Shown here one piece after another: positions 1 through 64,000 of a stretch of 64,000 nucleotides of DNA; within the stretch, counting starts at the first letter, position 1, and every line of letters begins with the position of its first letter. The stretch spans positions 64,001-128,000 of IMG/VR virus record IMGVR_UViG_3300034101_006340; one strand, written 5' to 3'. The notes under the pieces are model-generated. The model did not search any database. It was not told where the DNA came from and worked only from the letters and a program-made list of their open reading frames with translations. Both the position numbers and the translations under genes were made by a program. The DNA is from a virus.

Positions 1-2
1 TA

Positions 3-1433
3 GTTGATAATGATAAAATAGTGGGAGACTGGAGTAATATTGGAAAACAGTATATCAATACTTTTCACGATATTTTTGGTAAAGATAATTTTTTCTTAGA
101 ATCACAATTAATGGACAAAGATAATATCCCACTACAAGTAGAACTGTCTGATTGCATTAGACAACTAGGAAAAATAACTAACACTAAGGTTATCTGTACT
201 CCAGACGCTCACTATTGTCGTAAGTCCGATGCTGTTGATCAAAGAATACTATTGTGTAATAATCTTAAAACTACATTTCCAGAAATAAATAGAAAAATAG
301 CTAACAATCAGGAAGTTCCGTTAAGCGCATTTTTTATGTCAGATAATTTTCATATATTATCACAAGAAGAAATTGCTAATTTACATAGTGCAGAAGAGAT
401 AGAGAATACCAATTATGTAGATTCTATGTGCGAAGAATATGATATTCTTAGTAAACCTCATCTGCCTCCGTTTAGTTGTCCAGCTGGATACACAGATGCA
501 GAATACCTGAGACAACTGTGTCGTGATGGATGGAAAAATAAAATCGCAAATCATATATCAGAAAACGATCAGTCTATTTATGTGGATCGTATAAAATATG
601 AATTGAGCGTATTACAGGGCGCTAATTTGTCTAGTTATTTTTTAATTGTTCAAGATATTGTAAACCATGTTAGAAATCATGCTTGGCTTCCTGGTCCCGG
701 AAGAGGAAGTGCTGCTGGATGTTTAGTATCTTATCTTATTGGGATTACTAATATTGATCCTATTAAATATAATCTAATGTTTGATAGATTTTATAATGCT
801 GGTCGTAATAGTGCTAATCACATATCTATGCCAGATATTGATGTTGACGTTCCAATAGATAAGAGAGAACAAGTTATTCAATATATTAAAGATAAATATG
901 GTAATAATAAAGTTTCTCAAATGATAACGTTTAATACTATCAAAGGTAGAGGCGCATTAAAAGATGTCTTAAGAGTATATGGTCATATTTCTTTTGATGA
1001 AATGAACCAAATTACAAAACACATACCAGATGAAGCAAAGATTGCCGATGAATTACAAGAAATGAAAGAAGAAACAGGAGAAGCATCGATTATACGCTGG
1101 TCACTAGAGAATAATTCGGATAAGCTAAAAGAATGGTGTTGGATTGATGATAATGATGAGTTACAAGGTCCACTTGCCAAGCGTTTTGAGCAGGCTATTA
1201 GATTAGAGGGTACAAAGTCTAATCAATCAAAACATGCGGCTGGTATTGCCATCAGTTCCGATCCATTAAAAGACATATGTCCTATGGTGTATGATTCTAA
1301 AAACGATCAAATGATAGCCGGTATGGAGATGCAGGACTTGGAATCTATTGGAATTATTAAGTTTGATATTCTAGGTGTTGCTATGTTAGATAAAATTATG
1401 ACTATTCAACAACTTCTAAAAACAGGAGCATAA
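3..1433 (+). CDS. dnaE: DNA polymerase III alpha subunit, N-terminal half (PHP + palm); 5'-truncated by the window edge
   Basis: DAHY (PHP), GPGRGSAAGCLVSYLIGIT, MPDIDVD, SKHAAG and KFDILG motifs. The frame stays open from base 3 (VDNDKIVGDW...), so the true start lies upstream of the window. Confidence 0.95.
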   Translation, partial: VDNDKIVGDWSNIGKQYINTFHDIFGKDNFFLESQLMDKDNIPLQVELSDCIRQLGKITNTKVICTPDAHYCRKSDAVDQRILLCNNLKTTFPEINRKIANNQEVPLSAFFMSDNFHILSQEEIANLHSAEEIENTNYVDSMCEEYDILSKPHLPPFSCPAGYTDAEYLRQLCRDGWKNKIANHISENDQSIYVDRIKYELSVLQGANLSSYFLIVQDIVNHVRNHAWLPGPGRGSAAGCLVSYLIGITNIDPIKYNLMFDRFYNAGRNSANHISMPDIDVDVPIDKREQVIQYIKDKYGNNKVSQMITFNTIKGRGALKDVLRVYGHISFDEMNQITKHIPDEAKIADELQEMKEETGEASIIRWSLENNSDKLKEWCWIDDNDELQGPLAKRFEQAIRLEGTKSNQSKHAAGIAISSDPLKDICPMVYDSKNDQMIAGMEMQDLESIGIIKFDILGVAMLDKIMTIQQLLKTGA

Positions 1434-1435
1434 AT

Positions 1436-1612
1436 ATGAAATTTCACGAACTTAAAGTTGGTGATAAATTTGTACTAGACAATATAGAACATGAACGTAT
1501 CACCGACGAAAGAGTTAGTTGCTGCAAGGTTCTTAACGCTATTAATAAATCAACTAATGAAAAAATTATGGTAGTTCCTATAACAGAGGTTAATGTAGTA
1601 GAAAATTCATGA
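1436..1612 (+). CDS. Small hypothetical protein, 58 aa (MKFHELKVGDKFVLDNIEHERITDERVSCCKVLNAINKSTNEKIMVVPITEVNVVENS); not in the ORF track
   Basis: AGGAG at 1424-1428, ATG at 1436, and its TGA overlaps the next ATG (ATGA 1609-1612). It fills the gap exactly. Confidence 0.8.
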   Translation: MKFHELKVGDKFVLDNIEHERITDERVSCCKVLNAINKSTNEKIMVVPITEVNVVENS

Positions 1613-2301
1613 TTAACTATAATAAGATTTGTGTTTTTGACTTTGAAACAGATGGATCCGATCCAACAGAGTGTAGCCCAGTACAAATTGCTGCAATAAT
1701 CATTGACCCAATTTCTCTGGAGGTCGTTCCAGACTCGGAATTCAATATAAACTTTAAACCAGAAGTTTTATCCAATAATGATAGCTATGAATACCAAACA
1801 GATATTCTAGACTTTCATGCGAAAGTAAAGGGCTGTGCAAAACAAGATGTTTTAGATTTGTGGAAGAAGTATCCCCCACAACAACAATCATGGAAAATGT
1901 TTACAGAATATTTACTTAAATATCATAGTAGATCAAGTAAAAAAAGTGCATTTAGCGCACCTATCGCTGCTGGCTATAATATTCATAGATTCGATCTTAA
2001 AATTATAGACAGACTAAGCAAGAAATATGGAAATATCGATAAAGAGAGATGTAGCAATATATTTTTTAATAGAGATGTTATAGACGTAATGAATCTAGTA
2101 TTTTATTGGTTTGAGCACAATAATGATCTAAAAAGTTATTCTATGGATAATCTTAGAGATTATTTAGGAATATCCAAAGAGGGAGCGCACGATGCTCTAA
2201 AAGATGTTAAGGATTGTGCTGAGGTTTTGATTCGATTCATGAAGCTGCATCGTAGTTTGGGGTCTAAAGTAAAATTTAAGGATTCTTTTAATCAAAAATG
2301 A
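1609..2301 (+). CDS. dnaQ: DEDDh 3'-5' exonuclease (DnaQ/epsilon-like proofreading subunit)
   Basis: ExoI FDFETDG, ExoII GYNIHRFD and ExoIII HDALKD motifs; lies between the dnaE halves with ATGA overlaps at both ends. Confidence 0.88.
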   Translation: MINYNKICVFDFETDGSDPTECSPVQIAAIIIDPISLEVVPDSEFNINFKPEVLSNNDSYEYQTDILDFHAKVKGCAKQDVLDLWKKYPPQQQSWKMFTEYLLKYHSRSSKKSAFSAPIAAGYNIHRFDLKIIDRLSKKYGNIDKERCSNIFFNRDVIDVMNLVFYWFEHNNDLKSYSMDNLRDYLGISKEGAHDALKDVKDCAEVLIRFMKLHRSLGSKVKFKDSFNQK

Positions 2302-3923
2302 GTAAACAGTTTAAGTATTCTTGTGGATGTTCATTTAGTGTCATTGGCGAAAATAAAGATCAACCATTAATAGATTTTGATCCTATTAATCACGATATCA
2401 ATTTTGATTGCCATAAAACCTGGGATCTGATTTCTGATGGCAATACTAAGGGCTGCTTTCAATTGGAAAGTCGCCTAGGTAGATCAATGGCAAAAAAATT
2501 AAAGCCAACAAATATAGAACAACTATCGGCTTTAATTAGTATCTTAAGACCGGGATGCTTAGAAGCTATTAGAGATGGTAAAAGTGTAAGCAATCACTAT
2601 ATTGACAAAAAGAATGGACAGGAATCTATAGATTATTATCATAAGTGTTTAGAATCAATATTAGAAAAAACATATGGAGAAATGATTTATCAAGAACAGG
2701 CTATGGAAATTGCTAAAACTATAGCCGGATTCGATCTTCAAGAAGCCGATAATCTTCGCAAAGCCATCGGTAAAAAGAAGCCAGAAGAGATGTCTAAATT
2801 AAAACAAAAATTTATACAAGGCGCCAAAAAGCTTAATATTGTAGATGACAAACAATCCGAAGAAATTTTTAGCTGGATAGAAAAAAGTCAAAGATACTCT
2901 TTTAATAAGAGCCATGCGGTATCCTATGCCGTTAATGCTTACCTCTCTGCTTTTGCTAAAGCTCATTTTCCTAAAATATTTTTTGCTTCATATCTGAGAT
3001 TTGCTAAAGACAAAATAGATCCGAAATCCGAAATTAAAGAATTAGTACAAAACGCTAGTGAAATGGATATATCCGTTTGCGTCCCGGACTTAAGAAATCT
3101 TAACAGATTTTTTATTCTAAAAAATAATTGTATACATTTTGGTTTAACAGATATCAAGGGTTTCGGGGATTCTGTATTTAAGAAACTAACTGATATTGTT
3201 CAAAATAATAATATAGATCTTAATACAATGTCTTGGCCGCAAATACTTTTTGGTGTTTTATTAAAAATTAACTCTATGTCTGCTAAAGCTTTAATAAAAA
3301 GCGGAGGATTATCTTTCTTAAAAAAGACCAGAAGCAGTATGATGTTTGAATATGATATCGCTAGTTCTCTTACAAAAACAGAATTAGATTATATAAGTTC
3401 TAAAATAGATTTAACGCTCAATTTATATGATATTATTAGCCTATTAAAAAATAAAGAACGCATCACAAAAAAAAGACTAGATGTTTTAAATAGTTTTCTA
3501 CATGCAATTCTTTCTCCTCCGTATTCTATGGACGATAATCCAGAGTGGATATCTGATGCAGAAGAAGAGGTATTGGGGTGCAGTATCACTTGCTCGAAAG
3601 TAGACATGTATGATATTACAATGACTAACTGTAATTGTAAAGAATTTAAAACAACTCTTAATAAGGATAATATAATTGTATGTGGAGAAATTGAAAGTAT
3701 CAGTGTAACCAAAACCAAAACAGGAAAAAGTCCTGGTTCAGAAATGGCGTTTGTCTCAATATCTGATAGTTATGGATGTATTGATAGTGTAATCTTTTTT
3801 CCTGACGCATATAAAACACATCGAAATATTTTATTTGATAATAATGTAATTATTGTCAAAGGTAAAAAAAACAACACAGGCGACAGCTTGATTGTTGAAA
3901 AGGCTTATATACCAAGGACTTGA
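2298..3923 (+). CDS. dnaE: DNA polymerase III alpha subunit, C-terminal half (fingers, HhH, OB fold)
   Basis: GCFQLES, LRPG, IYQEQAM, ADNLRKAIGKKK, YSFNKSHAVSY, FGLTDIKGFG and a C-terminal OB fold (MAFVSISDSYG...VIFFPDAY). Confidence 0.95.
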   Translation: MSKQFKYSCGCSFSVIGENKDQPLIDFDPINHDINFDCHKTWDLISDGNTKGCFQLESRLGRSMAKKLKPTNIEQLSALISILRPGCLEAIRDGKSVSNHYIDKKNGQESIDYYHKCLESILEKTYGEMIYQEQAMEIAKTIAGFDLQEADNLRKAIGKKKPEEMSKLKQKFIQGAKKLNIVDDKQSEEIFSWIEKSQRYSFNKSHAVSYAVNAYLSAFAKAHFPKIFFASYLRFAKDKIDPKSEIKELVQNASEMDISVCVPDLRNLNRFFILKNNCIHFGLTDIKGFGDSVFKKLTDIVQNNNIDLNTMSWPQILFGVLLKINSMSAKALIKSGGLSFLKKTRSSMMFEYDIASSLTKTELDYISSKIDLTLNLYDIISLLKNKERITKKRLDVLNSFLHAILSPPYSMDDNPEWISDAEEEVLGCSITCSKVDMYDITMTNCNCKEFKTTLNKDNIIVCGEIESISVTKTKTGKSPGSEMAFVSISDSYGCIDSVIFFPDAYKTHRNILFDNNVIIVKGKKNNTGDSLIVEKAYIPRT

Positions 3924-3948
3924 CATTTTGTCTCAGCTATGGTATTAT
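3920..3948 (+). promoter_or_regulatory. Sigma70-type promoter for ssb (TTGACA-N17-TATTAT, extended -10 TG)
   Basis: TTGACA 3920-3925, 17-nt spacer, TG at 3940-3941, TATTAT 3943-3948; RBS AGGAG 3983-3987 before the ATG at 3994. Confidence 0.8.
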
Positions 3949-3993
3949 ATATTGTGTTTGGTTTTGGTTTGTAACTAACAATAGGAGATCAGT

Positions 3994-4359
3994 ATGAATA
4001 TAAATATATTACGCGGTAATCTAGCTCGTGATCCAGAAGTTCGTAGTGTCAACACTAATGGTAAGAGCACTTCGGTGGTCAACTTTACTATTGCTGTTTC
4101 GCGCGAATATACAAAGGCAAATGGAGAAAAGGATAAGATAACAACCTTTGTTCCATGTGAAGCATGGGATTCTGGTGCTGAGATTATTGGTCGTTCATTC
4201 AAGAAGGGTGATCTGGTGATGGTCGAAGGATCTCTCAGAAATGATTCATGGGAGAAGGATGGAGTTAAGCATAATTCTTTGAAGGTTAGAGTTAATAACT
4301 TTTCAAAGATAACCAAGCTATCAAGCAAGGCAGAGGAAAGTCAGCCTGTAGCGTTCTAA
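3994..4359 (+). CDS. ssb: Single-stranded DNA-binding protein
   Basis: LRGNLARDPEVR, VNFTIAVSR, CEAW, KKGDLVMVEGSLR: bacterial-type SSB OB fold with a short C-tail ending PVAF. Confidence 0.95.
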   Translation: MNINILRGNLARDPEVRSVNTNGKSTSVVNFTIAVSREYTKANGEKDKITTFVPCEAWDSGAEIIGRSFKKGDLVMVEGSLRNDSWEKDGVKHNSLKVRVNNFSKITKLSSKAEESQPVAF

Positions 4360-4367
4360 TAATGGTG

Positions 4368-4412
4368 ATTATCACGGGTGGTCTTCCTATAAGGCCACCT
4401 GTGATAATTTCT
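4368..4412 (+). terminator. Intrinsic terminator-like hairpin after ssb
   Basis: ATTATCACGGGTGGTCTT-CCTAT-AAGGCCACCTGTGATAAT forms an 18-bp stem with two G:U pairs that work only on the + transcript; followed by TTCTT. Confidence 0.7.
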
Positions 4413-4430
4413 TCTAATATAAAGATTATA

Positions 4431-6113
4431 ATGAGTAAAAAACTTAAAGTATTAATGGTTTCTGAAGCTAGTTTTCTTAGTTCTGGATTTGGAACATATA
4501 CTAAAGAGATTCTGTCTAGATTACATCAAACTGGCAAATATGAAATCGCAGAATTTGCCTGTTATGGTAAAGTTAATGATCCAAAAGATATCGAGATAGA
4601 CTGGAAATACTATGCTAATGCTGTAGAAGGAAATGATCCTCGCAGTCAAGAATATAATAGCTCGATGGAAAATCAGTTTGGTAAGTGGAGATTTGAGAGG
4701 GTTCTAATTGACTTTAAGCCAGATATTGTTATAGATGTTAGAGACTACTGGATGAGTGCTTATCAACAGTTTTCTCCCTTAAGACCATATTTTCATTGGA
4801 TCCTAATGCCAACGGTTGACTCTGCTCCTCAACAAGAAGAATGGATCGATACGTTTGTTCATACCGATGCTATTTTTACATATTCTGACTTTGGAAGAGA
4901 TACGCTTCTTCGTCAGAGTAATAATTCTATTAAATATATAGACACCACATCTCCGGGTGTGTCTCTACAAAACTTTCAATATTTACCCAAAGAATCCAGA
5001 CAACAACTAAGACAATTTTTTGGTATCGATCCAGAAGCCTTTGTTATAGGTTCGGTGATGAGAAACCAAAAACGCAAACTCATACCAGAACTTTTTGTTG
5101 CTCTCAAAGAATTTATTAAGTACCTAAAAGAGACTAATCATCCCAAAGCCGATAAAACTTTTCTTTATCTACACACAAGCTATCCGGATGCTGGATGGGA
5201 TCTTCCTCTTTTTCTTAAAGAATACGAGATTGGAAATAAGGTCCTATTCACGTATTCTTGCAAAAACTGCAAATTCTATAAGCCTTCTCTCTATCAGCAT
5301 CCATTAGCATTATGCCCCCGATGCGGACAAATGTCTATGAGTATGCCAAATGTTAGTAATGGTATTAGTCAACAAGAACTAAATACTATATATAATGTTA
5401 TGGATATTTATACTCAATATGCCATTTGTGAAGGGTTTGGTATGCCCCAAGTAGAAGCTGGTGCTGCTGGTGTTCCCATAGCTTCTGTTAACTATAGCGC
5501 TATGGAAGATATTGTACAATATTTAAAAGCATATCCAATAAAAGTTAATCAATTTTTTAGAGAACTAGAAACAAAAGCTATTAGAGTCTATCCTGATAAT
5601 GAGTCGTTGTTAGAAATATTAAAAAACTTTATAGAATTACCAGAATTTTTACAAGAACAAAAAAGACATGAGACCCGCAAATTGACAGAAGCAAGATACA
5701 ACTGGGATGATATTGCTAAGAAATGGGAAAAGTATTTAGACTCAGTTAAACTATCTAATCTTCAAGGAAAGTGGGATCAGATTTTACCACAAATAGCGGA
5801 AATCAATCCTCAAGAACTGGATCAATTTAAAGATCTTGCTCCGTCAGAACAGATTATGTCTATTGTGTCTCGTAAAATGGGTAATCATCCACTAATGACC
5901 TCAACCATGTTACTAAATATGATTAAAGATAGTGTTTATGGATTTACTATCAATGGTATACAAACACAACCGTACAATCTAGAACATGTTATTAATACTG
6001 TTAATAATTTGATAAAAAATCATAATATAGCTATGACAGCTTTAGCTAATGAAGATAAAATTTCTAAAGAAGATTTTATTAGCTATGCAGCTATGAAAGA
6101 GAATTTAAAATGA
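4431..6113 (+). CDS. GT-B fold glycosyltransferase (GT4-like) with an inserted Cys4 Zn-ribbon
   Basis: N-terminal KVLMVSEASFLSSGFG, VIGSVMRNQKRK, and intact EGFGMPQVEAGAAGVP (E-x7-E). Start moved from 4362 (which lies in the hairpin region) to the ATG at 4431. Confidence 0.88.
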   Translation: MSKKLKVLMVSEASFLSSGFGTYTKEILSRLHQTGKYEIAEFACYGKVNDPKDIEIDWKYYANAVEGNDPRSQEYNSSMENQFGKWRFERVLIDFKPDIVIDVRDYWMSAYQQFSPLRPYFHWILMPTVDSAPQQEEWIDTFVHTDAIFTYSDFGRDTLLRQSNNSIKYIDTTSPGVSLQNFQYLPKESRQQLRQFFGIDPEAFVIGSVMRNQKRKLIPELFVALKEFIKYLKETNHPKADKTFLYLHTSYPDAGWDLPLFLKEYEIGNKVLFTYSCKNCKFYKPSLYQHPLALCPRCGQMSMSMPNVSNGISQQELNTIYNVMDIYTQYAICEGFGMPQVEAGAAGVPIASVNYSAMEDIVQYLKAYPIKVNQFFRELETKAIRVYPDNESLLEILKNFIELPEFLQEQKRHETRKLTEARYNWDDIAKKWEKYLDSVKLSNLQGKWDQILPQIAEINPQELDQFKDLAPSEQIMSIVSRKMGNHPLMTSTMLLNMIKDSVYGFTINGIQTQPYNLEHVINTVNNLIKNHNIAMTALANEDKISKEDFISYAAMKENLK

Positions 6114-7249
6114 AAAAAGTATTATTTATAGGAACCTATCGTCAACAAGATTCTTGGGGTCGTGAAGCTAGAGACTATATAAAAGCTATGTTAACAAATT
6201 CAAATATAGCTTTGTCTACTAGACCAATATACTATACGAATATGGTGGAAACCAATATTGATAATGACATTTTAAAATGCGAACACTCAACATACGATGA
6301 ATATGACGTTCTTTTACAGTACGGTCTGACCTCTTCTTTTCATAATAGTCAAAAAGCAAAGAAAAATATCGGAATTGTTAACGTTGAATTTAGTAAAGGC
6401 GAGTCAGTATATAACAATTTAATACTTAATAGACTAGATGAAATTTATGTGTCTACAGAACCAGAAAAAAAAGCTCTAACTAATGGTGGTATAACCAAGC
6501 CCGTAAAAGTTATACCAAAACCCATGGATTTAGAAAAAATACCACCATTGCAAAAATCTAACTTGATAAAATTTCCTTCTGCCATAGATTCATCTTTTAA
6601 GTTTTATTCTAGATCTAATCATGATGAGCGATCTAATTTGCACTTATTAATTACTGCTTTTCATTTAGCTTTTTCGGAATTAGATAGGGTGTCTTTAATT
6701 ATAGCTCCAAGTTCTGATGCTTCAAACCAATCATCTACCATAAAAAACAATATAGAAAAACTTGCACAACAGATTAAAAGTAGCTTACATACCAATAAAG
6801 TATTTAAAAATGAAATAGTTTTTACAGATAATTTTAATCAAGATACAATCATTGGTATACATAATAGTTGTGATTGTTTTGTTAATATTAATAGCGGTTC
6901 TAATTTTGATCAAGAAACTTTGATAGCATCGTATCTTGGCAAAACACCAATTGTATTACAAAATACTGGCTTAGATTATTTAGTTGGAGGAGAAAAGGGT
7001 GGATTTATTGTTAAATCAGAAAATTCGCCAGTGGTTCTTGGTAAGCCACCACTACCAGAAGACTACGATTTATTCAATGCAAAATACTCATGGAGAACTC
7101 CAATAATCAGTAGTCTTATAGAAACCATGCAAAAGGTTTATAATATGTACAAGAACGATAGAAAAATGTACCAGGAAAAACAGAACTTTGGTTCAAATCA
7201 AATTAATCAATATTCCTATTCGAACGTAGGACAACAATTATGCAGTTAA
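6110..7249 (+). CDS. GT4-like glycosyltransferase homolog, catalytic motif apparently degenerate
   Basis: MKKVLFIG...SWGREARDYIKAM and NLHLLITAFHLAF...CDCFVNINSGSNFDQETLIASYLGKTPIV align with the GT4 C-domain but lack the canonical EGFG..E. Confidence 0.7.
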   Translation: MKKVLFIGTYRQQDSWGREARDYIKAMLTNSNIALSTRPIYYTNMVETNIDNDILKCEHSTYDEYDVLLQYGLTSSFHNSQKAKKNIGIVNVEFSKGESVYNNLILNRLDEIYVSTEPEKKALTNGGITKPVKVIPKPMDLEKIPPLQKSNLIKFPSAIDSSFKFYSRSNHDERSNLHLLITAFHLAFSELDRVSLIIAPSSDASNQSSTIKNNIEKLAQQIKSSLHTNKVFKNEIVFTDNFNQDTIIGIHNSCDCFVNINSGSNFDQETLIASYLGKTPIVLQNTGLDYLVGGEKGGFIVKSENSPVVLGKPPLPEDYDLFNAKYSWRTPIISSLIETMQKVYNMYKNDRKMYQEKQNFGSNQINQYSYSNVGQQLCS

Positions 7250-8142
7250 GCTTCATGATAGACAACACGGTATTTCGTACGACATCAACAAAAGTATTAC
7301 AAAAAAATATTGTGTACGAGCCTAAGAATAGTTTATTGGATAATTTTTTATATTTAACAGATGACAATTATTTTATCTTAGAAAATAATACTTATGCTAC
7401 TAATGTTGATAATGTAATTAATCTACCAAATAATCATATTGGATTATATAATTACCATTTTTTAATGACTCATAATATTGAAAAACATATCAATGATACT
7501 ATATCTGCTGGTATGCACATTCCTATTCTATTTATAATAGATCAAGTTAAAGCCTACAAAAAAGAAGATAAACATATTATACAGCAAAAATTAAATAATC
7601 ATACTAAATTATATCTTAATGAAAACTCATTCCAGTCTTTTAAGTCTAATCATAAATCTATTCTAACAAAAATTGGAATACCTGTAGAACATTTTCAGTC
7701 ATCATCTGACTTCGAACAAAGAAAAGACATTGCTATATTTGATTACGGATCAGTAACACAACAATTAAAGTTTGCGCTAGAACAAAACGGAATGTCTTGC
7801 ACATTAATAAATACAAAAATTAATTTAGAAACACTTAACTATCTTTTTAACCGACATAAAATATGTTTAGACATATCAGATAATTATCTAGTTAATCTAA
7901 TGTCGGCTTTATGTTGCGGATGTAGAACCATTACAACAAAAAATAATCCGGTAATATCGCCTTTTATAAATCATATTGATCTTAATGATAATATTATATC
8001 AACGATTAAAGAATTGTCTTCTTCTAAGCCGGACGTTAAAGAACAAGTTGAATATGTAAAAGAAAAATATCCCTTTGAACCATTTAAACAAACTCTAAAA
8101 CAAATTATTAACGATATTAGCCACGAGGTATATACCAAATGA
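7240..8142 (+). CDS. Hypothetical protein, degenerate GT-B-like
   Basis: C-terminal LFNRHKICLDISDNYLVNLMSALCCGCRTIT resembles GT-B 'LEAMACGCPVIT' without the glutamates. Confidence 0.5.
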   Translation: MQLSFMIDNTVFRTTSTKVLQKNIVYEPKNSLLDNFLYLTDDNYFILENNTYATNVDNVINLPNNHIGLYNYHFLMTHNIEKHINDTISAGMHIPILFIIDQVKAYKKEDKHIIQQKLNNHTKLYLNENSFQSFKSNHKSILTKIGIPVEHFQSSSDFEQRKDIAIFDYGSVTQQLKFALEQNGMSCTLINTKINLETLNYLFNRHKICLDISDNYLVNLMSALCCGCRTITTKNNPVISPFINHIDLNDNIISTIKELSSSKPDVKEQVEYVKEKYPFEPFKQTLKQIINDISHEVYTK

Positions 8143-8552
8143 ATAGGAATATTAATTTAATCATAGACGATAGCGGATCTATAGAAGGCTACCAAAATAT
8201 AAAAATTCAAGACCTAAATAATGTCATTAATGGATTTGTTAATAATATTATTTGTGAATGTCTTGATAAGATAGAATTTGCGCAAAGACTAGATGTGTTT
8301 AAGGCTATTTTGTCAAAACTAGCCTTTGATGGTACGGCTACATTTAAATGTATTAATGCTACAATGCTATCCAGTCGTATTCTGAAAAATGAGATAGATG
8401 CAAAAAAAATATCGGATATTATTAAAGATATAAATTCTTTATGGACAGAATCTCTGATCGTAGAAGCTTTTTCATCTTTTCCAAATATAGTAGTACAAAA
8501 AAATTACATTGAACACATATATACAGTAATTACTGTAACAAAAACACTATGA
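8139..8552 (+). CDS. Hypothetical protein, degenerate class I SAM-methyltransferase-like
   Basis: INLIIDDSGSIEGYQNI...IICECLDKI...ILSKLAFDGTATF follows the layout of short phage MTase-11-like proteins but lacks the GCG SAM-binding loop; ATGA-coupled at both ends. Confidence 0.45.
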   Translation: MNRNINLIIDDSGSIEGYQNIKIQDLNNVINGFVNNIICECLDKIEFAQRLDVFKAILSKLAFDGTATFKCINATMLSSRILKNEIDAKKISDIIKDINSLWTESLIVEAFSSFPNIVVQKNYIEHIYTVITVTKTL

Positions 8553-9253
8553 CAAAAATAGCTTGTTGTATTTTTGCACACGAAATAACAAAAGGCATGA
8601 AATCTTATGGATCTATTGGCCTATTGAAATCGAGCAACAAAACCAAGGAGCTTATATATTATTGTGTTAAATATATAAAAGGAGCAATACATAGTAAAAA
8701 TATCTTTGTTCTATTGGGCTTTGAAGAAGATAAGCTTATTAAAAAAATTAAAGAATATAATCTAATAACAGAAGATAATACTATAAGCAATATAGAGTAT
8801 ATAGAAAAAAATCAAGGCTATGCTTTTAAACTGGCATTAACAAAAATTCTACAAAACAATCACAACATAAACGGTGTTTTATTCTTTAATAGTAACAGTA
8901 TTATAAAAAAACTGCCAACCTATTCGACAAAAGAATCATGGATATTGATTGATAAAAAAATCAAAACACCCAGATATAATATTGGTTGTTTTATAGATGA
9001 AGACAATTATGTTCAACATTTGTTTTATGATTTAGGAGATAAATATTGGGCGGAAGCTGTTTATTTTACTATAGATGATCTTAAAAAAATGTATTCACAG
9101 ATGGATCTTTTGTATTATGATAATATGTTTTTATTTGAGATTATCAATACCACAATTGAAAAACAACTATTAAATATTAAAGCTATATATAATAATAAAA
9201 CAAGTAATATTATTAAAATTACTGGATTAAAAGATAAACATAAAATTAGATAA
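8549..9253 (+). CDS. Hypothetical protein, degenerate sugar nucleotidyltransferase-like (GT-A/NTP_transferase)
   Basis: CCIFAHEITKGMKSYGSIGLLK...IFVLLGFEEDKL resembles 'IILAAGxGxRMKSYGPKxLL...IIVVGF' but the Gly-rich loop and Lys are lost. Confidence 0.5.
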   Translation: MTKIACCIFAHEITKGMKSYGSIGLLKSSNKTKELIYYCVKYIKGAIHSKNIFVLLGFEEDKLIKKIKEYNLITEDNTISNIEYIEKNQGYAFKLALTKILQNNHNINGVLFFNSNSIIKKLPTYSTKESWILIDKKIKTPRYNIGCFIDEDNYVQHLFYDLGDKYWAEAVYFTIDDLKKMYSQMDLLYYDNMFLFEIINTTIEKQLLNIKAIYNNKTSNIIKITGLKDKHKIR

Positions 9254-9261
9254 GAGTTTAT

Positions 9262-10038
9262 ATGCAAAAAATATTAGTACATTCCAACGGCAATAGACAG
9301 TACAGGTCTTTAATAAGGCACTTATCTCTACTACAGAGCGAATCTATTTCTGTACAGATTAGCAATCTACATAATAATATATTTGATACTACTTATGTTT
9401 TTAAACCAGATATTTTGTTGTATCCTTTTATAGAGTATACTCAAGAAATTCATAACTATGTGGAAAATTATCATAATAAACATAAAATTATATTATATAT
9501 AGATCTTATCATAGAAAATCCCAATCTTGTTTCTTATCTTTCACAAACAAACTGCTCTTTCGTTGTCAAAAACAATACAACACAATTCAACAGCAAGGCT
9601 CTGACATTTGATTATTTATATGATGATACCATATACTATATGATCCCAGATATTATAAAAAATAATAAAGTTGCAGTCTCTTTATCTAATGATAATACAA
9701 AAAATAAAACCATACTAGAGTCCTACATATATCCAAATGAATGTGAATATCCAATAGTATTATTTAATAATCCAGAATTTAAACATCCGCAAAATATAGG
9801 TATATATAACGAACAGGATTTAAATTATGTGCTCAATACTTATTCTTATTTTGTTGATATTGATCGTGAATTTGAATTAGAAACAGCCGCTACTAATACT
9901 TTATGGTTAGACGGAAACCATGATTTTATTGAACAAATCAAGCATAATCAGATATCCAATCAGTTTACAAAAACACATGAAAAATATCGTGTTTCTAATT
10001 TTATGAAAGAACAACTTATACCATACCTAGGACTATAA
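9262..10038 (+). CDS. Hypothetical protein (possibly GT-B-like)
   Basis: 258-aa ORF in the same operon; FKPDILLY and EQDLNYVLNTYSYFVD are weakly GT-B-like. Confidence 0.55.
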   Translation: MQKILVHSNGNRQYRSLIRHLSLLQSESISVQISNLHNNIFDTTYVFKPDILLYPFIEYTQEIHNYVENYHNKHKIILYIDLIIENPNLVSYLSQTNCSFVVKNNTTQFNSKALTFDYLYDDTIYYMIPDIIKNNKVAVSLSNDNTKNKTILESYIYPNECEYPIVLFNNPEFKHPQNIGIYNEQDLNYVLNTYSYFVDIDREFELETAATNTLWLDGNHDFIEQIKHNQISNQFTKTHEKYRVSNFMKEQLIPYLGL

Positions 10039-10039
10039 T

Positions 10040-10507
10040 ATGAATATAGGATTTTATCTACCAAATATTAATCAACAAATTGAGGAACACAGATATATTG
10101 TTGAGAATATTAATAAACTATGTGAATTGAGACCATATGATCATATTGTAATATTTAATAATTATTTCCAGCTTCTGGATTCAAATAAAAAATATTATAT
10201 ATTATCAGCCAATCATGCAAAATACTTTAGAGGTATTTTATTCTTGTTTGATACACAAAGCGCGTTTTTGACTCAAACTTTTCCTGGTCCAGATAAACAG
10301 ATTTTATATATGCAAACACCTGAGTGGGCGGAGCGTTCAAATGTTCCGTATATGATGTGGCATAATATATACTTAAATAATAAATTTGAAACATTAGCAG
10401 GAAATGATGATATTGCTAAGTTGCTCGATATTTGCTGGAAACCACCTCTAGCCAAAATAGATAAATTTAATTATAAAGAGGTTAATAATGTTATACAACG
10501 AATATGA
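10040..10507 (+). CDS. Hypothetical protein (possibly GT-B N-domain-like)
   Basis: 155-aa ORF starting MNIGFYLP, 1 nt after the previous stop. Confidence 0.55.
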   Translation: MNIGFYLPNINQQIEEHRYIVENINKLCELRPYDHIVIFNNYFQLLDSNKKYYILSANHAKYFRGILFLFDTQSAFLTQTFPGPDKQILYMQTPEWAERSNVPYMMWHNIYLNNKFETLAGNDDIAKLLDICWKPPLAKIDKFNYKEVNNVIQRI

Positions 10508-11270
10508 CGAAAGTGGCAAAAAAAAATTATTACAAAAGCTTTATTTGCAAGAAAATAAAAGCTTTCAAGAAATTGCTGAGCTATATCATACATATCCTAA
10601 TAAAATTAGAAGAGACGCTATTAAATTTAAAATACAAATTAGAGATAAAAGCCTAGCACAAAAAAACGCATTAAAAACAGGAAAACACAAACATCCAACC
10701 AAAGGAACAAAAAGATCTGAATCCACAAAAACAAAAATTGGACAAAGCATTATTCAACAGTGGGAGAATATGGATGATGGAACCAAAAAAACGAGAAAAG
10801 AAAAAGCAAAACACTTATGGAATAGCCTTAGCGAAGATGAAAAACAAGAAAGACTAATTGCTGCTAATCAAGCGGTTCGAACAACAAGCAAAACAGGATC
10901 TAAACTAGAACACTATTTATTAAAATGTCTAATTAATGATAACTATAAAGTTGAATTTCACAAAGAACAGATTTTATCAAACACCAAGTTGCAACTTGAC
11001 CTGTTTCTGCCTACTATGAATATTGCGATAGAGATCGATGGACCTTCTCATTTTCTTCCAGTTTGGGGAGAAGAATCGTTAGCAAAAAATCAAAAGTATG
11101 ATAGAAAAAAATCTGGTTTGATCATTGGAAAAGGACTAAAATTAATAAGAATAAAACAGATACATGATTTTTCAAATGCTAGAGCACATCAAGTATATAT
11201 GTCTTTAAAACTACTATTAGATAATAAACAGGCTTTCGCTAATTCGAACATTCTAGAAATAGAGGATTAA
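10488..11270 (+). CDS. Free-standing endonuclease: N-terminal HTH/NUMOD3-like DNA-binding region plus Vsr/DUF559-like PD-(D/E)xK domain
   Basis: SFQEIAELY (HTH), HPTKGTKRSESTKTKIG (NUMOD3-like), LDLFLPTMNIAIEIDGPSHF catalytic motif. Confidence 0.75.
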   Translation: MLYNEYDESGKKKLLQKLYLQENKSFQEIAELYHTYPNKIRRDAIKFKIQIRDKSLAQKNALKTGKHKHPTKGTKRSESTKTKIGQSIIQQWENMDDGTKKTRKEKAKHLWNSLSEDEKQERLIAANQAVRTTSKTGSKLEHYLLKCLINDNYKVEFHKEQILSNTKLQLDLFLPTMNIAIEIDGPSHFLPVWGEESLAKNQKYDRKKSGLIIGKGLKLIRIKQIHDFSNARAHQVYMSLKLLLDNKQAFANSNILEIED

Positions 11271-11271
11271 A

Positions 11272-11991
11272 ATGGCTAAAAAGGATAAGTCGGAAATAGA
11301 AACACAAGATATGAAAACTACTTCTAATCCAAAGATTACTGATTTGGAGTGGACAGATTATGTACTAGGTCTTTTATCCGATGATGAAAAAATAATGGGA
11401 AATCCTACAACCGATGGTTTAAGACGAGTATTTGAGCTGGCTATGGAGGCTAGAATAATATCATCAACCTCTCAAATCGTTCAATCTCCGTCTCCAGAGA
11501 ACGAAAAAAGAGCAACGGTTTGTCATTCTCTAACATTTCGTTTAAATCCTGGTATAGCCGACCCAGAAGGTTTAAATCTATTGACTGTAGACGGCTCAGC
11601 GGATGTGTATTGGGGCAATTGTGATAAGATTTTCCGTAATCATCCCGTCGCCGTTGCAGAAACCAGAGCAGAAGGAAGAGCTTTGAGAAGAGCATTAAGA
11701 CTTAAGAAAGTTGTTGCGGCTGAAGAACTGGCAGAATCTGTAGAAGACAATGTTGACGGATTAACGGTTACAAAAATTAGCTCTAATCAAATTAATTTTA
11801 TAGATGTTATTGCTAAAAGATTAAATATTAATGTAACCAAACTTTTTGATGAGCTTGACATTACCTATGATTCGATATATAATATTAAGCATGAACACGC
11901 TGTTTCGTCCGTTCAAAAACTGAACCACTATCAGCAAAATATGTCCAATATACCAGAGCAACTAATAGGATACCAGGACACCTGGAAATAG
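11272..11991 (+). CDS. Putative single-strand annealing protein (ERF/Sak/Rad52-like)
   Basis: AVAETRAEGRALRRAL...AAEEL matches the 'AETxAxGRAL...SAEE' signature; the C-terminal ISSNQINFI helix is typical of SSAP tails. Confidence 0.5.
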   Translation: MAKKDKSEIETQDMKTTSNPKITDLEWTDYVLGLLSDDEKIMGNPTTDGLRRVFELAMEARIISSTSQIVQSPSPENEKRATVCHSLTFRLNPGIADPEGLNLLTVDGSADVYWGNCDKIFRNHPVAVAETRAEGRALRRALRLKKVVAAEELAESVEDNVDGLTVTKISSNQINFIDVIAKRLNINVTKLFDELDITYDSIYNIKHEHAVSSVQKLNHYQQNMSNIPEQLIGYQDTWK

Positions 11992-11993
11992 CC

Positions 11994-12344
11994 ATGAAAG
12001 TAAAATATAAAGTAGGCGATAAATTAGAATTCGAACTTGAAGGCGCCGGTCAAAAAGAAATTTTTAAAGAATTAGCTATCATCCAAGAAATTTTTGCTGA
12101 AGAAAAATGTGGACTATGTGGTAGTAATAATCTTCGGTTTGTGGTTAGGAATGTAGAAGGCAACGACTATTATGAATTAAGATGTGTTGATTGCGGAGCA
12201 CTACTCGCATTTGGACAACACAAAAAAGGTGGAACTTTGTTTCCAAAAAGAAAGGACGATGAAGGCAATTGGTTACCAAACAAAGGTTGGCACAAATGGG
12301 CTCCTCAGCAACAAGAAACAGAAAACAACAAAAAGAAAAAGTAA
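11994..12344 (+). CDS. Zn-ribbon protein
   Basis: CGLCG...RCVDCG Cys pairs; basic C-terminus. Confidence 0.7.
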   Translation: MKVKYKVGDKLEFELEGAGQKEIFKELAIIQEIFAEEKCGLCGSNNLRFVVRNVEGNDYYELRCVDCGALLAFGQHKKGGTLFPKRKDDEGNWLPNKGWHKWAPQQQETENNKKKK

Positions 12345-13315
12345 CAGAAAATCGACAATTTACAAAAGAAGAAAAAATAGAATTACATTCTTTTATAACC
12401 AGTTTGGTTTTTCATACTTTTTTCTTATTGTTTTTGTCTTTAATATATGAAATTCCTGTTACAGATAAGCCCATTCTTGTTAGTTTATCTTTTAGTTCCA
12501 GCGAAGATCTTATCGAGCCAAATTTAGAAGCTACTATAGTAGATATATCAAGCTTTTCTGCTGAATCTGTACCAGAAAACCACGATCCTATAGAATCGTC
12601 TTCTATTATAGTAGAGGCTATAAACAACACCGCTGTTGATTTAGAAACCATCAGTCTTGATAATCCAGAGAATATAGATAATCGAAAATTATTATCTGAA
12701 AGTATTCCCATAGAAAGTCTAACTGCTATTGTCAATAGTTCTTTGACGGCAAGTATCGATAAAGAAACAGACGCGCCGGCGCAAGAAACACAAACCAATG
12801 TTTTAGAGGATCTAATCAAAACAACCTCTGCTGGACTATTGGCACAAAATAAAACTGCTAATATGTTTCGTGGTCGCTCTGGACCTATAAACAGAGCAGG
12901 AACTGGAATCTCCCAAAGACTAACGGAGGCTGGTGCTCAAACAGGAGACATTCAAATATCTATAGCCTGGGACACTATAGATGATATAGATTTACATGTG
13001 ATAGTAAATACTAATGGTCATTTAGATATAATTAATTGGACACGACGAATTGGTACCGGTGGTGGTATGCTGGACGTGGATATGAATGCCAATAATACTG
13101 CTTTAGTAAATCAACCAGTAGAAAATATATTTTGGCCACATAAATCCTATCCTAGGGGTTCTTTTATGGTGGGAATTCATTTTTTCAGATCTTGGACAGG
13201 AAATAGACAAGTACCTGTTTTAGTTAGGGTGAAAAACGGAGACCATATAGAAACTTTTAATGTAGTTGCCATAATAGGTAATAGCGTACAAGAAGTAACA
13301 AGATTTAGTTACTAG
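12269..13315 (+). CDS. Membrane-anchored YfaP/DUF2135-like protein (start uncertain)
   Basis: TM helix FITSLVFHTFFLLFLSLIY, acidic linker, then DIQISIAWDTIDDIDLHV...GGMLDVD...VENIFWP...GSFMVGIHFF. Confidence 0.7.
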   Translation: MVTKQRLAQMGSSATRNRKQQKEKVTENRQFTKEEKIELHSFITSLVFHTFFLLFLSLIYEIPVTDKPILVSLSFSSSEDLIEPNLEATIVDISSFSAESVPENHDPIESSSIIVEAINNTAVDLETISLDNPENIDNRKLLSESIPIESLTAIVNSSLTASIDKETDAPAQETQTNVLEDLIKTTSAGLLAQNKTANMFRGRSGPINRAGTGISQRLTEAGAQTGDIQISIAWDTIDDIDLHVIVNTNGHLDIINWTRRIGTGGGMLDVDMNANNTALVNQPVENIFWPHKSYPRGSFMVGIHFFRSWTGNRQVPVLVRVKNGDHIETFNVVAIIGNSVQEVTRFSY

Positions 13316-13808
13316 GACTATCTATAATAGGACCCCACTTATTGATTGGACAGGCGTGTCTCTTATGTGCTAGTTTATTATTAAAGTTTTTATCTCTAAC
13401 AACTACACACCCACACAATAAGCAAGAACTATCTTTAAAATGTTCGCACTTATGACAAATATCTAATCTTTCATCTATCTGTTCTTTGCTGCACATAATA
13501 TCAGATGGTTCTGTTGGTGTGGGCATGTTCTGCATATCTGGGATTGGTTGTCTTTCGAGATCTACTTGTTGAGAGACCAATGCTTTAAATTGTGCTTCTG
13601 ATTCAGCATGAAGATTTAAAACTTTATGTTGTTTAGGTAATATTTCGTTTTCAATTTGTGTCATTACTTCATTATGTTTTTTAAAACATATGATATTAAT
13701 TGTAGGATCTTCTAAAGCTAATTGAGATCCACAATACGAGCATTTATAAATTTTTTTATCACGAAATATTTTACCGGTATCCTCAAAATTACAAAATGAT
13801 AAACTCAT
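13305..13808 (-). CDS. Cys-rich small protein (DUF6171-like C-terminus)
   Basis: RLDICHKCEHF...CLLCGC...ACPINKW plus an N-terminal CSYCG; last gene of the tail module. Confidence 0.7.
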   Translation of the reverse strand: MSLSFCNFEDTGKIFRDKKIYKCSYCGSQLALEDPTINIICFKKHNEVMTQIENEILPKQHKVLNLHAESEAQFKALVSQQVDLERQPIPDMQNMPTPTEPSDIMCSKEQIDERLDICHKCEHFKDSSCLLCGCVVVRDKNFNNKLAHKRHACPINKWGPIIDSPSN

Positions 13809-13816
13809 AATTAATC

Positions 13817-16800
13817 CTATGATGAAAAAGGAGCATTAATAGTACTACAGGAAAGATCAATACCTTCATTTCTTGTTACGCCTAAATCAGACATACAACA
13901 AAAATCTGCGCTGCCACAAATAAATACCTTATGTCTATAATAACAAGAAATACCACCATCGCAATTAGATGCCTGATAATATGTGGGATGCGTATGAGTA
14001 TATGAGGCTCCTTCAATATTACCCGTTCGATTCACAGTAAATAGATAAGCTTGATATGGGGCTAAATTAGAAGCATACGCACTAGGAAATGGTACATTTG
14101 AACAATGATGAGAGGTATTATTACTACTAACGTAAAGATTATCAGCAGTGCATATAATATTATTGTCATTACGCATTATATCTTGTATTGTTACCGGTCT
14201 AATATAGCTATATGTAAAATAGAAAGCATGTGTTGTAGAAACATCATTAACAATATTACCGGTTCTGGTTATGCTTGCTCCTCCACTATTAAAGCTTTCT
14301 GTTATCACATCACTAACAGAACCAGGGATTACGCCTTCTATAATATCTTCAGTAGGAATATGGCTACTTCCCTTAGCCAAGTATTGGTATCGGCTTCTCA
14401 TCTGATTTGCAAGACGCCACTGTGTTTCTGGTACTTCATAGCCAGCAATCGTACTACTCATACTACAGGATAAGCCTTTTAAACACTCATAGACCACGTT
14501 GAATAATAGATCGTCGTTTCCATACATTAAACTACCAAGCTGACCACACCCATATTCAACCTCTCCTCCTCCGCATTGATGAGCCCAAGAAGCATGATTG
14601 TAAAAAGATTGCCACCCACCACCTACCACACCTGGATTATTGACGCTACAAGAAGTAAATGTTGCTAATAAACATCTGCGAGATTCGGTTTTGGTGACAA
14701 ATGCCTGTCTTTGTTCAGGAACAAAAACTTTTAGAGCAGATGATAAGCACTGATCACAACTGCTCTCAATATTGTCTATTAAAGATAGCTGCGACATCGT
14801 AGAATTAATGCTAATTCTTGGACATCTTAATAGTGTTCGACTAAAACACATACTTTTTCCGCCAATGGTCAATGTGATAGCCGAACTACTATAAGAGATC
14901 GTACATAATGAACTAGCGCACAAAGGATTATACGGAGAATTAGTTGTGGTTGTTGTTGATAAATATAGTCTATTTTTTGATAAAATATTATGACTACCAG
15001 TACGGCCAACCCCACAAAAATGACAATATTCATCACATTTACCAGAAGGATATTCAAACCCACTATCAATATCGTCGCACGGGGCTGTATAAGAAGATTC
15101 TGGAGTATAACAAAAATCACAGTCTCCTGTCGAACAACCCCCTGATGAATTAAGGCTACTAAATGGGGTTGGACAACCTATAAACACACATCCTTTATAA
15201 CCGTCCTGGCACTCACCCCCTGCTCCAGCTACAGGAATACATACGGTGGTTGGTGTTGGTGGAACATAACCATTCGTTTGATCTGAACAAACATAACCAA
15301 CTGCTTGAGTAACACCAAGTAACATATTATTTTTTCTTAAATTATCTAGTTGATCTCTTGTAAGGCCCATAACAGGATATGTTGTACAATTTGCTGTTTC
15401 TGTTCGTACAACCGTTGTTCCTGGCTCAACATTACCACATTGATCATATCCAGTATCAAAAAAGTTAGTATAACAATCGGGTGGTCTTGGTTGTACTATA
15501 ATTGGAGAACCATCGAATTGATGAACTTGCCTATAGATATGTCCAAATAAATTAAAATTAGTTCTACAATACTGCCAGTCATATTCAAAATTGACAGATG
15601 TTTCTTCTTGAAGCGTTTCATCACATGTTTGACAATTATTTTTTCTACAATAACCAACATCAAATGATGTGCATGGTCCAGAACCTATACCGTATGAATA
15701 CCCTAATCCATTACACGGAGGCGTTCTTTGCGTTGTGAAAGGAGCCATAAATCCAACAGAACCAACTTGTGGTTGACCACAAACACATTGTCTAAGATGA
15801 TTTGGGCCCCAGCTGGTCACACTAAGAGCAACGCATCCTCCGCCACACGGACCGGCTGGACCACAACAACAATCTCCTGGTTGTCCAGCACCCGCCTCTC
15901 CATAAGCATTACCCCAACCAATTCCGCAGCTAGTAGAAGAAGACACTATATTTTGCAGATTAGGCGGACTCGATGAGTCATAAGCAAAGGCTAGTTGATA
16001 ATATTGATAACTATCATAATATAGACATTCTCCTTGATAAACTATACTAGTATTATTATCTGGTGGAGCAGGTGGTGGCGGGTCTGCGTCTGGAGCCACA
16101 TTCAATATAACATAAGAAGAGGAGGTGGTTACACCAGAGTATAGTAGAACTTCTAACTTATTACCAAAATATGGTATAGATATACTGCTTGTAGCGACAG
16201 CATAAATATTACCAGAACGATTTTCTATAACAATGGTAATGGTTAAATCATCTATAGATAGTGTTGTGGTTGATCCAATAGAAGCAACCCCGTTTATAGT
16301 AAAAGATCCATTTAAATTAAAATTAGAAGTAGCTGCTTTATCATAATTATATAAAATTTGAGAATATATATCTTCTGCTGTTATTCTAGGATCAGTATAA
16401 TTAATAATATCTTGTTTATTATATATTAAATTATCAATAAAATACATTTGTTTATTTACGTACTGTGCTTGTCCATATAAAATTCTAAATAACATTTCAT
16501 TAGCAACACTATCTATAGGATAAGATAATGGAGTGCTAACATTAGTGTCTAGAATTGTACTTTGGAATACAGGAGAAGAAGAATTTAATCTATAATTTGA
16601 GGGTAAAATAAAAGCAGAAGAACATGAATCAGATACATTATCAATACTATTATTGGTTGTTAAAGAAAATCTTTTGATCTCTACTAATGAATCATTACCT
16701 ATTATATTATAGATACCAGCATCGTATGCCAACGCATAATTAATAGAACCACCACCAATAGTCTGTGTAGAGTTTGAAGCAATTCTATAATTTGCTTTTA

Positions 16801-19800
16801 ATTCTAAATTAGCAGCTTTAGCTAAGCCATGATCATTAGATCCAAAACATCCAGTGTTGTCACAAGTACCATCGTCACGATCTCCATAAATAGGGTAGAC
16901 CCAAAACGGTTGTCTTCTATTTACATTAGTCATAACGTAAGACGAAGAGTTATCAAAAACAGCAGCACTACTACTAGCATTATAATTAGTAATATTATTA
17001 GGAGAAAATCTTCGTCTATATGTAACATTTGGAGTCAGTTCTCTAGTAGACTGTGTTGTACTATTAAGCCAAAATGTTGGCTGATCTATACGGAGAGTTT
17101 CTGTATAAAAATCTGATGCTGGTACAAATGTTCCTTCCATAGAAGCGCCAGAAGGAAAATCTATCCAGAACTTACCATCTCCATAAGGCTCATATCCTTC
17201 GTCCGGCTTAGAAGTATATGTAACATTACTAACATTAATAGTTCCACTATTAGGCAAAGAAGGATCTGTTGGTACAGAAATATTAAGTAAATTAAGATCT
17301 ATTAAAGGTATAAAGTTATGATACTTATCAGAATCTATCGTGTAGGTTTTAGAATTATCGCCTATACCATATTTATGTAATATACTATAATATATATTTT
17401 CTGGCCCATTGTCTCTGGTGCCTGTCACCAGTGAAACAGTATTAGCAGCATCAGTAATTTTATATATATGTTTTTTAGAATGATTATTAATAATCATTTG
17501 CTGGAATAAATTGTTATACGTAGACTTTGGATATATATCCTCTATAGGATATTGAGCGTCTACAATTGCATCAACTAGTCTTCCATTATAGTTAATCACA
17601 TCTCCCCATTTTCCAGGAATATAACTATTATTGAGTAGTGGATTGTTTTCTGCTATTGGGGCACTTATTTGTCCCAGTACTAACGATGTTCCTGTTGTGG
17701 GAAAGATATTATATACTCTAACATTTTGTGGAACAGAATTTTGTAGTTTGAAAAGCGTGTACGGTTGCATATATACGTCGTCTGTGTTAAAATTTTTAAC
17801 TTGACTACCGTTTTTGTTTTTATAAGAAACATATATGCTTTTTTCTAAAATCGTATTAGAACTACTAATTAAGGTGGTATCTGAATATAATGTAATAGGA
17901 TATGAACAGGATTTTTTAGTATTATATACATATCCTTGTCTATTAATTTTATCAAACGCAATATGCGTATCGCTAAAATAATGATCTAAATAAGAAAATT
18001 CTGAATATATATAAGACGATCTTAATGTTGGTTGTGTCGGTTTAATGCATATCCAGTGTGTATTATCATTAAAAACAATAGTGGTTCCATAACTAAAATT
18101 ACTGGGGGCTACAAAAAGAGATATATCGTCCATTGACGCTAAATTAGTCTGAATAGCTGGGTCTTGTTCCGGAATCAAAAAGTATGCTCTTATCCCAGGT
18201 ATGCGAATCTCATAATCTGAGGATGGATCTACTTTACAAATATTTTTTGAAAAAGGAAACGGCGTTTGTTCGTCATACAACGGAAATGAATTGTTCCAAT
18301 TTGAATTTTTGATAAAACTAAAGTTGATATGTTTACGAACAGGAGTTAATAATAATCCAGGCAAGTTTTTTGTATTAATTTCTGTATTATATTCAAAAAA
18401 AGAAGGAGATCCGGGATATTTTATATTATTAACAAGAAAGCAACCTATATTAGAACCAGTATATTTATACCATTTATTATTAGATTGAATATATAATCTT
18501 AATTTTTTATGATAATCAAATTCATTTAAACTATTTATAACATTTATAACTCTATTATTAATGTTGCCATAAAAAACTTTGCCAGTAGGAAAATCAGCAT
18601 TTGTTAATTCATTGGTATAAAGAATATTTCCACTAATAGGACTTTTACCGTTTGCAGAACCAATCAAGCCCTTATTCGGGTCAAAGAACCCTTCCGTTAA
18701 AGTGCCCATGGATTGTAATGGTGGTATTTTAAATAATAGCTTATGTGAATTAAATTTTTGAGTAAAATTTAGAGTAACAGCAGCTGTTTCATCTCCTCGT
18801 TGAGGATCTCCAATCTTTGTAGTTCCATTATTAGAAAAAATATAGGTGTTTTGTAAATTACCAGACGGAGGATAAAGAACAGATTCAGCATTTCCTCCTC
18901 TAGCAGACATGGCAGCAGCTAAAAACGGATTTTGTAGTTGTACAGTAAATGATGTTGCGCCATCAGTAATTGGAGCTGTTTGGCCGCCATATAATACTGT
19001 GCTACTATTAATAGTGACTTTAGTAGCAAATCTTTTAGATTTAATGATAGGTTGATACATCGTGTAATAATCGGTAATCTGACCATCACCACCCCCTACT
19101 TGATATATAACAAAATTGTATCTAGGACCAGATAAGTCCACATCTTCATTTACCGTAACATATAAATCAGCATTGGGATTTTTGCCTTGAACACTTAGAT
19201 TCCATATGGTATTGGTATAATTATGTAGAGTAATCGATGCTGTACTATTGCACCCAAATGGTGTTCTTGGATTTGTATATGAAGATAACACTGGTATAAT
19301 ACCACCACCAATAACAATTCCAGAGCCAAAAATAGAATTTAAATAATCTTGTGAAAATCCTCCATATTGTTTTAAACGAGGAGAATACCGAGTAGATAAT
19401 CCAGGAGTAAATATATTAGAACTAGAGATTTGATTAGGGTTAGGATTATCACAATCTGTGGGTCTACTAATAGTATCGACAGATATAATAGGCAAGCATT
19501 TACAAGTACCACTAACAGGGAATCTTTTGCATGAATAGGTTGATGATGATGATGTTTGTAAATATTCCGCTGATATATTATAAATTTTAATTCCAACATT
19601 ATTAGTATCAAATTGTATATAAATATTTGACGCAGAACCAGCGCTGGTTGTATTGAACTCAAATGCTGCAAATGCATCTAATTTAAATGGTGGACTATTA
19701 ATAAAAACACCATTATTTTGATGAAAAGCTACGCTGTCTATGTACGGATTAAAAAATAAAGCAGGATACGATCTAACAAATCTTTTGGTGCCATCTGATA

Positions 19801-21883
19801 TTGATCTTTCTAATCTGTTTTGTTGATCACCAGAAAATTGCGGAGGAGAATTATTAAATCTTCTAGCAAGAGTAGCATAACAAAAACTATTAGCAGCATT
19901 ATAATTGCCACACTCTGTTGTTTCAGCATTGGGTATTAAATAAAAAGAACTATACGGATCACAATCTCTACAAAACTTAGTATTATTGCTTTCAGATATT
20001 CTTGGATATATGCCAGACAATACACTACATCCATTTGATGTAAATACTGATTTAATTTTAGATTCATTATAGTATATATTAGAATATAATCCAAAATTAT
20101 TGGGAGTAATATTACCGCTTACACAAGATGTTGCGTATCTAGCATTTTCATTTGTTGCTGTATATACCTTGCCTAAAGAATATCCTATGTTTTGAGCATA
20201 AGAAAAATTTTTATTGATTGATCTACTATTACAATTAGTCATCGGTCTACAAGTGGCCGAACTAAATAACGTATCGCTTGTTTGTAAACTAAGATTAAAA
20301 TTCATATCCACAGCAAAACTACTATTTACAGAAGAAGCAAAGGTTATATTTTTACTAGAATTAGGAGGCACCCACAAATAAGCTCCGTACTTATTGACCA
20401 GTGTGTCAAAAAGTTCTTGAGAATTACTAATATAATTTAATCTTGAAACAGAATCAAAGTCTGTTCCTGATTGCATATATTTATTTAAAAGATCTATTTG
20501 ACCATAATTATTGATACCATAATCAAAAGTATTATTTCGTTTTAATAAATCCACAATAATCTCATCATATCGTGGCGCAGTCGATAGTATTGCTGCGGTC
20601 TCAAAAGATCTTTTTGCAATATCATTTCCTGTTGGTAAAATTTCTAAAAGCTTATAATACAGATTATGGAATCTTTCATAAATATTGGCTGAAATATATG
20701 CAAATTGAGATCCACTTGGAATTATACAAGTCAGTTCTGATCCCTGAAGTATTTTTAATCCAGAAGGACAAGATTGAATAGATCCGACCATACCAGTTGG
20801 ATTATTAAGATCGGTTGCTGGTTCTGGGCCATCATTTTTAGCGTAAAAGAAGTCTCCAGGAGAAATATATAAATCTACTCCGGGAAGTGGCCTTGCGTCA
20901 TTTGGAATCCCAGTGTTGTAATATCTATACCAGCATAATATACCAGAACTATAATTCCATTTCCAATATGATCCCAATTTTTGATTGTTAATAAAAATAT
21001 TTTTATATGTTTCTTGATCAAATCCATAAGGAAGTTTTGTAAATTCAGTAATTGAAGGGATATTTTTATTTGGTGTCTCACCAACGATAGTTGTAGAAAT
21101 TAATCCGGTTAATATTGGATAATTATTAGAATAAAAATTACCACTAATAGCATCTGATGGCATAGATGTCATAATAAAATTGCCGCAAGTCGAGCTTATT
21201 TTTTTACTTTTATCATATGATATCTCATGCATATGTTTTGTATCATGCTGACTAGTTAATAAATTATATGGAACTTCTGATATGGTTTCTTGTATTCTCC
21301 AATCTACTCTTAAAGAGACTCCATTTATTGTTCTTAATGTTAACGCTTCAGCAAAACTTTCACAACCAAGAGACTTATTATTACATGCCGGAAATTGTAA
21401 CTTGTGTTTCCAGTCGGCTAATCCTGTAATATATGCATAATTTAAATATGGAATTTTTGGAATATAATCATCAACTTTAAGCATAGTATCGCAACCGCCA
21501 GAACAGCAAGAAGTATCGTACTGTCTTGGAGAAGCATTGCTATTGTTGTCATAAAGTCTCCATTTGGTGCCAGTAGGAGGATTTCCACAATAAGAGCATA
21601 GTCCTAAAGAGGATTCTTCTTGATACAGAGCATCTGGATTAATTTGGCTATCTTGACAATTACAAGGACTAAAAGATCGAGACGCTTTGTTTCGTGCAGG
21701 ATATAGCAGCTCTACGCCAGATGTTTGACTTCTGGTGTCTGAAACCCAAACAGGTTGCCAAATACCAGATAAATTAGCGTCATATGCCGGAATTAATCCA
21801 GATAACCAATTTATATTAAAACTAATACTATTAATATTAGAAATATCTGAAGACAATGATTTTTTAAAAATATTGCAGCTCAT
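13817..21883 (-). CDS. 2688-aa Cys-rich virion protein (putative tail tip/receptor-binding protein)
   Basis: Long ORF in the tail module, S/T/N/Y-rich beta composition, with Cys clusters at the N-terminus and throughout the C-terminal quarter. Confidence 0.6.
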   Translation of the reverse strand: MSCNIFKKSLSSDISNINSISFNINWLSGLIPAYDANLSGIWQPVWVSDTRSQTSGVELLYPARNKASRSFSPCNCQDSQINPDALYQEESSLGLCSYCGNPPTGTKWRLYDNNSNASPRQYDTSCCSGGCDTMLKVDDYIPKIPYLNYAYITGLADWKHKLQFPACNNKSLGCESFAEALTLRTINGVSLRVDWRIQETISEVPYNLLTSQHDTKHMHEISYDKSKKISSTCGNFIMTSMPSDAISGNFYSNNYPILTGLISTTIVGETPNKNIPSITEFTKLPYGFDQETYKNIFINNQKLGSYWKWNYSSGILCWYRYYNTGIPNDARPLPGVDLYISPGDFFYAKNDGPEPATDLNNPTGMVGSIQSCPSGLKILQGSELTCIIPSGSQFAYISANIYERFHNLYYKLLEILPTGNDIAKRSFETAAILSTAPRYDEIIVDLLKRNNTFDYGINNYGQIDLLNKYMQSGTDFDSVSRLNYISNSQELFDTLVNKYGAYLWVPPNSSKNITFASSVNSSFAVDMNFNLSLQTSDTLFSSATCRPMTNCNSRSINKNFSYAQNIGYSLGKVYTATNENARYATSCVSGNITPNNFGLYSNIYYNESKIKSVFTSNGCSVLSGIYPRISESNNTKFCRDCDPYSSFYLIPNAETTECGNYNAANSFCYATLARRFNNSPPQFSGDQQNRLERSISDGTKRFVRSYPALFFNPYIDSVAFHQNNGVFINSPPFKLDAFAAFEFNTTSAGSASNIYIQFDTNNVGIKIYNISAEYLQTSSSSTYSCKRFPVSGTCKCLPIISVDTISRPTDCDNPNPNQISSSNIFTPGLSTRYSPRLKQYGGFSQDYLNSIFGSGIVIGGGIIPVLSSYTNPRTPFGCNSTASITLHNYTNTIWNLSVQGKNPNADLYVTVNEDVDLSGPRYNFVIYQVGGGDGQITDYYTMYQPIIKSKRFATKVTINSSTVLYGGQTAPITDGATSFTVQLQNPFLAAAMSARGGNAESVLYPPSGNLQNTYIFSNNGTTKIGDPQRGDETAAVTLNFTQKFNSHKLLFKIPPLQSMGTLTEGFFDPNKGLIGSANGKSPISGNILYTNELTNADFPTGKVFYGNINNRVINVINSLNEFDYHKKLRLYIQSNNKWYKYTGSNIGCFLVNNIKYPGSPSFFEYNTEINTKNLPGLLLTPVRKHINFSFIKNSNWNNSFPLYDEQTPFPFSKNICKVDPSSDYEIRIPGIRAYFLIPEQDPAIQTNLASMDDISLFVAPSNFSYGTTIVFNDNTHWICIKPTQPTLRSSYIYSEFSYLDHYFSDTHIAFDKINRQGYVYNTKKSCSYPITLYSDTTLISSSNTILEKSIYVSYKNKNGSQVKNFNTDDVYMQPYTLFKLQNSVPQNVRVYNIFPTTGTSLVLGQISAPIAENNPLLNNSYIPGKWGDVINYNGRLVDAIVDAQYPIEDIYPKSTYNNLFQQMIINNHSKKHIYKITDAANTVSLVTGTRDNGPENIYYSILHKYGIGDNSKTYTIDSDKYHNFIPLIDLNLLNISVPTDPSLPNSGTINVSNVTYTSKPDEGYEPYGDGKFWIDFPSGASMEGTFVPASDFYTETLRIDQPTFWLNSTTQSTRELTPNVTYRRRFSPNNITNYNASSSAAVFDNSSSYVMTNVNRRQPFWVYPIYGDRDDGTCDNTGCFGSNDHGLAKAANLELKANYRIASNSTQTIGGGSINYALAYDAGIYNIIGNDSLVEIKRFSLTTNNSIDNVSDSCSSAFILPSNYRLNSSSPVFQSTILDTNVSTPLSYPIDSVANEMLFRILYGQAQYVNKQMYFIDNLIYNKQDIINYTDPRITAEDIYSQILYNYDKAATSNFNLNGSFTINGVASIGSTTTLSIDDLTITIVIENRSGNIYAVATSSISIPYFGNKLEVLLYSGVTTSSSYVILNVAPDADPPPPAPPDNNTSIVYQGECLYYDSYQYYQLAFAYDSSSPPNLQNIVSSSTSCGIGWGNAYGEAGAGQPGDCCCGPAGPCGGGCVALSVTSWGPNHLRQCVCGQPQVGSVGFMAPFTTQRTPPCNGLGYSYGIGSGPCTSFDVGYCRKNNCQTCDETLQEETSVNFEYDWQYCRTNFNLFGHIYRQVHQFDGSPIIVQPRPPDCYTNFFDTGYDQCGNVEPGTTVVRTETANCTTYPVMGLTRDQLDNLRKNNMLLGVTQAVGYVCSDQTNGYVPPTPTTVCIPVAGAGGECQDGYKGCVFIGCPTPFSSLNSSGGCSTGDCDFCYTPESSYTAPCDDIDSGFEYPSGKCDEYCHFCGVGRTGSHNILSKNRLYLSTTTTTNSPYNPLCASSLCTISYSSSAITLTIGGKSMCFSRTLLRCPRISINSTMSQLSLIDNIESSCDQCLSSALKVFVPEQRQAFVTKTESRRCLLATFTSCSVNNPGVVGGGWQSFYNHASWAHQCGGGEVEYGCGQLGSLMYGNDDLLFNVVYECLKGLSCSMSSTIAGYEVPETQWRLANQMRSRYQYLAKGSSHIPTEDIIEGVIPGSVSDVITESFNSGGASITRTGNIVNDVSTTHAFYFTYSYIRPVTIQDIMRNDNNIICTADNLYVSSNNTSHHCSNVPFPSAYASNLAPYQAYLFTVNRTGNIEGASYTHTHPTYYQASNCDGGISCYYRHKVFICGSADFCCMSDLGVTRNEGIDLSCSTINAPFSS

Positions 21884-21889
21884 AAATAA

Positions 21890-24800
21890 TTATGTAGAGG
21901 CTTGAAGAATCCATTTCCCATTCAAGAACGTGAATAATCCTATAGTATTAGAACTAATACCAATATTTAAAGGATTATCAAATACAGCGGTATAACTAGA
22001 TACAATATCTCCAGACACAGAAGATGGAGTATATGCGGTATATATTGTAGCACTATTACCGCCAAGCATCAATCCTGTCGTTACTAATGGACGATTATAA
22101 ATAGGTTCATAAAAACCATTGACAGAATCATATTTACAATAAAGAGCAGCTCCTCTAGGGGCAGAAAACATACCCAGATTATCTTTAACAAAAACTAGTT
22201 TTCTTAATCCGCTAGGCAATGGATTATTAGTATAACTAGATTCAATCACAATACCTCTGGCTGGTGTATCATTAACTAAATCTTGCTCCACAACAACCCA
22301 TACTGGTTTATAATTAGCCCCAATCGTCCATACTCTACCAATATCATCCCATCTCAAATCAATTGGTCCTACTGGCCATGCTCCGGGTTGTTGAGCCCAG
22401 CCTTTCATAAAAGATCTTTCTTTATATGGTGAAGTGTATGATCCATCGGATTGTAGTTGTTGATTTTTTCCAATCTTATTACCACTGCTATCAACTACTG
22501 GAATTCCATTCGCTGTCAACAAATATTCACCAGAAGCATTTGGTACGGGATATCCTTCTAGATCATATCCCCACGAATGTAACATTAGCGGTCCACGTAA
22601 TCCAAAAAATCTATAGTTTTGTGTAAATCTAGGGTCATTTGCATTAAGATCCAAATCATTATAGTTATTATCTGGTTTTTCCGATAATGCTGATCGTAAA
22701 GCGTCATCTCCAGAAGGAATAACATTTCCAAAAGCTAAAACATCAATAGAGTATCCACATCTATCATTTGCTTGTTTATGAGCCAAACAATTAAAATCAG
22801 CACCGGTGGCAGATAATACTATAGGATTTAATGTATAGTTATTAATTATAGACGCCTGGAACTGTACGGCAGTTGCTCTATCATTAATAATTGTTCTATC
22901 AGTACCACTACCAATAAGATAAGGAGGCGTTAATTCTGCGGGCTGAGCGCTTATCTTCTTTATTTCTGTGATTTGGGTATCGGGCAAACAAAAAGGACAA
23001 GGAATAGTTTTTTGCGTATTTGCTGACATAATATCAGAAATATTATCAGCATTAGTTACAGTGGATTCTAATAATTCATTATAAGTATAATCACCAACAC
23101 CCATACATTGTGGACAAACAGATCTACGGTATTTTGTAATTGGAAATGTTGAAAAATATGGTGTTGGATATAAAGATATGGGTGAAAAAATACCGTCTAA
23201 ACTCATTACTGATTTTCTAGAATATGATTCACCATCTTCAAACAAAGCTTTATCCATTTCTGCTGGATCATAAAGACTAACGGCAGAAATGTGTTTCGGC
23301 GCTTTAACGTCGCATGGTACACTATTTGGAATAATAGGCTTATTGGGCCAACCGGGATCAAATTGACACTGTGTAGCAAAATTATTCACTGTGCTATTCT
23401 TATGCAAGAATGGGTACGCCGCTCCAACTAAAACACTAACAGGACTAAAATTACCAGCTTTTGATATAGAATAACTTCTAGACATTTTTTGTGTTTGTGC
23501 TTTTATTTCCGCTCTAGTTTTATTAATGTTTTCTGCTAATTGAGATCTAAATTGCATTGACTGTTTACCAAATTTTTGTATATTGTCTGCATTTTCTTTA
23601 TTAAAATATCCTAATTTACGACTAAAAGTACGAAAATGGTATGTTGTTCTAATTCCGTCGTTACCAAAAGTTAATCCTATAGAATTACATAATGGTCCAT
23701 TATCAAAAATTTTACTACCCATATTAGTATTATTCAACATAATGCCAGCTAGTGTTAATCGACCAGCTTCTTCAATTTGCTGGTATTCATTGCTATCGCC
23801 TAACATTGTCAATACAGCAGTATCTAGGGCGTCCATTCCGCCGTACTCCCATGGAACATACTGAGAATTTATATCTAAATCAACGCCTCCAACCACATTA
23901 TCTACCCATGTTAGATTATTAATAGTATTAGGAAAAATAGCATCAGCAATTTCGCCAGGGCTTGTTGACCACGGACCATATAAACTCATATTATACTTTA
24001 CAGGTATAGCGGCAAAACATGGCATCGCTGCTCTTTCATGTATTGGCATATTGGTTTCATTATTGACCGTAACGGTACCTCCGTTTGTTTGAAATAGAGC
24101 CCAATCGGCCATAGCTAATGTCATCATCAAATAAGCTGCTGTACTATTGCCAGCAACACTATCTAAAAACCGATTTTGCATATATCTTAGATTAGGAACA
24201 GAGCTATATGATGCGGTTTCTTCTCCTTCTTTATAAGATAAGGCACAATCAAGAAGAATAGTTTTTTGTAAATTATCAGCATCATGAATAAAAACAGGAG
24301 AAGATGCGCTAATCATAGCATATTGAACACCTATCGTATTATCAAAAATTAATGTTTTTTCTGGTATAGAAGCTTTTTGATAAATTTTGTATAACCTATC
24401 GTTCGGAACAGATACTCCAAAAGAATCGGTTAGTCCCGGATTAGCGGATGTAAAATTAGACTCTCTGATACCAGTATATGGTACCCCTATAAAATCCCCG
24501 TCGGTTCTCAATGGATAATACCATGCATTACTCGCCCCTATTTTACCTAACGTTGCCATGGCGCGACCCATAGAGTTGCTGACGGCAGCTCCGCCAATAG
24601 TGCTAGGAGGCCTAACAAAAGAGTATTCTTGTTCAGCAGAATTATTCCATCCTAAAATTGGACCAAATTTTCCATTATCTTGAGCCAATAAATCGGCCGT
24701 TGTGCTACCAATAACCAATGTATCATCTAGAGCATTTCCTGGTTCTTCCCAACCAGAATCGGTAATCTCATAATCATATCGTCTAACTCCGTCTGCGCCA

Positions 24801-27142
24801 ACAGAACTGTTTACTGTTGGCATTCTAACTAAATAGTCTTTACCATAATGTTGACCAAGTTCATCGGAAATATAAGAATGTAAATTTTGTAACATTGGCA
24901 TAACTCTGTTAGAAAACAAAACTGCTTGTGAAGGACTAACAGGATTGCCTGTATGATAATATCCATATGGACTTTTTTGTTTTCCAAGGCTTTTAGTAAT
25001 ACCAAAACCTCTTAACCTAAGAGAATTAGCAACTGCTGGACCAAGAGCGGAAGATATAGCAGTATATATGAGCCTAGCGGATGGTTTCCAAACATCAAAA
25101 GACAAAGAATCAAATAAATAGGCGATCCAGCTATCAAAACTTGCTTTAGCGGCACGGATCTCGTTTTCCATAATAGTCAAATAGCCCGAATCTGCTGTGT
25201 ATACTGGGAAAAAATTTGCTATATCACTAATGGGTATATTAACTTTAAGTTGTCTTAATTTACGATCATAAAAAACTCTTCTTGGATAACCATCAGAACC
25301 TATACCAAAATAAGGGCTTATAAGATCAAAATGAATAGGATATGCAGCTGATCCTGGTAAATTAGTATTTGCCAATGGATCGTTTATGCTTGTTAGAGAT
25401 ATCTGCGATGTTGCATAGCCGCCTAATGGTACAGATGTTGCTGTGGCACCCAGATTAAATGTTGCCCATGCCGAACTATTACGTTGAGCAGTAATTCCTC
25501 CGTTTATCATTATGTACGGATTGGGGGGACTACTCCACATTCGTTGAGCATCGGCTATTGGTTCTCTATAAATATTATGATAACTACCATTTCTTAAATT
25601 ATTAATACTCATATCATTTCTAACAGGCATAAAAGTATCAAGTAATGGATTATATATTCTAGAGTTTCTATACTTTGAAAGAGTGTGAGTCATAAACTGA
25701 GCTAGTCGTTCCTGTTTTCCTCCCATTACTACTTTTCTTACATTTTGATCCTTATATTCTTCTCCCAAATCATATGATACAACATTATCACCGGCTTGAA
25801 AACTTGTAATAAAATCACGCAGAACCTTTGGAGGATATTGAACCCTTCTAGAATATGTGTTAATAACAATTGCAGCGGTATATTGGCTCGATGTTGGTGC
25901 TGGTACCAGTGTACAATTCCAATCATAACCAGCTCCTTTACAGCAAAAATCTATAAATTCATCAAGAGGCATTGATGATGATAATGGTAAAAATAGATTT
26001 GGATCAGGACGAGGAACATTACTAAAATCAACTCTAAAAATTGGTCTTGGTAAATTATCAACAGCAGTAACTGTTCTTAATAGTCCAAGTTTTGTTAAAT
26101 CTGTAGAGGATTCTCCTCCTTGCGACGATATTGTTGTTCCAAGGGTGTCTATTAATACCTCTCCGTCTGGACTTATAGACAAAGGACTTCTACTAACTAT
26201 TCCACCATAAGGAGAAAATTTATTACGTGTGATTCCATTTGAATCAATTAAAACAGGATTTCCATCGCTATCTACAAAATTATCCCATTCTCCTCCTCCT
26301 AATAAAACTAACAAAGTGTCATAAACTTGAGCGGCACTAATTCCATAGTCCGAAACCCGAGCAAATCCATATCTAGGAGGAGTAGCATTTGATTGGTATT
26401 GTAGCCAACCAAAAACATTGATCAAATTTGGTATATTGCCGTAAGCAATTTCTGCCCCAAAAGACCCAGCAACGGTTGGGTCGTTGTACGGAACTGCTAT
26501 AGGTCTTCCTTGATCATTAGTGAATGGCATTAATGTGCTAACACTACCATAATAGTCATTGATAATTAATTTACATCCTTTTAATAAGCTTCCAGGACCG
26601 GTAAGGCTAACGCTGTAAACGCCGTTATCATATGTCCATCTATTAACAAAACCAGCAAAAACCAAATCTTCAAATCTAAAATAACAAGGAGCACCAACTA
26701 TTGAATATTTATCTCCTAAAAATCCAGGATCAGCGCTAACCCAATGATAAGGATTAGCATCATAATTATGGGCATTCCAGCATTTTTTTCCTAAATCTCG
26801 TATTACTATCGGATAAGAAGAACCACCTTCTATATTTGTATTAAAATCTTTTTTATTCTTTTCATAATTAATAATCGGTTTAAGATATTGTTGTGCTTGT
26901 GCTGATGCGGCTAAAGCCGTTGATGGAGTAGTGTTGTCTAATGTGCTATGAATACTGTCTATAGCAGTATTTAAACCATTATAGTCTCGTGAACGATGGT
27001 GTGCCACATAATCATTAACCAGTTTAACTTCACAGGTTGAAGCCTCAGAACCCCAAGCCAAAGTCATGCTGGCTTCTGTAACACTACATCCTAAAAATAT
27101 TGTTTGAGCATGTGGGCCTACCGCCCTATAGTTGGCTACCAT
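21890..27142 (-). CDS. 1750-aa tail tip/hub-like structural protein
   Basis: Position downstream of the TMP; the N-terminus (FLGCSVTEASMTLAWGSEASTCEVKL...FAGFVNRW) has a tail-hub-like beta pattern; internal CPQC...CPFC. Confidence 0.55.
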   Translation of the reverse strand: MVANYRAVGPHAQTIFLGCSVTEASMTLAWGSEASTCEVKLVNDYVAHHRSRDYNGLNTAIDSIHSTLDNTTPSTALAASAQAQQYLKPIINYEKNKKDFNTNIEGGSSYPIVIRDLGKKCWNAHNYDANPYHWVSADPGFLGDKYSIVGAPCYFRFEDLVFAGFVNRWTYDNGVYSVSLTGPGSLLKGCKLIINDYYGSVSTLMPFTNDQGRPIAVPYNDPTVAGSFGAEIAYGNIPNLINVFGWLQYQSNATPPRYGFARVSDYGISAAQVYDTLLVLLGGGEWDNFVDSDGNPVLIDSNGITRNKFSPYGGIVSRSPLSISPDGEVLIDTLGTTISSQGGESSTDLTKLGLLRTVTAVDNLPRPIFRVDFSNVPRPDPNLFLPLSSSMPLDEFIDFCCKGAGYDWNCTLVPAPTSSQYTAAIVINTYSRRVQYPPKVLRDFITSFQAGDNVVSYDLGEEYKDQNVRKVVMGGKQERLAQFMTHTLSKYRNSRIYNPLLDTFMPVRNDMSINNLRNGSYHNIYREPIADAQRMWSSPPNPYIMINGGITAQRNSSAWATFNLGATATSVPLGGYATSQISLTSINDPLANTNLPGSAAYPIHFDLISPYFGIGSDGYPRRVFYDRKLRQLKVNIPISDIANFFPVYTADSGYLTIMENEIRAAKASFDSWIAYLFDSLSFDVWKPSARLIYTAISSALGPAVANSLRLRGFGITKSLGKQKSPYGYYHTGNPVSPSQAVLFSNRVMPMLQNLHSYISDELGQHYGKDYLVRMPTVNSSVGADGVRRYDYEITDSGWEEPGNALDDTLVIGSTTADLLAQDNGKFGPILGWNNSAEQEYSFVRPPSTIGGAAVSNSMGRAMATLGKIGASNAWYYPLRTDGDFIGVPYTGIRESNFTSANPGLTDSFGVSVPNDRLYKIYQKASIPEKTLIFDNTIGVQYAMISASSPVFIHDADNLQKTILLDCALSYKEGEETASYSSVPNLRYMQNRFLDSVAGNSTAAYLMMTLAMADWALFQTNGGTVTVNNETNMPIHERAAMPCFAAIPVKYNMSLYGPWSTSPGEIADAIFPNTINNLTWVDNVVGGVDLDINSQYVPWEYGGMDALDTAVLTMLGDSNEYQQIEEAGRLTLAGIMLNNTNMGSKIFDNGPLCNSIGLTFGNDGIRTTYHFRTFSRKLGYFNKENADNIQKFGKQSMQFRSQLAENINKTRAEIKAQTQKMSRSYSISKAGNFSPVSVLVGAAYPFLHKNSTVNNFATQCQFDPGWPNKPIIPNSVPCDVKAPKHISAVSLYDPAEMDKALFEDGESYSRKSVMSLDGIFSPISLYPTPYFSTFPITKYRRSVCPQCMGVGDYTYNELLESTVTNADNISDIMSANTQKTIPCPFCLPDTQITEIKKISAQPAELTPPYLIGSGTDRTIINDRATAVQFQASIINNYTLNPIVLSATGADFNCLAHKQANDRCGYSIDVLAFGNVIPSGDDALRSALSEKPDNNYNDLDLNANDPRFTQNYRFFGLRGPLMLHSWGYDLEGYPVPNASGEYLLTANGIPVVDSSGNKIGKNQQLQSDGSYTSPYKERSFMKGWAQQPGAWPVGPIDLRWDDIGRVWTIGANYKPVWVVVEQDLVNDTPARGIVIESSYTNNPLPSGLRKLVFVKDNLGMFSAPRGAALYCKYDSVNGFYEPIYNRPLVTTGLMLGGNSATIYTAYTPSSVSGDIVSSYTAVFDNPLNIGISSNTIGLFTFLNGKWILQAST

Positions 27143-27157
27143 ATTAAATTTTTCCTA

Positions 27158-28666
27158 TTAATTTTTAGTATAAGACCATGTTTTATTTCTTGTTATTCTA
27201 TTTTCTCCAATATTAATTTTTTGATCATCAGCTGTTACATATCCAGAATAAGGCAAGCTAGGTCCTAAAGAATTAACTAAATTATCAATTGCTCTTAATA
27301 TTTGCATATCTACTCTTATATTACTAAATCCTGATGGTGGAGCAAACACTCCCTCATATGAAACCGATCTATTTCCTAGTCCTGAAGACGCTGTATAAAA
27401 ATACACCACCGGACCAAGTCTTCTTCCTAATACGGGAATTGTTGTATGACGAGGGACTGGGCTATTTTCATTAACTGTTAATGTTTCAGAAATAGCTCCA
27501 CTAATATAACTATTTGGCCTATTATCAAAAGTGAAATTATATGTGATTTCTCCATTATGAGGATTAAATGTTTCAACAAAATTTATTGGAGTTAAATTCA
27601 AAGGAGGTTTTGACCAAGAAGGATAAGGAAAAGAATAATCTGTATTTAATGAAGACACTAAATTATAATGTTGAGATATTATGCCAGTAAATAATCCTGT
27701 AATACCTTTATAGCCACTCATAGCACTATTATATTTAGTGCCACTGTTAATAATATTTGGCACACCAAATGGCGAAATGATACTTATACCTGATTTATGC
27801 ACAGATGGTGAAAGCGGTGTTTCTAAAATATTTATGCCTGTTGCCGGAGCTAATCCAATTATATTGCCTTTAATAGAAAGTTCTTCTGTAAAATCTTCTC
27901 TGATCTGTGTTGATACGGTATATTTATGAGTCCATGGGTCATTGGGCAATATCGGTTTAGATATAAACTTATCTGTAATACTAATGTTGCCTTCTAGTTC
28001 ATTAACGTCCAAAGTTCTAGTATGATTAAAAAGAGGAAATTTGCCTGTAGGTAATATACCAGTTAAAGGGAATAATGCTTTACGATCATTAATCCATCTT
28101 AGTGCTTCTACAATGGCACCACTTGATGCAAAATATCTGCTACCTTTAGCACTAGTAGTACGAGTAATATCATATAATGGATAAGTTGTATAACCAATCA
28201 TGTAATTTTCTGAAGAAACAGAAATACTAACATTATCATCAACACTTTCTACACGATAAACATTGGCTATATTATTAATAGGACTACCAGTAGTAGTAGC
28301 ATCAAAATCTATAGATATTTGATACTCTATAAGATTAGCGGCATGATTTTTATTAGTATCAAATTGTAATTTTGTAACATATCCGGTGCCGCTAATAACA
28401 GGGTTTGCCGTAGACCCTTCTTTTAATCCGAATATAAATCTTTCTGGGTTTGAAGACACAACCCCGGTTTGTAATGATATGGCTTTTTGTAATAGGTCAT
28501 TGACCCCGGAACCTACTATAACTCCATTGAGTTCTATGGTTTGTTTGCTACCAAGATATTGTTGAGATGATGTTCTATTTTTAGATATTGATGTTGTGAG
28601 TTTTGGAATAGGAAATCCGCTTGCGGGAGAAAATATATAGTTACCAAATTCTAGATAAGTATTCAT
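27158..28666 (-). CDS. Tail structural protein, paralog of 28663-30201
   Basis: Start revised to the ATG at 28666 (ATGA overlap with the upstream stop); shares ISGAIxE and TY(N/S)...RP motifs with its neighbour. Confidence 0.6.
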   Translation of the reverse strand: MNTYLEFGNYIFSPASGFPIPKLTTSISKNRTSSQQYLGSKQTIELNGVIVGSGVNDLLQKAISLQTGVVSSNPERFIFGLKEGSTANPVISGTGYVTKLQFDTNKNHAANLIEYQISIDFDATTTGSPINNIANVYRVESVDDNVSISVSSENYMIGYTTYPLYDITRTTSAKGSRYFASSGAIVEALRWINDRKALFPLTGILPTGKFPLFNHTRTLDVNELEGNISITDKFISKPILPNDPWTHKYTVSTQIREDFTEELSIKGNIIGLAPATGINILETPLSPSVHKSGISIISPFGVPNIINSGTKYNSAMSGYKGITGLFTGIISQHYNLVSSLNTDYSFPYPSWSKPPLNLTPINFVETFNPHNGEITYNFTFDNRPNSYISGAISETLTVNENSPVPRHTTIPVLGRRLGPVVYFYTASSGLGNRSVSYEGVFAPPSGFSNIRVDMQILRAIDNLVNSLGPSLPYSGYVTADDQKINIGENRITRNKTWSYTKN

Positions 28667-30201
28667 ATATATCCTTTTTGGTATTCCCACGAAATTGTTT
28701 TACTATATTTCCCGCCCAAAACATCAAAACTTTCATTATTTTCTGTAATCCAACTAAAGTATTTTGGACCTCTAGGATTGTTGTTTGCAAGAGCCAGACC
28801 ACTTGGGTCAAATTCTCCCATAACTTGATTAATTCTTGTTTTCAAAGTGGCTGTAATGCCAGTAGGAGAAAACGGCCTAGGAAATGTAGCACTATATGTG
28901 ACTGATCTTTTAGAATTTGAATAAGTGCCTTGATCTTGAGCTAATGGCATTCTATAAAAAATATCTGGGAAATTATACGTTCTCAAAGCATAATTATCAT
29001 TCATGTCAATAGACTCATTAATAGCTCCACTAATCATAGCCAACGGTCGTGAATTGTAGCTATAATTATACGATATCGATCCTTGAACAATATCATGATC
29101 CACAGATATACTAGCCGGGAGTGGATTAATACCGGTATGAAAAAGATATCTTCCAGAACTAATAATAGCTTTATATAAACCAGTATTGCCTATCCATGAA
29201 GATAATACTCTATTAAAGATATTGGGTTTTACATGATTAAAGAATCCTCCGCTTGCTGCAAGCCATTTTGTTGAACCATAGCCTTGCGAAGTAGTATCGG
29301 TAGAAAAACTATCGTCGATAGTCTTTGTATAAAGACTAGTAGACAATGGATAAGACGCAAACCCTTGTACTTGCCCAGCAATTTCAACTGTTCTACGTAA
29401 ACTATTATCTATAGTACTGGTAATAGTATATGTGTCTATCCAGCCACTAGATCCAGAATATGCTGCAAAAGTATCTCTGATAGAATACGAACCATTAATA
29501 GGGTCTTTAGAAATTTCTGTTGATCTATCATAGATATATAAACCACTTAATATACTTGAGAATGCAATATTACTATTGGCAGTTAACCCAGAAACACATT
29601 TCACAGCATTTTCTAAAGCCGAAACGGTTTCGGTTTGTATTCCTTGAGCAGAAACTTCTCTAGTTATTGTATATGAAGGAAAATCTAAACCAATAGGTCT
29701 AAATTGAGAACCATTATAGTAAGCATTATCATCGTTTGTAGAAATATTATATGTATTAGTGAAATTAGATACTAGATATCCACTATCAGTTATATAGTTA
29801 ATAAAACCAGTAGAATATACTGATAAATTAATTGTATAATTAATAACTTGTAGCCATTGTTCGTCCGAACTATTTTCAAAAGAAAAACTATCAACTATTG
29901 TTTTTCCTTTTTCGCTTCTGTAAATATCCGTACTACATCGTAACCAAAGCTGTTGATAGTCTTGTTGTACAGCTGCTTGTAATCCTGATAGCTGAACCAT
30001 CAAATTATTGATACTGCTTTTATTTTTAGGAGTCCCGCTCTGATTAATTTCAGAACCAGCAGCATACAAAACACCGTTAAGAGTTATTTTGTCAACTGTG
30101 CCTACTCCATAGCCAGCATCACTACGTTGTATCTCTGTACTAATAGCAATATCAGGAACAGGTATAAAACTATATGTTCCGTATGTTAGTACTGTCGCCA
30201 T
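28663..30201 (-). CDS. Tail structural protein (distal-tail-like), paralog of 27158-28666
   Basis: 512-aa beta-rich ORF in the post-TMP tail region. Confidence 0.6.
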   Translation of the reverse strand: MATVLTYGTYSFIPVPDIAISTEIQRSDAGYGVGTVDKITLNGVLYAAGSEINQSGTPKNKSSINNLMVQLSGLQAAVQQDYQQLWLRCSTDIYRSEKGKTIVDSFSFENSSDEQWLQVINYTINLSVYSTGFINYITDSGYLVSNFTNTYNISTNDDNAYYNGSQFRPIGLDFPSYTITREVSAQGIQTETVSALENAVKCVSGLTANSNIAFSSILSGLYIYDRSTEISKDPINGSYSIRDTFAAYSGSSGWIDTYTITSTIDNSLRRTVEIAGQVQGFASYPLSTSLYTKTIDDSFSTDTTSQGYGSTKWLAASGGFFNHVKPNIFNRVLSSWIGNTGLYKAIISSGRYLFHTGINPLPASISVDHDIVQGSISYNYSYNSRPLAMISGAINESIDMNDNYALRTYNFPDIFYRMPLAQDQGTYSNSKRSVTYSATFPRPFSPTGITATLKTRINQVMGEFDPSGLALANNNPRGPKYFSWITENNESFDVLGGKYSKTISWEYQKGYI

Positions 30202-30225
30202 AATTATAATCCTTATAAATCATCA

Positions 30226-33200
30226 TTAAAGTGACCCAGAAACTGCGGTGCTATCTGGGTGATTTAATTGATGAATGTCCACAGTACAATTCCATAAAAT
30301 ATTAGCATCGCCAACACCCAAAGCATTGATTTGCATTCTTTGGGGCGCAACACCTGTCACAAATGACACAGATAGCGGGGGAGTAAGACCAGAAGTCCAC
30401 GAGCTACTATAGGAAGATGAAGTTCTGAATGATTGACTCTCTGAACCAAGTTTAATAGCTTGATATGCATTACTATCATTACGATAAAATAATACCGCTC
30501 CTTCTAATTTACCAGCAACAGCATTCCAGCCATCGCTAGATGGACCAAGCTCTGTATTACTAACAACAGGACTAATAAGTCCACAGTAAGTAATTGTATA
30601 ATTCCACACCCCAAGAATACCACTTCGTGATAGTTCATTACCGGCTTCTAAAGGATCAAATAATGTATCAATGGATATAGTATTCTGTTTGGTAACAGTA
30701 CCAGCGGATTCTTTAACAAAATCTGTACGTAGCTCAGTAGATGAAGCATTTGTGGTTCTACCTTTGAGCATATGGATAGTTGATTGATTAGATCCTCTAT
30801 AGCTGGTATAAGCAGTGCCATTAAATGGTGTGCCAGCAAAGGTTAGGCTGTTACGAGCGGTATTTAAGCGTCCAGCAGAATTTGGTCCGATGATAGCACC
30901 GGGAACTGCATTAGGATTATCATTACCAAATGATGGTTGGTATAAATATAACCCTTTAGCATTTGTTACCCATCCGCCGCCGTTGTAAACCAGCATTGCT
31001 CCATTACCAGCAGCGCCCATAGCAGTACCACCAGGAGTTGCTGATTGACTAAGACCGATATCAACACGACTAGAAATATCTGTATTGATATATACAGGCC
31101 ATATTCCACTATACACAGTGCTTAAATCAAGAGCGCCACGATAAACCTGGCCGTTATTAGGATTCACTCTTAAATATGTATTAGTAATACTAGAGCTAAA
31201 TCCATTATTTTCAACAAATTGTAAGCCATGGACTCTAGCAGTACCATTTACAAATAGTTTAATATTGTGTTCTTTCCAATCTGTAAGAACACCATCAATA
31301 GTTTTTTGGAATGTTTGCGTTGTTTCTACACCAACAGCTAAACTACCAGACTTTGGATAATAATGGAATCCAAGACCATTACTCGATGAGCCAGAGTTAT
31401 AGATAGAAAATAATTTATCGCTACGCCCAGCATTATTAAATACTGTACCGTGATTAGAAGAGCAGCTTAAGATAATATCACTGCTTCTATCAATTCCTAT
31501 ACCCTGAAATTCAGCGGCTTGTGATGCTGATAAGCCTCCTGTAGCACCTATTGTCATTACAGACGCAGCAGAAAAGAACTTTAGATCATTGCTACCCGAT
31601 TGAGCAGCCAATCTGTTTCCAAACAATATAACATTTGGCGGGGTTGTAGTCGAAGACAATAATCCATCCCCGGCTCGTACTGATAAAAATGTTCCTGTTA
31701 AAGAAGTAGGTAGATTAATTTGTTGAGTAACTGTATGCCTATAGAGATGTCCAGAAACACCAGTAATATTAAATACTTGAACGGCATTATACTGTGGTAA
31801 AGTTTTAAATAGTACTATTCTTGAACCATCGTCTTGATAAATATTAAGATCTGCTAAATCACCAATACCAGAGCCATTAATTCTTACATTATATACGGTT
31901 TCATCGTCTGATGTTTCGTTAATATATAACCCACTAGGAGTTAATGTAAAGCCCTCAAACGAGTTAGTTCCTCCTCCAATGGCTGGTAGAGTATATATAT
32001 AATTCACATGCTTACTAGCATTAGTCAAAGAAAATACATCGGAACCGCTTCCAACCTTGTCATTAACTTTGAATAATATACCAGCATTAGTACCCGATAA
32101 ATTGACCGGAAATTGCCACGATGCGTTGCCGTTGGCATCAGCAATTAAACTATAACCAGATACCGTACTTAATCCAACTCTTAAACCACTGGTAGTAATA
32201 GTTCCACTAACATCAACAGAAGAACTAGGACTAGAGTTGTTAACGCCAACTCGATTATTATTCATATCAATAACGGTTGTGGTACCACCAGACCTACTCT
32301 TAAAAATGACTTGATCTTGTTGAAGACCAGTATTAAATATTATGCGTGAATTATCTAAATAAATTTTATTACTATTGCTAGTACCAATTTGTAATGTATT
32401 ATTAAATGTGCCGCTAATGTTATATCCAATAATAACATTATTAATACCAGTAATATTATTTCTATTGCCTAGAATCATACCTCCGTGATGGTAGTATCTA
32501 TTATTTGATCCTACGACGATATTATTTGTACCATAGTTTTTGGTTCTAGTGACACTATCACTATCTGTTTCTGTAATTTCATATGGAAAAACTATAACAG
32601 TAACAGTTGAGCTTAATTCAGCAAGAGGGTCGTCGAAATTATTTTTAATCCCATATCTAAGTCCATCTGTAGTTATGCCTTCACCAAGATTAATGGTTGT
32701 ATATGCGCCAAATCCTGTGGTGATATAATCAACAGCTACTCCACCATCTGGAGTAACAATTAGTCTATTATAGACATAAGAAGCCGCTATGGGATTATAG
32801 ACTACCACTAGAATTCTTTGACCAGCTTGATAGTATGCTCTAACGTCTCCATTTATAGTTAAAGTTGTGCCGTCTACAGTTCCGATATGTCTTGTTGATC
32901 CAATAATATTATTAGAACCATATACAAGATTTTTTGTACCATATAAATCATTGTTGTCTCCAACACAAATACCGCTAACAACAATTTCATTATCTCCAAA
33001 TAAAATATTGCCGCTACCAAATGAGTAAACGTCTCTTTTTGAAGGATTATTAACTATAGATGCTGTACCAACAACCGTTGATCGTCCACCAAATATATTG
33101 TTATAATTACCATTTACAAAATTACTATTGCCAATATTTTGAACGTACGAAGCGTTTTTTATATTATTAAAAGAACCAAGAACATTAAGATTATTACCAG

Positions 33201-34761
33201 ACACATAGTTTTTATTACCAAATATAGATCCATTAGTAATAGTATATCCAAAATTATTAACACCAACAATTATGGTGTTATTCAGAGTTCCAAAAACCCC
33301 GGAAGAGGTTCCCGAAACTTCGCCCTGACTATTGATACCTAAACCGCTGTTATTATTTAATCCGCCCACAATAATATTATTATTACTAGTTAATGCAGCA
33401 TAATTATCTGGACCTAATACAACATTATTTTTGACAGTACCACTTAGATTATTTTTACTACCTAATACTAGAGAGTTAACAATATCCGAAGCTATATTAG
33501 TTTGTCCCACCATAACCAAGCCGGTCGCACTACCAGCCGACGTATTATTATCAATGCCAATAAGAACACTAGAGTCAAGCTCATTAATAACCTGATTATT
33601 TAGCCCCATGATAATTGTTTTATCGCTATTTACCAAACTCATACTATTACCAATAAATAATCCACTATTTACATTGCTAATGATATTAGTATTACCAACA
33701 GAAACAATATTGGAACCGCTAGCTTTTGTGGCACTGCCATAAATAATATTATTATTACCAGTAACGGAGGTATTAGATCCTATCGATGAATTATTTGAAC
33801 CTATAACTCTAACAGTATTTCCTATAAATAAATTACCATCTCCTGTGATGCTAGCTATTGAACCAAATCCTATTCCGGATGCTCCGCTAACAGAAGCATT
33901 GTTGGCAATCAATAAATTGTAATGTGATCCAGAATTAGTTGTGATACTATTGCCAAGAATAATACTATTACTGCTATTTAGTCTAGCATCATTAGCTATA
34001 AGTATAGAATCATTTCCGGTACTAACAATATCGTTTCCAAATAAAACTATATTATTACCACTAACAATTGCTAAATTAGATACACATATCACTTCTGTAG
34101 AATTTAAAGAAATATTATTGCCTAATAATAAACCAGAAGTTACAGTTCCACTATTCTTAGAACCAACATTAACATAAACTAAACCAGATAAATTATTAGA
34201 TCCACCAATAATATTATATGAATATCCAGTAATAACATTTAATCCACCAAGAACTACGCTATTGGTGTTGGCTTTAAAAATTTCAGACGATGTGCCAGTA
34301 TGATCAACATAAAATAAGATTTCACCACTTGTTTGAGATGTTGCGGGATTAAGTATGCGTGATTTGATTTGACCATAGTAAATAGTTTGATCGTTAGTAT
34401 TTTTACCAGCCAAATCAATAGTAGCAGGAAAACTACCAGTCGATGCTGCTGTTCCAGGATTGTGCAGTAATAATACTCTAACTCCAGTAGCACAATTAGT
34501 TATGCTTTCTATTTTAAGTCCATCGCTAGAGCAAGGCGCTACAACATGCAAAGCACTATCTGGATCATTAACATTAATACCTAGTCTACCAGTTGAAGCA
34601 TCATAATATAAAAACTTTCCGACTCCAGTGCCGGAAACTGCAAAATCAATATCTAATGCTCTATTATTAAAAACAGTAGCTAAACCAGATGATTCTGATA
34701 AAATGATATCATATGGAGTACCAGAACCAATATTTAAAGTACCTGATATAACATTAGACAT
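30226..34761 (-). CDS. Tail fibre-like protein with Asn/Gly beta-helix repeats
   Basis: RLGINVNDPDSALHV and RVGVNNSSPSSSVDVSG fibre motifs; long run of ~14-aa G-x-N-N-x-x-I-G repeats (YadA-head-like); directly follows the TMP. Confidence 0.7.
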   Translation of the reverse strand: MSNVISGTLNIGSGTPYDIILSESSGLATVFNNRALDIDFAVSGTGVGKFLYYDASTGRLGINVNDPDSALHVVAPCSSDGLKIESITNCATGVRVLLLHNPGTAASTGSFPATIDLAGKNTNDQTIYYGQIKSRILNPATSQTSGEILFYVDHTGTSSEIFKANTNSVVLGGLNVITGYSYNIIGGSNNLSGLVYVNVGSKNSGTVTSGLLLGNNISLNSTEVICVSNLAIVSGNNIVLFGNDIVSTGNDSILIANDARLNSSNSIILGNSITTNSGSHYNLLIANNASVSGASGIGFGSIASITGDGNLFIGNTVRVIGSNNSSIGSNTSVTGNNNIIYGSATKASGSNIVSVGNTNIISNVNSGLFIGNSMSLVNSDKTIIMGLNNQVINELDSSVLIGIDNNTSAGSATGLVMVGQTNIASDIVNSLVLGSKNNLSGTVKNNVVLGPDNYAALTSNNNIIVGGLNNNSGLGINSQGEVSGTSSGVFGTLNNTIIVGVNNFGYTITNGSIFGNKNYVSGNNLNVLGSFNNIKNASYVQNIGNSNFVNGNYNNIFGGRSTVVGTASIVNNPSKRDVYSFGSGNILFGDNEIVVSGICVGDNNDLYGTKNLVYGSNNIIGSTRHIGTVDGTTLTINGDVRAYYQAGQRILVVVYNPIAASYVYNRLIVTPDGGVAVDYITTGFGAYTTINLGEGITTDGLRYGIKNNFDDPLAELSSTVTVIVFPYEITETDSDSVTRTKNYGTNNIVVGSNNRYYHHGGMILGNRNNITGINNVIIGYNISGTFNNTLQIGTSNSNKIYLDNSRIIFNTGLQQDQVIFKSRSGGTTTVIDMNNNRVGVNNSSPSSSVDVSGTITTSGLRVGLSTVSGYSLIADANGNASWQFPVNLSGTNAGILFKVNDKVGSGSDVFSLTNASKHVNYIYTLPAIGGGTNSFEGFTLTPSGLYINETSDDETVYNVRINGSGIGDLADLNIYQDDGSRIVLFKTLPQYNAVQVFNITGVSGHLYRHTVTQQINLPTSLTGTFLSVRAGDGLLSSTTTPPNVILFGNRLAAQSGSNDLKFFSAASVMTIGATGGLSASQAAEFQGIGIDRSSDIILSCSSNHGTVFNNAGRSDKLFSIYNSGSSSNGLGFHYYPKSGSLAVGVETTQTFQKTIDGVLTDWKEHNIKLFVNGTARVHGLQFVENNGFSSSITNTYLRVNPNNGQVYRGALDLSTVYSGIWPVYINTDISSRVDIGLSQSATPGGTAMGAAGNGAMLVYNGGGWVTNAKGLYLYQPSFGNDNPNAVPGAIIGPNSAGRLNTARNSLTFAGTPFNGTAYTSYRGSNQSTIHMLKGRTTNASSTELRTDFVKESAGTVTKQNTISIDTLFDPLEAGNELSRSGILGVWNYTITYCGLISPVVSNTELGPSSDGWNAVAGKLEGAVLFYRNDSNAYQAIKLGSESQSFRTSSSYSSSWTSGLTPPLSVSFVTGVAPQRMQINALGVGDANILWNCTVDIHQLNHPDSTAVSGSL

Positions 34762-34776
34762 TTTGTTTTCTTTCTA

Positions 34777-37700
34777 TTATTGTTGGCCTTCTTTAGAATC
34801 TTTATTACTATTCTCCCATTGACGTATCGCATCTTGTACAATATTACCTAGCGGACCTTCTATTAATGCTTTGAGAGCATCAGCACCATTAACATTAATA
34901 TCCCAAGGCTTATTTTGTACCAAATTAACATTAACTTCCGGAGGAATATTTAACTGTTGTAGTTGTTGAACAAATGTATCAAATTTTTGAGCAAATGTCG
35001 CCAAACCGGCCAAACCACCCTGAGCACCTCCTGCGCCCTGAGCAGCTTCACCATTACCATTTACACCGCCACCGCCTCCTCCTGCTAATGCTTGATTTAG
35101 CTGTGTGATTGTTGCTCCATATTGTACTAAAACTTGATTAACACCAGTTAATAACGTTCCAAATATAACCATTTGTTTATTAACATCACCATAAGAACTA
35201 GGATCAAAAGCTGCTTGTGACGCTTGGCCAACAGCTTGTTGTACTTGTGGAGAAATTGCTGGCGCTCCACCAGGACCGCCGCCTTGAGCCTGCTGCCCCA
35301 TCATGGCTTGTTCACGAGCATTGGGATTAGCTTGTTGTTGTTCAGCATATGCTTGTTGATATGAAACACCTTTGGTTTTGGAGCTTGAATATGCGTCTCT
35401 TCTGCGTTGCATTTCCGCCTCATAAGAGTCTTTTCTTTCTTTCATCTGGTCCTTATAAGATTGTCTTCTGCTAGCCATTTCGTCTTCATATGCCTGCCCC
35501 CCTTTTTTAAGATATACAGTACCACCACCACTATAACTATTACTGTTAATAGATCTTAATAAACCTAGATTTTTTTGCGTAGCTTTACGATTAACAACAA
35601 ATTCACCGGGAGTCAACATAGCTGGAACAGTATCAGTACCTCGTGGTTGATAGTTAACCAATGTTCCAGTACTAGCATAAATTAATCCGCCAAAAGCTTT
35701 ATTCTGTGCTCGTGCGGCTCTGTCTGCTATTCTTCTCTCAGCGCCTTTCTGAAAAGCCGCTGCTTGTTTGTTTGCTAAGTCTTTTAGAACAGGATCATCA
35801 CCAGCACACTCGGCCCTAATTTGTGCATCTAATTCTCTCTCTTTGGTTTTTTTATCTTCAAATCTTGCAATTTGTTCTTCTTGATCCAGTTTAACAAATT
35901 TAGTTGATCTTTTCTCACGATCCAAATATGTCTGACTAACACCAGCATTGCGATAAAATATATCCATACCGGGGACAGTTACCGCATACATATTCGGTAG
36001 ATTATTTTGTGCGTCTGCACCGCCATTAGTAGCATTTAAAAGAGTTGTAACAGCATTCTTAAAAGCATCAATTAATGGACTATCTGCTTGTATAGTATTT
36101 ATATCTCCTTTTTCTCTACGAAATTCATTTTCTATTTTAAATCTTGGAGATGCTTCTAAAAGCTCTTTACGACCCAAACCGGAAGACTGCATAGCTTCGT
36201 CTTCTCTTGCTAAGGATGTTTTTCTAAAACCGTCCATTATTTCTCGTAATCTACTAGAATAATCCATTCTAATTTGACGAGCATTTTTTGCTCTATCTTC
36301 ATCGTCTGGATTCATCTTAGCTTCTTCTTCTGCTCTAACAGCTGCTCTCTCGCTTTGTGCATCTCTTTCCAGACGAGATTTTTTCTCTGCAACACATTGA
36401 TAAAATCCTTGTCTATTCGATTCTGCATCTGCTCTGGCTCTTGCTGCTCTGTCTCCTTGTTCTTTTAGTTTAGCCAAATCTTCTCCTTGAACAGCTCCTA
36501 TGGCATCAAAAGCCGAAGCCACAGAATCAAGATTTGGAATACCTCCATCTTGCAAATAAACCACTCCGCCTTTACTCATTGCTCTTTGTCCACTATTGAT
36601 AGCTTTGAGCAACGGCAAATGTTTTTGTGTAGCGGCACGATTGACCACAAATTCCCCAGGAGTTAACATCGCTGGTACGGTGTCCGTGCCTCTTGGTTGA
36701 TATGGGATCAACATACCAGTATTTGCATATACAACTCCGCCACTACTAAGCTGTTCGGGATCTACTTGTAATTGACTGGTATTACCTCTACTACTGGTTT
36801 TTATATTATATCCTTGTCTCCATCTGTCTCTAATTTTATCGTTTTTAGTACTATAATATGTAAATTCTCCTAAGCGATTTCTCCACCAACCATAAGAACT
36901 TTTATATTGACTTTGAGGAGACTTACCTCCTGTAATTTTTCTACCACCTCTTTCCGCTTGTGCTCTTATCGCCCAGTTACGATCTCTCATATCTTCTTCT
37001 TTGCCAGATGGTTGTCCGAATTTAGCTACAGGAGTAAAACCCTCTGCTTCTGGTGCTGCTTCTCCGCGCCTTCTGGCTTTTCCAGCTTCTTGTGCAAATC
37101 CTACTGCTTCTTGATCTTCTACATCTCTCATATCCATTGGCGCTCCGCCAGGAGCAAATGCTGCTGTTCTGGTATGCACCTGAGATGCTGCTGTTCGTGT
37201 AGCAGCTTCTCCTTTTGCTTGTCCAAGAGCATTTCCTCTAACTGATTGATCAACCATAGTGCTTCTTTGATCATATGCGGTTGTACGATATGATCCTTGT
37301 TTATCTTTAGAATAAAATGCTGTTGTGGTAAATAAATTTTTATCAGGCGCTGGTGGCATATTACCAGCGACAATCTGCTGACTAGCAAATTCTTTATAGG
37401 TTAATTCATCATAATAGTTTGGTCTTTCTATTGCTTTTTTAGCCTCGGCTTGCACCTTGGCTTCTTCTTTGAAGTCTTCCGGGCGTGGTGCTTCTTGTTC
37501 TGGTTGACCAATATCGGGCCCGCCAGGGGGGACTTTACCTTCTTCCGGGGGTGGTATTGGTTCTCTGGTCATGGGCCTATCCCGCCCAGCATCTTGAATT
37601 TCTTGAGCCTGTTTCATTAACTGCCATACGGCTAATATTCCAGCAAGTATAGTTAATCCCGTACTAAGTCTCGATTTCTTATTTGATCGAAATGCAATAG

Positions 37701-40700
37701 CATTATCTTTAACAAATTGTGGCCAAGATCTTGGCTTAAAGCCAGGAAAATCGGAATCATCAAAACCCTTAACTAAATTATCATAGTCTGCTGATGGTTT
37801 TTTAGCTCCTGCTTTATTAGCCATATCATCCAAAACTCGTTGTCTCATAGCTGCTACTTTGGTATCGTAAAGCTGTTTACCTAAAGAGTCATCCATCATT
37901 ATTTTGGTGGCTTGATCATTAAGCACAAGATTACCACTGCTATCAATATCAAAACCATTATTTTTAATCTTGGTTAATGTGTCCTGAATTGTTGTGTCTG
38001 GAACTTCGCCTAAAGCTTTTTGTATGGCGCTTGTTTCATTAGCACCTTTTCCTATGGCATCTTTAAAAGCTTGGTCAAAAACAGTATTATTCTTTAGATC
38101 TGCTAAGTTTTTAGTAGCGGCATCTTTTAGAGCAGAACCCGATCCGCTCTGGTAAAATAAATCAACCACTTCGTTACCAATCTTTTTTGTAGACGCTTCA
38201 TAAATCTCTCTAGCATTTTTAACTGCTTCAGTAAATTTTTGAGCTCTCCTACCAGCAAACATTCCTTTAGTATAATATGTTTCTGGACCTTTTACTGTTG
38301 TAGCAGTATCGTCTAATGGTTTCACGCCAGCATCGTCTGCGGCTTTAGCAGTAGCATCATCTGCGGTTTTAGCAGCAGCTCGTTCCGCTTTGATTTTATC
38401 AAGCGTATCTTGGGAATTACGTCTTAGTCTATCAGCTGCTTTTTTAGCTTGTGCCGCATCTCCTCTACGAACAAGCTGTTCATCGAGTTCTATTAATCGT
38501 GCTTTAGCTTCTTGTGTATAAGACCCACCACCACCTTTGCCCCCAGACTTTCTTCCTGCAATAATCTCATCAGCCTGGCCTTGTATTCTTTCTATAGAAA
38601 GCCTATTGGGTGGTACACTATTCCATCCTCCACGAGAGATAAAATCTGCTTCAGCGGCAGTTTTTATATCAACATCAGAGATTGTATCTAAAGACCCATC
38701 TTTAATTCTTTGATTCAAAGCTTTTAGTCTTGCGTTCGCATAATCGATAGGAGCAAAATTATTTCCGTTTCCATCGACAGGATAAGTAAAGTCTGGATCG
38801 CTTTCTCTGCGAATAATACTTTCTGATAATGTTTTTCTTTCATCTACAAATGCTTTAATTTTATCGGCAGCCATTTTAGACTGTTGTTGCATAGGGTCCA
38901 CAACCTGTGTTTTGGCCGGAGTGCCTACTTCATCTGCTGCTTTTGCTGTTTGTTCTACTGTCTCTGTAGCACCTTTTCTAGTTAATATTTTGGCCCGACC
39001 ATCTTTTAATAGTTTACCAATTTTGGTTTTACTAATAAGTCTGCCCGCTGGGCCTGCTGCTAATGCTCCTCCTCCGAGCGCAACATCCGCAATATCAAAT
39101 AACATTTCTGCGGTTCCTGCCGAAGACTTATAACCAGCTTGTTTCTCTAATAGTTTTTCTTTTTCTGTTTTAATTAATTCATCAGCAGCAGAAGCAGCCA
39201 TAATTCCACCAACGCTACCAGCAATAGTAATACCAGCAGTTCCTAGAGCAGCAGCAGTCGCTCCAACAGCAGCGGCTGGTAAAGCTATTGGGGCTGCGGC
39301 AGCTACAGCAGCAGTTAATAAAAGATTTCTTAATCCTATTTGCGATCCTTTTCTAAGGCCTTCATCTCTAATATCTTCTGGTAACATACCTAATTGAGAT
39401 AATTCAGATAATTCTTTTGCCGAGGTGGACTGTACGCCAAGATTCATATCTATTAATCCCTCTAAAGCAGCAGTACTTCCACTACCAGCTATATTTCTTA
39501 GAGAGATAAGATCTTCTAACAAAGATTTTCTTTGTTGGTATTCTGGTTGTTTGGCTTTCCATTTCGGTTTGTTATTTATTAGATACGCTATTTCGTCGGT
39601 GATGGGCTTGGTAGTTTTTGCTGGTGTCCAACGAGGAAGGTTTTCATGTTCTTGACGCAAATCTTTTATTCTTTGATCTATGCCTTTTAGATCAGTTCTT
39701 TTAGACAAAATATCGTGCCATATATCCAATTTTGGTCCCAAAGAACGTACTTGATCTGATGCATCGGTTTGAAATTCTTTTCTATCATTTGTGGTACCAG
39801 CCCAACTAAATAATTCTTTAATATTTTCTCCTATCCACCACGAATCATCCAGATAGGGATTGATGATAGATAAGGTTTGCAGGTCTTTAGACAGAATATT
39901 TGTAAGGTCTATAGAATCTATAGGGCTGTCGGCCCCGCCAGCAACATTGAGACCAGCAAGCATAGCATCGGCTCTACCAAACTGTTTTTTTAGGCCGATT
40001 AATGTTTGAATATCTGTAGAAAATTGTTGCACCCTAGGAATTTTATTACTAGACAGCTTACCTCCCGGTAAAAGATCTTTCTGGATTCTTATCCCCTCTT
40101 GAGTCTCCACCTGTGCCATTGACGAAGACCCTGCTTCAGATAAATCCTTCAAAATATCATTAATTAAAGCCTGTTTCAAATTATCTGGTTGCACACCTTC
40201 TGGTTGCGGAGATTCCATAGTAACTTCTATAGCCTTATTGATACTATTTTTTAGGCTGTCTGATGCTGCAACGGGTTGTTTGGAACCCTCTGCAAGATAA
40301 ACAACTCCTCCTTGACTATATTGATTGGGAGTTGATCCGCTATTAATAGATTGTAATAAGGGTAAATGTTTTTGTGTGGCGGATCTATTTACTACAAACT
40401 CTCCCGGAGTTAACATGGCAGGAACAGTATCTGTTCCACGAGGCTGAAAATTAATCAGTTTACCAGTACTAGCATAGACTACTCCACCCGTAGCTAAAGG
40501 TTGTGGTTTTTCCAAACCCATAGCGGCAGCACGAGAAGTAAACCAATTCAAACTTGGTAATGGGCCGAGATTATTAGCTAAACCAAATAATACCTGTGCT
40601 TCTTGGGCTTTTTGATATATATCTTGACCAGCTTTATTATAGCTGTCTATAAATTCTGCCATTCTAGCAGCATTGTCCGGCTGTGCTTTAGTATCAAAGA

Positions 40701-43700
40701 AATAGTCTTGGCCAACCCAATCACCAATTCCACCATACCAATTCATCAATCTTGTTAATCCATCTCCTATCCAACTAAGAGTCATAGGATCAAAATATGG
40801 CATAGTACTATTTTCTGCCCTTAAATTAAACAAGTCATTTCCAAATTTTTGTATTAAATCTTTTCTGGTACTAGTTTGTGGAAATTCATTATACGGGTTA
40901 AAAATCAGTTTAACAAGATCATTAACATTGGCATTTTCTGGTAATGCAACAGATAAGTCACTAGCTGCTAGTTTGCCGTCTCGTCCAACGGTCTGGATCT
41001 TAGTTCCTTGAAGTTGTGTACTTATTAGGTTTTGCCAATCTCCGCTAAGAGCCATCGATCCAACCTTGCCGAATCTAGCTGAAGTACCATAGCTTCTGAA
41101 TACATCAGCTATATTTGCTTTCTGATCATAAAATTGTTTTAATAAAGACGTATTGCCTTGAGCTATATCAGCAAAAGCACCAGCTGCTCCACCTATCATT
41201 AGGTATGCATTATTTAACATATTAGCAGCTTGTGGACTATTAGCTTTTGGCATTAGTGCTTGGCTAATATAGCCACCAGCTTGATTAAATAATCCGCTCA
41301 TATAAGATGATGCATCTTTATAATTTCCAAGAGCAGCTACTCTCATGGCTTGAGTACCACCGTAATTAGCAACCCATCCTGTTGGCAACCCGCCTAAATT
41401 ATTAAATAACTGCATTGCTCCACGAATCATAAGTAAAGTTGCTTGTGTATTTTCTTTATCAGAAAAAACCTTGCCTTTAGTTATTGCGGAATTGTCTACT
41501 TTGGCTGCGGCCCCTGCCATCATAGTTTGTAGGCTCTGTAGTTTATCTACAAAAAAGTCCCCTATGGGAACACTGATAGCATTATCACTAAAACCAGCAA
41601 AAATATCTCTGCCTGCTGTACCAGCCCCACCCGGCACATCTAGGGCTTTTAACAAACCTACTGGACCACCTTTAAAACTTAATCTAACTAAATCCTTTAC
41701 CGCTTGTTGTTTAGCGGCATAATCTGGATCTTTATTTAGTTGCGCTTTTAATAAATCTGCAATTGCAGTACCCACATTTGGATCAGCTAAATTAGAATTA
41801 GCTAAAATATCTGCTCCTGTATATTTTTTATTTGTAAATAATCTAGATCTCTCTGTATCCAGTTGTTGGAACAGTGTTTTATCAATCTTATCAGGTAATA
41901 AATATGTAAAGGGTGCTCCAACAAATTCTTTTTTGGCACCATCAAATAATTTACCAGTATACTGAGTATATTGTACGGGTATGTCGATTCCTTGACCCAT
42001 ACCTACAGGTAAAACATCTCGAATATTGGCAGGTAAATCTAATTTAATTGGATCTGTTATAGTACTAGTTTTTATTCCGCTCTTATTTATAAGATCATCT
42101 AATGTTTGTTTAGAAGCCCTTTCTGCAAATCCTTTGCCTAAATATGTATCTATGGCGCCATTTACCATAAAAGGTAGTTCCGTTTCTCCTCCGTTAATAG
42201 TATCTGTAATCTTAAAACCTTCAGCTAATGTAAACTCATCCAATGGTCCTGCTAAACCAGGAATACCGAATTTAACTTTCTCCTTTGAAGCTTTAGCCTT
42301 ATTACTTCTTGCTAATTCAAGTCCTTTAATAAAGTCTGCTTCCATGCTTTTTTGTGCAACAGTAATAGCGCTGACATTTTGTAGTCCGTCGAATATAGAT
42401 AAATTTGTACCAATACTATCATTTGTAAGAGTTGCGCTTGGAATTGTATTACTAAATAATCCAAATAATATCTCTTGTAGTTTACTGCCCTCTTCTGTAT
42501 AATTAAGATTTCCTTTTAAGAATTCTCTAGTATTAATTAGTAATTCATTAAGCTTTGCATTTTCCACATTAGTTTCTGCTATTTTATCAGCTAAAATTAA
42601 ATCTAAACCTTGTCCTGTTGCTAATTCTGGATATTTAAGAACATTTGTTCCCACAATATTCCAGTCTCCAGAATAGTCTTTACCAAAATATGGACTTTCA
42701 GGTAAAAATTGAAGATTAGTTTTTGCTTTTGTGGCCGATGCCACAGCATGTGGTTTACCAGCACCCAGATACATGGCATATGTATCCTGTGTATAAACCC
42801 CAAGAGCGGGTCTACCAGAAAGCTCTTGACTATCAATAGGTACTTCTCCGGCCATAACTGGAGAACGACCTGTTTTATAGAATACTCCAGCAGATTTACC
42901 TTGTTTACTTGTTGTAATTTTATTAGTTGTTTGACTAAAAACATCTCCTTCTTTCAAAGGATCTCCAAAATTAGATGCATCTATCGTAGCAATAGGTAGA
43001 GTAACTGTTTCGATTCCAGCAAATTTTGTTTTGATACTTTCGGCTTTTTTTTCTGCGTCGTTTTTAGAAAGCTTATCAATTGTTTCTAAAGCAGGATCTT
43101 GGAAATATAACCTGTCGTCTGGTTTTGCTGGGCTCAGAGCACTAGCTCTATTCATTAAAGCATTATTGTGTTTGTAACTATATTCATAATCATTTCTTAC
43201 AATATCTGGAGTATATCCTGGAACTGGTGGACCAGGAATAATATTTGGAGAATCTAACCCATACCCCTCTTTTCCAGGAATTGCTGAGGCCATCATTTTA
43301 TAGGTAGATGTATAAACATCGGGCAGTGCAAATAATGGAGATGTGGCAATATCCCATGCTATTTTATTAGAATCTACGTCTTTAAGAATTGGTTTTTCTA
43401 AAGTCTGACCGGCTCCTAGTGTTTTATCACGATCTCCATAATTTGTAATGAAGCCTCCGGCAGCATAATAAGAGACTTTGCCTCCGTTGGCATAACCATT
43501 ATTAATGGATTGTAGTAATGGTAAATTAGCTTGGGTAGCTTTGCGATTAACAACAAATTCTCCAGGCGTCAGCATTGCTGGTACAGTATCCGTACCTCTT
43601 GGCTGGAAATTAACCATTTGTCCAGCAGATGCATATATCAATCCGCCTGTAGCAATTCCGGGTGCTGCTGGAGCTGCGCCGGGTGCTGGGGGCGGAGCTT

Positions 43701-46700
43701 TCATTATTGATACAATACTATTGACATTAGTAGCAATATCTCTAAGTTCTGCATTTTGAAAAGTTAAAACTGCTTGTTGTAATCCTTCAACTATAAGCTT
43801 GGCATTACTTTGAGCAATTCTATCTGCTAGCGTAGCATCAAGTTGTCCTAACAATCTAGTAGCTTGAGATTGTTCCACAATGGCCTGATTATAGTATTGA
43901 ATTGCTGCTGCTGTTGCTGGATCTTGTTCTGGATTACGTAGACTATTGAGCACTTGTTGCATTAGTGGGGATACTCCCATCCCAGCTTCTTGAAGCATCG
44001 TTTCTAAAACATTGGCTCTGACTTGATTACCTTGTTGGCTGTCTCCTAAAAATGGTAAAATATCCTGTAGTGCTCCGAGGGTTTCTTTTCTTTCATTGGC
44101 GAAAGCTGCTTGAGCTTCTCTCATAGCTTCTGTAGCGCTTGCTCCACTTTCCAATGCTTGTATATAAGCTCTTTGTGCTCCAATACTATTTTGTATAGTA
44201 TTTTGTTGTCCATTTATATTTCGCTGTAGTCTGATTAAGGCGTTGTTTGTTGATTCTAATTCATCTGGTGTAGCAGTAACTATTTTCTCTAAAAAGCTAA
44301 CTCTTCCAGCGGCTTTTTGTTGGGCTTGTTGAATAGCGTCCAAAGCAGCACTGGCTTTTTCAGTGTTATTGGCCATATCTTCTAGCGCGGCTCTGTTTTC
44401 TCTGAGTGCTATATTAGTATTTTTTAGTTCATTATTGAACTTAACAAAATCGGCTGCGCCAGCTAGCCCTTGCTCGGCACTCTGTCGTACACTAGATTGT
44501 TGCATTTGTCTAGTGGTATCCAAAGCCAAAAATTGATTAAAAATATCTGTTGGATCTGTTAATCCACCGGTCTGTCCAGCAACCTCCGCATCTCGTTTGG
44601 CAAAAGCGTCCGCAACCTTTATAGTTTTACCAAGAGCTTTAGCTAAATTTAAACTAGCGTCTGTAACAAGTTGTATAGATTTTCTAGACCGGTCTCTGGC
44701 GCTGACTTCTAGTTCTATAATACGATTAAGATTATTAGTATATTGATTTAAAACACTTTGATAATGTTCTAATGCTTTTATAACGCTTTGTTGTGCATTT
44801 TTGGCTACTTCTGTGACGCTTCCTAGTCCAGCAATTTTTTCAGATAGTTTTGCATAATCAACACTATCTTCGCCTTCCTTGCGTATATCAGTAATACTAT
44901 CTCCAACTTCTTTGGCTAGTTTATCAGCTAATTCTGGTGGCAAACCTAGATCTTTTAATGTTGTTTTTAAGTTTCTGTCAATAATTCTAGTTAATGCTTC
45001 ATTAGTAACATTTCCTCCTTGATCTCTAAGAGTATTATTTATAGTAGACATTACCGATGAAGTAATAGTCTCACCAAAAGTTGCTAACTGCGTCATCTCC
45101 GCTGATCTATTACCATATAAAGCTCCTCCAACAGAAGCAGCTCTTTGTACTTCGGGAGCGCTGTATGCTGTAGGATTTTGAATAATATTTTTTGCACCTA
45201 AATTAATATCCCCGGCCTGTGCTTGACCTTGAAATGCGGAAGTTGATAATTCAACGCTATTTTTCATCTTTTCTAAAGAAAATACCGTTGCATTAATGGC
45301 TTGATCCATATTATTGAACATACGTTGTAATGAACGAGTGTAAACACCAACAAGATTTCCAAAATTTTTCTGCGTTTTTTCTCTTAAGGCGGTTTCACTT
45401 CGTTCTCTTAACATAGCTGTTCCGGTTATAGAAATAAGATCCTTAATTCGAGCTTGTCTAGCTTCTTCCGTTAAAGATGTATCTAGTTCAATAGATCTTA
45501 TATGAGTAGCTAGTGAAGCATCTGCCATAACTAAACTTCTCTTAAAATCTTCTGCTTCTGGTCCACCTAAAATATCTTCTACAGATTCTCCTGCTTTGAT
45601 TCTAGAAACAATAACTTGATTAATATTTTCAGCAACAGGCTTAAAGATTGCTGCTGATTCACGACCACTGACTGCTGATGTTCTACCACGAATATTTTCT
45701 AGACCTTGTTGTCCAGCAAATAAGGTTTTCAAATATGGAATAATACCTTCTGTTTCTAAAATTTGTCCTCGTGCTGATGCTTGTCTAGAAGCAGTAATAT
45801 CACCAGAAAAGAAACTTTGTAGATTGGCTGATAGAACATCCAGGCCATTCACCAAACCAGCGGAAGCACTGTCTTGACTCATTTGCCGTTGTCTTTCAGC
45901 TGCTTGAGCTGCTGTAATAACTTTGCTCTGAAGTTCATTTCTTAAATCTATTTGATTAACATCTTTGTTAAGTTTTTCAAATCCTTCAGCCAATCCTTCT
46001 ATTGCTGTTTCGACTCTTTTTTTCTCTAATTCTATTGCAAAATTACGTACAGCATTGTATGCTTGTCGTGCTGCTTCCGCAACCACGGCCAATACTTGTA
46101 ATCTACCAGCTACTCTCCCTATAGTCCCTGCAAAGTTAGCCATCCTAGGATTAGTTGCACGAAGACTATCTGCCATATTAGTAGCTTCTTGTATCAATTG
46201 TTGGGTTGCTCCATAAGTTTGAGAAGCACCAGCTATTGCTCCACCAACACCCGCTTCTGTTGCGCTAGATTTTGTATTTAAAACATCTGCAACTAGAGTT
46301 CCAACGGTCATAATAGCCATATTACGCATTGTTCTGGCTTGATATTCTGCTCCTTGTACTGCTCCTGGAGAAGTCGCCCCTTCTGCTGCGGCAGTACCTT
46401 CTACCGCTCGTCTTCTAGCACTAATTTCTTCGTCTAATGCCGCTCGTCTTGCTCTTGCAGTATCCTCATCAATAGCACCAGAGGCCAAATCAGCTTCTAT
46501 TCGTTGTCTAGTGGTTTGAGTTAATCTTTGGTTCATTTGATCCAAAGTTCTGCTATCTCTAGCCAAGATCTGAAATACTCTAGCTAAATCATCTCCATCC
46601 GCTCCTAAAGCATCTAAGTCTATTGATGTTCCAGTAACACCGCCACCGAATGCTACAGTTTCATATGCTTGTCTTCTTCTATCGTTTTCTCCTGCTCTAA

Positions 46701-49700
46701 GTTCAGCTTGAACTTCTTCTTCGGTTCTAGCAACTCCGGTTGTTGCCGATGGGGTGGTTCTAAGAGTAGCTTCAGCAGCCGCTCTTGCTCTATCAACCTG
46801 CTGTTGTACAAGACCCAGAGCATCTTGTATAGCGGCGCCTGAAATATCTCCTAATTGTTGTCTTATAGCAATTTCATTTTGCGTTGCTGTTGTTGCTTGT
46901 TGCACAGCTGTTTCTAAATCGAATATAACATCCGCAGCAGCACCAGCTGCTCTTGCAGCGGCTAAATCTGCCTGAGCCGCTCTTTCTGCTTCTGCCGCCG
47001 TGGCTTGATAGCTCCTATTCAATAAAGCAGCAGATCTTGATCCATTAACTCCTAATGCTTGTAATGTTTCTGCTAATTGCGTTAATGCTGTGGTAGCTTG
47101 TGTACTAGCACCTATAGTTTCAGCGGAAACTGTGTCTGGTCGTGCGGCCGGGGCTCGTCGGCCTCGTCCTCCAAAAAAGAATTTCTGGATTCGTCCACCG
47201 TTATTAAATCCTAATGCTTCGGTAGCTTTCTTGCGAATAACAAAACTACCAACCTCAAGAGGTACTGGACCAAATGTGTCAGTATTACCAGAGCCAGGAA
47301 CGATACCAACTCCTCCACCACTAGCATATCTATCAGCATAATTCATTTTATTAAGTTTAGCATATCCTATGCTTTTAGCTAGTTTCGGCCCTATTACAGC
47401 TTCGCCGGGTGTTAATAATGCTGGAACATAACCCCCGTCTGCAAATCTGCTTAATGGTCCACCAATATTTTTCTTACTTAATTTCATTCCCATAGAACGA
47501 ATAATATTATCTACTTCCGCATCAGATACTTCGCTACCATAGCTATCTAATAAAGCATATAGAGTTTCTGATAATCCTGTTATACGTCCTTGATTTGGAA
47601 CAGCAGCTCCTTTTAATAATGCCTGATAGTCTGGCAAGGCTTTTTGTGCTTTAGATAATTTGCGTTGTATCGAAGCTTTTTCATCGGGATCAGTTTCTGA
47701 TGCCAGATCGTTTTGCAATTGGGATATGTATCCTGGGAAAGATTTTTGAATATGACTATCTATAGCTTGATCAAAAGATAATTGACCCGTCTTTTTAAAT
47801 GATCCTATGGCTTCTTCTGCTTGAGTATAAACTAAATTGCCTGCTTCGGCAGCGAGTGCGGCATTAGCCCGTGCTTCCCTAGCACTAGCCGCAGGTGTTT
47901 TAGTTGCTGTTGCTCGACCAAACGGCAGAATTTCTTCTATCTCAGAATACCATCCATCATATTGTTTTATTAAATCTGGTTTCAGTGCTTCAAAAGCATC
48001 TGGTTCAATATTATCAGGTATTTTTACTAATTTTTTACCCAAAGACATTCCTGCTCCACCAGATTCAAACACCCATTGCTGAATTTTTTGTGCATACTCT
48101 GCTAATGGTTTTGGTAATGGTACACCAAGATGATTTCCCCATCCAGGACCACCATATTCTCCGGCTTGGGCATATGCTTGCTCTGCAAATAATTCGTATT
48201 GTTTTGGTTCAAGAGGCACAAAACCTTTTGGTCCACGAGATCCTCGTCTAATATTTTTGGTAGATCTATCTTTAACACCTCCGGGAGAACCGTCTTCAAA
48301 GCCCTGTACTAATCCACCCAAATTAAATCTATCAGGATTTTCTGTAAAATATCTTTCAAACTCGCTTCTTGCTTTATCAAAAGCGCTGCCGTTTAATGTT
48401 CTCTTAACTTCTGTTTCTATATTAGATGGTAAATTAAATAAAGAGGCCGCATTACCAAGACCAGCGGGAAAATCTATGGCCCTAGTAGCTTCTAGAGCAT
48501 CTACGTTGATTTGATAGCCTAATTTTTGAGCTAACGCCTGTTCTAATAACGATCCCTCGATATTACCTTCACCAGTTTTGGTATACATTTTTTGATCATC
48601 AAAAGATTCTGGTTCTTGGTATCGATATGACTGAACTCCTTTTTTCTCTGCTGCTTTAATATTTTCTTCATTATCATCAATAAATTTTTCAATAGCTGCT
48701 AAATTAGCAGCTTTTCCTGCGGCAATATTTGTTCCAAGCCCTTTGCTTACGCCGGTAATATCGGTAGCTTGATATGGCAACCCGAATCTATTTAATGTGG
48801 CGGCAACTAAATCGGCTGTGGTTTGTGGTCTTGCTGTTAAAACCCTAGTAAGTCTTCTAACTATGCCTGGATTTTTTTGTTCAACCTCGGACAATCTTTG
48901 TGCAAGTCTTGAGGGCCTAGCTTTTGCTAAACTTGCTTCTACTTTATCTCTTAAAGAATAACTAGCAATATCTTCTTTACCGCTCTCATCGACCATTTTT
49001 GTTCCAAAAGCTAATGTTTCATCAAAATCTATAGCTAGTGGTCTAATTGGTCCAACAATTGGTGCTTCTGTTTGACTTAATGGTCCTAGTGCTTCTGTTG
49101 CTGTTGTATCTTTAGCAAAATCTAGACTGGCTTGTCTTTGTCTTTCTCTTAATTTTTTAACATCTCCTAGATACTGTTTACTAAATCCTCTAATCATTGC
49201 AGTATATTTTTGACCGTTCAATGGATTGTCTGGACCAAGATCTAGCGTCCATTCTTTATCACTGCTATAATCTATTGGTTGCAACCCTGCTATGGCTACT
49301 TTTCTTAATCCTCTTTTACGAGTTTTTTCGTCTGTATCAACTTGTTTAGCTTTATTCAAAATACCAGCGACAACCAAAGGATCAAGTCTGCCGGTAAGAA
49401 TACCGTCTTTTCTAAGTTTTCTTTGTAAATTAGAGGGAATAGCAACTCCACGATCCCGTATTCCTGCTTCATTACCAAGATCTGCTAATGTTTTTACTAA
49501 AGTGTCTGTTATAGCCTGTTGAATAGACTGATCTTGTTTTTTATTTTTGATAGCAATCTGACCAATTTCACCATATTGTTCTACTATTACAGGGTCTATC
49601 TCTTCTGTTTCTCCGCCAACAGCAAATTTTTGAATTAGTCCACCAAAAAATTTTTTCTTTTTGCCAGAATTCGCCTTGAACGATCCTCCTGCGCCTGTGA

Positions 49701-52002
49701 TTTTAGTAGCATCAGTAAATAGTCTCACGTTCCCTAATGGTATTGTGTTTATATTACTGTCTAATTGTGTATTTGCTAATTGTGATGCTAGTGGAGCTGC
49801 CGCCGGAGAATCTTGACTTCCTAATATAGATGATGCTATAATTTTTTTTCCTATTTCTTTTTCGGAAACTGATTCTTTATAGCTTTTAATTTCAACTGGT
49901 GCCCCAGATGTATCGATTCCGTCTAGTCTAGCATACCGATTAGATGATAAAGCAACCCCTTCAACATCTCTTACAACATTTTGAAAAGCGTCCCCTCTTT
50001 TTGTAGGGGAGCGGGTTTGCATATATGTTGTTATCGAAGGAAGTTCTTTGTATCTTTGATCATTCTGAAGCTCAGACACATCGATACTTTGTGGAACAAT
50101 ATTAAAATTAAACTTATCTTTTGGATTAAATCTATTGGGCTTAGATCCTCCAGCATTAAATGGTTTACCTGATTCTTTGTCTAATTGTGATCTATCTAAT
50201 TGCACTTGATTTAATAGTTGGCTATTGCCCGCATATTTTTGAATAGGCCCCCCATAAGCATATCTACGACTTCTAGACGAGTATAATTTACCGCCAGAAT
50301 TGAAGCCCTCAAGATTTTTTCTTCCTGCTCTAGCTACCCCTGCTTTACTCATCACAAATTCACCAGGAGTCAACATTGCCGGAACACTATCTCTATTTCC
50401 AACTCCAGGAACACTACCGCCCTTGGCAAACCCAATAATTCCACCCATATTTGCTCGTCGCCCACCAGTTCCCCTAAAACCTCCGCCAAAACCTCCGGCA
50501 AATTGAGTAATAGCGCTTACGCCTCTAAATGCTGCCATCACACCTATAAGTGGTAATAATCCTTTAGTGGCATCTGCGACTTTGATCAATGCACTAGCTA
50601 AATTTAATCCTATCTTTACCAAAGCTTGAAAAGATTGGCTCTCTCCAAAGGATCTCATTAAGGCAGAAAATTCTTCTCGTACTTTTTGGAATTGTACAGC
50701 AAGTGCTAGTTGTCCTTTTGCTGCTTCTGCCGCCAATGACCCCTGACCAGCTTGTGCAATTTTTAATGCTTCTTGCGCCGTTGCAAATTGTTGAATAAGT
50801 GGAAGCACTTTACCGATTTGTCGGAAACCACCAAGTTCTTCTACAATTTCACTAAATTTTAAGTCTCGTGGATCTAACCTTCCTAATCCATCTGCTAATC
50901 TTCTAACCGCTTCGTATGGACCAACGAATTTGCCTTCTAGATCTGTTAATGTGACTCCATATTCTTTAAGAGCTTCAATAGTGTCTGCTCTTTGAATACG
51001 AGTAAAAATAGTTCTTAAACCAGTAGCGATAGTTTCTGCGCTTTCACGAGTTGTGGCACGAACACTTGTGAAAACAGCAATAAATTCATTTAATGCATCT
51101 GTGCCTTGACTAACGCCATTACTAGCAGCAGCAAACACACCACCAGTACGCTGAATAGCGGTAATAAGATCACTAGCTTCAACAGCAAACGCAGCAGCAA
51201 CAGCATTGATAGATCCTAATGCTCCTTCTAATTGACCGGCGCTAATTCCGAACTGTCTCATTAAAGCAATACTACCTTCAACAGTTTCATTTAAACTATC
51301 AAACGATGGAGCTAATGCGCTTTTTGCTAAGGCTTCTAATGCTTTTCTGGTATCATTAGCGTTTAAACCAGCTTGAGCTAGTGTAACAGCAACATTTGCA
51401 ATATCTGATGATGCAACACCGAACCCTGTGGATAATCTTGTTATTTCACCAACTAGAGAGCCTAATCCTGCTTTGGTTTCATTGGTAACTTGTGTTAATC
51501 TTACTATTTGCCTATCAAATTCAATATATTGTTTAATGCCAGCAGACAAAGCATTGGTAAAACCATATATAACTGATGTAACGCTACTAAAAGCAGCAAA
51601 ACGTCTAACTGCTAATCCAGCTTGTCTACCGAAATCTTCAAATTCAGTACGGGTTTGTGCGACAGCTCTTGCAGCATTTGTTGCTGCGTTTGCTGTAACA
51701 TTAATTTGAGCTGGTATATTATTAGGCAATCTAATATTGCCAACGCTAGCCATTGCAGCCGCTAGATTATTGAATGCTGTTGTAGCATTAGTAGCGGATG
51801 CTGCCGTTTGGTTAAGAGTAGCACTTAATGCATTAAGTCTTGTGTTTAAATTACCAACATTTCTACTTACTCTTGGATCTATATTAACATTAACATTAGC
51901 ATTAATAGTACCTAGTTGTCTGCGAATATTAGAAACTACTTGTCTAATATTAGCTGGACCCCTAAGATTAATTTCAGCAGTAAGATTAAATCCTCTAGCC
52001 AT
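34777..52002 (-). CDS. Giant tail tape measure protein (5741 aa) with embedded enzyme-like domains
   Basis: N-terminal TP901-type TMP core (ASDLITAIQRTGG...ESAETIATGLRTIFTRI), Ala/Gln-rich helical tracts, repeated DTVPAMLTPGEFVV modules; lies after the tube and chaperone genes. Confidence 0.92.
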   Translation of the reverse strand: MARGFNLTAEINLRGPANIRQVVSNIRRQLGTINANVNVNIDPRVSRNVGNLNTRLNALSATLNQTAASATNATTAFNNLAAAMASVGNIRLPNNIPAQINVTANAATNAARAVAQTRTEFEDFGRQAGLAVRRFAAFSSVTSVIYGFTNALSAGIKQYIEFDRQIVRLTQVTNETKAGLGSLVGEITRLSTGFGVASSDIANVAVTLAQAGLNANDTRKALEALAKSALAPSFDSLNETVEGSIALMRQFGISAGQLEGALGSINAVAAAFAVEASDLITAIQRTGGVFAAASNGVSQGTDALNEFIAVFTSVRATTRESAETIATGLRTIFTRIQRADTIEALKEYGVTLTDLEGKFVGPYEAVRRLADGLGRLDPRDLKFSEIVEELGGFRQIGKVLPLIQQFATAQEALKIAQAGQGSLAAEAAKGQLALAVQFQKVREEFSALMRSFGESQSFQALVKIGLNLASALIKVADATKGLLPLIGVMAAFRGVSAITQFAGGFGGGFRGTGGRRANMGGIIGFAKGGSVPGVGNRDSVPAMLTPGEFVMSKAGVARAGRKNLEGFNSGGKLYSSRSRRYAYGGPIQKYAGNSQLLNQVQLDRSQLDKESGKPFNAGGSKPNRFNPKDKFNFNIVPQSIDVSELQNDQRYKELPSITTYMQTRSPTKRGDAFQNVVRDVEGVALSSNRYARLDGIDTSGAPVEIKSYKESVSEKEIGKKIIASSILGSQDSPAAAPLASQLANTQLDSNINTIPLGNVRLFTDATKITGAGGSFKANSGKKKKFFGGLIQKFAVGGETEEIDPVIVEQYGEIGQIAIKNKKQDQSIQQAITDTLVKTLADLGNEAGIRDRGVAIPSNLQRKLRKDGILTGRLDPLVVAGILNKAKQVDTDEKTRKRGLRKVAIAGLQPIDYSSDKEWTLDLGPDNPLNGQKYTAMIRGFSKQYLGDVKKLRERQRQASLDFAKDTTATEALGPLSQTEAPIVGPIRPLAIDFDETLAFGTKMVDESGKEDIASYSLRDKVEASLAKARPSRLAQRLSEVEQKNPGIVRRLTRVLTARPQTTADLVAATLNRFGLPYQATDITGVSKGLGTNIAAGKAANLAAIEKFIDDNEENIKAAEKKGVQSYRYQEPESFDDQKMYTKTGEGNIEGSLLEQALAQKLGYQINVDALEATRAIDFPAGLGNAASLFNLPSNIETEVKRTLNGSAFDKARSEFERYFTENPDRFNLGGLVQGFEDGSPGGVKDRSTKNIRRGSRGPKGFVPLEPKQYELFAEQAYAQAGEYGGPGWGNHLGVPLPKPLAEYAQKIQQWVFESGGAGMSLGKKLVKIPDNIEPDAFEALKPDLIKQYDGWYSEIEEILPFGRATATKTPAASAREARANAALAAEAGNLVYTQAEEAIGSFKKTGQLSFDQAIDSHIQKSFPGYISQLQNDLASETDPDEKASIQRKLSKAQKALPDYQALLKGAAVPNQGRITGLSETLYALLDSYGSEVSDAEVDNIIRSMGMKLSKKNIGGPLSRFADGGYVPALLTPGEAVIGPKLAKSIGYAKLNKMNYADRYASGGGVGIVPGSGNTDTFGPVPLEVGSFVIRKKATEALGFNNGGRIQKFFFGGRGRRAPAARPDTVSAETIGASTQATTALTQLAETLQALGVNGSRSAALLNRSYQATAAEAERAAQADLAAARAAGAAADVIFDLETAVQQATTATQNEIAIRQQLGDISGAAIQDALGLVQQQVDRARAAAEATLRTTPSATTGVARTEEEVQAELRAGENDRRRQAYETVAFGGGVTGTSIDLDALGADGDDLARVFQILARDSRTLDQMNQRLTQTTRQRIEADLASGAIDEDTARARRAALDEEISARRRAVEGTAAAEGATSPGAVQGAEYQARTMRNMAIMTVGTLVADVLNTKSSATEAGVGGAIAGASQTYGATQQLIQEATNMADSLRATNPRMANFAGTIGRVAGRLQVLAVVAEAARQAYNAVRNFAIELEKKRVETAIEGLAEGFEKLNKDVNQIDLRNELQSKVITAAQAAERQRQMSQDSASAGLVNGLDVLSANLQSFFSGDITASRQASARGQILETEGIIPYLKTLFAGQQGLENIRGRTSAVSGRESAAIFKPVAENINQVIVSRIKAGESVEDILGGPEAEDFKRSLVMADASLATHIRSIELDTSLTEEARQARIKDLISITGTAMLRERSETALREKTQKNFGNLVGVYTRSLQRMFNNMDQAINATVFSLEKMKNSVELSTSAFQGQAQAGDINLGAKNIIQNPTAYSAPEVQRAASVGGALYGNRSAEMTQLATFGETITSSVMSTINNTLRDQGGNVTNEALTRIIDRNLKTTLKDLGLPPELADKLAKEVGDSITDIRKEGEDSVDYAKLSEKIAGLGSVTEVAKNAQQSVIKALEHYQSVLNQYTNNLNRIIELEVSARDRSRKSIQLVTDASLNLAKALGKTIKVADAFAKRDAEVAGQTGGLTDPTDIFNQFLALDTTRQMQQSSVRQSAEQGLAGAADFVKFNNELKNTNIALRENRAALEDMANNTEKASAALDAIQQAQQKAAGRVSFLEKIVTATPDELESTNNALIRLQRNINGQQNTIQNSIGAQRAYIQALESGASATEAMREAQAAFANERKETLGALQDILPFLGDSQQGNQVRANVLETMLQEAGMGVSPLMQQVLNSLRNPEQDPATAAAIQYYNQAIVEQSQATRLLGQLDATLADRIAQSNAKLIVEGLQQAVLTFQNAELRDIATNVNSIVSIMKAPPPAPGAAPAAPGIATGGLIYASAGQMVNFQPRGTDTVPAMLTPGEFVVNRKATQANLPLLQSINNGYANGGKVSYYAAGGFITNYGDRDKTLGAGQTLEKPILKDVDSNKIAWDIATSPLFALPDVYTSTYKMMASAIPGKEGYGLDSPNIIPGPPVPGYTPDIVRNDYEYSYKHNNALMNRASALSPAKPDDRLYFQDPALETIDKLSKNDAEKKAESIKTKFAGIETVTLPIATIDASNFGDPLKEGDVFSQTTNKITTSKQGKSAGVFYKTGRSPVMAGEVPIDSQELSGRPALGVYTQDTYAMYLGAGKPHAVASATKAKTNLQFLPESPYFGKDYSGDWNIVGTNVLKYPELATGQGLDLILADKIAETNVENAKLNELLINTREFLKGNLNYTEEGSKLQEILFGLFSNTIPSATLTNDSIGTNLSIFDGLQNVSAITVAQKSMEADFIKGLELARSNKAKASKEKVKFGIPGLAGPLDEFTLAEGFKITDTINGGETELPFMVNGAIDTYLGKGFAERASKQTLDDLINKSGIKTSTITDPIKLDLPANIRDVLPVGMGQGIDIPVQYTQYTGKLFDGAKKEFVGAPFTYLLPDKIDKTLFQQLDTERSRLFTNKKYTGADILANSNLADPNVGTAIADLLKAQLNKDPDYAAKQQAVKDLVRLSFKGGPVGLLKALDVPGGAGTAGRDIFAGFSDNAISVPIGDFFVDKLQSLQTMMAGAAAKVDNSAITKGKVFSDKENTQATLLMIRGAMQLFNNLGGLPTGWVANYGGTQAMRVAALGNYKDASSYMSGLFNQAGGYISQALMPKANSPQAANMLNNAYLMIGGAAGAFADIAQGNTSLLKQFYDQKANIADVFRSYGTSARFGKVGSMALSGDWQNLISTQLQGTKIQTVGRDGKLAASDLSVALPENANVNDLVKLIFNPYNEFPQTSTRKDLIQKFGNDLFNLRAENSTMPYFDPMTLSWIGDGLTRLMNWYGGIGDWVGQDYFFDTKAQPDNAARMAEFIDSYNKAGQDIYQKAQEAQVLFGLANNLGPLPSLNWFTSRAAAMGLEKPQPLATGGVVYASTGKLINFQPRGTDTVPAMLTPGEFVVNRSATQKHLPLLQSINSGSTPNQYSQGGVVYLAEGSKQPVAASDSLKNSINKAIEVTMESPQPEGVQPDNLKQALINDILKDLSEAGSSSMAQVETQEGIRIQKDLLPGGKLSSNKIPRVQQFSTDIQTLIGLKKQFGRADAMLAGLNVAGGADSPIDSIDLTNILSKDLQTLSIINPYLDDSWWIGENIKELFSWAGTTNDRKEFQTDASDQVRSLGPKLDIWHDILSKRTDLKGIDQRIKDLRQEHENLPRWTPAKTTKPITDEIAYLINNKPKWKAKQPEYQQRKSLLEDLISLRNIAGSGSTAALEGLIDMNLGVQSTSAKELSELSQLGMLPEDIRDEGLRKGSQIGLRNLLLTAAVAAAAPIALPAAAVGATAAALGTAGITIAGSVGGIMAASAADELIKTEKEKLLEKQAGYKSSAGTAEMLFDIADVALGGGALAAGPAGRLISKTKIGKLLKDGRAKILTRKGATETVEQTAKAADEVGTPAKTQVVDPMQQQSKMAADKIKAFVDERKTLSESIIRRESDPDFTYPVDGNGNNFAPIDYANARLKALNQRIKDGSLDTISDVDIKTAAEADFISRGGWNSVPPNRLSIERIQGQADEIIAGRKSGGKGGGGSYTQEAKARLIELDEQLVRRGDAAQAKKAADRLRRNSQDTLDKIKAERAAAKTADDATAKAADDAGVKPLDDTATTVKGPETYYTKGMFAGRRAQKFTEAVKNAREIYEASTKKIGNEVVDLFYQSGSGSALKDAATKNLADLKNNTVFDQAFKDAIGKGANETSAIQKALGEVPDTTIQDTLTKIKNNGFDIDSSGNLVLNDQATKIMMDDSLGKQLYDTKVAAMRQRVLDDMANKAGAKKPSADYDNLVKGFDDSDFPGFKPRSWPQFVKDNAIAFRSNKKSRLSTGLTILAGILAVWQLMKQAQEIQDAGRDRPMTREPIPPPEEGKVPPGGPDIGQPEQEAPRPEDFKEEAKVQAEAKKAIERPNYYDELTYKEFASQQIVAGNMPPAPDKNLFTTTAFYSKDKQGSYRTTAYDQRSTMVDQSVRGNALGQAKGEAATRTAASQVHTRTAAFAPGGAPMDMRDVEDQEAVGFAQEAGKARRRGEAAPEAEGFTPVAKFGQPSGKEEDMRDRNWAIRAQAERGGRKITGGKSPQSQYKSSYGWWRNRLGEFTYYSTKNDKIRDRWRQGYNIKTSSRGNTSQLQVDPEQLSSGGVVYANTGMLIPYQPRGTDTVPAMLTPGEFVVNRAATQKHLPLLKAINSGQRAMSKGGVVYLQDGGIPNLDSVASAFDAIGAVQGEDLAKLKEQGDRAARARADAESNRQGFYQCVAEKKSRLERDAQSERAAVRAEEEAKMNPDDEDRAKNARQIRMDYSSRLREIMDGFRKTSLAREDEAMQSSGLGRKELLEASPRFKIENEFRREKGDINTIQADSPLIDAFKNAVTTLLNATNGGADAQNNLPNMYAVTVPGMDIFYRNAGVSQTYLDREKRSTKFVKLDQEEQIARFEDKKTKERELDAQIRAECAGDDPVLKDLANKQAAAFQKGAERRIADRAARAQNKAFGGLIYASTGTLVNYQPRGTDTVPAMLTPGEFVVNRKATQKNLGLLRSINSNSYSGGGTVYLKKGGQAYEDEMASRRQSYKDQMKERKDSYEAEMQRRRDAYSSSKTKGVSYQQAYAEQQQANPNAREQAMMGQQAQGGGPGGAPAISPQVQQAVGQASQAAFDPSSYGDVNKQMVIFGTLLTGVNQVLVQYGATITQLNQALAGGGGGGVNGNGEAAQGAGGAQGGLAGLATFAQKFDTFVQQLQQLNIPPEVNVNLVQNKPWDINVNGADALKALIEGPLGNIVQDAIRQWENSNKDSKEGQQ
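35540..35697 (-). repeat. TMP internal module copy (GGLIYAS..QPRGTDTVPAMLTPGEFVVNRKATQKNLGLLRSIN)
   Basis: Protein-level repeat read from the translation. Confidence 0.9.
36595..36747 (-). repeat. TMP internal module copy (GGVVYAN..QPRGTDTVPAMLTPGEFVVNRAATQKHLPLLKAIN)
   Basis: Protein-level repeat. Confidence 0.9.
40340..40494 (-). repeat. TMP internal module copy (GGVVYAS..QPRGTDTVPAMLTPGEFVVNRSATQKHLPLLQSIN)
   Basis: Protein-level repeat. Confidence 0.9.
43500..43653 (-). repeat. TMP internal module copy (GGLIYAS..QPRGTDTVPAMLTPGEFVVNRKATQANLPLLQSIN)
   Basis: Protein-level repeat. Confidence 0.9.
47221..47450 (-). repeat. Two divergent TMP module copies (FADGGYVPALLTPGEAVI; GSGNTDTFGPVPLEVGSFVIRKKAT)
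   Basis: Degenerate versions of the same module. Confidence 0.7.
50345..50450 (-). repeat. First TMP module copy (FAKGGSVPGVGNRDSVPAMLTPGEFVMSK)
   Basis: Marks the end of the canonical TMP core. Confidence 0.85.
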
Positions 52003-52026
52003 AATTTATATTATACTCCATAAACA

Positions 52027-52061
52027 AATAACGCCACACTATGAATAAGCATGGCGTTATT
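52027..52061 (-). terminator. Intrinsic terminator-like hairpin between the chaperone-like gene and the TMP gene
   Basis: Minus strand AATAACGCCATGCT-TATTCAT-AGTGTGGCGTTATT forms a 14-bp stem whose two G:U pairs work only on the - transcript; followed by TGTTTA. Confidence 0.65.
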
Positions 52062-52092
52062 ATTAAACAAATGATTATATGAGATACCAATA

Positions 52093-53004
52093 CTACGCAC
52101 TAGTAGCGCTAACCGGCTCGGAAACTGGAGTTGGCTCAGTGCTAGGCGTTTCATTTGTAGCAACTTTTTCTTCCTTATTAGAAATTACAGGTTGTGGGAC
52201 TGTTTCCTCTTCAAAAACAACTGGATTGCCATTATCGTCTAAAAATGGTTGAGCATCAACAACATATTCACCAGCCTCATCAACTTGATTACCGTCTCTA
52301 TCTACAAACTCACCAGCCTCATTAATATATCGACCTTGTTCGTCTATTAGTCTACCTTCGCCGTCAACGGTACGACCCTTTTTATCAATAAATCGTAAAT
52401 CATCATTTACAAACTTGTATTTCTTTAAGAATTTATTTTCTGGTAAATTCTTTTCAAAGTTATTATCTAATCCATAAATCATATTAGCCAATTTTTGAGC
52501 ACCCGAAAGAGCCACAGGATCATCTATGCGACTCATATAGTCTTCAAGGCTTTCAAAATACTTTTTATCACTATCTTTATACACCACACAAGCACTAACT
52601 AAATAATTAAATCTAGCATTATCAGCTTGACCTTCGGCGCTATGGTTGTCTAAACTAGTACGAACGCTAATAAGTTCTCGGATCTTATTTCTTACTTCTC
52701 TCATTCGAATAGCTAGCTTCTTAGCTTCACTAAGTGAAAAACCACCTTTAGCCAGTTTTCGCTCTCCGTCTAATAGTTCTTTCTGAAGACTAGTATATTC
52801 TTGCTGCTTTTCAGTATTCCATAAACCCTGATCTTGCAGTAAGTCGTCCATCTTTGCCCTTACAACGCTTTTGCTCTTAATAGCGTCTGTAAAAGCTTGA
52901 TTATATACTTTTTGTCCTTCTCTTTGATCTACTAATGATGGAGATCTAACTGTGAAAGTCTTTTCTTCACCATTAACTACTACTTTGAAATCCTCGGTCT
53001 TCAT
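52093..53004 (-). CDS. Putative tail assembly chaperone with C-terminal heptad beta repeats
   Basis: Immediately upstream of the TMP; RBS AGGAG; charged helical protein; [IV][DN]xxGxx repeats. Confidence 0.55.
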   Translation of the reverse strand: MKTEDFKVVVNGEEKTFTVRSPSLVDQREGQKVYNQAFTDAIKSKSVVRAKMDDLLQDQGLWNTEKQQEYTSLQKELLDGERKLAKGGFSLSEAKKLAIRMREVRNKIRELISVRTSLDNHSAEGQADNARFNYLVSACVVYKDSDKKYFESLEDYMSRIDDPVALSGAQKLANMIYGLDNNFEKNLPENKFLKKYKFVNDDLRFIDKKGRTVDGEGRLIDEQGRYINEAGEFVDRDGNQVDEAGEYVVDAQPFLDDNGNPVVFEEETVPQPVISNKEEKVATNETPSTEPTPVSEPVSATSA

Positions 53005-53015
53005 AAAGGTCTCCT

Positions 53016-53366
53016 TTAGTTTTTCTTAGAATTATTACATTGACAGTTTCGTGAACATGATTTAGAATCTTCTGGTGCAACGGGGAACTTGTATGAGTAT
53101 CTTTGTTTGATACTTCCTTCTCCCCACTTATCAAAATCTTCTTTTGCATTTCTTATTTGAGAATTACCCTGATTTAATATTTGGTTGCGTGTTCTTTCCC
53201 AATCATCAGCAAAAGCTAATTGTTCTGCCGTAAGAGGTTCTTCTTCATCTAAAAAATGACCCCATAAATGTCCAAAGTTTTCTTCAAATCTACTAAGGGC
53301 TCCAATCATAATAGTTTGCATTCTTTTTTCAACATAGTATCGAAGTCTATCAGATTCCATTGACAT
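53016..53366 (-). CDS. Hypothetical protein (116 aa)
   Basis: ORF with AGGA RBS between the chaperone-like genes. Confidence 0.7.
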   Translation of the reverse strand: MSMESDRLRYYVEKRMQTIMIGALSRFEENFGHLWGHFLDEEEPLTAEQLAFADDWERTRNQILNQGNSQIRNAKEDFDKWGEGSIKQRYSYKFPVAPEDSKSCSRNCQCNNSKKN

Positions 53367-53380
53367 AAAATTTTCCTTCC

Positions 53381-54424
53381 TTATCTCTTAGTATTAAGTT
53401 TTTGTAATTGTGTCCTTAAGTCTTGTTGAACATCTGGTAATTGAGCGTCTTTGATCGATCCTTGTGCGCTTAATACAGTATCCATTTTTTGTTTTAGTTT
53501 ATTTGCGCTTTCTATCGAATTCAATCCAATAATATCCTGAACTTGTTCTTGATTATTAGCCATCAAGAACACCTCGTTAGCCTTTCCAATTTTTCCAGTC
53601 AACATATTATTTACACCTTTTTCATTTTTTTGTTGTTTATTTGATCTTGATTGTGTGATCATCCATCCTTCCAAAGCATCATCATCATCTATAATTTCTT
53701 TATTCGGACATTCTGGATGTTCATATATTCTATCATACATTAAAGAAACACTTAGTATACCTTTTTGCTCTTCCGTTAATTCACTAGCGCTATATGGAAA
53801 AAGATGTAATTTATTAACAGTATAATAATTTCTCCAACAATCACTACGAGCAACTAATTTAATCTGGCTGAGATCTAATAAATTTTTACTAATTTCTGCT
53901 GTAATATTATCAAATAAAATATTATCTATATCATTAATATCAAAAACTAAATCATCAGTATGAAAATGATATAAACTATTACATATAATAAAAGCGTGTT
54001 TAATATTGCTGCAATAGTTTTCTAGTGTTAAAAAATCTAATAGATGTTTTGATGATAATAACTGACTATATCTAGTAACCAATGAAGATAATTGTTTTTT
54101 TATATTTTGTCTTTTGGTTCTATCAAAAAAATTTTGAAATAGTTCAACTTTAGAATTTTCTATTTTTTTTTCTATTGAAACTAAATCCCCAGAAAATTGA
54201 GGATATAATATGCCTAATTCGTAAAGCATACTTTCTATATCATCAGAACCTAAAAAAGATTCAGAATATAAATTATCTTCATATGCTATCTGATATTTTA
54301 ATGCGGCTTCAAGTTTAATGTCCGTTGAAGCTGGACGCAATTCGTAAATATTATTATCTAGGCATAAAATTTGCTTACCAGATAGTATCCTGATAACAGT
54401 GTTTTCTAATTCCTGTTGATTCAC
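53381..54424 (-). CDS. Putative tail assembly chaperone, paralog of 52093-53004
   Basis: GTG start overlapping the upstream TGA; its N-terminal ~150 aa align by eye with the 303-aa protein. Confidence 0.5.
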   Translation of the reverse strand: MNQQELENTVIRILSGKQILCLDNNIYELRPASTDIKLEAALKYQIAYEDNLYSESFLGSDDIESMLYELGILYPQFSGDLVSIEKKIENSKVELFQNFFDRTKRQNIKKQLSSLVTRYSQLLSSKHLLDFLTLENYCSNIKHAFIICNSLYHFHTDDLVFDINDIDNILFDNITAEISKNLLDLSQIKLVARSDCWRNYYTVNKLHLFPYSASELTEEQKGILSVSLMYDRIYEHPECPNKEIIDDDDALEGWMITQSRSNKQQKNEKGVNNMLTGKIGKANEVFLMANNQEQVQDIIGLNSIESANKLKQKMDTVLSAQGSIKDAQLPDVQQDLRTQLQKLNTKR

Positions 54425-54573
54425 TTCTCGATCTGCTTGCTAATGATAGATTGCTGAATTTCAGCAATTTCCTTATCTCTATTACTAACTTGTTTTTGAA
54501 GCTCATTAATAATTTTTTGAGCTTGAATTAGATCAATATAAAGTCTACCTACTATCGCTAGTAGTTCGTCCAT
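54421..54573 (-). CDS. Small coiled-coil protein, 50 aa (MDELLAIVGRLYIDLIQAQKIINELQKQVSNRDKEIAEIQQSIISKQIEK); not in the ORF track
   Basis: AGGAAGGA RBS, ATG at 54573, TGA at 54421-54423 overlapping the next GTG. Confidence 0.75.
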   Translation of the reverse strand: MDELLAIVGRLYIDLIQAQKIINELQKQVSNRDKEIAEIQQSIISKQIEK

Positions 54574-54630
54574 AACTATCCTTCCTTTGTGGTCTTAAAA
54601 TTTATCTATTAACTTAATTTATAAGCTAAA

Positions 54631-55647
54631 TTAGGTTAATGGGAAAGCTACTGAGTCTTCAACAATATCCGAAAAAGATACGCCGGTTGGTGCAGTATAT
54701 GTGAAATCGTTGAAGGTTTGATAGCTATAAGTAATTGAGGCATTACCACCGCCGGTATCACCACCGGTATAGTTAACACTAGTAAGCTTATTCTTACTAC
54801 CAAGATCAATTACTGTACCATCACATAGCACAATCTTAATCTGCTTGTTAGCAAGTGCTTTGGGATTTGAACATGCAGCAGCAGCCTGTTCAGCACCTAC
54901 CATATCGCCAGTGTGAGCAACAATTTCAATTTCGCAAGTAACTTCTACGGGGAAGTTCACATAACGATAAAATGGTGTTCTTTGACCAAGATCAAAGATG
55001 CTCTCACGACCAAGGTTCATACTAACAGTAACATTCTGAACCCTCGAACCTGCTGGAAGTCCACCGCTGCCTGCCGATGGTAAAATAGTAGATGAGTTAT
55101 TCCATAAGTTTCTGCGTAGAATACCCTGACCAATCGGTGTGCTAGCAGCTAAGAATGTGCCGCTATTACTTTCCGGACTTGTTGCCCAAAGTTTATCGTT
55201 ACTAACTAGAGTAACTTCTTCTGTAAAATTACCCTCTGTTGGGAAAGTATATGTTACAGAACTTAGGTAGGCCGGTACGCAAGTAACTTGAGCAAGTGGG
55301 GTTCCAACAGCAGTAGTATTTGTGTCGGGGAAAAGATTGAGTCTAACACCACATCTGTGATTAGACAAAGCGCTTAACGTTCCTGTACCCATTGTCATAG
55401 CGTACAATGTTGGGGAACCGTCAAGAACCTTATTTAGAGTCACTTCGACTTCTGGAATTTCTTCGTAGTTATCATAAAGCTCAAGTTGACCAAGCTGATA
55501 AACCGGTTCAAGATTGAAATTAGTTGTCATACCAACACTTTGTAAACCCTGAACAGAGTCCCATGCGGCATTCTGAGTATTTCCAACGCCCGATGGTCCG
55601 TTAATTTGCACATTTTGACAGGCGTAATAGATTCTATTGTTGGCCAT
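54631..55647 (-). CDS. Major tail (tube) protein
   Basis: MANNRIYYA...LQSVGMTTNFNLEPVYQLGQLELY...PEVEVTLNKVLDG with two-fold internal beta repetition; canonical position after the terminator gene and before chaperones and TMP; GGAG RBS. Confidence 0.75.
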   Translation of the reverse strand: MANNRIYYACQNVQINGPSGVGNTQNAAWDSVQGLQSVGMTTNFNLEPVYQLGQLELYDNYEEIPEVEVTLNKVLDGSPTLYAMTMGTGTLSALSNHRCGVRLNLFPDTNTTAVGTPLAQVTCVPAYLSSVTYTFPTEGNFTEEVTLVSNDKLWATSPESNSGTFLAASTPIGQGILRRNLWNNSSTILPSAGSGGLPAGSRVQNVTVSMNLGRESIFDLGQRTPFYRYVNFPVEVTCEIEIVAHTGDMVGAEQAAAACSNPKALANKQIKIVLCDGTVIDLGSKNKLTSVNYTGGDTGGGNASITYSYQTFNDFTYTAPTGVSFSDIVEDSVAFPLT

Positions 55648-55674
55648 AATTTTTTCTCCGATTTAGCGGTTAAA

Positions 55675-56631
55675 CTAGATAATAACTTGAGCGGTTAATC
55701 TTAATGTACACCAATATAAATTTTTATTTGCGCTTTCCATATCTAATACACTAATTTCCTTAAAAAAACAATTGTTCCAGTAATACTTGTCAATTAATTC
55801 ACCATAACAAAGTCCACTAATATTAATTGATCCATTATATAATAGTGGAAAAACTCCACTTTGAACAATTTTATTGGTATCATACAACTTAATAGTTTTA
55901 TCTTTTTGTAGTCTAAGAATATCTACTATTCTATTATTATCATTAGGATTTTCAGTAAAAATATGTAATAAGATATCTTGATCGATGGCAAAATCATAAG
56001 CCCCAAGTTGCCAAGGCTGAGAATAACTTCTTGCAATTGGTTCAATAACAATAGCAGGCATTTGTATTCTATGGGATGCCCCAATGTTGTATTCTCCTGA
56101 TGCTTTTTGATTAAGGGCTGGTAGTGGTTGATAAGTTGATGCTTGTAGTTCTTTCCATTGTGGAGTATTGGATCCTTTGTAGACTTGGCACCATTTATAA
56201 GAATAAGATGCTACCACACTAGAAGATGAATTTACAACGCGATCAAAAACTATTTGACCAAGAGGATAATTAATAGTATAGCTATAATTACCGCTACCTG
56301 TTGGCGCAGCATAGAAGGCATTATTAACATAAAGTCCAGAGAATTTTATTGGATTATAACTGTTATAATTTATTCCTGTTTCCCACACCCAGTCTTTTCT
56401 AAAGCTTTGCCATATCTGACCATCTTTATATCCGGGTTGAGTTGTACTTTTGAGTTGACTAAAATTACCACCATATAATCCGGATGTTGGACTGCTAATA
56501 TTTATGAATCCACCAATATTTAAGAACCCCCAATCTAAAAAAGTTTTTAAATTATCTTCTAATTGATTAATTAAATAATTTTGTCCTAAATTTGATACAT
56601 TATTAAATGTGTTAGTGCTTTCGCAACTCAT
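55675..56631 (-). CDS. Putative tail terminator/completion protein
   Basis: MPAIVIE...DILLHIFTENPNDNNRIVDIL is typical of tail-terminator folds; directly upstream of the tube gene. Confidence 0.55.
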   Translation of the reverse strand: MSCESTNTFNNVSNLGQNYLINQLEDNLKTFLDWGFLNIGGFINISSPTSGLYGGNFSQLKSTTQPGYKDGQIWQSFRKDWVWETGINYNSYNPIKFSGLYVNNAFYAAPTGSGNYSYTINYPLGQIVFDRVVNSSSSVVASYSYKWCQVYKGSNTPQWKELQASTYQPLPALNQKASGEYNIGASHRIQMPAIVIEPIARSYSQPWQLGAYDFAIDQDILLHIFTENPNDNNRIVDILRLQKDKTIKLYDTNKIVQSGVFPLLYNGSINISGLCYGELIDKYYWNNCFFKEISVLDMESANKNLYWCTLRLTAQVII

Positions 56632-57275
56632 ATGTGTTTCTCCAATTCTTTTTCTATGTCATTAAGAAGTATCGGATCTAGCCTGTCTATAGCTCTTGTG
56701 ATCCAGTTATTATTTACTGTGCCAGCAAATTCTGATGGTACTCTCCAATTTTGTTTTTCCGACGATATCATAATAGCATTACCGGTACGAGATCTTGAGT
56801 TGGGTCCAAACTGAACAGCATAATCTCTAATTAAAATTTTTGATCCGTCAAGCAATAGCCATTGTAACCATGGAATTACTGAACCACTAATATCATCGGT
56901 TATTGTAGCTGTTGATAAAGATAAAATATCGGAAAAATCCGATCTAATCATATCAATAGAAAAACCTCCAGTAACGCCTCGTGAGGATATTCTTAATGGT
57001 GTGGATCTAATTACCATACTGCTGGTCCAAGCCGTAAATAATGATTCTATGCGACTAGCGGCATCAGGAACACCAAGCTCAGATCGAAGTTGTCCACTAA
57101 GCAACGAATTGTATTCTGGTTCACCCATTAATACGGCTTTGGTTTTATTGGGAATAATGGTTTGTAAAGCTCTTTGTGCTTTATCAAAAGCTGGTTGTAG
57201 ATAATCTCTTATAGCATCTAATATTTTAGAGCGTATTTGACTATCACTATCTATTAATTGTAAACCTATTCTCAT
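56628..57275 (-). CDS. Putative neck/tail completion protein
   Basis: Start revised to the ATG at 57275 (ATGA overlap); PWLQWLLLDG...SRTGNAIM...NWITRAI; located in the neck cluster. Confidence 0.5.
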   Translation of the reverse strand: MRIGLQLIDSDSQIRSKILDAIRDYLQPAFDKAQRALQTIIPNKTKAVLMGEPEYNSLLSGQLRSELGVPDAASRIESLFTAWTSSMVIRSTPLRISSRGVTGGFSIDMIRSDFSDILSLSTATITDDISGSVIPWLQWLLLDGSKILIRDYAVQFGPNSRSRTGNAIMISSEKQNWRVPSEFAGTVNNNWITRAIDRLDPILLNDIEKELEKHI

Positions 57276-57793
57276 ATAATTTTTTCCCACATAGTAATAA
57301 TATATCTATTACTTCCTAAACCACAAATTTCTGGTTCATTAACTCTAGTATATCTACGATCTCCATATGCTGAAGTGGTTGTGTCAAATATAATTTCTCT
57401 AGCATTTTGTAATTTAGGCAATAAGTTTATATTACAGATAGATTGTGCCATATTATTAGGAATATTAACTGTTTTAGAATTCCAGTTAAACCAATATTTA
57501 CTATCAAAAATTAAAGCTAGATAAACTGTTTCGTCTGCGCTCATATCAATAAGACCGTTGCCTCCGCAGATTGGACAAATACTGTGATTTGGAAAAGGGG
57601 CCACACCTGTTCCATTATATAGATTTGCGGATCTGTTTTGCATAGGATCAAACTTGCAATTATTACAAAGCTGTTGTTTTAAAGAATCATAAACTATGGA
57701 GCATGGTACCGCAAGACCGTTTTTACCAATAAGATTATCTATTGCATCATTAAAGATATTTTTAAAATTGTTATTGATTATATTTTCAAACAT
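57272..57793 (-). CDS. Putative head-closure/neck protein with Zn-ribbon
   Basis: CNNC...CPICGGNG, then ...YTRVNEPEICGLGSNRYIITMW; position in the neck cluster. Confidence 0.5.
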   Translation of the reverse strand: MFENIINNNFKNIFNDAIDNLIGKNGLAVPCSIVYDSLKQQLCNNCKFDPMQNRSANLYNGTGVAPFPNHSICPICGGNGLIDMSADETVYLALIFDSKYWFNWNSKTVNIPNNMAQSICNINLLPKLQNAREIIFDTTTSAYGDRRYTRVNEPEICGLGSNRYIITMWEKII

Positions 57794-57828
57794 AATTTTT
57801 CCTAGTAAAAGTTATATATTTATACACT

Positions 57829-60207
57829 TTAGCTTTGACGTTGTTGCTTTGTGCCAGTACCAAAGATGTATGGGAATTCTGGAATACTTAATGAGCTATT
57901 AGTGAAGGTTAGAAAATAAGCATACGTTCCACTCGGAAACTCAGGGGTTGTGCAGAATCTGCCATTAAGTTCATCCAAAGTACCGTAACCAGAGACATAA
58001 ACAAAATCTTCTACAAAAGCTCCCTGTAGCAAATCATATTCTATGTCATTAACGCCAATTTTATTAAAATATTTCCAATCTATTGGTCTGTGACTATCTG
58101 TGGTTAAACCAGAATAACTGGATCTCATTAGAATAATAGGACTATTAGAATCAAATAATCCAGAGTGTCCATATGGTCCATAAATAGGATATCCATCTAA
58201 ACAAAAACCAATAATTTTAGAATGACCATTAGGATGCCTAAAATAATTACCACTAAAACTGCTTTGACTATAGTAAGAACTACTATTATATAACAATGGA
58301 GTATTCCAGCAATTCGTTAAAAATAATCCATTTCTATACGAATATAGTCCGTCGCCATCGGGATATCCAGCACAGTCATCTGCATAAAACTTATTTAAAT
58401 GATATGTTACATTATATGTTAAACCAGAAGGAGCAGAAACGAATCCTGGAAGTGCTCCTGTGCCAGCAGATAATGATTTGATAGGTGATCCATTAAAAGC
58501 TATACCATGAATATCACTAGAATTTATTTTCATTGGATTACTAGTATTAGTACCGCCTCTAAAAGTAAACCATAATGACAGATTTTGACTATTAATAGTT
58601 TCTACAATAAAATCTCTAAATGCGCTATTTGTTAATGGTCTTCCCGCAAGAGCAGGATAAGGATCAGCGTTTGTTTTTATATTAATTAACTGTCCGCTAA
58701 ACATTAAAGATGTTAAACTAGAAAAAGTTGAGCCACTATGAGAAACAGTCATTTTGGCAAAGTCTATCCATTGTTTGTCTATGGGCGATCTATTCCAAAA
58801 ATTATTTGCTACACAAAAATATAACCAGTCATTATCATATAACAAAGATCCTGGAGTTCCGGTTGTGGTAGGATTATATATGGTTCCAGAATTAATTGGA
58901 TTGTATAATTTATCTGTAGAAAATGTTATTTTATTAAAGTTTTCGTCATAATTAATAACAACGCCTTCTTTACCAATAATATTTAATCTATCACTCTGAG
59001 ATAAATTTAGTATAACTCTATCATTGCCAAGCGCATCTGTTTCTGAGGAAGCTATTCTAAGAATAGTATCAGGAGGAGACGGGAATGTGATAGTGCTTTG
59101 ATCAATTCTAACATAATTCAATCCTGTCCAAAAAGATGTGCCGTTACCAACTTTTAAACGGTATGTGTCTGTTTCGTATGCAATTTCTCCAATAGCTAAA
59201 ACAGGATTAAAGTTTCTCCATTCACCAGATGTGGCTCTTCTTAGTCTAATTCTTGTATTATTAGTGTCATTAAAACTAAGAGCAGTAACTGGAGCAATAT
59301 TACTTGATAATGTTACTATATTACTCGAAACAGAATAAACTCCTGTTCCTCCTGAATTAATAGCTGCTACTCTAAATTTTAATGGAGTATCTATTGGTAA
59401 ATTATCGATAGTTGCAGATAAGCCTGTAGATTCTGCAACTCTAGACCAATTTGAAACTAAGTCGTACTCTCCGCTAGGATATCCTGACTGAATAATATAC
59501 TTTGTGATTGTAGCATCGCCGTTATCCGTTGGCGTCAACCAAGTAACAGCAACTTGTTTATATGCTGATTCTATTGCTGAGACTGCTGTTGGTTCGTTCG
59601 GTGGTACGGCCTTGTAGTCTAAGTGCAAATATAAAGATGGGACTTCAATGGCTCCACCACCACCAATTCCAGTAGGAACTCCGCTGATTATAATAGTAAT
59701 ATAATTATTTTTTTGCCAATTAGACTTATTAGTATGATAGGCAACAAGTGGGGTAATATTCAAATATGGGATAGTACTAGTGTTAATATTGAAATAAACA
59801 CCACTATGTTTTGGTGTTGCCAAGATAACATCATAATTATTTGATGGAGTAAAACTAGTGGTAGTTGTAGCTCCTATGGGCACATTAGTAAATCTAGGCA
59901 GTTTATCTAATTCTGTTTGTCTAAAATCATAAGTAAAAGTTTGAGAACCAGCATCAATAATTTGTGGTAAGCCACTTAAAAAAGAAAAAGACAATTGGGC
60001 AGAATTGAGGGATCCGGCTTTTAGAGGAATGGGTATATCTAATGCTAATGAATATTGCATTGTAGGAGTAGCAAATCCAGTACCAGATTTGTATCCTATT
60101 ACTCTATATCCATTATCGGTATCTTTAAATGTTTGATTAATATCTGCTGTATGATAATAACCGATTAGAGACTCATGATATCCTGATAATGCAATATTTA
60201 ATATCAT
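57829..60207 (-). CDS. Virion accessory protein: FN3 + Mtd-N/hyaluronidase-N-like fibre motif + YHYH-like domain
   Basis: PPNEPTAVSA...VTWLTPTDNG...FRVAAINSGG (FN3); IRLRRATSGEW...NPVLAIGEIAYETDT...KVGNG; IIGFCLDGYPIYGPYG...LDELNGRFCTTPEFPSGTYAYFLT (YHYH family). Confidence 0.75.
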   Translation of the reverse strand: MILNIALSGYHESLIGYYHTADINQTFKDTDNGYRVIGYKSGTGFATPTMQYSLALDIPIPLKAGSLNSAQLSFSFLSGLPQIIDAGSQTFTYDFRQTELDKLPRFTNVPIGATTTTSFTPSNNYDVILATPKHSGVYFNINTSTIPYLNITPLVAYHTNKSNWQKNNYITIIISGVPTGIGGGGAIEVPSLYLHLDYKAVPPNEPTAVSAIESAYKQVAVTWLTPTDNGDATITKYIIQSGYPSGEYDLVSNWSRVAESTGLSATIDNLPIDTPLKFRVAAINSGGTGVYSVSSNIVTLSSNIAPVTALSFNDTNNTRIRLRRATSGEWRNFNPVLAIGEIAYETDTYRLKVGNGTSFWTGLNYVRIDQSTITFPSPPDTILRIASSETDALGNDRVILNLSQSDRLNIIGKEGVVINYDENFNKITFSTDKLYNPINSGTIYNPTTTGTPGSLLYDNDWLYFCVANNFWNRSPIDKQWIDFAKMTVSHSGSTFSSLTSLMFSGQLINIKTNADPYPALAGRPLTNSAFRDFIVETINSQNLSLWFTFRGGTNTSNPMKINSSDIHGIAFNGSPIKSLSAGTGALPGFVSAPSGLTYNVTYHLNKFYADDCAGYPDGDGLYSYRNGLFLTNCWNTPLLYNSSSYYSQSSFSGNYFRHPNGHSKIIGFCLDGYPIYGPYGHSGLFDSNSPIILMRSSYSGLTTDSHRPIDWKYFNKIGVNDIEYDLLQGAFVEDFVYVSGYGTLDELNGRFCTTPEFPSGTYAYFLTFTNSSLSIPEFPYIFGTGTKQQRQS

Positions 60208-62777
60208 AGTTTTTTGACCCCTAGCCTAAGACCGCTAGTAATAATTTGACCAGATGTAAATGGCTGTAGTGTTTGTGGATGATCCATCTGATAATATTCA
60301 ATTAATTTATAATTTGTTCGAGTAAGCTCGTGTATAGGTCCAAATTCTATAAATCTTTCTGTTGGGCCAACATATGGGGATATTTCGGGCGTAAAATTCG
60401 ATGTATACCTAACTAAACCAGAAGAGACTCTAAGCTCATCAACATATCCACTACCCCCAAAATATGTAAATGGCATGATTTGTGAGGTACTACTATTAGA
60501 AGGAACATATCTAGAAGATAATTGTCCAAAGTGCATACTATAAATATCGCTGTAATAGTATTCATCTCCTGGAGTAATCTGTAACAGTCTAGGGCCACTT
60601 AAAGAACTACCGCTAACAGAACCAGGACAAGAACCATATGTTAGACCAAAAAAAGAAGCTGTTGATATATTACGAGCATAATATCCTGTGCCAGAAACAC
60701 CATTTAAAAATACAGTAAAATAGCCAGTTGGTGGACTGCTATTAATAATTTGTCTGGTAACAGCTACATGGTGCCATTGACCAGTAGTAATGGCAGACGG
60801 TAAGATTAAATCCATAGATGCTGGAGTCGAACAAGGAGTAAACGTGGAGAAAAGCTGATCTCCAACGGCAAACCAACTTTCTATACTAAGAAACCCAGTA
60901 TTTATACTAATCCTATAACCCATATTAGAAATACTAGGGTCCACAACTTCGTCTCCATTAAGAGCAAACGATGGTAAGTCACTACGATACTTGCGATCAA
61001 ATAAAACTATTTTTTCATTGTTGTTATTAAATTTAATCCAGGCTTCGATAGTAAATTTAGTATCACGAATATCGTATAAACTATTTTGAGTCACCAATAA
61101 ACTATCGGACCCAGCAAAAGATAACGATCCATCAAATTTACCGCTGGGAATTAAAGATATACTACCTAGAGACGATAACGAATGAGCATATTTACTATAA
61201 TCAATAGTAGGTTCTGTCTCGTTCCCATGTATTAAGAAGACCGTATTATTCCCACTAGGATCCGGTAAGCCTGTTTTACTAACCACATTTCGAAAGCTAG
61301 TGTCTAAAAATTCTTTGCGAGCATAATTATATATTTTCATACCTCCAATACCATCATTATATGAATATCTCCAAGTAGAATTATTATCTTTGTTTTCAAA
61401 AGGAGTATAGTAGCTATTACTATAGACAATAGCTGTGATTTTGTTTGGATCAGCAGTATAAATATAGCTGTTATCTTTATCAAAAGAAGCTAATAACGCT
61501 TTATTAGAAACATTAGAAGACTTGGACCATTGAAGAGGTCCGTCTATGATGTTCTCTTGATCACTAAAAATAGTATTGTTAGTAGATCCTAAACCAGGAG
61601 CAAGAGGTAAAACTTTGCTATCTTTACCCAAAAAATATTTTGGATTATTACCCGTATTATCAACCAAAGTAACATCATCTATTAGTGTTAATGATCCTCT
61701 CATATAGTAGAATGAATTATTAAAATTAACAGTTCCATAGTATTCTTGATTGCCAGTACAAGAGGATAAGGCTGTAGAATTATACGTTCTATTAAAAATT
61801 CTTATATTATCATAATAAAAACCGCTTATATCTATATGAATATCCCATAGTTCTCTATCGGATTCTTCTGTGTTAATAACCAGAGAATCAGCCCCTTCAA
61901 CCTTGAGTCTGATTCCGCCGCCGGTATGATCAATTTCGAATTCAAAATGTGTCCATCTGGAAAGAACATTGCTGTTATATGGTCCCATTCTTGTATCAGC
62001 TATTGTTAAAATTTTATGAGGATGATCTGTTGGAATTAATCTGGGGCCATTCTCAACAAAACCGCCACCGCAATATATGGGTGTGATTCTGTATTGATTT
62101 AGAGTGTCTCCCAAATTTAAGTCAAAAATTCCACTGATGCCAGTATTTTGTTGTACCTCTAATCCTATGGTAATTTTTTTACCAGTATAATTTTGTTCGG
62201 AATCACCAACCTGTCTCAGATTTAATAATGTATCACCAGTAACACTGACTAAATTTAATAAAAGACCGGTATTATTTCCACTACAAAAAGCCAGAAAGGG
62301 ATGCTTAGAGCCAAAACGGCCCTCTATCAAAGTGTCGCTAGTATGATAGTCTGTATCCTTTGTTTCTATGCCCAAACACCTAATGCCAAAATATGATTTT
62401 GTGCCACTAATCGATTGGAAACCACTTAATGCAATATAGCTTAGTGGTGTTAGATTAAATGCAGATTGATTAATAGGAATATTGGTTATTGCTAAAAATC
62501 CTGGCGACCTACCATATCCAGGATAATCGTTACCAATACCGCCATACACAGTACTGTATGCTAGACTAGTATAATTATTTATTGGTAGAATACCATTATT
62601 TGGACTATAATTAACAAAATCATAGACATAGCTGCCTGCTAGAGCAGAAGTGTGGTTGTACGTATATGCGCCAAAAGCATACTGAGGATAATTTTTAAGC
62701 TGTAATTTCCAGTAGTTAGCGTCGAGTCTTTTAAGCAAAGTTCCTCGGTCAAAACCATCAAAAAATAGTGTGGACAT
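60204..62777 (-). CDS. Virion protein with a LamG/concanavalin-A-like lectin domain
   Basis: FTIEAWIKF...GQWHHVAVTR...VFLNGV...GYVDELRVSSGLVRYTSNFTP; strong RBS AAGGAGGT. Confidence 0.78.
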   Translation of the reverse strand: MSTLFFDGFDRGTLLKRLDANYWKLQLKNYPQYAFGAYTYNHTSALAGSYVYDFVNYSPNNGILPINNYTSLAYSTVYGGIGNDYPGYGRSPGFLAITNIPINQSAFNLTPLSYIALSGFQSISGTKSYFGIRCLGIETKDTDYHTSDTLIEGRFGSKHPFLAFCSGNNTGLLLNLVSVTGDTLLNLRQVGDSEQNYTGKKITIGLEVQQNTGISGIFDLNLGDTLNQYRITPIYCGGGFVENGPRLIPTDHPHKILTIADTRMGPYNSNVLSRWTHFEFEIDHTGGGIRLKVEGADSLVINTEESDRELWDIHIDISGFYYDNIRIFNRTYNSTALSSCTGNQEYYGTVNFNNSFYYMRGSLTLIDDVTLVDNTGNNPKYFLGKDSKVLPLAPGLGSTNNTIFSDQENIIDGPLQWSKSSNVSNKALLASFDKDNSYIYTADPNKITAIVYSNSYYTPFENKDNNSTWRYSYNDGIGGMKIYNYARKEFLDTSFRNVVSKTGLPDPSGNNTVFLIHGNETEPTIDYSKYAHSLSSLGSISLIPSGKFDGSLSFAGSDSLLVTQNSLYDIRDTKFTIEAWIKFNNNNEKIVLFDRKYRSDLPSFALNGDEVVDPSISNMGYRISINTGFLSIESWFAVGDQLFSTFTPCSTPASMDLILPSAITTGQWHHVAVTRQIINSSPPTGYFTVFLNGVSGTGYYARNISTASFFGLTYGSCPGSVSGSSLSGPRLLQITPGDEYYYSDIYSMHFGQLSSRYVPSNSSTSQIMPFTYFGGSGYVDELRVSSGLVRYTSNFTPEISPYVGPTERFIEFGPIHELTRTNYKLIEYYQMDHPQTLQPFTSGQIITSGLRLGVKKL

Positions 62778-62913
62778 ACCACCTCCTTAGTCGAAGCATA
62801 TCATAATACATGATTATACCCCTTGTTATAGTAAACTAACTGATTTTTTAGTTATTTAGGTGTATCGTTATAGATAAGATCTTATTTTTTATCACTAATG
62901 AGGCTTATAATTA

Positions 62914-64000
62914 ATGGCCACTAAAAAATTTCTATTAACTTGGAGTGCTCCTGTAGCCGGAGGCACAGTAAGTGGATATAGGGCTGAATATTCATTAGCT
63001 GGACAAAACAACTGGACATTATATAATGATGTTTTTAATACAACTTCTGGTTTTGTTACCGGACTATCTGGTTGTACTTTTTATGATTTTAGAGTATCTG
63101 CGTTTAATGGACTAGGAACTGGAAATTCAAGCAATACAGGAACGAGCATACAAGGAAATCTGCCATTTGCTCCCACTAATCTTAGTGGAAGTCCAACAGA
63201 CACAACAATCGCTTTATCTTGGACAATGCCAAATAATGGTGGATGTCCAATAAGTGGATCGTTCATAGAATATAAAACAACTGGTAATGCAGAGTACACT
63301 ATTTCAACATTAAGTAGTACCGGAACCAGCTATACTATTACTGGATTAGTTCAAAATACAGGATACAATATAAGAGTAAGATCAGCAAGTGTGGTGGGTA
63401 CTGGATCGTATTCATCTGGTATTATTCTTAACACTCAGATAACAGAATCTGTTCCTGGAGAAGTTGGTTCTTTACAAGTTCAATATATCGAAATGCTAGA
63501 TGCTCCAACTGGATTAAGCATATCAGTCAATTCGACTACTGGCAATCTAACATGGATTGCTTTGGACACAACAAATCAAATTCCGCTGTCTGGTTACTAT
63601 GTTAGATATAAAAATATTTCGGGGACAAACTGGACAACATCCTCTTTGTTCACAACAAACTCTGGCACTATAGGGTCGTTAACAGGAACAGATTGCTATT
63701 CATATGAGTTTGGTATTGCTAGTTTAAATATTAGTGGTACAGTAGGAAGTTATGGCAACAGCATTACTGGTAATTTTGGTACTCCTGGATCGCCAACAAA
63801 TTTTGGCGTTAATCCTGCTATGAATGGCACATATCAATTGGCGTGGACAGATCCAAGCCCTAGTCCAACAGGATATAATATCTATATGACAGGAATCAAA
63901 ATCAATAATACTCCACTTAATCCTAATTCAGGCTCGTTTAATTATAATGGATATGTTAGTTACAATGAAGAGATGCAATTCTGGACATTCCATACTCCAG
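62914..64000 (+). CDS. Fibronectin type III repeat protein (at least 4 FN3 domains), 3'-truncated; not in the ORF track
   Basis: ATG at 62914 and an open frame to the window end: LTWSAP...YDFRVSAFNGLG; PFAPTNL...LSWTMP...YNIRVRS; DAPTGL...LTW...YEFGIAS; PGSPTNF...LAWTDP. Confidence 0.88.
   Translation, partial: MATKKFLLTWSAPVAGGTVSGYRAEYSLAGQNNWTLYNDVFNTTSGFVTGLSGCTFYDFRVSAFNGLGTGNSSNTGTSIQGNLPFAPTNLSGSPTDTTIALSWTMPNNGGCPISGSFIEYKTTGNAEYTISTLSSTGTSYTITGLVQNTGYNIRVRSASVVGTGSYSSGIILNTQITESVPGEVGSLQVQYIEMLDAPTGLSISVNSTTGNLTWIALDTTNQIPLSGYYVRYKNISGTNWTTSSLFTTNSGTIGSLTGTDCYSYEFGIASLNISGTVGSYGNSITGNFGTPGSPTNFGVNPAMNGTYQLAWTDPSPSPTGYNIYMTGIKINNTPLNPNSGSFNYNGYVSYNEEMQFWTFHTP

Follow-up and report, generated by a model that had tools for sequence, protein, structure and literature searches.

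A giant phage tape measure protein carrying seven copies of a module that resembles the C-terminal region of lambda gpH

The locus and its tape measure protein

The window analysed here is a 64,000-nucleotide stretch of viral DNA (positions 64,001 to 128,000 of the IMG/VR record IMGVR_UViG_3300034101_006340), in which a single open frame on the minus strand (34777..52002) encodes a protein of 5,741 aa. Five PHROGs families of tape measure proteins (TMPs) match this ORF, over aa 45-520, and a canonical TMP core was located at aa 145-482 (50557..51570, minus strand) by TIGR01760 (tape_meas_TP901; E 3e-30) and, over aa 187-379, by PF10145 (E 2.6e-24). The product is a genuine TP901-type TMP, and the TMP core is all that NCBIfam finds in it. 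As judged by position and reading frame, two ORFs of 116 and 303 aa just upstream of the TMP gene (52093..53366, minus strand) take the place of the tail assembly chaperones G and GT; neither has a family match, and a -1 frameshift on G AAA AAC (53025-53019) could join them in frame. Beyond the TMP gene lie large unannotated proteins, and no match to a named tail family was obtained among the gene's neighbours. No cultured close relative was found, megablast of 25 kb gave no match, and the nearest counterparts of the N-terminal core in cultured phages are TMPs of SPbeta type, with ~25% identity. The phage, uncultured and aquatic, would be long-tailed and probably non-contractile, with this TMP as its tail-length ruler.

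A recurrent module and its counterparts in cultured phages

Seven copies of a module of ~55-75 aa were located in the TMP by regular expression and HMM, at about the positions that a first-pass annotation of the sequence had given; all are on the minus strand. Module 1 (type B; aa 513-575, 50278..50466) is preceded by a hydrophobic and glycine-rich stretch comparable to the C-terminal region of lambda gpH. Module 2 (type C, divergent; aa 1502-1561, 47320..47499) stands in tandem with module 3 (aa 1557-1607, 47182..47334), the most divergent copy. The remaining copies are of type A, namely module 4 (aa 2783-2841, 43480..43656), with the opening box IATGGLIY; module 5 (aa 3836-3894, 40321..40497), with the box LATGGVVY; module 6 (aa 5085-5143, 36574..36750), with the boxes LSSGGVVY and MSKGGVVY; and module 7 (aa 5435-5492, 35527..35700), with the box KAFGGLIY, which occupies a gpHC-like position. 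Only this last copy is near the C terminus, 249 aa from the end, and the other six are internal; across 151 giant TMPs (hereafter, giants) the distance from the last module to the end of the protein has a median of 144 residues.

The description of four copies as near-identical and three as divergent holds, with pairwise identities of 67-83% among the A-type copies (BLASTP E 1e-27 to 1e-32) and 31-46% for the three N-terminal ones. Conservation had also been placed at the level of the protein, and codon comparison of the A-type copies agrees: their differences are mainly synonymous (pS 0.58-0.80, i.e., saturated; pN 0.13-0.22), and dN/dS is 0.10-0.16 where computable. The seven copies are under purifying selection, their synonymous sites being saturated. 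Over ~50 module residues, ~16 positions are invariant or nearly so. The glycine boxes that flank the modules read [K/R/L/F]-[A/S]-x-G-G-hydrophobic-hydrophobic-Y; in 308 A-type modules, box position -3 holds K/R in 50% and L/F in another 32%, with A/S at position -2 in 70%. AlphaFold2 on the lone module (101 sequences) predicted one short helix without a confident fold (pLDDT 59), and three copies modelled as a complex scored 0.01, a result that we count neither way. The module is a widespread building block, its profile finding 28,057 cluster representatives, and neither Pfam nor NCBIfam has an entry that models this gpH-type element.

When a module profile of 101 sequences was searched against all PDB sequences, it matched residues 733-786 of lambda gpH (8iyk_H) with E 3.5e-4; an earlier profile of seven sequences had given no match in the PDB. 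The alignment covers FA.GG, PA, GEFV, the helix and the trailing GG.V within the gpH sequence FATGG...PAGIVHRGEFVF...GYATGGYVG, and the module is, judged by sequence, homologous to this part of gpH. Lambda gpH is cut into gpH* and gpHC in a glycine-rich region (PMC12617516). The lambda module comes directly after this cleavage region, in which the site is known to ~20 residues only; the 14-kDa fragment would begin at ~aa 710-720, i.e., 10-25 residues ahead of the module. A hydrophobic, glycine-rich stretch precedes the lambda module, as it does module 1 here, and the module lies 67 residues from the C terminus, compared with the giants' median of 144. The lambda protein has one copy and no enzyme, whereas the present TMP has seven copies. 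In the gpH structure only residues 818-849 are resolved, the module not being included (PMC10721106).

A single copy had been said to be common near TMP C-termini, and such copies are seen in Shewanella S0112, Brevundimonas Bambus and Gordonia Herod as well as in lambda. Two copies each occur in two cultured phages: gp16 of mycobacteriophage Douge has profile matches at 962-1029 and 1412-1460 of 1,699 aa (only residues 1658-1699 are resolved), and the TMP of Nodularia phage vB_NpeS-2AV2 has modules at 1006-1040 and 1078-1114 of 3,404 aa. Both differ from the giants, which have four to eleven modules, and neither has an N-terminal core related to that of the present TMP. No published work was found on what the Douge and Nodularia modules do, and literature searches on the motif or on tape measure polyproteins turned up no description of the multi-module architecture.

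Another processed TMP is T5 pb2, which is cleaved after R1127 into pb2* and pb2C (PMC10038345); the earlier statement that the lambda and T5 proteins are processed is borne out for both (PMC12617516; PMC10038345). The pattern [KR][AS].GG[LIVM][LIVM][YF] has its sole match in pb2 at 1127 (RAEGGMMY), and R1127|AEGGMMY fits the A-type box [K/R][A/S]xGG-hydrophobic-hydrophobic-Y drawn from the 308 modules, a likeness noticed after the fact. Given the frequencies at -3 and -2 in these modules, the bond cut in T5 lies at the pair of pre-GG positions with the strongest conservation. Because pb2 escapes the module profile (score ~0), the link to T5 consists of the 8-residue box only; pb2 has one such site, has nothing but the box in common with the modules, and is parted by the cut into an enzyme-bearing piece and the ruler.

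Segments between the modules and their exchange among relatives

The segments between the modules had been described as mutually unrelated, and comparison of segment against segment likewise yielded no pair at E<0.01. Segment S2 (aa ~1608-2782, 43657..47181, minus strand) is helix-prone in composition and conserved in 107 of the 151 giants; S0 and S2 are a conserved, ruler-like backbone and not cargo. Segment S3 (aa ~2842-3835, 40498..43479, minus strand) is richer in proline, glycine and aromatic residues, has a homologous segment in 26 of the 151 giants and has neither a family match nor a usable match in the ESM Atlas. Segment S4 (aa ~3895-5084, 36751..40320, minus strand) is variable, being found in ~10 of 150 giants, and contains a membrane-span-like stretch at aa 4222-4262. 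The C-terminal tail (aa 5493-5741, 34780..35526, minus strand) belongs to a tail family common to 76 of the 151 giants and, by analogy with residues 818-849 of lambda gpH (PMC10721106), may dock in the tail tip.

Segment S1 contains a domain at aa ~989-1129 (48616..49038, minus strand) that is assigned to the Rossmann-like HAD fold, and is phosphatase-like, by its motifs and predicted structure. Each of the four HAD motifs is preserved without exception across 27 homologues (DFDxTL, TAR(P), K and DD), and the AlphaFold2 model has a pLDDT of 82-96 over model residues 30-170. The top Foldseek matches to this model are AphA, phosphoserine phosphatase and the T4 Pnkp phosphatase (best E 4e-5), and the matches listed all belong to the HAD superfamily or contain a HAD-like domain; searches of the region by sequence gave weak results (Pfam none; PDB profile matches at E 0.7-2). 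The domain is present in 70 of the 151 giants. A close relative (P0159) carries a PF03496 ADP-ribosyltransferase domain above the Pfam threshold, and Pfam on five other giants found the TMP core only, except for an EF-hand pair in one. The suggestion that enzyme-like domains lie between the modules stands for the one segment with the HAD fold and not for the others: Pfam at E<=1 returned nothing meaningful on any inter-module segment, and for most of the putative cargo segments no fold could be recognised.

The same N-terminal core was found in 659 metagenomic proteins of at least 3,157 aa with up to 11 modules, and the clade, whose rulers range from 2,000 to 7,900 residues, is purely metagenomic, with contigs from freshwater and marine samples. 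Among the 899 segments taken from the 151 giants, 213 are singletons and four backbone families recur, the backbone segments being conserved and the distal ones hypervariable. In comparisons between giants, 49% of homology-block ends fall in a module or no more than 20 aa from one, vs 15% at random, and in three pairs of relatives an identity of 95% runs through module 1 with homology gone directly after it. Homology between relatives breaks at the modules, and the segments exchange in a cassette-like manner, in line with the earlier suggestion that they might vary among related phages as polymorphic cassettes do. S0 and S2 are conserved and ruler-like, but the contrary picture of invariant helical spacers without domain folds does not fit the hypervariable distal segments or the HAD fold. 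A gene split at a module was sought by tblastn of the TMP against 80 related loci, with no match outside TMP frames.

Possible cleavage at the joints and competing roles for the module

TMPs are usually seen as passive rulers, sometimes with one cell-wall enzyme. Here, a fixed backbone is combined with exchangeable segments, and every junction has the element that adjoins the cut in lambda gpH. Because the joints separate the fixed backbone from swapped segments, one of them a putative phosphatase, it is possible that the ruler is cleaved and that its fragments pass into the host. Maturation cleavage at the module boxes after tail assembly is the best explanation of the whole, and we give it slightly less than an even chance. 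The first ~575 residues would represent a complete ordinary TMP, in which a TP901-type core leads through a glycine-rich, hydrophobic stretch into a gpH-type module, and the ancestor would have been lengthened by further 'segment plus module' units, retaining an ending of module plus conserved tail. Each module would act as a joint whose flanking glycine boxes are cut once the tail has been assembled, leaving in the tube a train of pieces (the backbone, a part with the putative HAD phosphatase and several others specific to the lineage) that would exit the tail before the DNA at infection. What we infer is the cutting of the boxes, activity of the pieces inside the host (envelope or cytoplasm) and a substrate for the phosphatase. 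Scans of the TMP and of 21 neighbouring proteins turned up no peptidase family, and a host protease is a possible cutter; the title of a 1973 T5 paper, as cited in PMC10038345, refers to host involvement in tail-protein cleavage.

The first-pass annotation had read the module as a processing, autoproteolytic or threading signal that releases a series of cargo proteins. The identity of the TMP, the gpH homology, the fit of the T5 box and the cassettes support the processing part of this reading, although neither an autoproteolytic fold nor a protease was found; the cargo series is supported by one enzyme fold and by the cassette-like segments, although S0 and S2 are backbone and most other segments lack a recognisable fold. 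A bolder version, which we regard as doubtful, is that the glycine boxes are true maturation sites and that hundreds of rulers are virion-borne polyproteins, each giving four to twelve pieces that would be stacked one behind another in the tube and enter the host in sequence, before the DNA. The distal pieces would then be fast-evolving, exchangeable effectors directed at the host, among them a phosphatase, an ADP-ribosyltransferase, calcium-binding proteins and unknown ones, and the box rule would put the lambda gpH cut at ~F733|A734, for products of 79.6 kDa (gpH*) and ~12.6 kDa (gpHC). Cleavage of the joints would turn the lumen of the tail into a magazine from which a varying set of proteins is delivered, and would add a new layer to phage-host conflict; either way, the box rule provides a cheap and concrete test of lambda gpH cleavage, a question about fifty years old.

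The module, at 55-75 aa, far exceeds what a protease site needs, which suggests that it has a further or different role. One such role, a serious contender to which we give roughly one chance in three, is that the joints stay uncut and the module serves a structural purpose within an intact 5,741-aa ruler, which is expelled whole with its enzymes; possible tasks are the alignment of the three or six TMP chains with one another, attachment to the inner tube wall or the hub rings, and binding of the assembly chaperones at intervals. The ~16 invariant or nearly invariant positions look more like a binding surface than a cleavage site, and a lone module predicted as unfolded is expected of a segment that is ordered only in a complex. 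In T4-like cyanophages the module is present in the middle of the proteins that occupy the gp29 position, so its role would be common to contractile and non-contractile tails. Giant TMPs go with very long tails, as in the Nodularia phage (3,404 aa, 795-nm tail), and an enzyme-bearing TMP need not be cut: gp96 of Thermus phage P23-45, a 5,002-aa TMP fused to an active virion RNA polymerase in a phage with an extremely long tail, is reported to be of full size in virions (PMC10770324). The module profile finds no copy in gp96, whose enzyme is at the N terminus; what the two proteins have in common is the principle of an enzyme within a giant TMP, and gp96 is a different way of building one. Uncut joints leave unexplained both the match of the pre-GG positions to the T5 scissile bond and the module's place just after the lambda cleavage region. 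The lumen of a tail tube is ~4 nm wide, and the folded HAD domains of at least three chains would be hard to fit into it unless they were unfolded or staggered.

That the module acts after ejection, binding peptidoglycan or membrane and anchoring the TMP across the periplasm during channel formation, is improbable: lambda gpH* does form a periplasm-crossing channel, but the lambda module is in gpHC, with the tip plug protein gpI, and not in gpH* (PMC12617516). The type C spacing G-x16-L-x3-N-x10-GG resembles LysM, and a LysM receptor kinase was a weak PDB match (E 1.1); a LysM-like identity was nevertheless rejected, as Pfam LysM was found in 0 of 101 modules even at E<=10 and the hhalign probability was 0.3% when the module profile was aligned with eight E. 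coli LysM domains. Least credible of all, and very improbable in our view, is that the modules are mainly recombination landmarks, i.e., linkers kept for segment exchange with no biochemical role: homology breakpoints do concentrate at them, but recombination needs DNA identity, whereas copies within one gene retain the peptide despite saturation at synonymous sites. The same peptide is also conserved in single-copy TMPs such as that of lambda, which have nothing to exchange, and selection is thus on the protein.

Polymorphic toxins, such as CdiA (VENN) and Rhs (PxxxxDPxGL), join a conserved delivery part to variable payloads at a boundary motif that also marks processing. The resemblance to giant TMPs is an analogy only, with no sequence relationship, and the TMPs differ in having their variable parts inside a virion protein and several in a row. 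Avs18 senses a helical TMP segment that is different from the module.

The seven modules and their relatives in known phages

The tape measure protein (TMP) of the window is encoded by a single uninterrupted ORF of 5,741 codons (34777..52002, minus strand), and the core typical of TP901-type tape measures spans residues 145–482 of its product (TIGR01760, E 3e-30; PF10145, E 2.6e-24), with five PHROGs TMP families covering aa 45–520. Seven copies of a ~55–75-aa module, which the first-pass annotation had placed along this protein, were recovered by both regular expression and HMM, all on the minus strand, at aa 513–575, 1502–1561, 1557–1607, 2783–2841, 3836–3894, 5085–5143, and 5435–5492 (modules 1–7, respectively). 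The four A-type copies (modules 4–7) share 67–83% protein identity (E 1e-27 to 1e-32), whereas most of their synonymous DNA positions differ (pS 0.58–0.80, that is, saturated; pN 0.13–0.22; dN/dS ≤0.16). Because synonymous sites are saturated while pN is low, modules 4–7 are old paralogues held by selection on the peptide, and the same annotation was thus correct in placing the conservation at the protein level. Recent duplication and assembly artefact are both ruled out as their origin by the saturated synonymous sites. At a threshold of E<0.01, no segment between modules resembles another, in line with their description as mutually unrelated.

Neither Pfam nor NCBIfam holds a model for the module, and our literature searches found no paper describing it as a repeat; two PHROGs families match it, namely phrog_35029 (function unknown) and phrog_25241 (a TMP family). 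A first, small profile matched no solved structure, but a 101-sequence profile matched two TMPs among them: mycobacteriophage Douge gp16 (1,699 aa; aa 962–1029 and 1412–1460, E 8.5e-7) and lambda gpH (853 aa; aa 733–786, E 3.5e-4), the latter alignment spanning FATGG, PAG, GEFVF, the next helix, and GYATGGYVG. The published structures resolve only residues 818–849 of gpH (PMC10721106) and 1658–1699 of gp16 (PMC13033339), and thus none of the module stretches. A single copy near the C terminus, anticipated as a common feature of other TMPs, was found in those of Shewanella, Brevundimonas, and Gordonia phages, and the module also lies mid-protein in T4-like cyanophage proteins occupying the gp29 position. 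Nodularia phage vB_NpeS-2AV2 carries a tandem pair in a 3,404-aa TMP (locus L087, 9379–19593) and has a reported tail length of 795 nm; each residue would then span 0.23 nm, a value clearly exceeding the 0.15 nm predicted for an alpha-helical ruler, and giant TMPs may be partly extended inside the tube. Separately, 82 nt of module 1 DNA (window 50340–50426, minus strand) are 85% identical to a gene of the T4-like Synechococcus phage S-SM2 and have similar counterparts in S-SCSM1 and P-TIM68; elsewhere, the window has no cultured-phage match. This hints at either exchange with cyanophages or very strong constraint.

Backbone and variable bays in giant tape measure proteins

With the N-terminal 560 residues of the window TMP as query, a search of viral contigs yielded 80 loci (50–78% identity, mostly on contigs of 20–240 kb) with TMP frames of 2,000 to >4,000 aa. 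These loci follow a common plan: a module lies right after the core (~aa 520–650), often with a tandem divergent pair further on, followed by well-conserved copies ~1,000 aa apart; three module subtypes can be distinguished. In a word-indexed search, the same N-terminal core was present in 659 proteins, each at least 3,157 aa long; all of them are metagenomic, and where the source gives names, most are labelled TP901-family tape measure proteins. A profile of 101 module copies (A3), searched against 1.84 billion cluster representatives, gave 28,057 matches at E≤1e-3, 8,549 at E≤1e-10, and 1,529 at E≤1e-30, with the best matched proteins reaching 7,872 aa and up to 11 matched stretches. Across 151 giants (the best 150 of these proteins plus the window TMP), the median start of the first module is aa 516, module-to-module gaps peak at 800–1,200 aa, and a median of 144 aa separates the last module from the C terminus.

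When the 151 giants were cut at their modules, the resulting 899 segments fell into 281 similarity clusters, 213 of them singletons. The first-pass annotation had asked whether the segments vary like cassettes among relatives, and this holds for the distal ones (S3 of the window TMP occurs in 26 giants, S4 in ~10, and S5 in 4) and for the breaks at modules, but not for the families of the N-terminal core, the helix-prone S2-like segment, the C-terminal tail, and the S1-like segment, which recur in 134, 107, 76, and 59 giants, respectively. Of the ends of homology blocks ≥200 aa long, 49% fall inside a module or no more than 20 aa from one, versus 15% for random positions. Three close-relative pairs of loci maintain 95% identity through module 1, after which homology is lost at once or drops to 51–68% (L010/L016 at aa 596, L014/L034 at aa 593, and L062/L065 at aa 643). 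On the basis of these recurrent families, rare distal segments, and breakpoints, the window TMP is, as judged from sequence comparison, a conserved backbone with variable, module-bounded bays. A string of seven independent cargos is ruled out by the conserved backbone segments.

The expectation of enzyme-like domains between modules was borne out for one segment. Residues ~989–1129 (48616–49038, minus strand) contain DFDxTL, TAR(P), K, and DD motifs invariant in 27 homologues, and their AlphaFold2 model has a pLDDT of 82–96. Sequence-only searches with this region were weak; among the Foldseek matches listed, all were HAD-superfamily proteins or contained a HAD-like domain, including AphA class B acid phosphatase, phosphoserine phosphatase, T4 Pnkp phosphatase, and the Legionella Lem4 HAD domain. 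On the predicted model, this region is a HAD-fold phosphatase domain within the tape measure and a candidate enzyme; it occurs in 70 of the 151 giants, with few exceptions in the first bay. A small helical insert separates motifs I and II of the domain, periplasmic acid phosphatases of the AphA type are its closest structural matches, and a second conserved block of unassigned fold (IDFPxGLG ... NIPTEVKRTL) lies behind the domain. Segments S3–S6, by contrast, gave no match in Pfam or NCBIfam (or, for S3, in the ESM Atlas). The composition of S3 looks globular, and S4 includes an Ala/Gly-rich hydrophobic stretch (aa 4222–4262; 39217–39339, minus strand) with room for one or two predicted membrane spans, far from the core's own hydrophobic stretch at aa 481–500. 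Among relatives, P0159 (3,965 aa; core 77% identical to the window TMP) has a first bay enlarged to ~2,600 aa and a PF03496 ADP-ribosyltransferase exoenzyme domain above the Pfam threshold (aa 1538–1653, 31.6 bits, with visible STS and ExE-like motifs), and EF-hand calcium-binding pairs recur in variable bays of P0014, P0156, P0160, P0009, P0002, and P0170.

Cleavage and other possible roles of the module

Lambda gpH is cut to gpH* and gpHC (PMC12617516); as computed from the sequence, a 14-kDa fragment would begin at ~aa 710–720, which makes the module the N-terminal part of gpHC. T5 pb2, which is cut after R1127 (PMC10038345), has no match to the module profile; the cut lies within R|AEGGMMYPG, the sole pb2 match to [KR][AS].GG[LIVM][LIVM][YF], a pattern resembling the glycine box that opens each A-type module. 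Among 308 A-type modules from the 151 giants, K or R occupies position −3 relative to GG in 50% and L or F in another 32%, whereas A or S occupies −2 in 70% and A or P occupies −6 in 71%; the T5 scissile bond thus lies precisely at the junction of the two best-conserved box positions. The window TMP has boxes at aa 2783 (IATGGLIY), 3836 (LATGGVVY), 5085 (LSSGGVVY), 5142 (MSKGGVVY), and 5435 (KAFGGLIY), and similar [F/Y]AxGG boxes lie ahead of modules 1–3, behind A-type modules, and where the HAD region ends. The lambda gpH box is FATGG at 733, and a cut at F733|A734 is predicted to yield fragments of 79.6 and ~12.6 kDa, within gel error of the published sizes.

The module position in lambda, the T5 box match, and the cassette boundaries together make the case for cutting at some or all boxes of the window TMP, a reading that we favour tentatively. 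Several points count against it: no protease was found in the window TMP or the neighbouring proteins scanned, the module is far longer than a cleavage site needs to be, the module alone has no confident predicted fold, and no TMP gene split at a module was found among the relatives searched. The only studied enzyme-bearing giant TMP, Thermus phage P23-45 gp96, is of full size in virions (PMC10770324) and could be listed here as well; it resembles the window TMP in bearing an enzyme but lacks the module, and thus argues neither for nor against cutting. That the module is instead an uncut structural joint is possible, if somewhat less probable than cutting. Binding of the envelope after ejection is an unlikely role, and a pure recombination landmark a very improbable one.

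Neighbourhood of the tape measure gene

Directly upstream of the TMP gene lie a 116-aa and a 303-aa ORF (53016..53366 and 52093..53004, minus strand), which a −1 slip at G AAA AAC (53025–53019) would put in one frame: in the stretch at 53016–53030, the first ends in ...AAG AAA AAC TAA, and after the slip CTA AAG GAG ACC TTT ATG is read stop-free into the second. This arrangement resembles the usual −1 slip layout of the tail assembly chaperones G/GT; an AAGGAG ribosome-binding site of its own precedes the 303-aa ORF. The very large proteins downstream of the TMP gene gave no family match. No close cultured relative was found—megablast of 25 kb of the window gave no match—and the nearest cultured matches to the TMP core are SPbeta-type TMPs at only ~25% identity. 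The 792-aa protein encoded at 57829–60207 (minus strand) is a probable fibre or receptor-binding protein; it has fibronectin type III, Mtd-type N-terminal, and YHYH domains, and its PHROGs matches are to cyanophage families labelled 'virion structural' and 'baseplate wedge'.

Follow-up and report, generated by a model that had tools for sequence, protein, structure and literature searches.

The tape measure protein and its HAD domain

The window analysed here is a 64,000-nt stretch of DNA that corresponds to positions 64,001-128,000 of IMG/VR record IMGVR_UViG_3300034101_006340. The gene of interest (P0001, Table 1) is flanked on the same strand by large ORFs and by fibre-like genes with Mtd_N, YHYH, fn3 and Laminin_G_3 domains; family searches with the small neighbouring ORFs returned no match. 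The encoded protein is a TP901-type tail tape measure protein. Pfam places PF10145 in it with an E value of 1.1e-24, which exceeds the profile's cut-off, the tape-measure families phrog_4211, 28, 167 and 1533 match its N-terminal 1,500 aa (up to 5e-25), and relatives are annotated at source as ‘TP901 family phage tail tape measure protein’. Thus, the phosphatase domain that had been predicted from the sequence to lie inside a tape measure protein does indeed lie in one.

Over all 5,741 aa, Pfam at E≤0.1 reports neither a peptidase nor any further domain besides PF10145. Polyvalent proteins, which are giant injected proteins with several effector domains and a zincin-like peptidase for self-processing, have been described in a paper that is silent on both tape measures and HAD phosphatases (PMC5512222); these carry several effector domains per protein, whereas a single enzyme domain is established in the tape measure studied here. 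A PD-(D/E)xK-like motif upstream of this domain (aa ∼670-706) lacks conservation in the close relatives.

Table 1. Features of the tape measure gene and of the conserved block around the HAD domain (window coordinates; residues numbered along the tape measure protein)
Feature	Residues (aa)	Coordinates	Strand	Basis
Giant tail tape measure protein gene (P0001)	1-5,741	34777..52002	(-)	Single open frame, 5,741 aa
PhageMin_Tail (PF10145) core	187-379	50866..51444	(-)	Pfam match, 1.1e-24
Gly-Gly box GGLIQKFAVGG, upstream edge of conserved block	787-797	49612..49644	(-)	BLAST matches of relatives
Conserved spacer, Gly-Gly box to HAD domain	798-985	49048..49611	(-)	Co-conserved with HAD domain in most relatives
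HAD-fold phosphatase domain	986-1132	48607..49047	(-)	Translation and model
Motif I, D992-F-D994-E-T996 (in LAIDFDETL, aa 989-997)	992-996	49015..49029	(-)	Translation; invariant in 105/105
Motif II, T1056-A-R1058 (in VLTAR, aa 1054-1058)	1056-1058	48829..48837	(-)	Translation; Thr 92/Ser 13, Ala and Arg invariant in 105/105
Motif III, K1097 (in AAGKAA)	1097	48712..48714	(-)	Translation; 103/105, remaining 2 are alignment gaps
Motif IV, D1109-D1110 (in KFIDDNEENI, aa 1106-1115), putative Mg2+ ligands	1109-1110	48673..48678	(-)	Translation and alignment
Companion module dom2 (NIEG..LE / RAIDFPxGLG / PTEVKRT)	1139-1228	48319..48588	(-)	
Gly-Gly box GGLVQGFEDG, downstream edge of block	1229-1238	48289..48318	(-)	Motif conserved in relatives

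The translation shows the four HAD motifs exactly where the original prediction had put them, and the interval that it had given for the domain, 48620-49050, is 3-13 nt off the modelled boundaries; the segment GVQSYRY, likewise named there, occupies aa 1122-1128. The DxDxT pattern occurs a single time across the 5,741 aa. Motif I has the form DxDx[TV] and ends a hydrophobic strand, motifs II-IV follow in order, and the core is a Rossmann-like alpha/beta fold, as is characteristic of the HAD superfamily. The AF2 model has pLDDT values of 80-97, with the motifs borne on five strands, and the strong structure matches in the PDB, BFVD and the Atlas are HAD enzymes without exception. The HAD-type phosphatase domain in the tape measure is thus confirmed, and judging from its motifs and model it is apparently active.

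The domain is not placed in a characterised family by any sequence library at curated threshold. Searches against Pfam with the single sequence, with 19 relatives (E≤1) and with the domain alone (E≤10), using a copy of Pfam without PF26880, gave nothing usable, and the same was true of searches against NCBIfam and against PDB sequences (phmmer and profile).

Conservation and context of the domain

Conservation was assessed on 105 copies of the domain, drawn from clusters at ≤50% identity. D992, D994, T996, A1057, R1058 and D1110 are invariant in all 105 copies; at D1109, a single copy has Glu and the other 104 have Asp. The integrity of the motifs is far beyond chance. An exhaustive profile search finds the domain almost only in giant tape-measure-like proteins of 2,000-7,900 aa, at relative positions that range from 0.02 to 0.77 along the carrier; the complete genomes among the relatives are 150-240 kb. 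The family was not found in cultured-phage records (INPHARED) or in 185,579 reference prokaryote genomes, and tblastn of the domain against 50,697 phage records gave nothing usable. For now, the family is known from uncultured phages alone.

The BLAST matches of most relatives start at about aa 782-790, and the GG-x-V-x-x-F box that follows dom2 is conserved in every aligned relative. One relative, P0106, does not have the HAD domain: its upstream module, including the spacer at aa 798-985, is kept and fused straight to dom2, with aa ∼964-1130 missing. As P0106 lacks exactly the HAD piece, the domain can be regarded as an in-frame cassette flanked by glycine-rich linker boxes.

We also considered dom2 as a PD-(D/E)xK nuclease, which is not supported. 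AF2 gave it a pLDDT <50 within the first model and 55.7 with a 33-sequence alignment, a model too poor to argue against such a fold. An Atlas feature search scored ≤0.78, and among ten short carriers of the module, Pfam reported nothing but a UVR motif in one. Moreover, many distant copies have Thr in place of the ‘K’ of the supposed ExK, whereas the Arg that follows is invariant.

Where the HAD domain occurs, it is invariably accompanied by dom2 and the linker boxes, and this constant pairing with a module that does not look enzymatic would fit a domain that contributes no catalysis to infection and instead has a structural, assembly or length-adding function, or else acts as a phosphoprotein phosphatase during assembly. 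The DxDETL form of motif I is also reminiscent of FCP/SCP protein phosphatases. However, the catalytic residues are near-invariant while overall identity among the copies falls to about 33%, a pattern that looks like purifying selection on catalysis. Furthermore, the domain is missing from 66 of 171 related tape measures and is therefore unnecessary for tail assembly as such. We consider a non-catalytic or assembly role highly improbable.

Relationship to T4 Pnkp and T5 Dmp

The closest solved structure to the HAD domain is the C-terminal 3′-phosphatase of T4 Pnkp (PseT; PDB 5uj0, 1ltq; PF25109 HAD_PNKP). The catalytic residues align with T4 Pnkp Asp165, Asp167, Ser211, Lys258 and Asp278, the roles of which have been described (PMC3592404). 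Motif II, T1056-A-R1058 in the tape measure, corresponds to S211-G-R in T4 Pnkp, and the insert between motifs I and II is 18 aa longer in the tape measure. The ‘IDD’ form of motif IV is common to the tape-measure domain, T4 Pnkp (AIDDR) and T5 Dmp (MIDDH). T4 Pnkp is a soluble early enzyme fused to a 5′-kinase, whereas the HAD domain has no kinase and is embedded in a virion tail protein.

The likeness to T4 Pnkp had led to the original prediction of a polynucleotide 3′-phosphatase that heals RNA or DNA ends made by host anticodon or defence nucleases. If this were so, end healing would also require a 5′-kinase and a ligase, but neither Walker A (GxxxxGK[ST]) nor ligase KxDG motifs were found within the 5,741 aa. 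Similarly, RNA ligase PF09414 and RtcB (PF01139) are unmatched in five complete related genomes; a PF09511 search of these missed its own control. The domain also falls outside Pfam HAD_PNKP, as PF25109 matched neither the domain at E≤10 nor the 19 relatives at E≤1, while the T4 PseT control scored 2.8e-59, and an hhalign comparison of the family with the T4 PseT phosphatase extended over motif I alone (probability 10%). Thus, the original interpretation is supported in part: the HAD phosphatase domain in the tape measure stands, while the idea of tRNA repair is weakened by the missing kinase motif, the unmatched ligase families and the lack of a HAD_PNKP match, and we regard it as unlikely.

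The sequence profiles lead elsewhere, and T5 Dmp is the sole characterised family that they reach, with weak scores. The domain in the window is matched weakly by phrog_415 (E 1.2e-3, 19.6 bits), as are 6 of the 19 relatives (best 3.4e-5), and phrog_2643, a 5′-3′ deoxyribonucleotidase family, matches two of the 19 (2.1e-5). T5 Dmp, a deoxynucleoside-5′-monophosphatase, is a full-length member of phrog_415 (3.6e-57), a family that hits the phosphatase domain of T4 Pnkp as well (3e-24). The HMM of the HAD-domain family scores T5 Dmp at 8.3 bits, a value that is not significant in a database search, and T4 PseT at 0.9 bits. In addition, the spacing between motifs I and II is 64 aa in both T5 Dmp (D22-T86) and the tape measure (D992-T1056), both have a DxxGxxD[IL]xxY insert and a T-A-R motif II, and PF26880 Phage_T5_dNMPase makes up 97-99% of the nearest ESM Atlas clusters. 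These matches indicate a weak sequence affinity towards T5 Dmp and phage nucleotidases rather than towards Pfam HAD_PNKP.

Such an affinity would fit a T5 Dmp-like mononucleotidase, which would act on free nucleotides such as 5′-(d)NMPs, like the pre-early T5 enzyme, but would be supplied by the virion instead of by first-step-transfer DNA. The profile matches are confined to phrog_415 and phage nucleotidase families, and in each of five complete HAD-bearing related genomes the tape measure is the only match to phrog_415, with a second copy in none; of four HAD-less records, one has a short free phrog_415 match, the sample of five genomes and four records being too small for a conclusion. The timing would also be similar, with T5 dmp on the first-step-transfer DNA and the tape-measure domain presumably deployed at the start of infection. 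However, every sequence score is weak (hhalign gives T5 Dmp a probability of 11%), nothing in the tape-measure domain corresponds to the C-terminal third of T5 Dmp, and T5 Dmp is synthesised as a separate protein of 244 aa once the DNA has entered, whereas the tape-measure domain is built into a tail protein. Moreover, few enzyme molecules per particle would be unable to shift a bulk nucleotide pool. We therefore think a T5 Dmp-like mononucleotidase rather unlikely. Structure does not separate it from a Pnkp-like enzyme, because no T5 Dmp structure has been solved. The best explanation of the combined evidence is that the domain belongs to the phage PNKP-phosphatase/T5-Dmp corner of the HAD superfamily.

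Proposed action at infection

The reading that we prefer, to which we give a probability of roughly 0.5, is that aa 986-1132 form a competent Mg2+-dependent HAD phosphomonoesterase without a real cap, which is delivered by the virion and acts on nucleic-acid ends or scarce nucleotides, a substrate class suggested by remote similarity. In the active site, Asp992 would receive the phosphoryl group as an aspartyl-phosphate and Asp994 would serve as the general acid/base, by analogy with T4 Pnkp Asp165 and Asp167 (PMC3592404), with the phosphate held by Thr1056 and Lys1097 and Mg2+ held by Asp1109/Asp1110. As a component of the tape measure, the domain would be present in few copies per tail, and because it is in the N-terminal quarter, it would be expelled at infection just before the DNA; the enzyme would therefore act ahead of the expression of any phage gene. 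With few and probably pore-tethered molecules, scarce substrates would, on this reasoning, be favoured over bulk pools: either phosphate-bearing nucleic-acid termini at the entry site (incoming DNA or broken ends), or nucleotides of low abundance. A folded domain of ∼150 aa may not fit the lumen of the tail tube, and it may travel unfolded and then refold. Thus, the phage probably delivers a finished phosphatase to its host together with the DNA, although it is from sequence and model that we infer the activity, the presence in the virion, the delivery and the substrate.

A precedent for delivery of this kind is gp96 of Thermus phage P23-45, a 5,002-aa tape measure protein that carries a virion RNA polymerase as its N-terminal part (Chaban et al. 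2024, PMC10770324). Virions contain this polymerase within full-length gp96, and it works before phage genes are expressed (PMC10770324). Both proteins are giant tape measures with a nucleic-acid enzyme placed N-terminally, the HAD activity being a predicted one, but the enzymes differ (RNA polymerase versus HAD phosphatase) and we see no sequence relationship between the two. Furthermore, the activity and virion location of the P23-45 enzyme are experimental, whereas the tape-measure HAD is known from its sequence and model. In the papers examined that contain both ‘tape measure’ and ‘haloacid dehalogenase’, the two appear as separate genes.

The domain might instead be freed in the periplasm or cell wall and dephosphorylate envelope components or periplasmic nucleotides, like class B acid phosphatases. 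In class B acid phosphatases, motif IV is a spaced Asp pair, while the tape-measure domain has the DD form of Pnkp and Dmp. AphA (PDB 2aut, 1z5g, 2b82), an enzyme of this class, is among the structures compared, but its Z score is lower than that of T4 Pnkp and there is no sequence-profile link to it; it is also a soluble periplasmic bacterial protein, unlike the tape-measure domain. Moreover, the sequence affinities point to phage cytoplasmic nucleotide enzymes, and by analogy with P23-45 the N-terminal quarter would face the DNA and cytoplasm (PMC10770324). An envelope-side role is very improbable.

If the HAD phosphatase is indeed active and reaches the cell, it points to a function that these phages need ahead of any expression of their own genes, and the small, easily expressed domain provides a handle on that function. 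Tape measure proteins are usually viewed as rulers and channel formers, sometimes with a cell-wall hydrolase. The P23-45 fusion showed that they are able to carry cytoplasm-directed enzymes, and a HAD phosphatase would add a second class of enzyme, unrelated to the first, to this cargo role. Nor is the domain a one-off, as an intact active site is present in more than 100 sequence clusters of metagenomic giant tape measures. A more speculative possibility, which we hold only tentatively, is that the giant tape measures of uncultured phages are modular injection vehicles, in which linker-bounded cassettes are swapped in and out, each of them a pre-made effector that acts at the pore through which the DNA enters, during the first seconds of infection; the target of dephosphorylation by the HAD cassette would be either the end of the phage DNA that enters first or, on the host side, a defence signal or a damaged end. 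If this were true, phage counter-defence would have a general and so far unexplored layer in the cargo of the tail lumen.

Prediction of a HAD fold within the tape measure protein

The original prediction placed an intact HAD-family phosphatase domain inside the tape measure protein, at 48620-49050. Indeed, these coordinates translate, on the minus strand and within the tape measure ORF, to residues 985-1128, and the motifs LAIDFDETL, VLTAR, AAGKAA, KFIDDNEENI and GVQSYRY are all found at residues 989-1128, as first read. The source annotation of close relatives of this protein is 'TP901 family phage tail tape measure protein'. The GC content of the window is 35% overall. Related records represent complete genomes, 150-238 kb in size, and direct terminal repeats occur in two of them, those of 230 and 238 kb.

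The HAD assignment comes from structure prediction, with sequence libraries alone silent; searches of Pfam, NCBIfam and PDB sequences with the domain yielded no match. AlphaFold2, supplied with a 19-sequence alignment (A2), modeled segment residues 7-153 (aa 986-1132) with pLDDT of 80-97, and five strands of the model bear all four HAD motifs. Foldseek comparison to the PDB (E ≤1e-3) returned HAD enzymes only, including AphA, phosphoserine phosphatase, T4 Pnkp phosphatase, HisB-N and Lem4, while the best matches among predicted viral structures (BFVD) were phage 'polynucleotide kinase/3'-phosphatase' and 'PNKP phosphatase domain' proteins. The nearest ESM Atlas clusters are viral, with PF26880 Phage_T5_dNMPase and PF25109 HAD_PNKP (TM by row 0.64-0.69, 139-144 residues aligned). 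The layout had been described as capless, which is approximately right: the spacing is 64 aa from motif I to motif II and 41 aa from motif II to motif III, leaving no space for a true cap, but there is a short helical insert after motif I.

Features of the window, with residue numbers of the tape measure protein
Feature	Window position	Strand	Residues	Basis or remark
DNA polymerase III alpha, split, with intervening exonuclease	21-1433, 1609-2301, 2298-3923	+		domain matches
Tape measure ORF, uninterrupted	34777..52002	-	5,741 codons	translation
Ala-rich hydrophobic stretch	39240-39340	-	4222-4261	C-terminal quarter; Kyte-Doolittle up to 2.0 over 19 aa
dom2 (NIEG..LE / RAIDFPxGLG / PTEVKRT), ~90 aa	48319-48588	-	1139-1228	relatives' alignment
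HAD domain (predicted)	48607-49047	-	986-1132	structure prediction
Nuclease-like motif set (GDAFQNVV ... RLDGID ... VEIKS)	~49880-50000	-	~670-706	upstream of HAD block
Upstream Gly-Gly box GGLIQKFAVGG		-	787	start of conserved block
Downstream Gly-Gly box GGLVQGFEDG		-	1229	end of conserved block
[LV]-T-P-G-E-[FA]-V module, six copies	within 34777-52002	-	544, 1530, 2811, 3864, 5113, 5463	match phrog_35029 (unknown function)
Fibre-like genes, upstream of tape measure	57829-60207, 60204-62777	-		domain matches

Elsewhere in the window, the two DNA polymerase III alpha ORFs carry an NTPase domain and finger, HhH and OB domains, and the exonuclease gene between them is of the RNase_T type. One fibre-like gene has fn3, Mtd_N (major tropism determinant N-terminal) and YHYH matches, and the other Laminin_G_3.

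Conservation of the HAD domain and its companion module

The conserved block between the two Gly-Gly boxes consists of a spacer with no assigned fold, the HAD domain and a companion module (dom2), which directly follows the HAD domain in 101 of 106 HAD copies. Of the 171 collected proteins, 169 have dom2, and 66 of these are long proteins without HAD; a few short proteins also have dom2. The relative P0106 aligns with the window protein upstream up to residue 963 and then passes directly to dom2, missing residues ~964-1130, that is, the HAD domain and short linkers. This junction and the 66 proteins in which dom2 stands without HAD show the HAD domain to be an optional in-frame insert, which behaves as a cassette within a modular protein. 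The invariant residues of dom2 are one Asp, one Gly and one Arg; its AF2 model reached a pLDDT of 55.7 (33 sequences), and Pfam and ESM Atlas searches gave no lead. A reading of dom2 as a PD-(D/E)xK nuclease is conceivable but unsupported, because Thr replaces the lysine of the supposed ExK in many of the distant copies.

A word-indexed search found the region in 31 giant proteins (3,965-7,733 aa). When 1.84 billion cluster representatives were searched exhaustively by profile, 176 proteins matched (E ≤1e-3), nearly all of 2,000-7,900 aa, with no ordinary cellular HAD among them. Separate HMMs, run on the collected proteins, gave the domain counts, positions and residue conservation. The HAD domain is present in 105 proteins (median length 4,808 aa), with two copies in one, at relative positions from 0.02 to 0.77; searches of 50,697 deposited phage genomes and of 185,579 prokaryote species, one genome each, did not turn it up. 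Among 105 HAD copies, with overall identity to the window as low as ~33%, D992, D994, T996, A1057, R1058 and D1110 are invariant, residue 1056 is Thr in 92 and Ser in 13, D1109 is Asp in 104 and Glu in one, and K1097 is present in 103, the remaining two being alignment gaps. The pattern in these aligned sequences is that expected of selection on catalysis; a non-catalytic role is still conceivable.

Relation to T5 Dmp and T4 Pnkp, and possible substrates

By profile, the window HAD domain matched phrog_415 only (E 1.2e-3); among 19 relatives, six matched phrog_415 (best 3.4e-5), three phrog_8630 'nucleotidase' and two phrog_2643 '5'-3' deoxyribonucleotidase' (2.1e-5). Although phrog_415 is labeled 'polynucleotide kinase', its full-length members include T5 Dmp (3.6e-57), a deoxynucleoside-5'-monophosphatase whose gene lies on first-step-transfer DNA, and the T4 Pnkp phosphatase domain matches it at 3e-24. 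An HMM of the tape-measure HAD family scored 8.3 bits against T5 Dmp and 0.9 bits against T4 PseT, both weak. In both hhalign and HMMER the T5 Dmp alignment spans motifs I to II, with weak scores, and Dmp shares with the window domain the 64-aa I-II spacing, a DxxGxxD[IL]xxY insert and T-A-R. Pfam HAD_PNKP did not match the window domain (control: T4 PseT, 2.8e-59). The weak profile matches and the HAD_PNKP miss thus suggest that the domain is a divergent member of the HAD superfamily, from its phage PNKP-phosphatase/Dmp corner, and falls outside both curated families, where HAD_PNKP was compared by Pfam profile and T5 Dmp via phrog_415. The T4 Pnkp counterparts of the conserved residues are Asp165, Asp167, Ser211, Lys258 and Asp278, which serve as nucleophile (Asp165), acid/base (Asp167), phosphate contacts (Ser211 and Lys258) and Mg2+ ligand (Asp278) (PMC3592404).

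All characterised neighbours (T4 Pnkp, T5 Dmp, AphA and the 5'(3')-deoxyribonucleotidases) take a phosphate monoester off a nucleoside sugar, and therefore the best guess by analogy is a nucleotide or nucleic-acid substrate; an AphA-like role on the envelope side, or a phosphoprotein substrate, is conceivable. The proposal that the phosphatase heals ends left by host nucleases is weakened with respect to tRNA repair, since neither a P-loop kinase motif nor a ligase motif was found in the 5,741 aa of the tape measure, and neither an Rnl2-type nor an RtcB ligase in five complete related genomes. In the structures solved to date, each tail has a few copies of its tape measure. Dmp-like clearing of bulk dNMP would be hard to reconcile with so few enzyme molecules per virion, which would instead favour substrates that are scarce where the DNA enters, such as phosphate-bearing termini, either on the incoming DNA or on broken nucleic acids, or nucleotides of low abundance. 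That the HAD domain would be delivered at all we infer from tape-measure biology and one experimental precedent, the RNA polymerase-bearing tape measure gp96 of Thermus phage P23-45 (PMC10770324).

Virion- and tape-measure-fused enzymes are known, and what is new is the enzyme class and the divergent HAD family. Among the papers searched, those naming both 'tape measure' and 'haloacid dehalogenase' report no HAD domain built into a tape measure, and the polyvalent-protein paper (PMC5512222) mentions neither tape measures nor HAD phosphatases. The interest of the domain is that its function is directly testable.

Other modules and cargo of related tape measures

Each [LV]-T-P-G-E-[FA]-V copy sits inside a longer GG...PRGTDTVPAMLTPGEFVVNR...LPLL.SIN unit, and shorter GG-x-V-x-x-F-x-x-GG boxes mark module boundaries. 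The Ala-rich stretch is, by its hydropathy, a candidate membrane-inserting segment; a weaker hydrophobic stretch lies at residues 481-499. The restriction-nuclease-like motif set is common to P0106 and P0018, another relative, and occurs in few relatives, the closest ones being without it. Cargo varies among the related giant tape measures: P0034 has two HAD copies, P0008 is named a thermonuclease-family endonuclease in one source, P0006 has a faint ADP-ribosyl exotoxin match, and P0020 and P0022 have EF-hand matches. In a 244-kb relative (G006), whose tape measure has dom2 with no adjacent HAD, a short match to phrog_415 stands free (E 1.7e-11; G006:C1:134377-134631, minus strand). It lies in an open frame of 106 aa that contains one TAA, and is the only separate Dmp-type sequence among nine related records.
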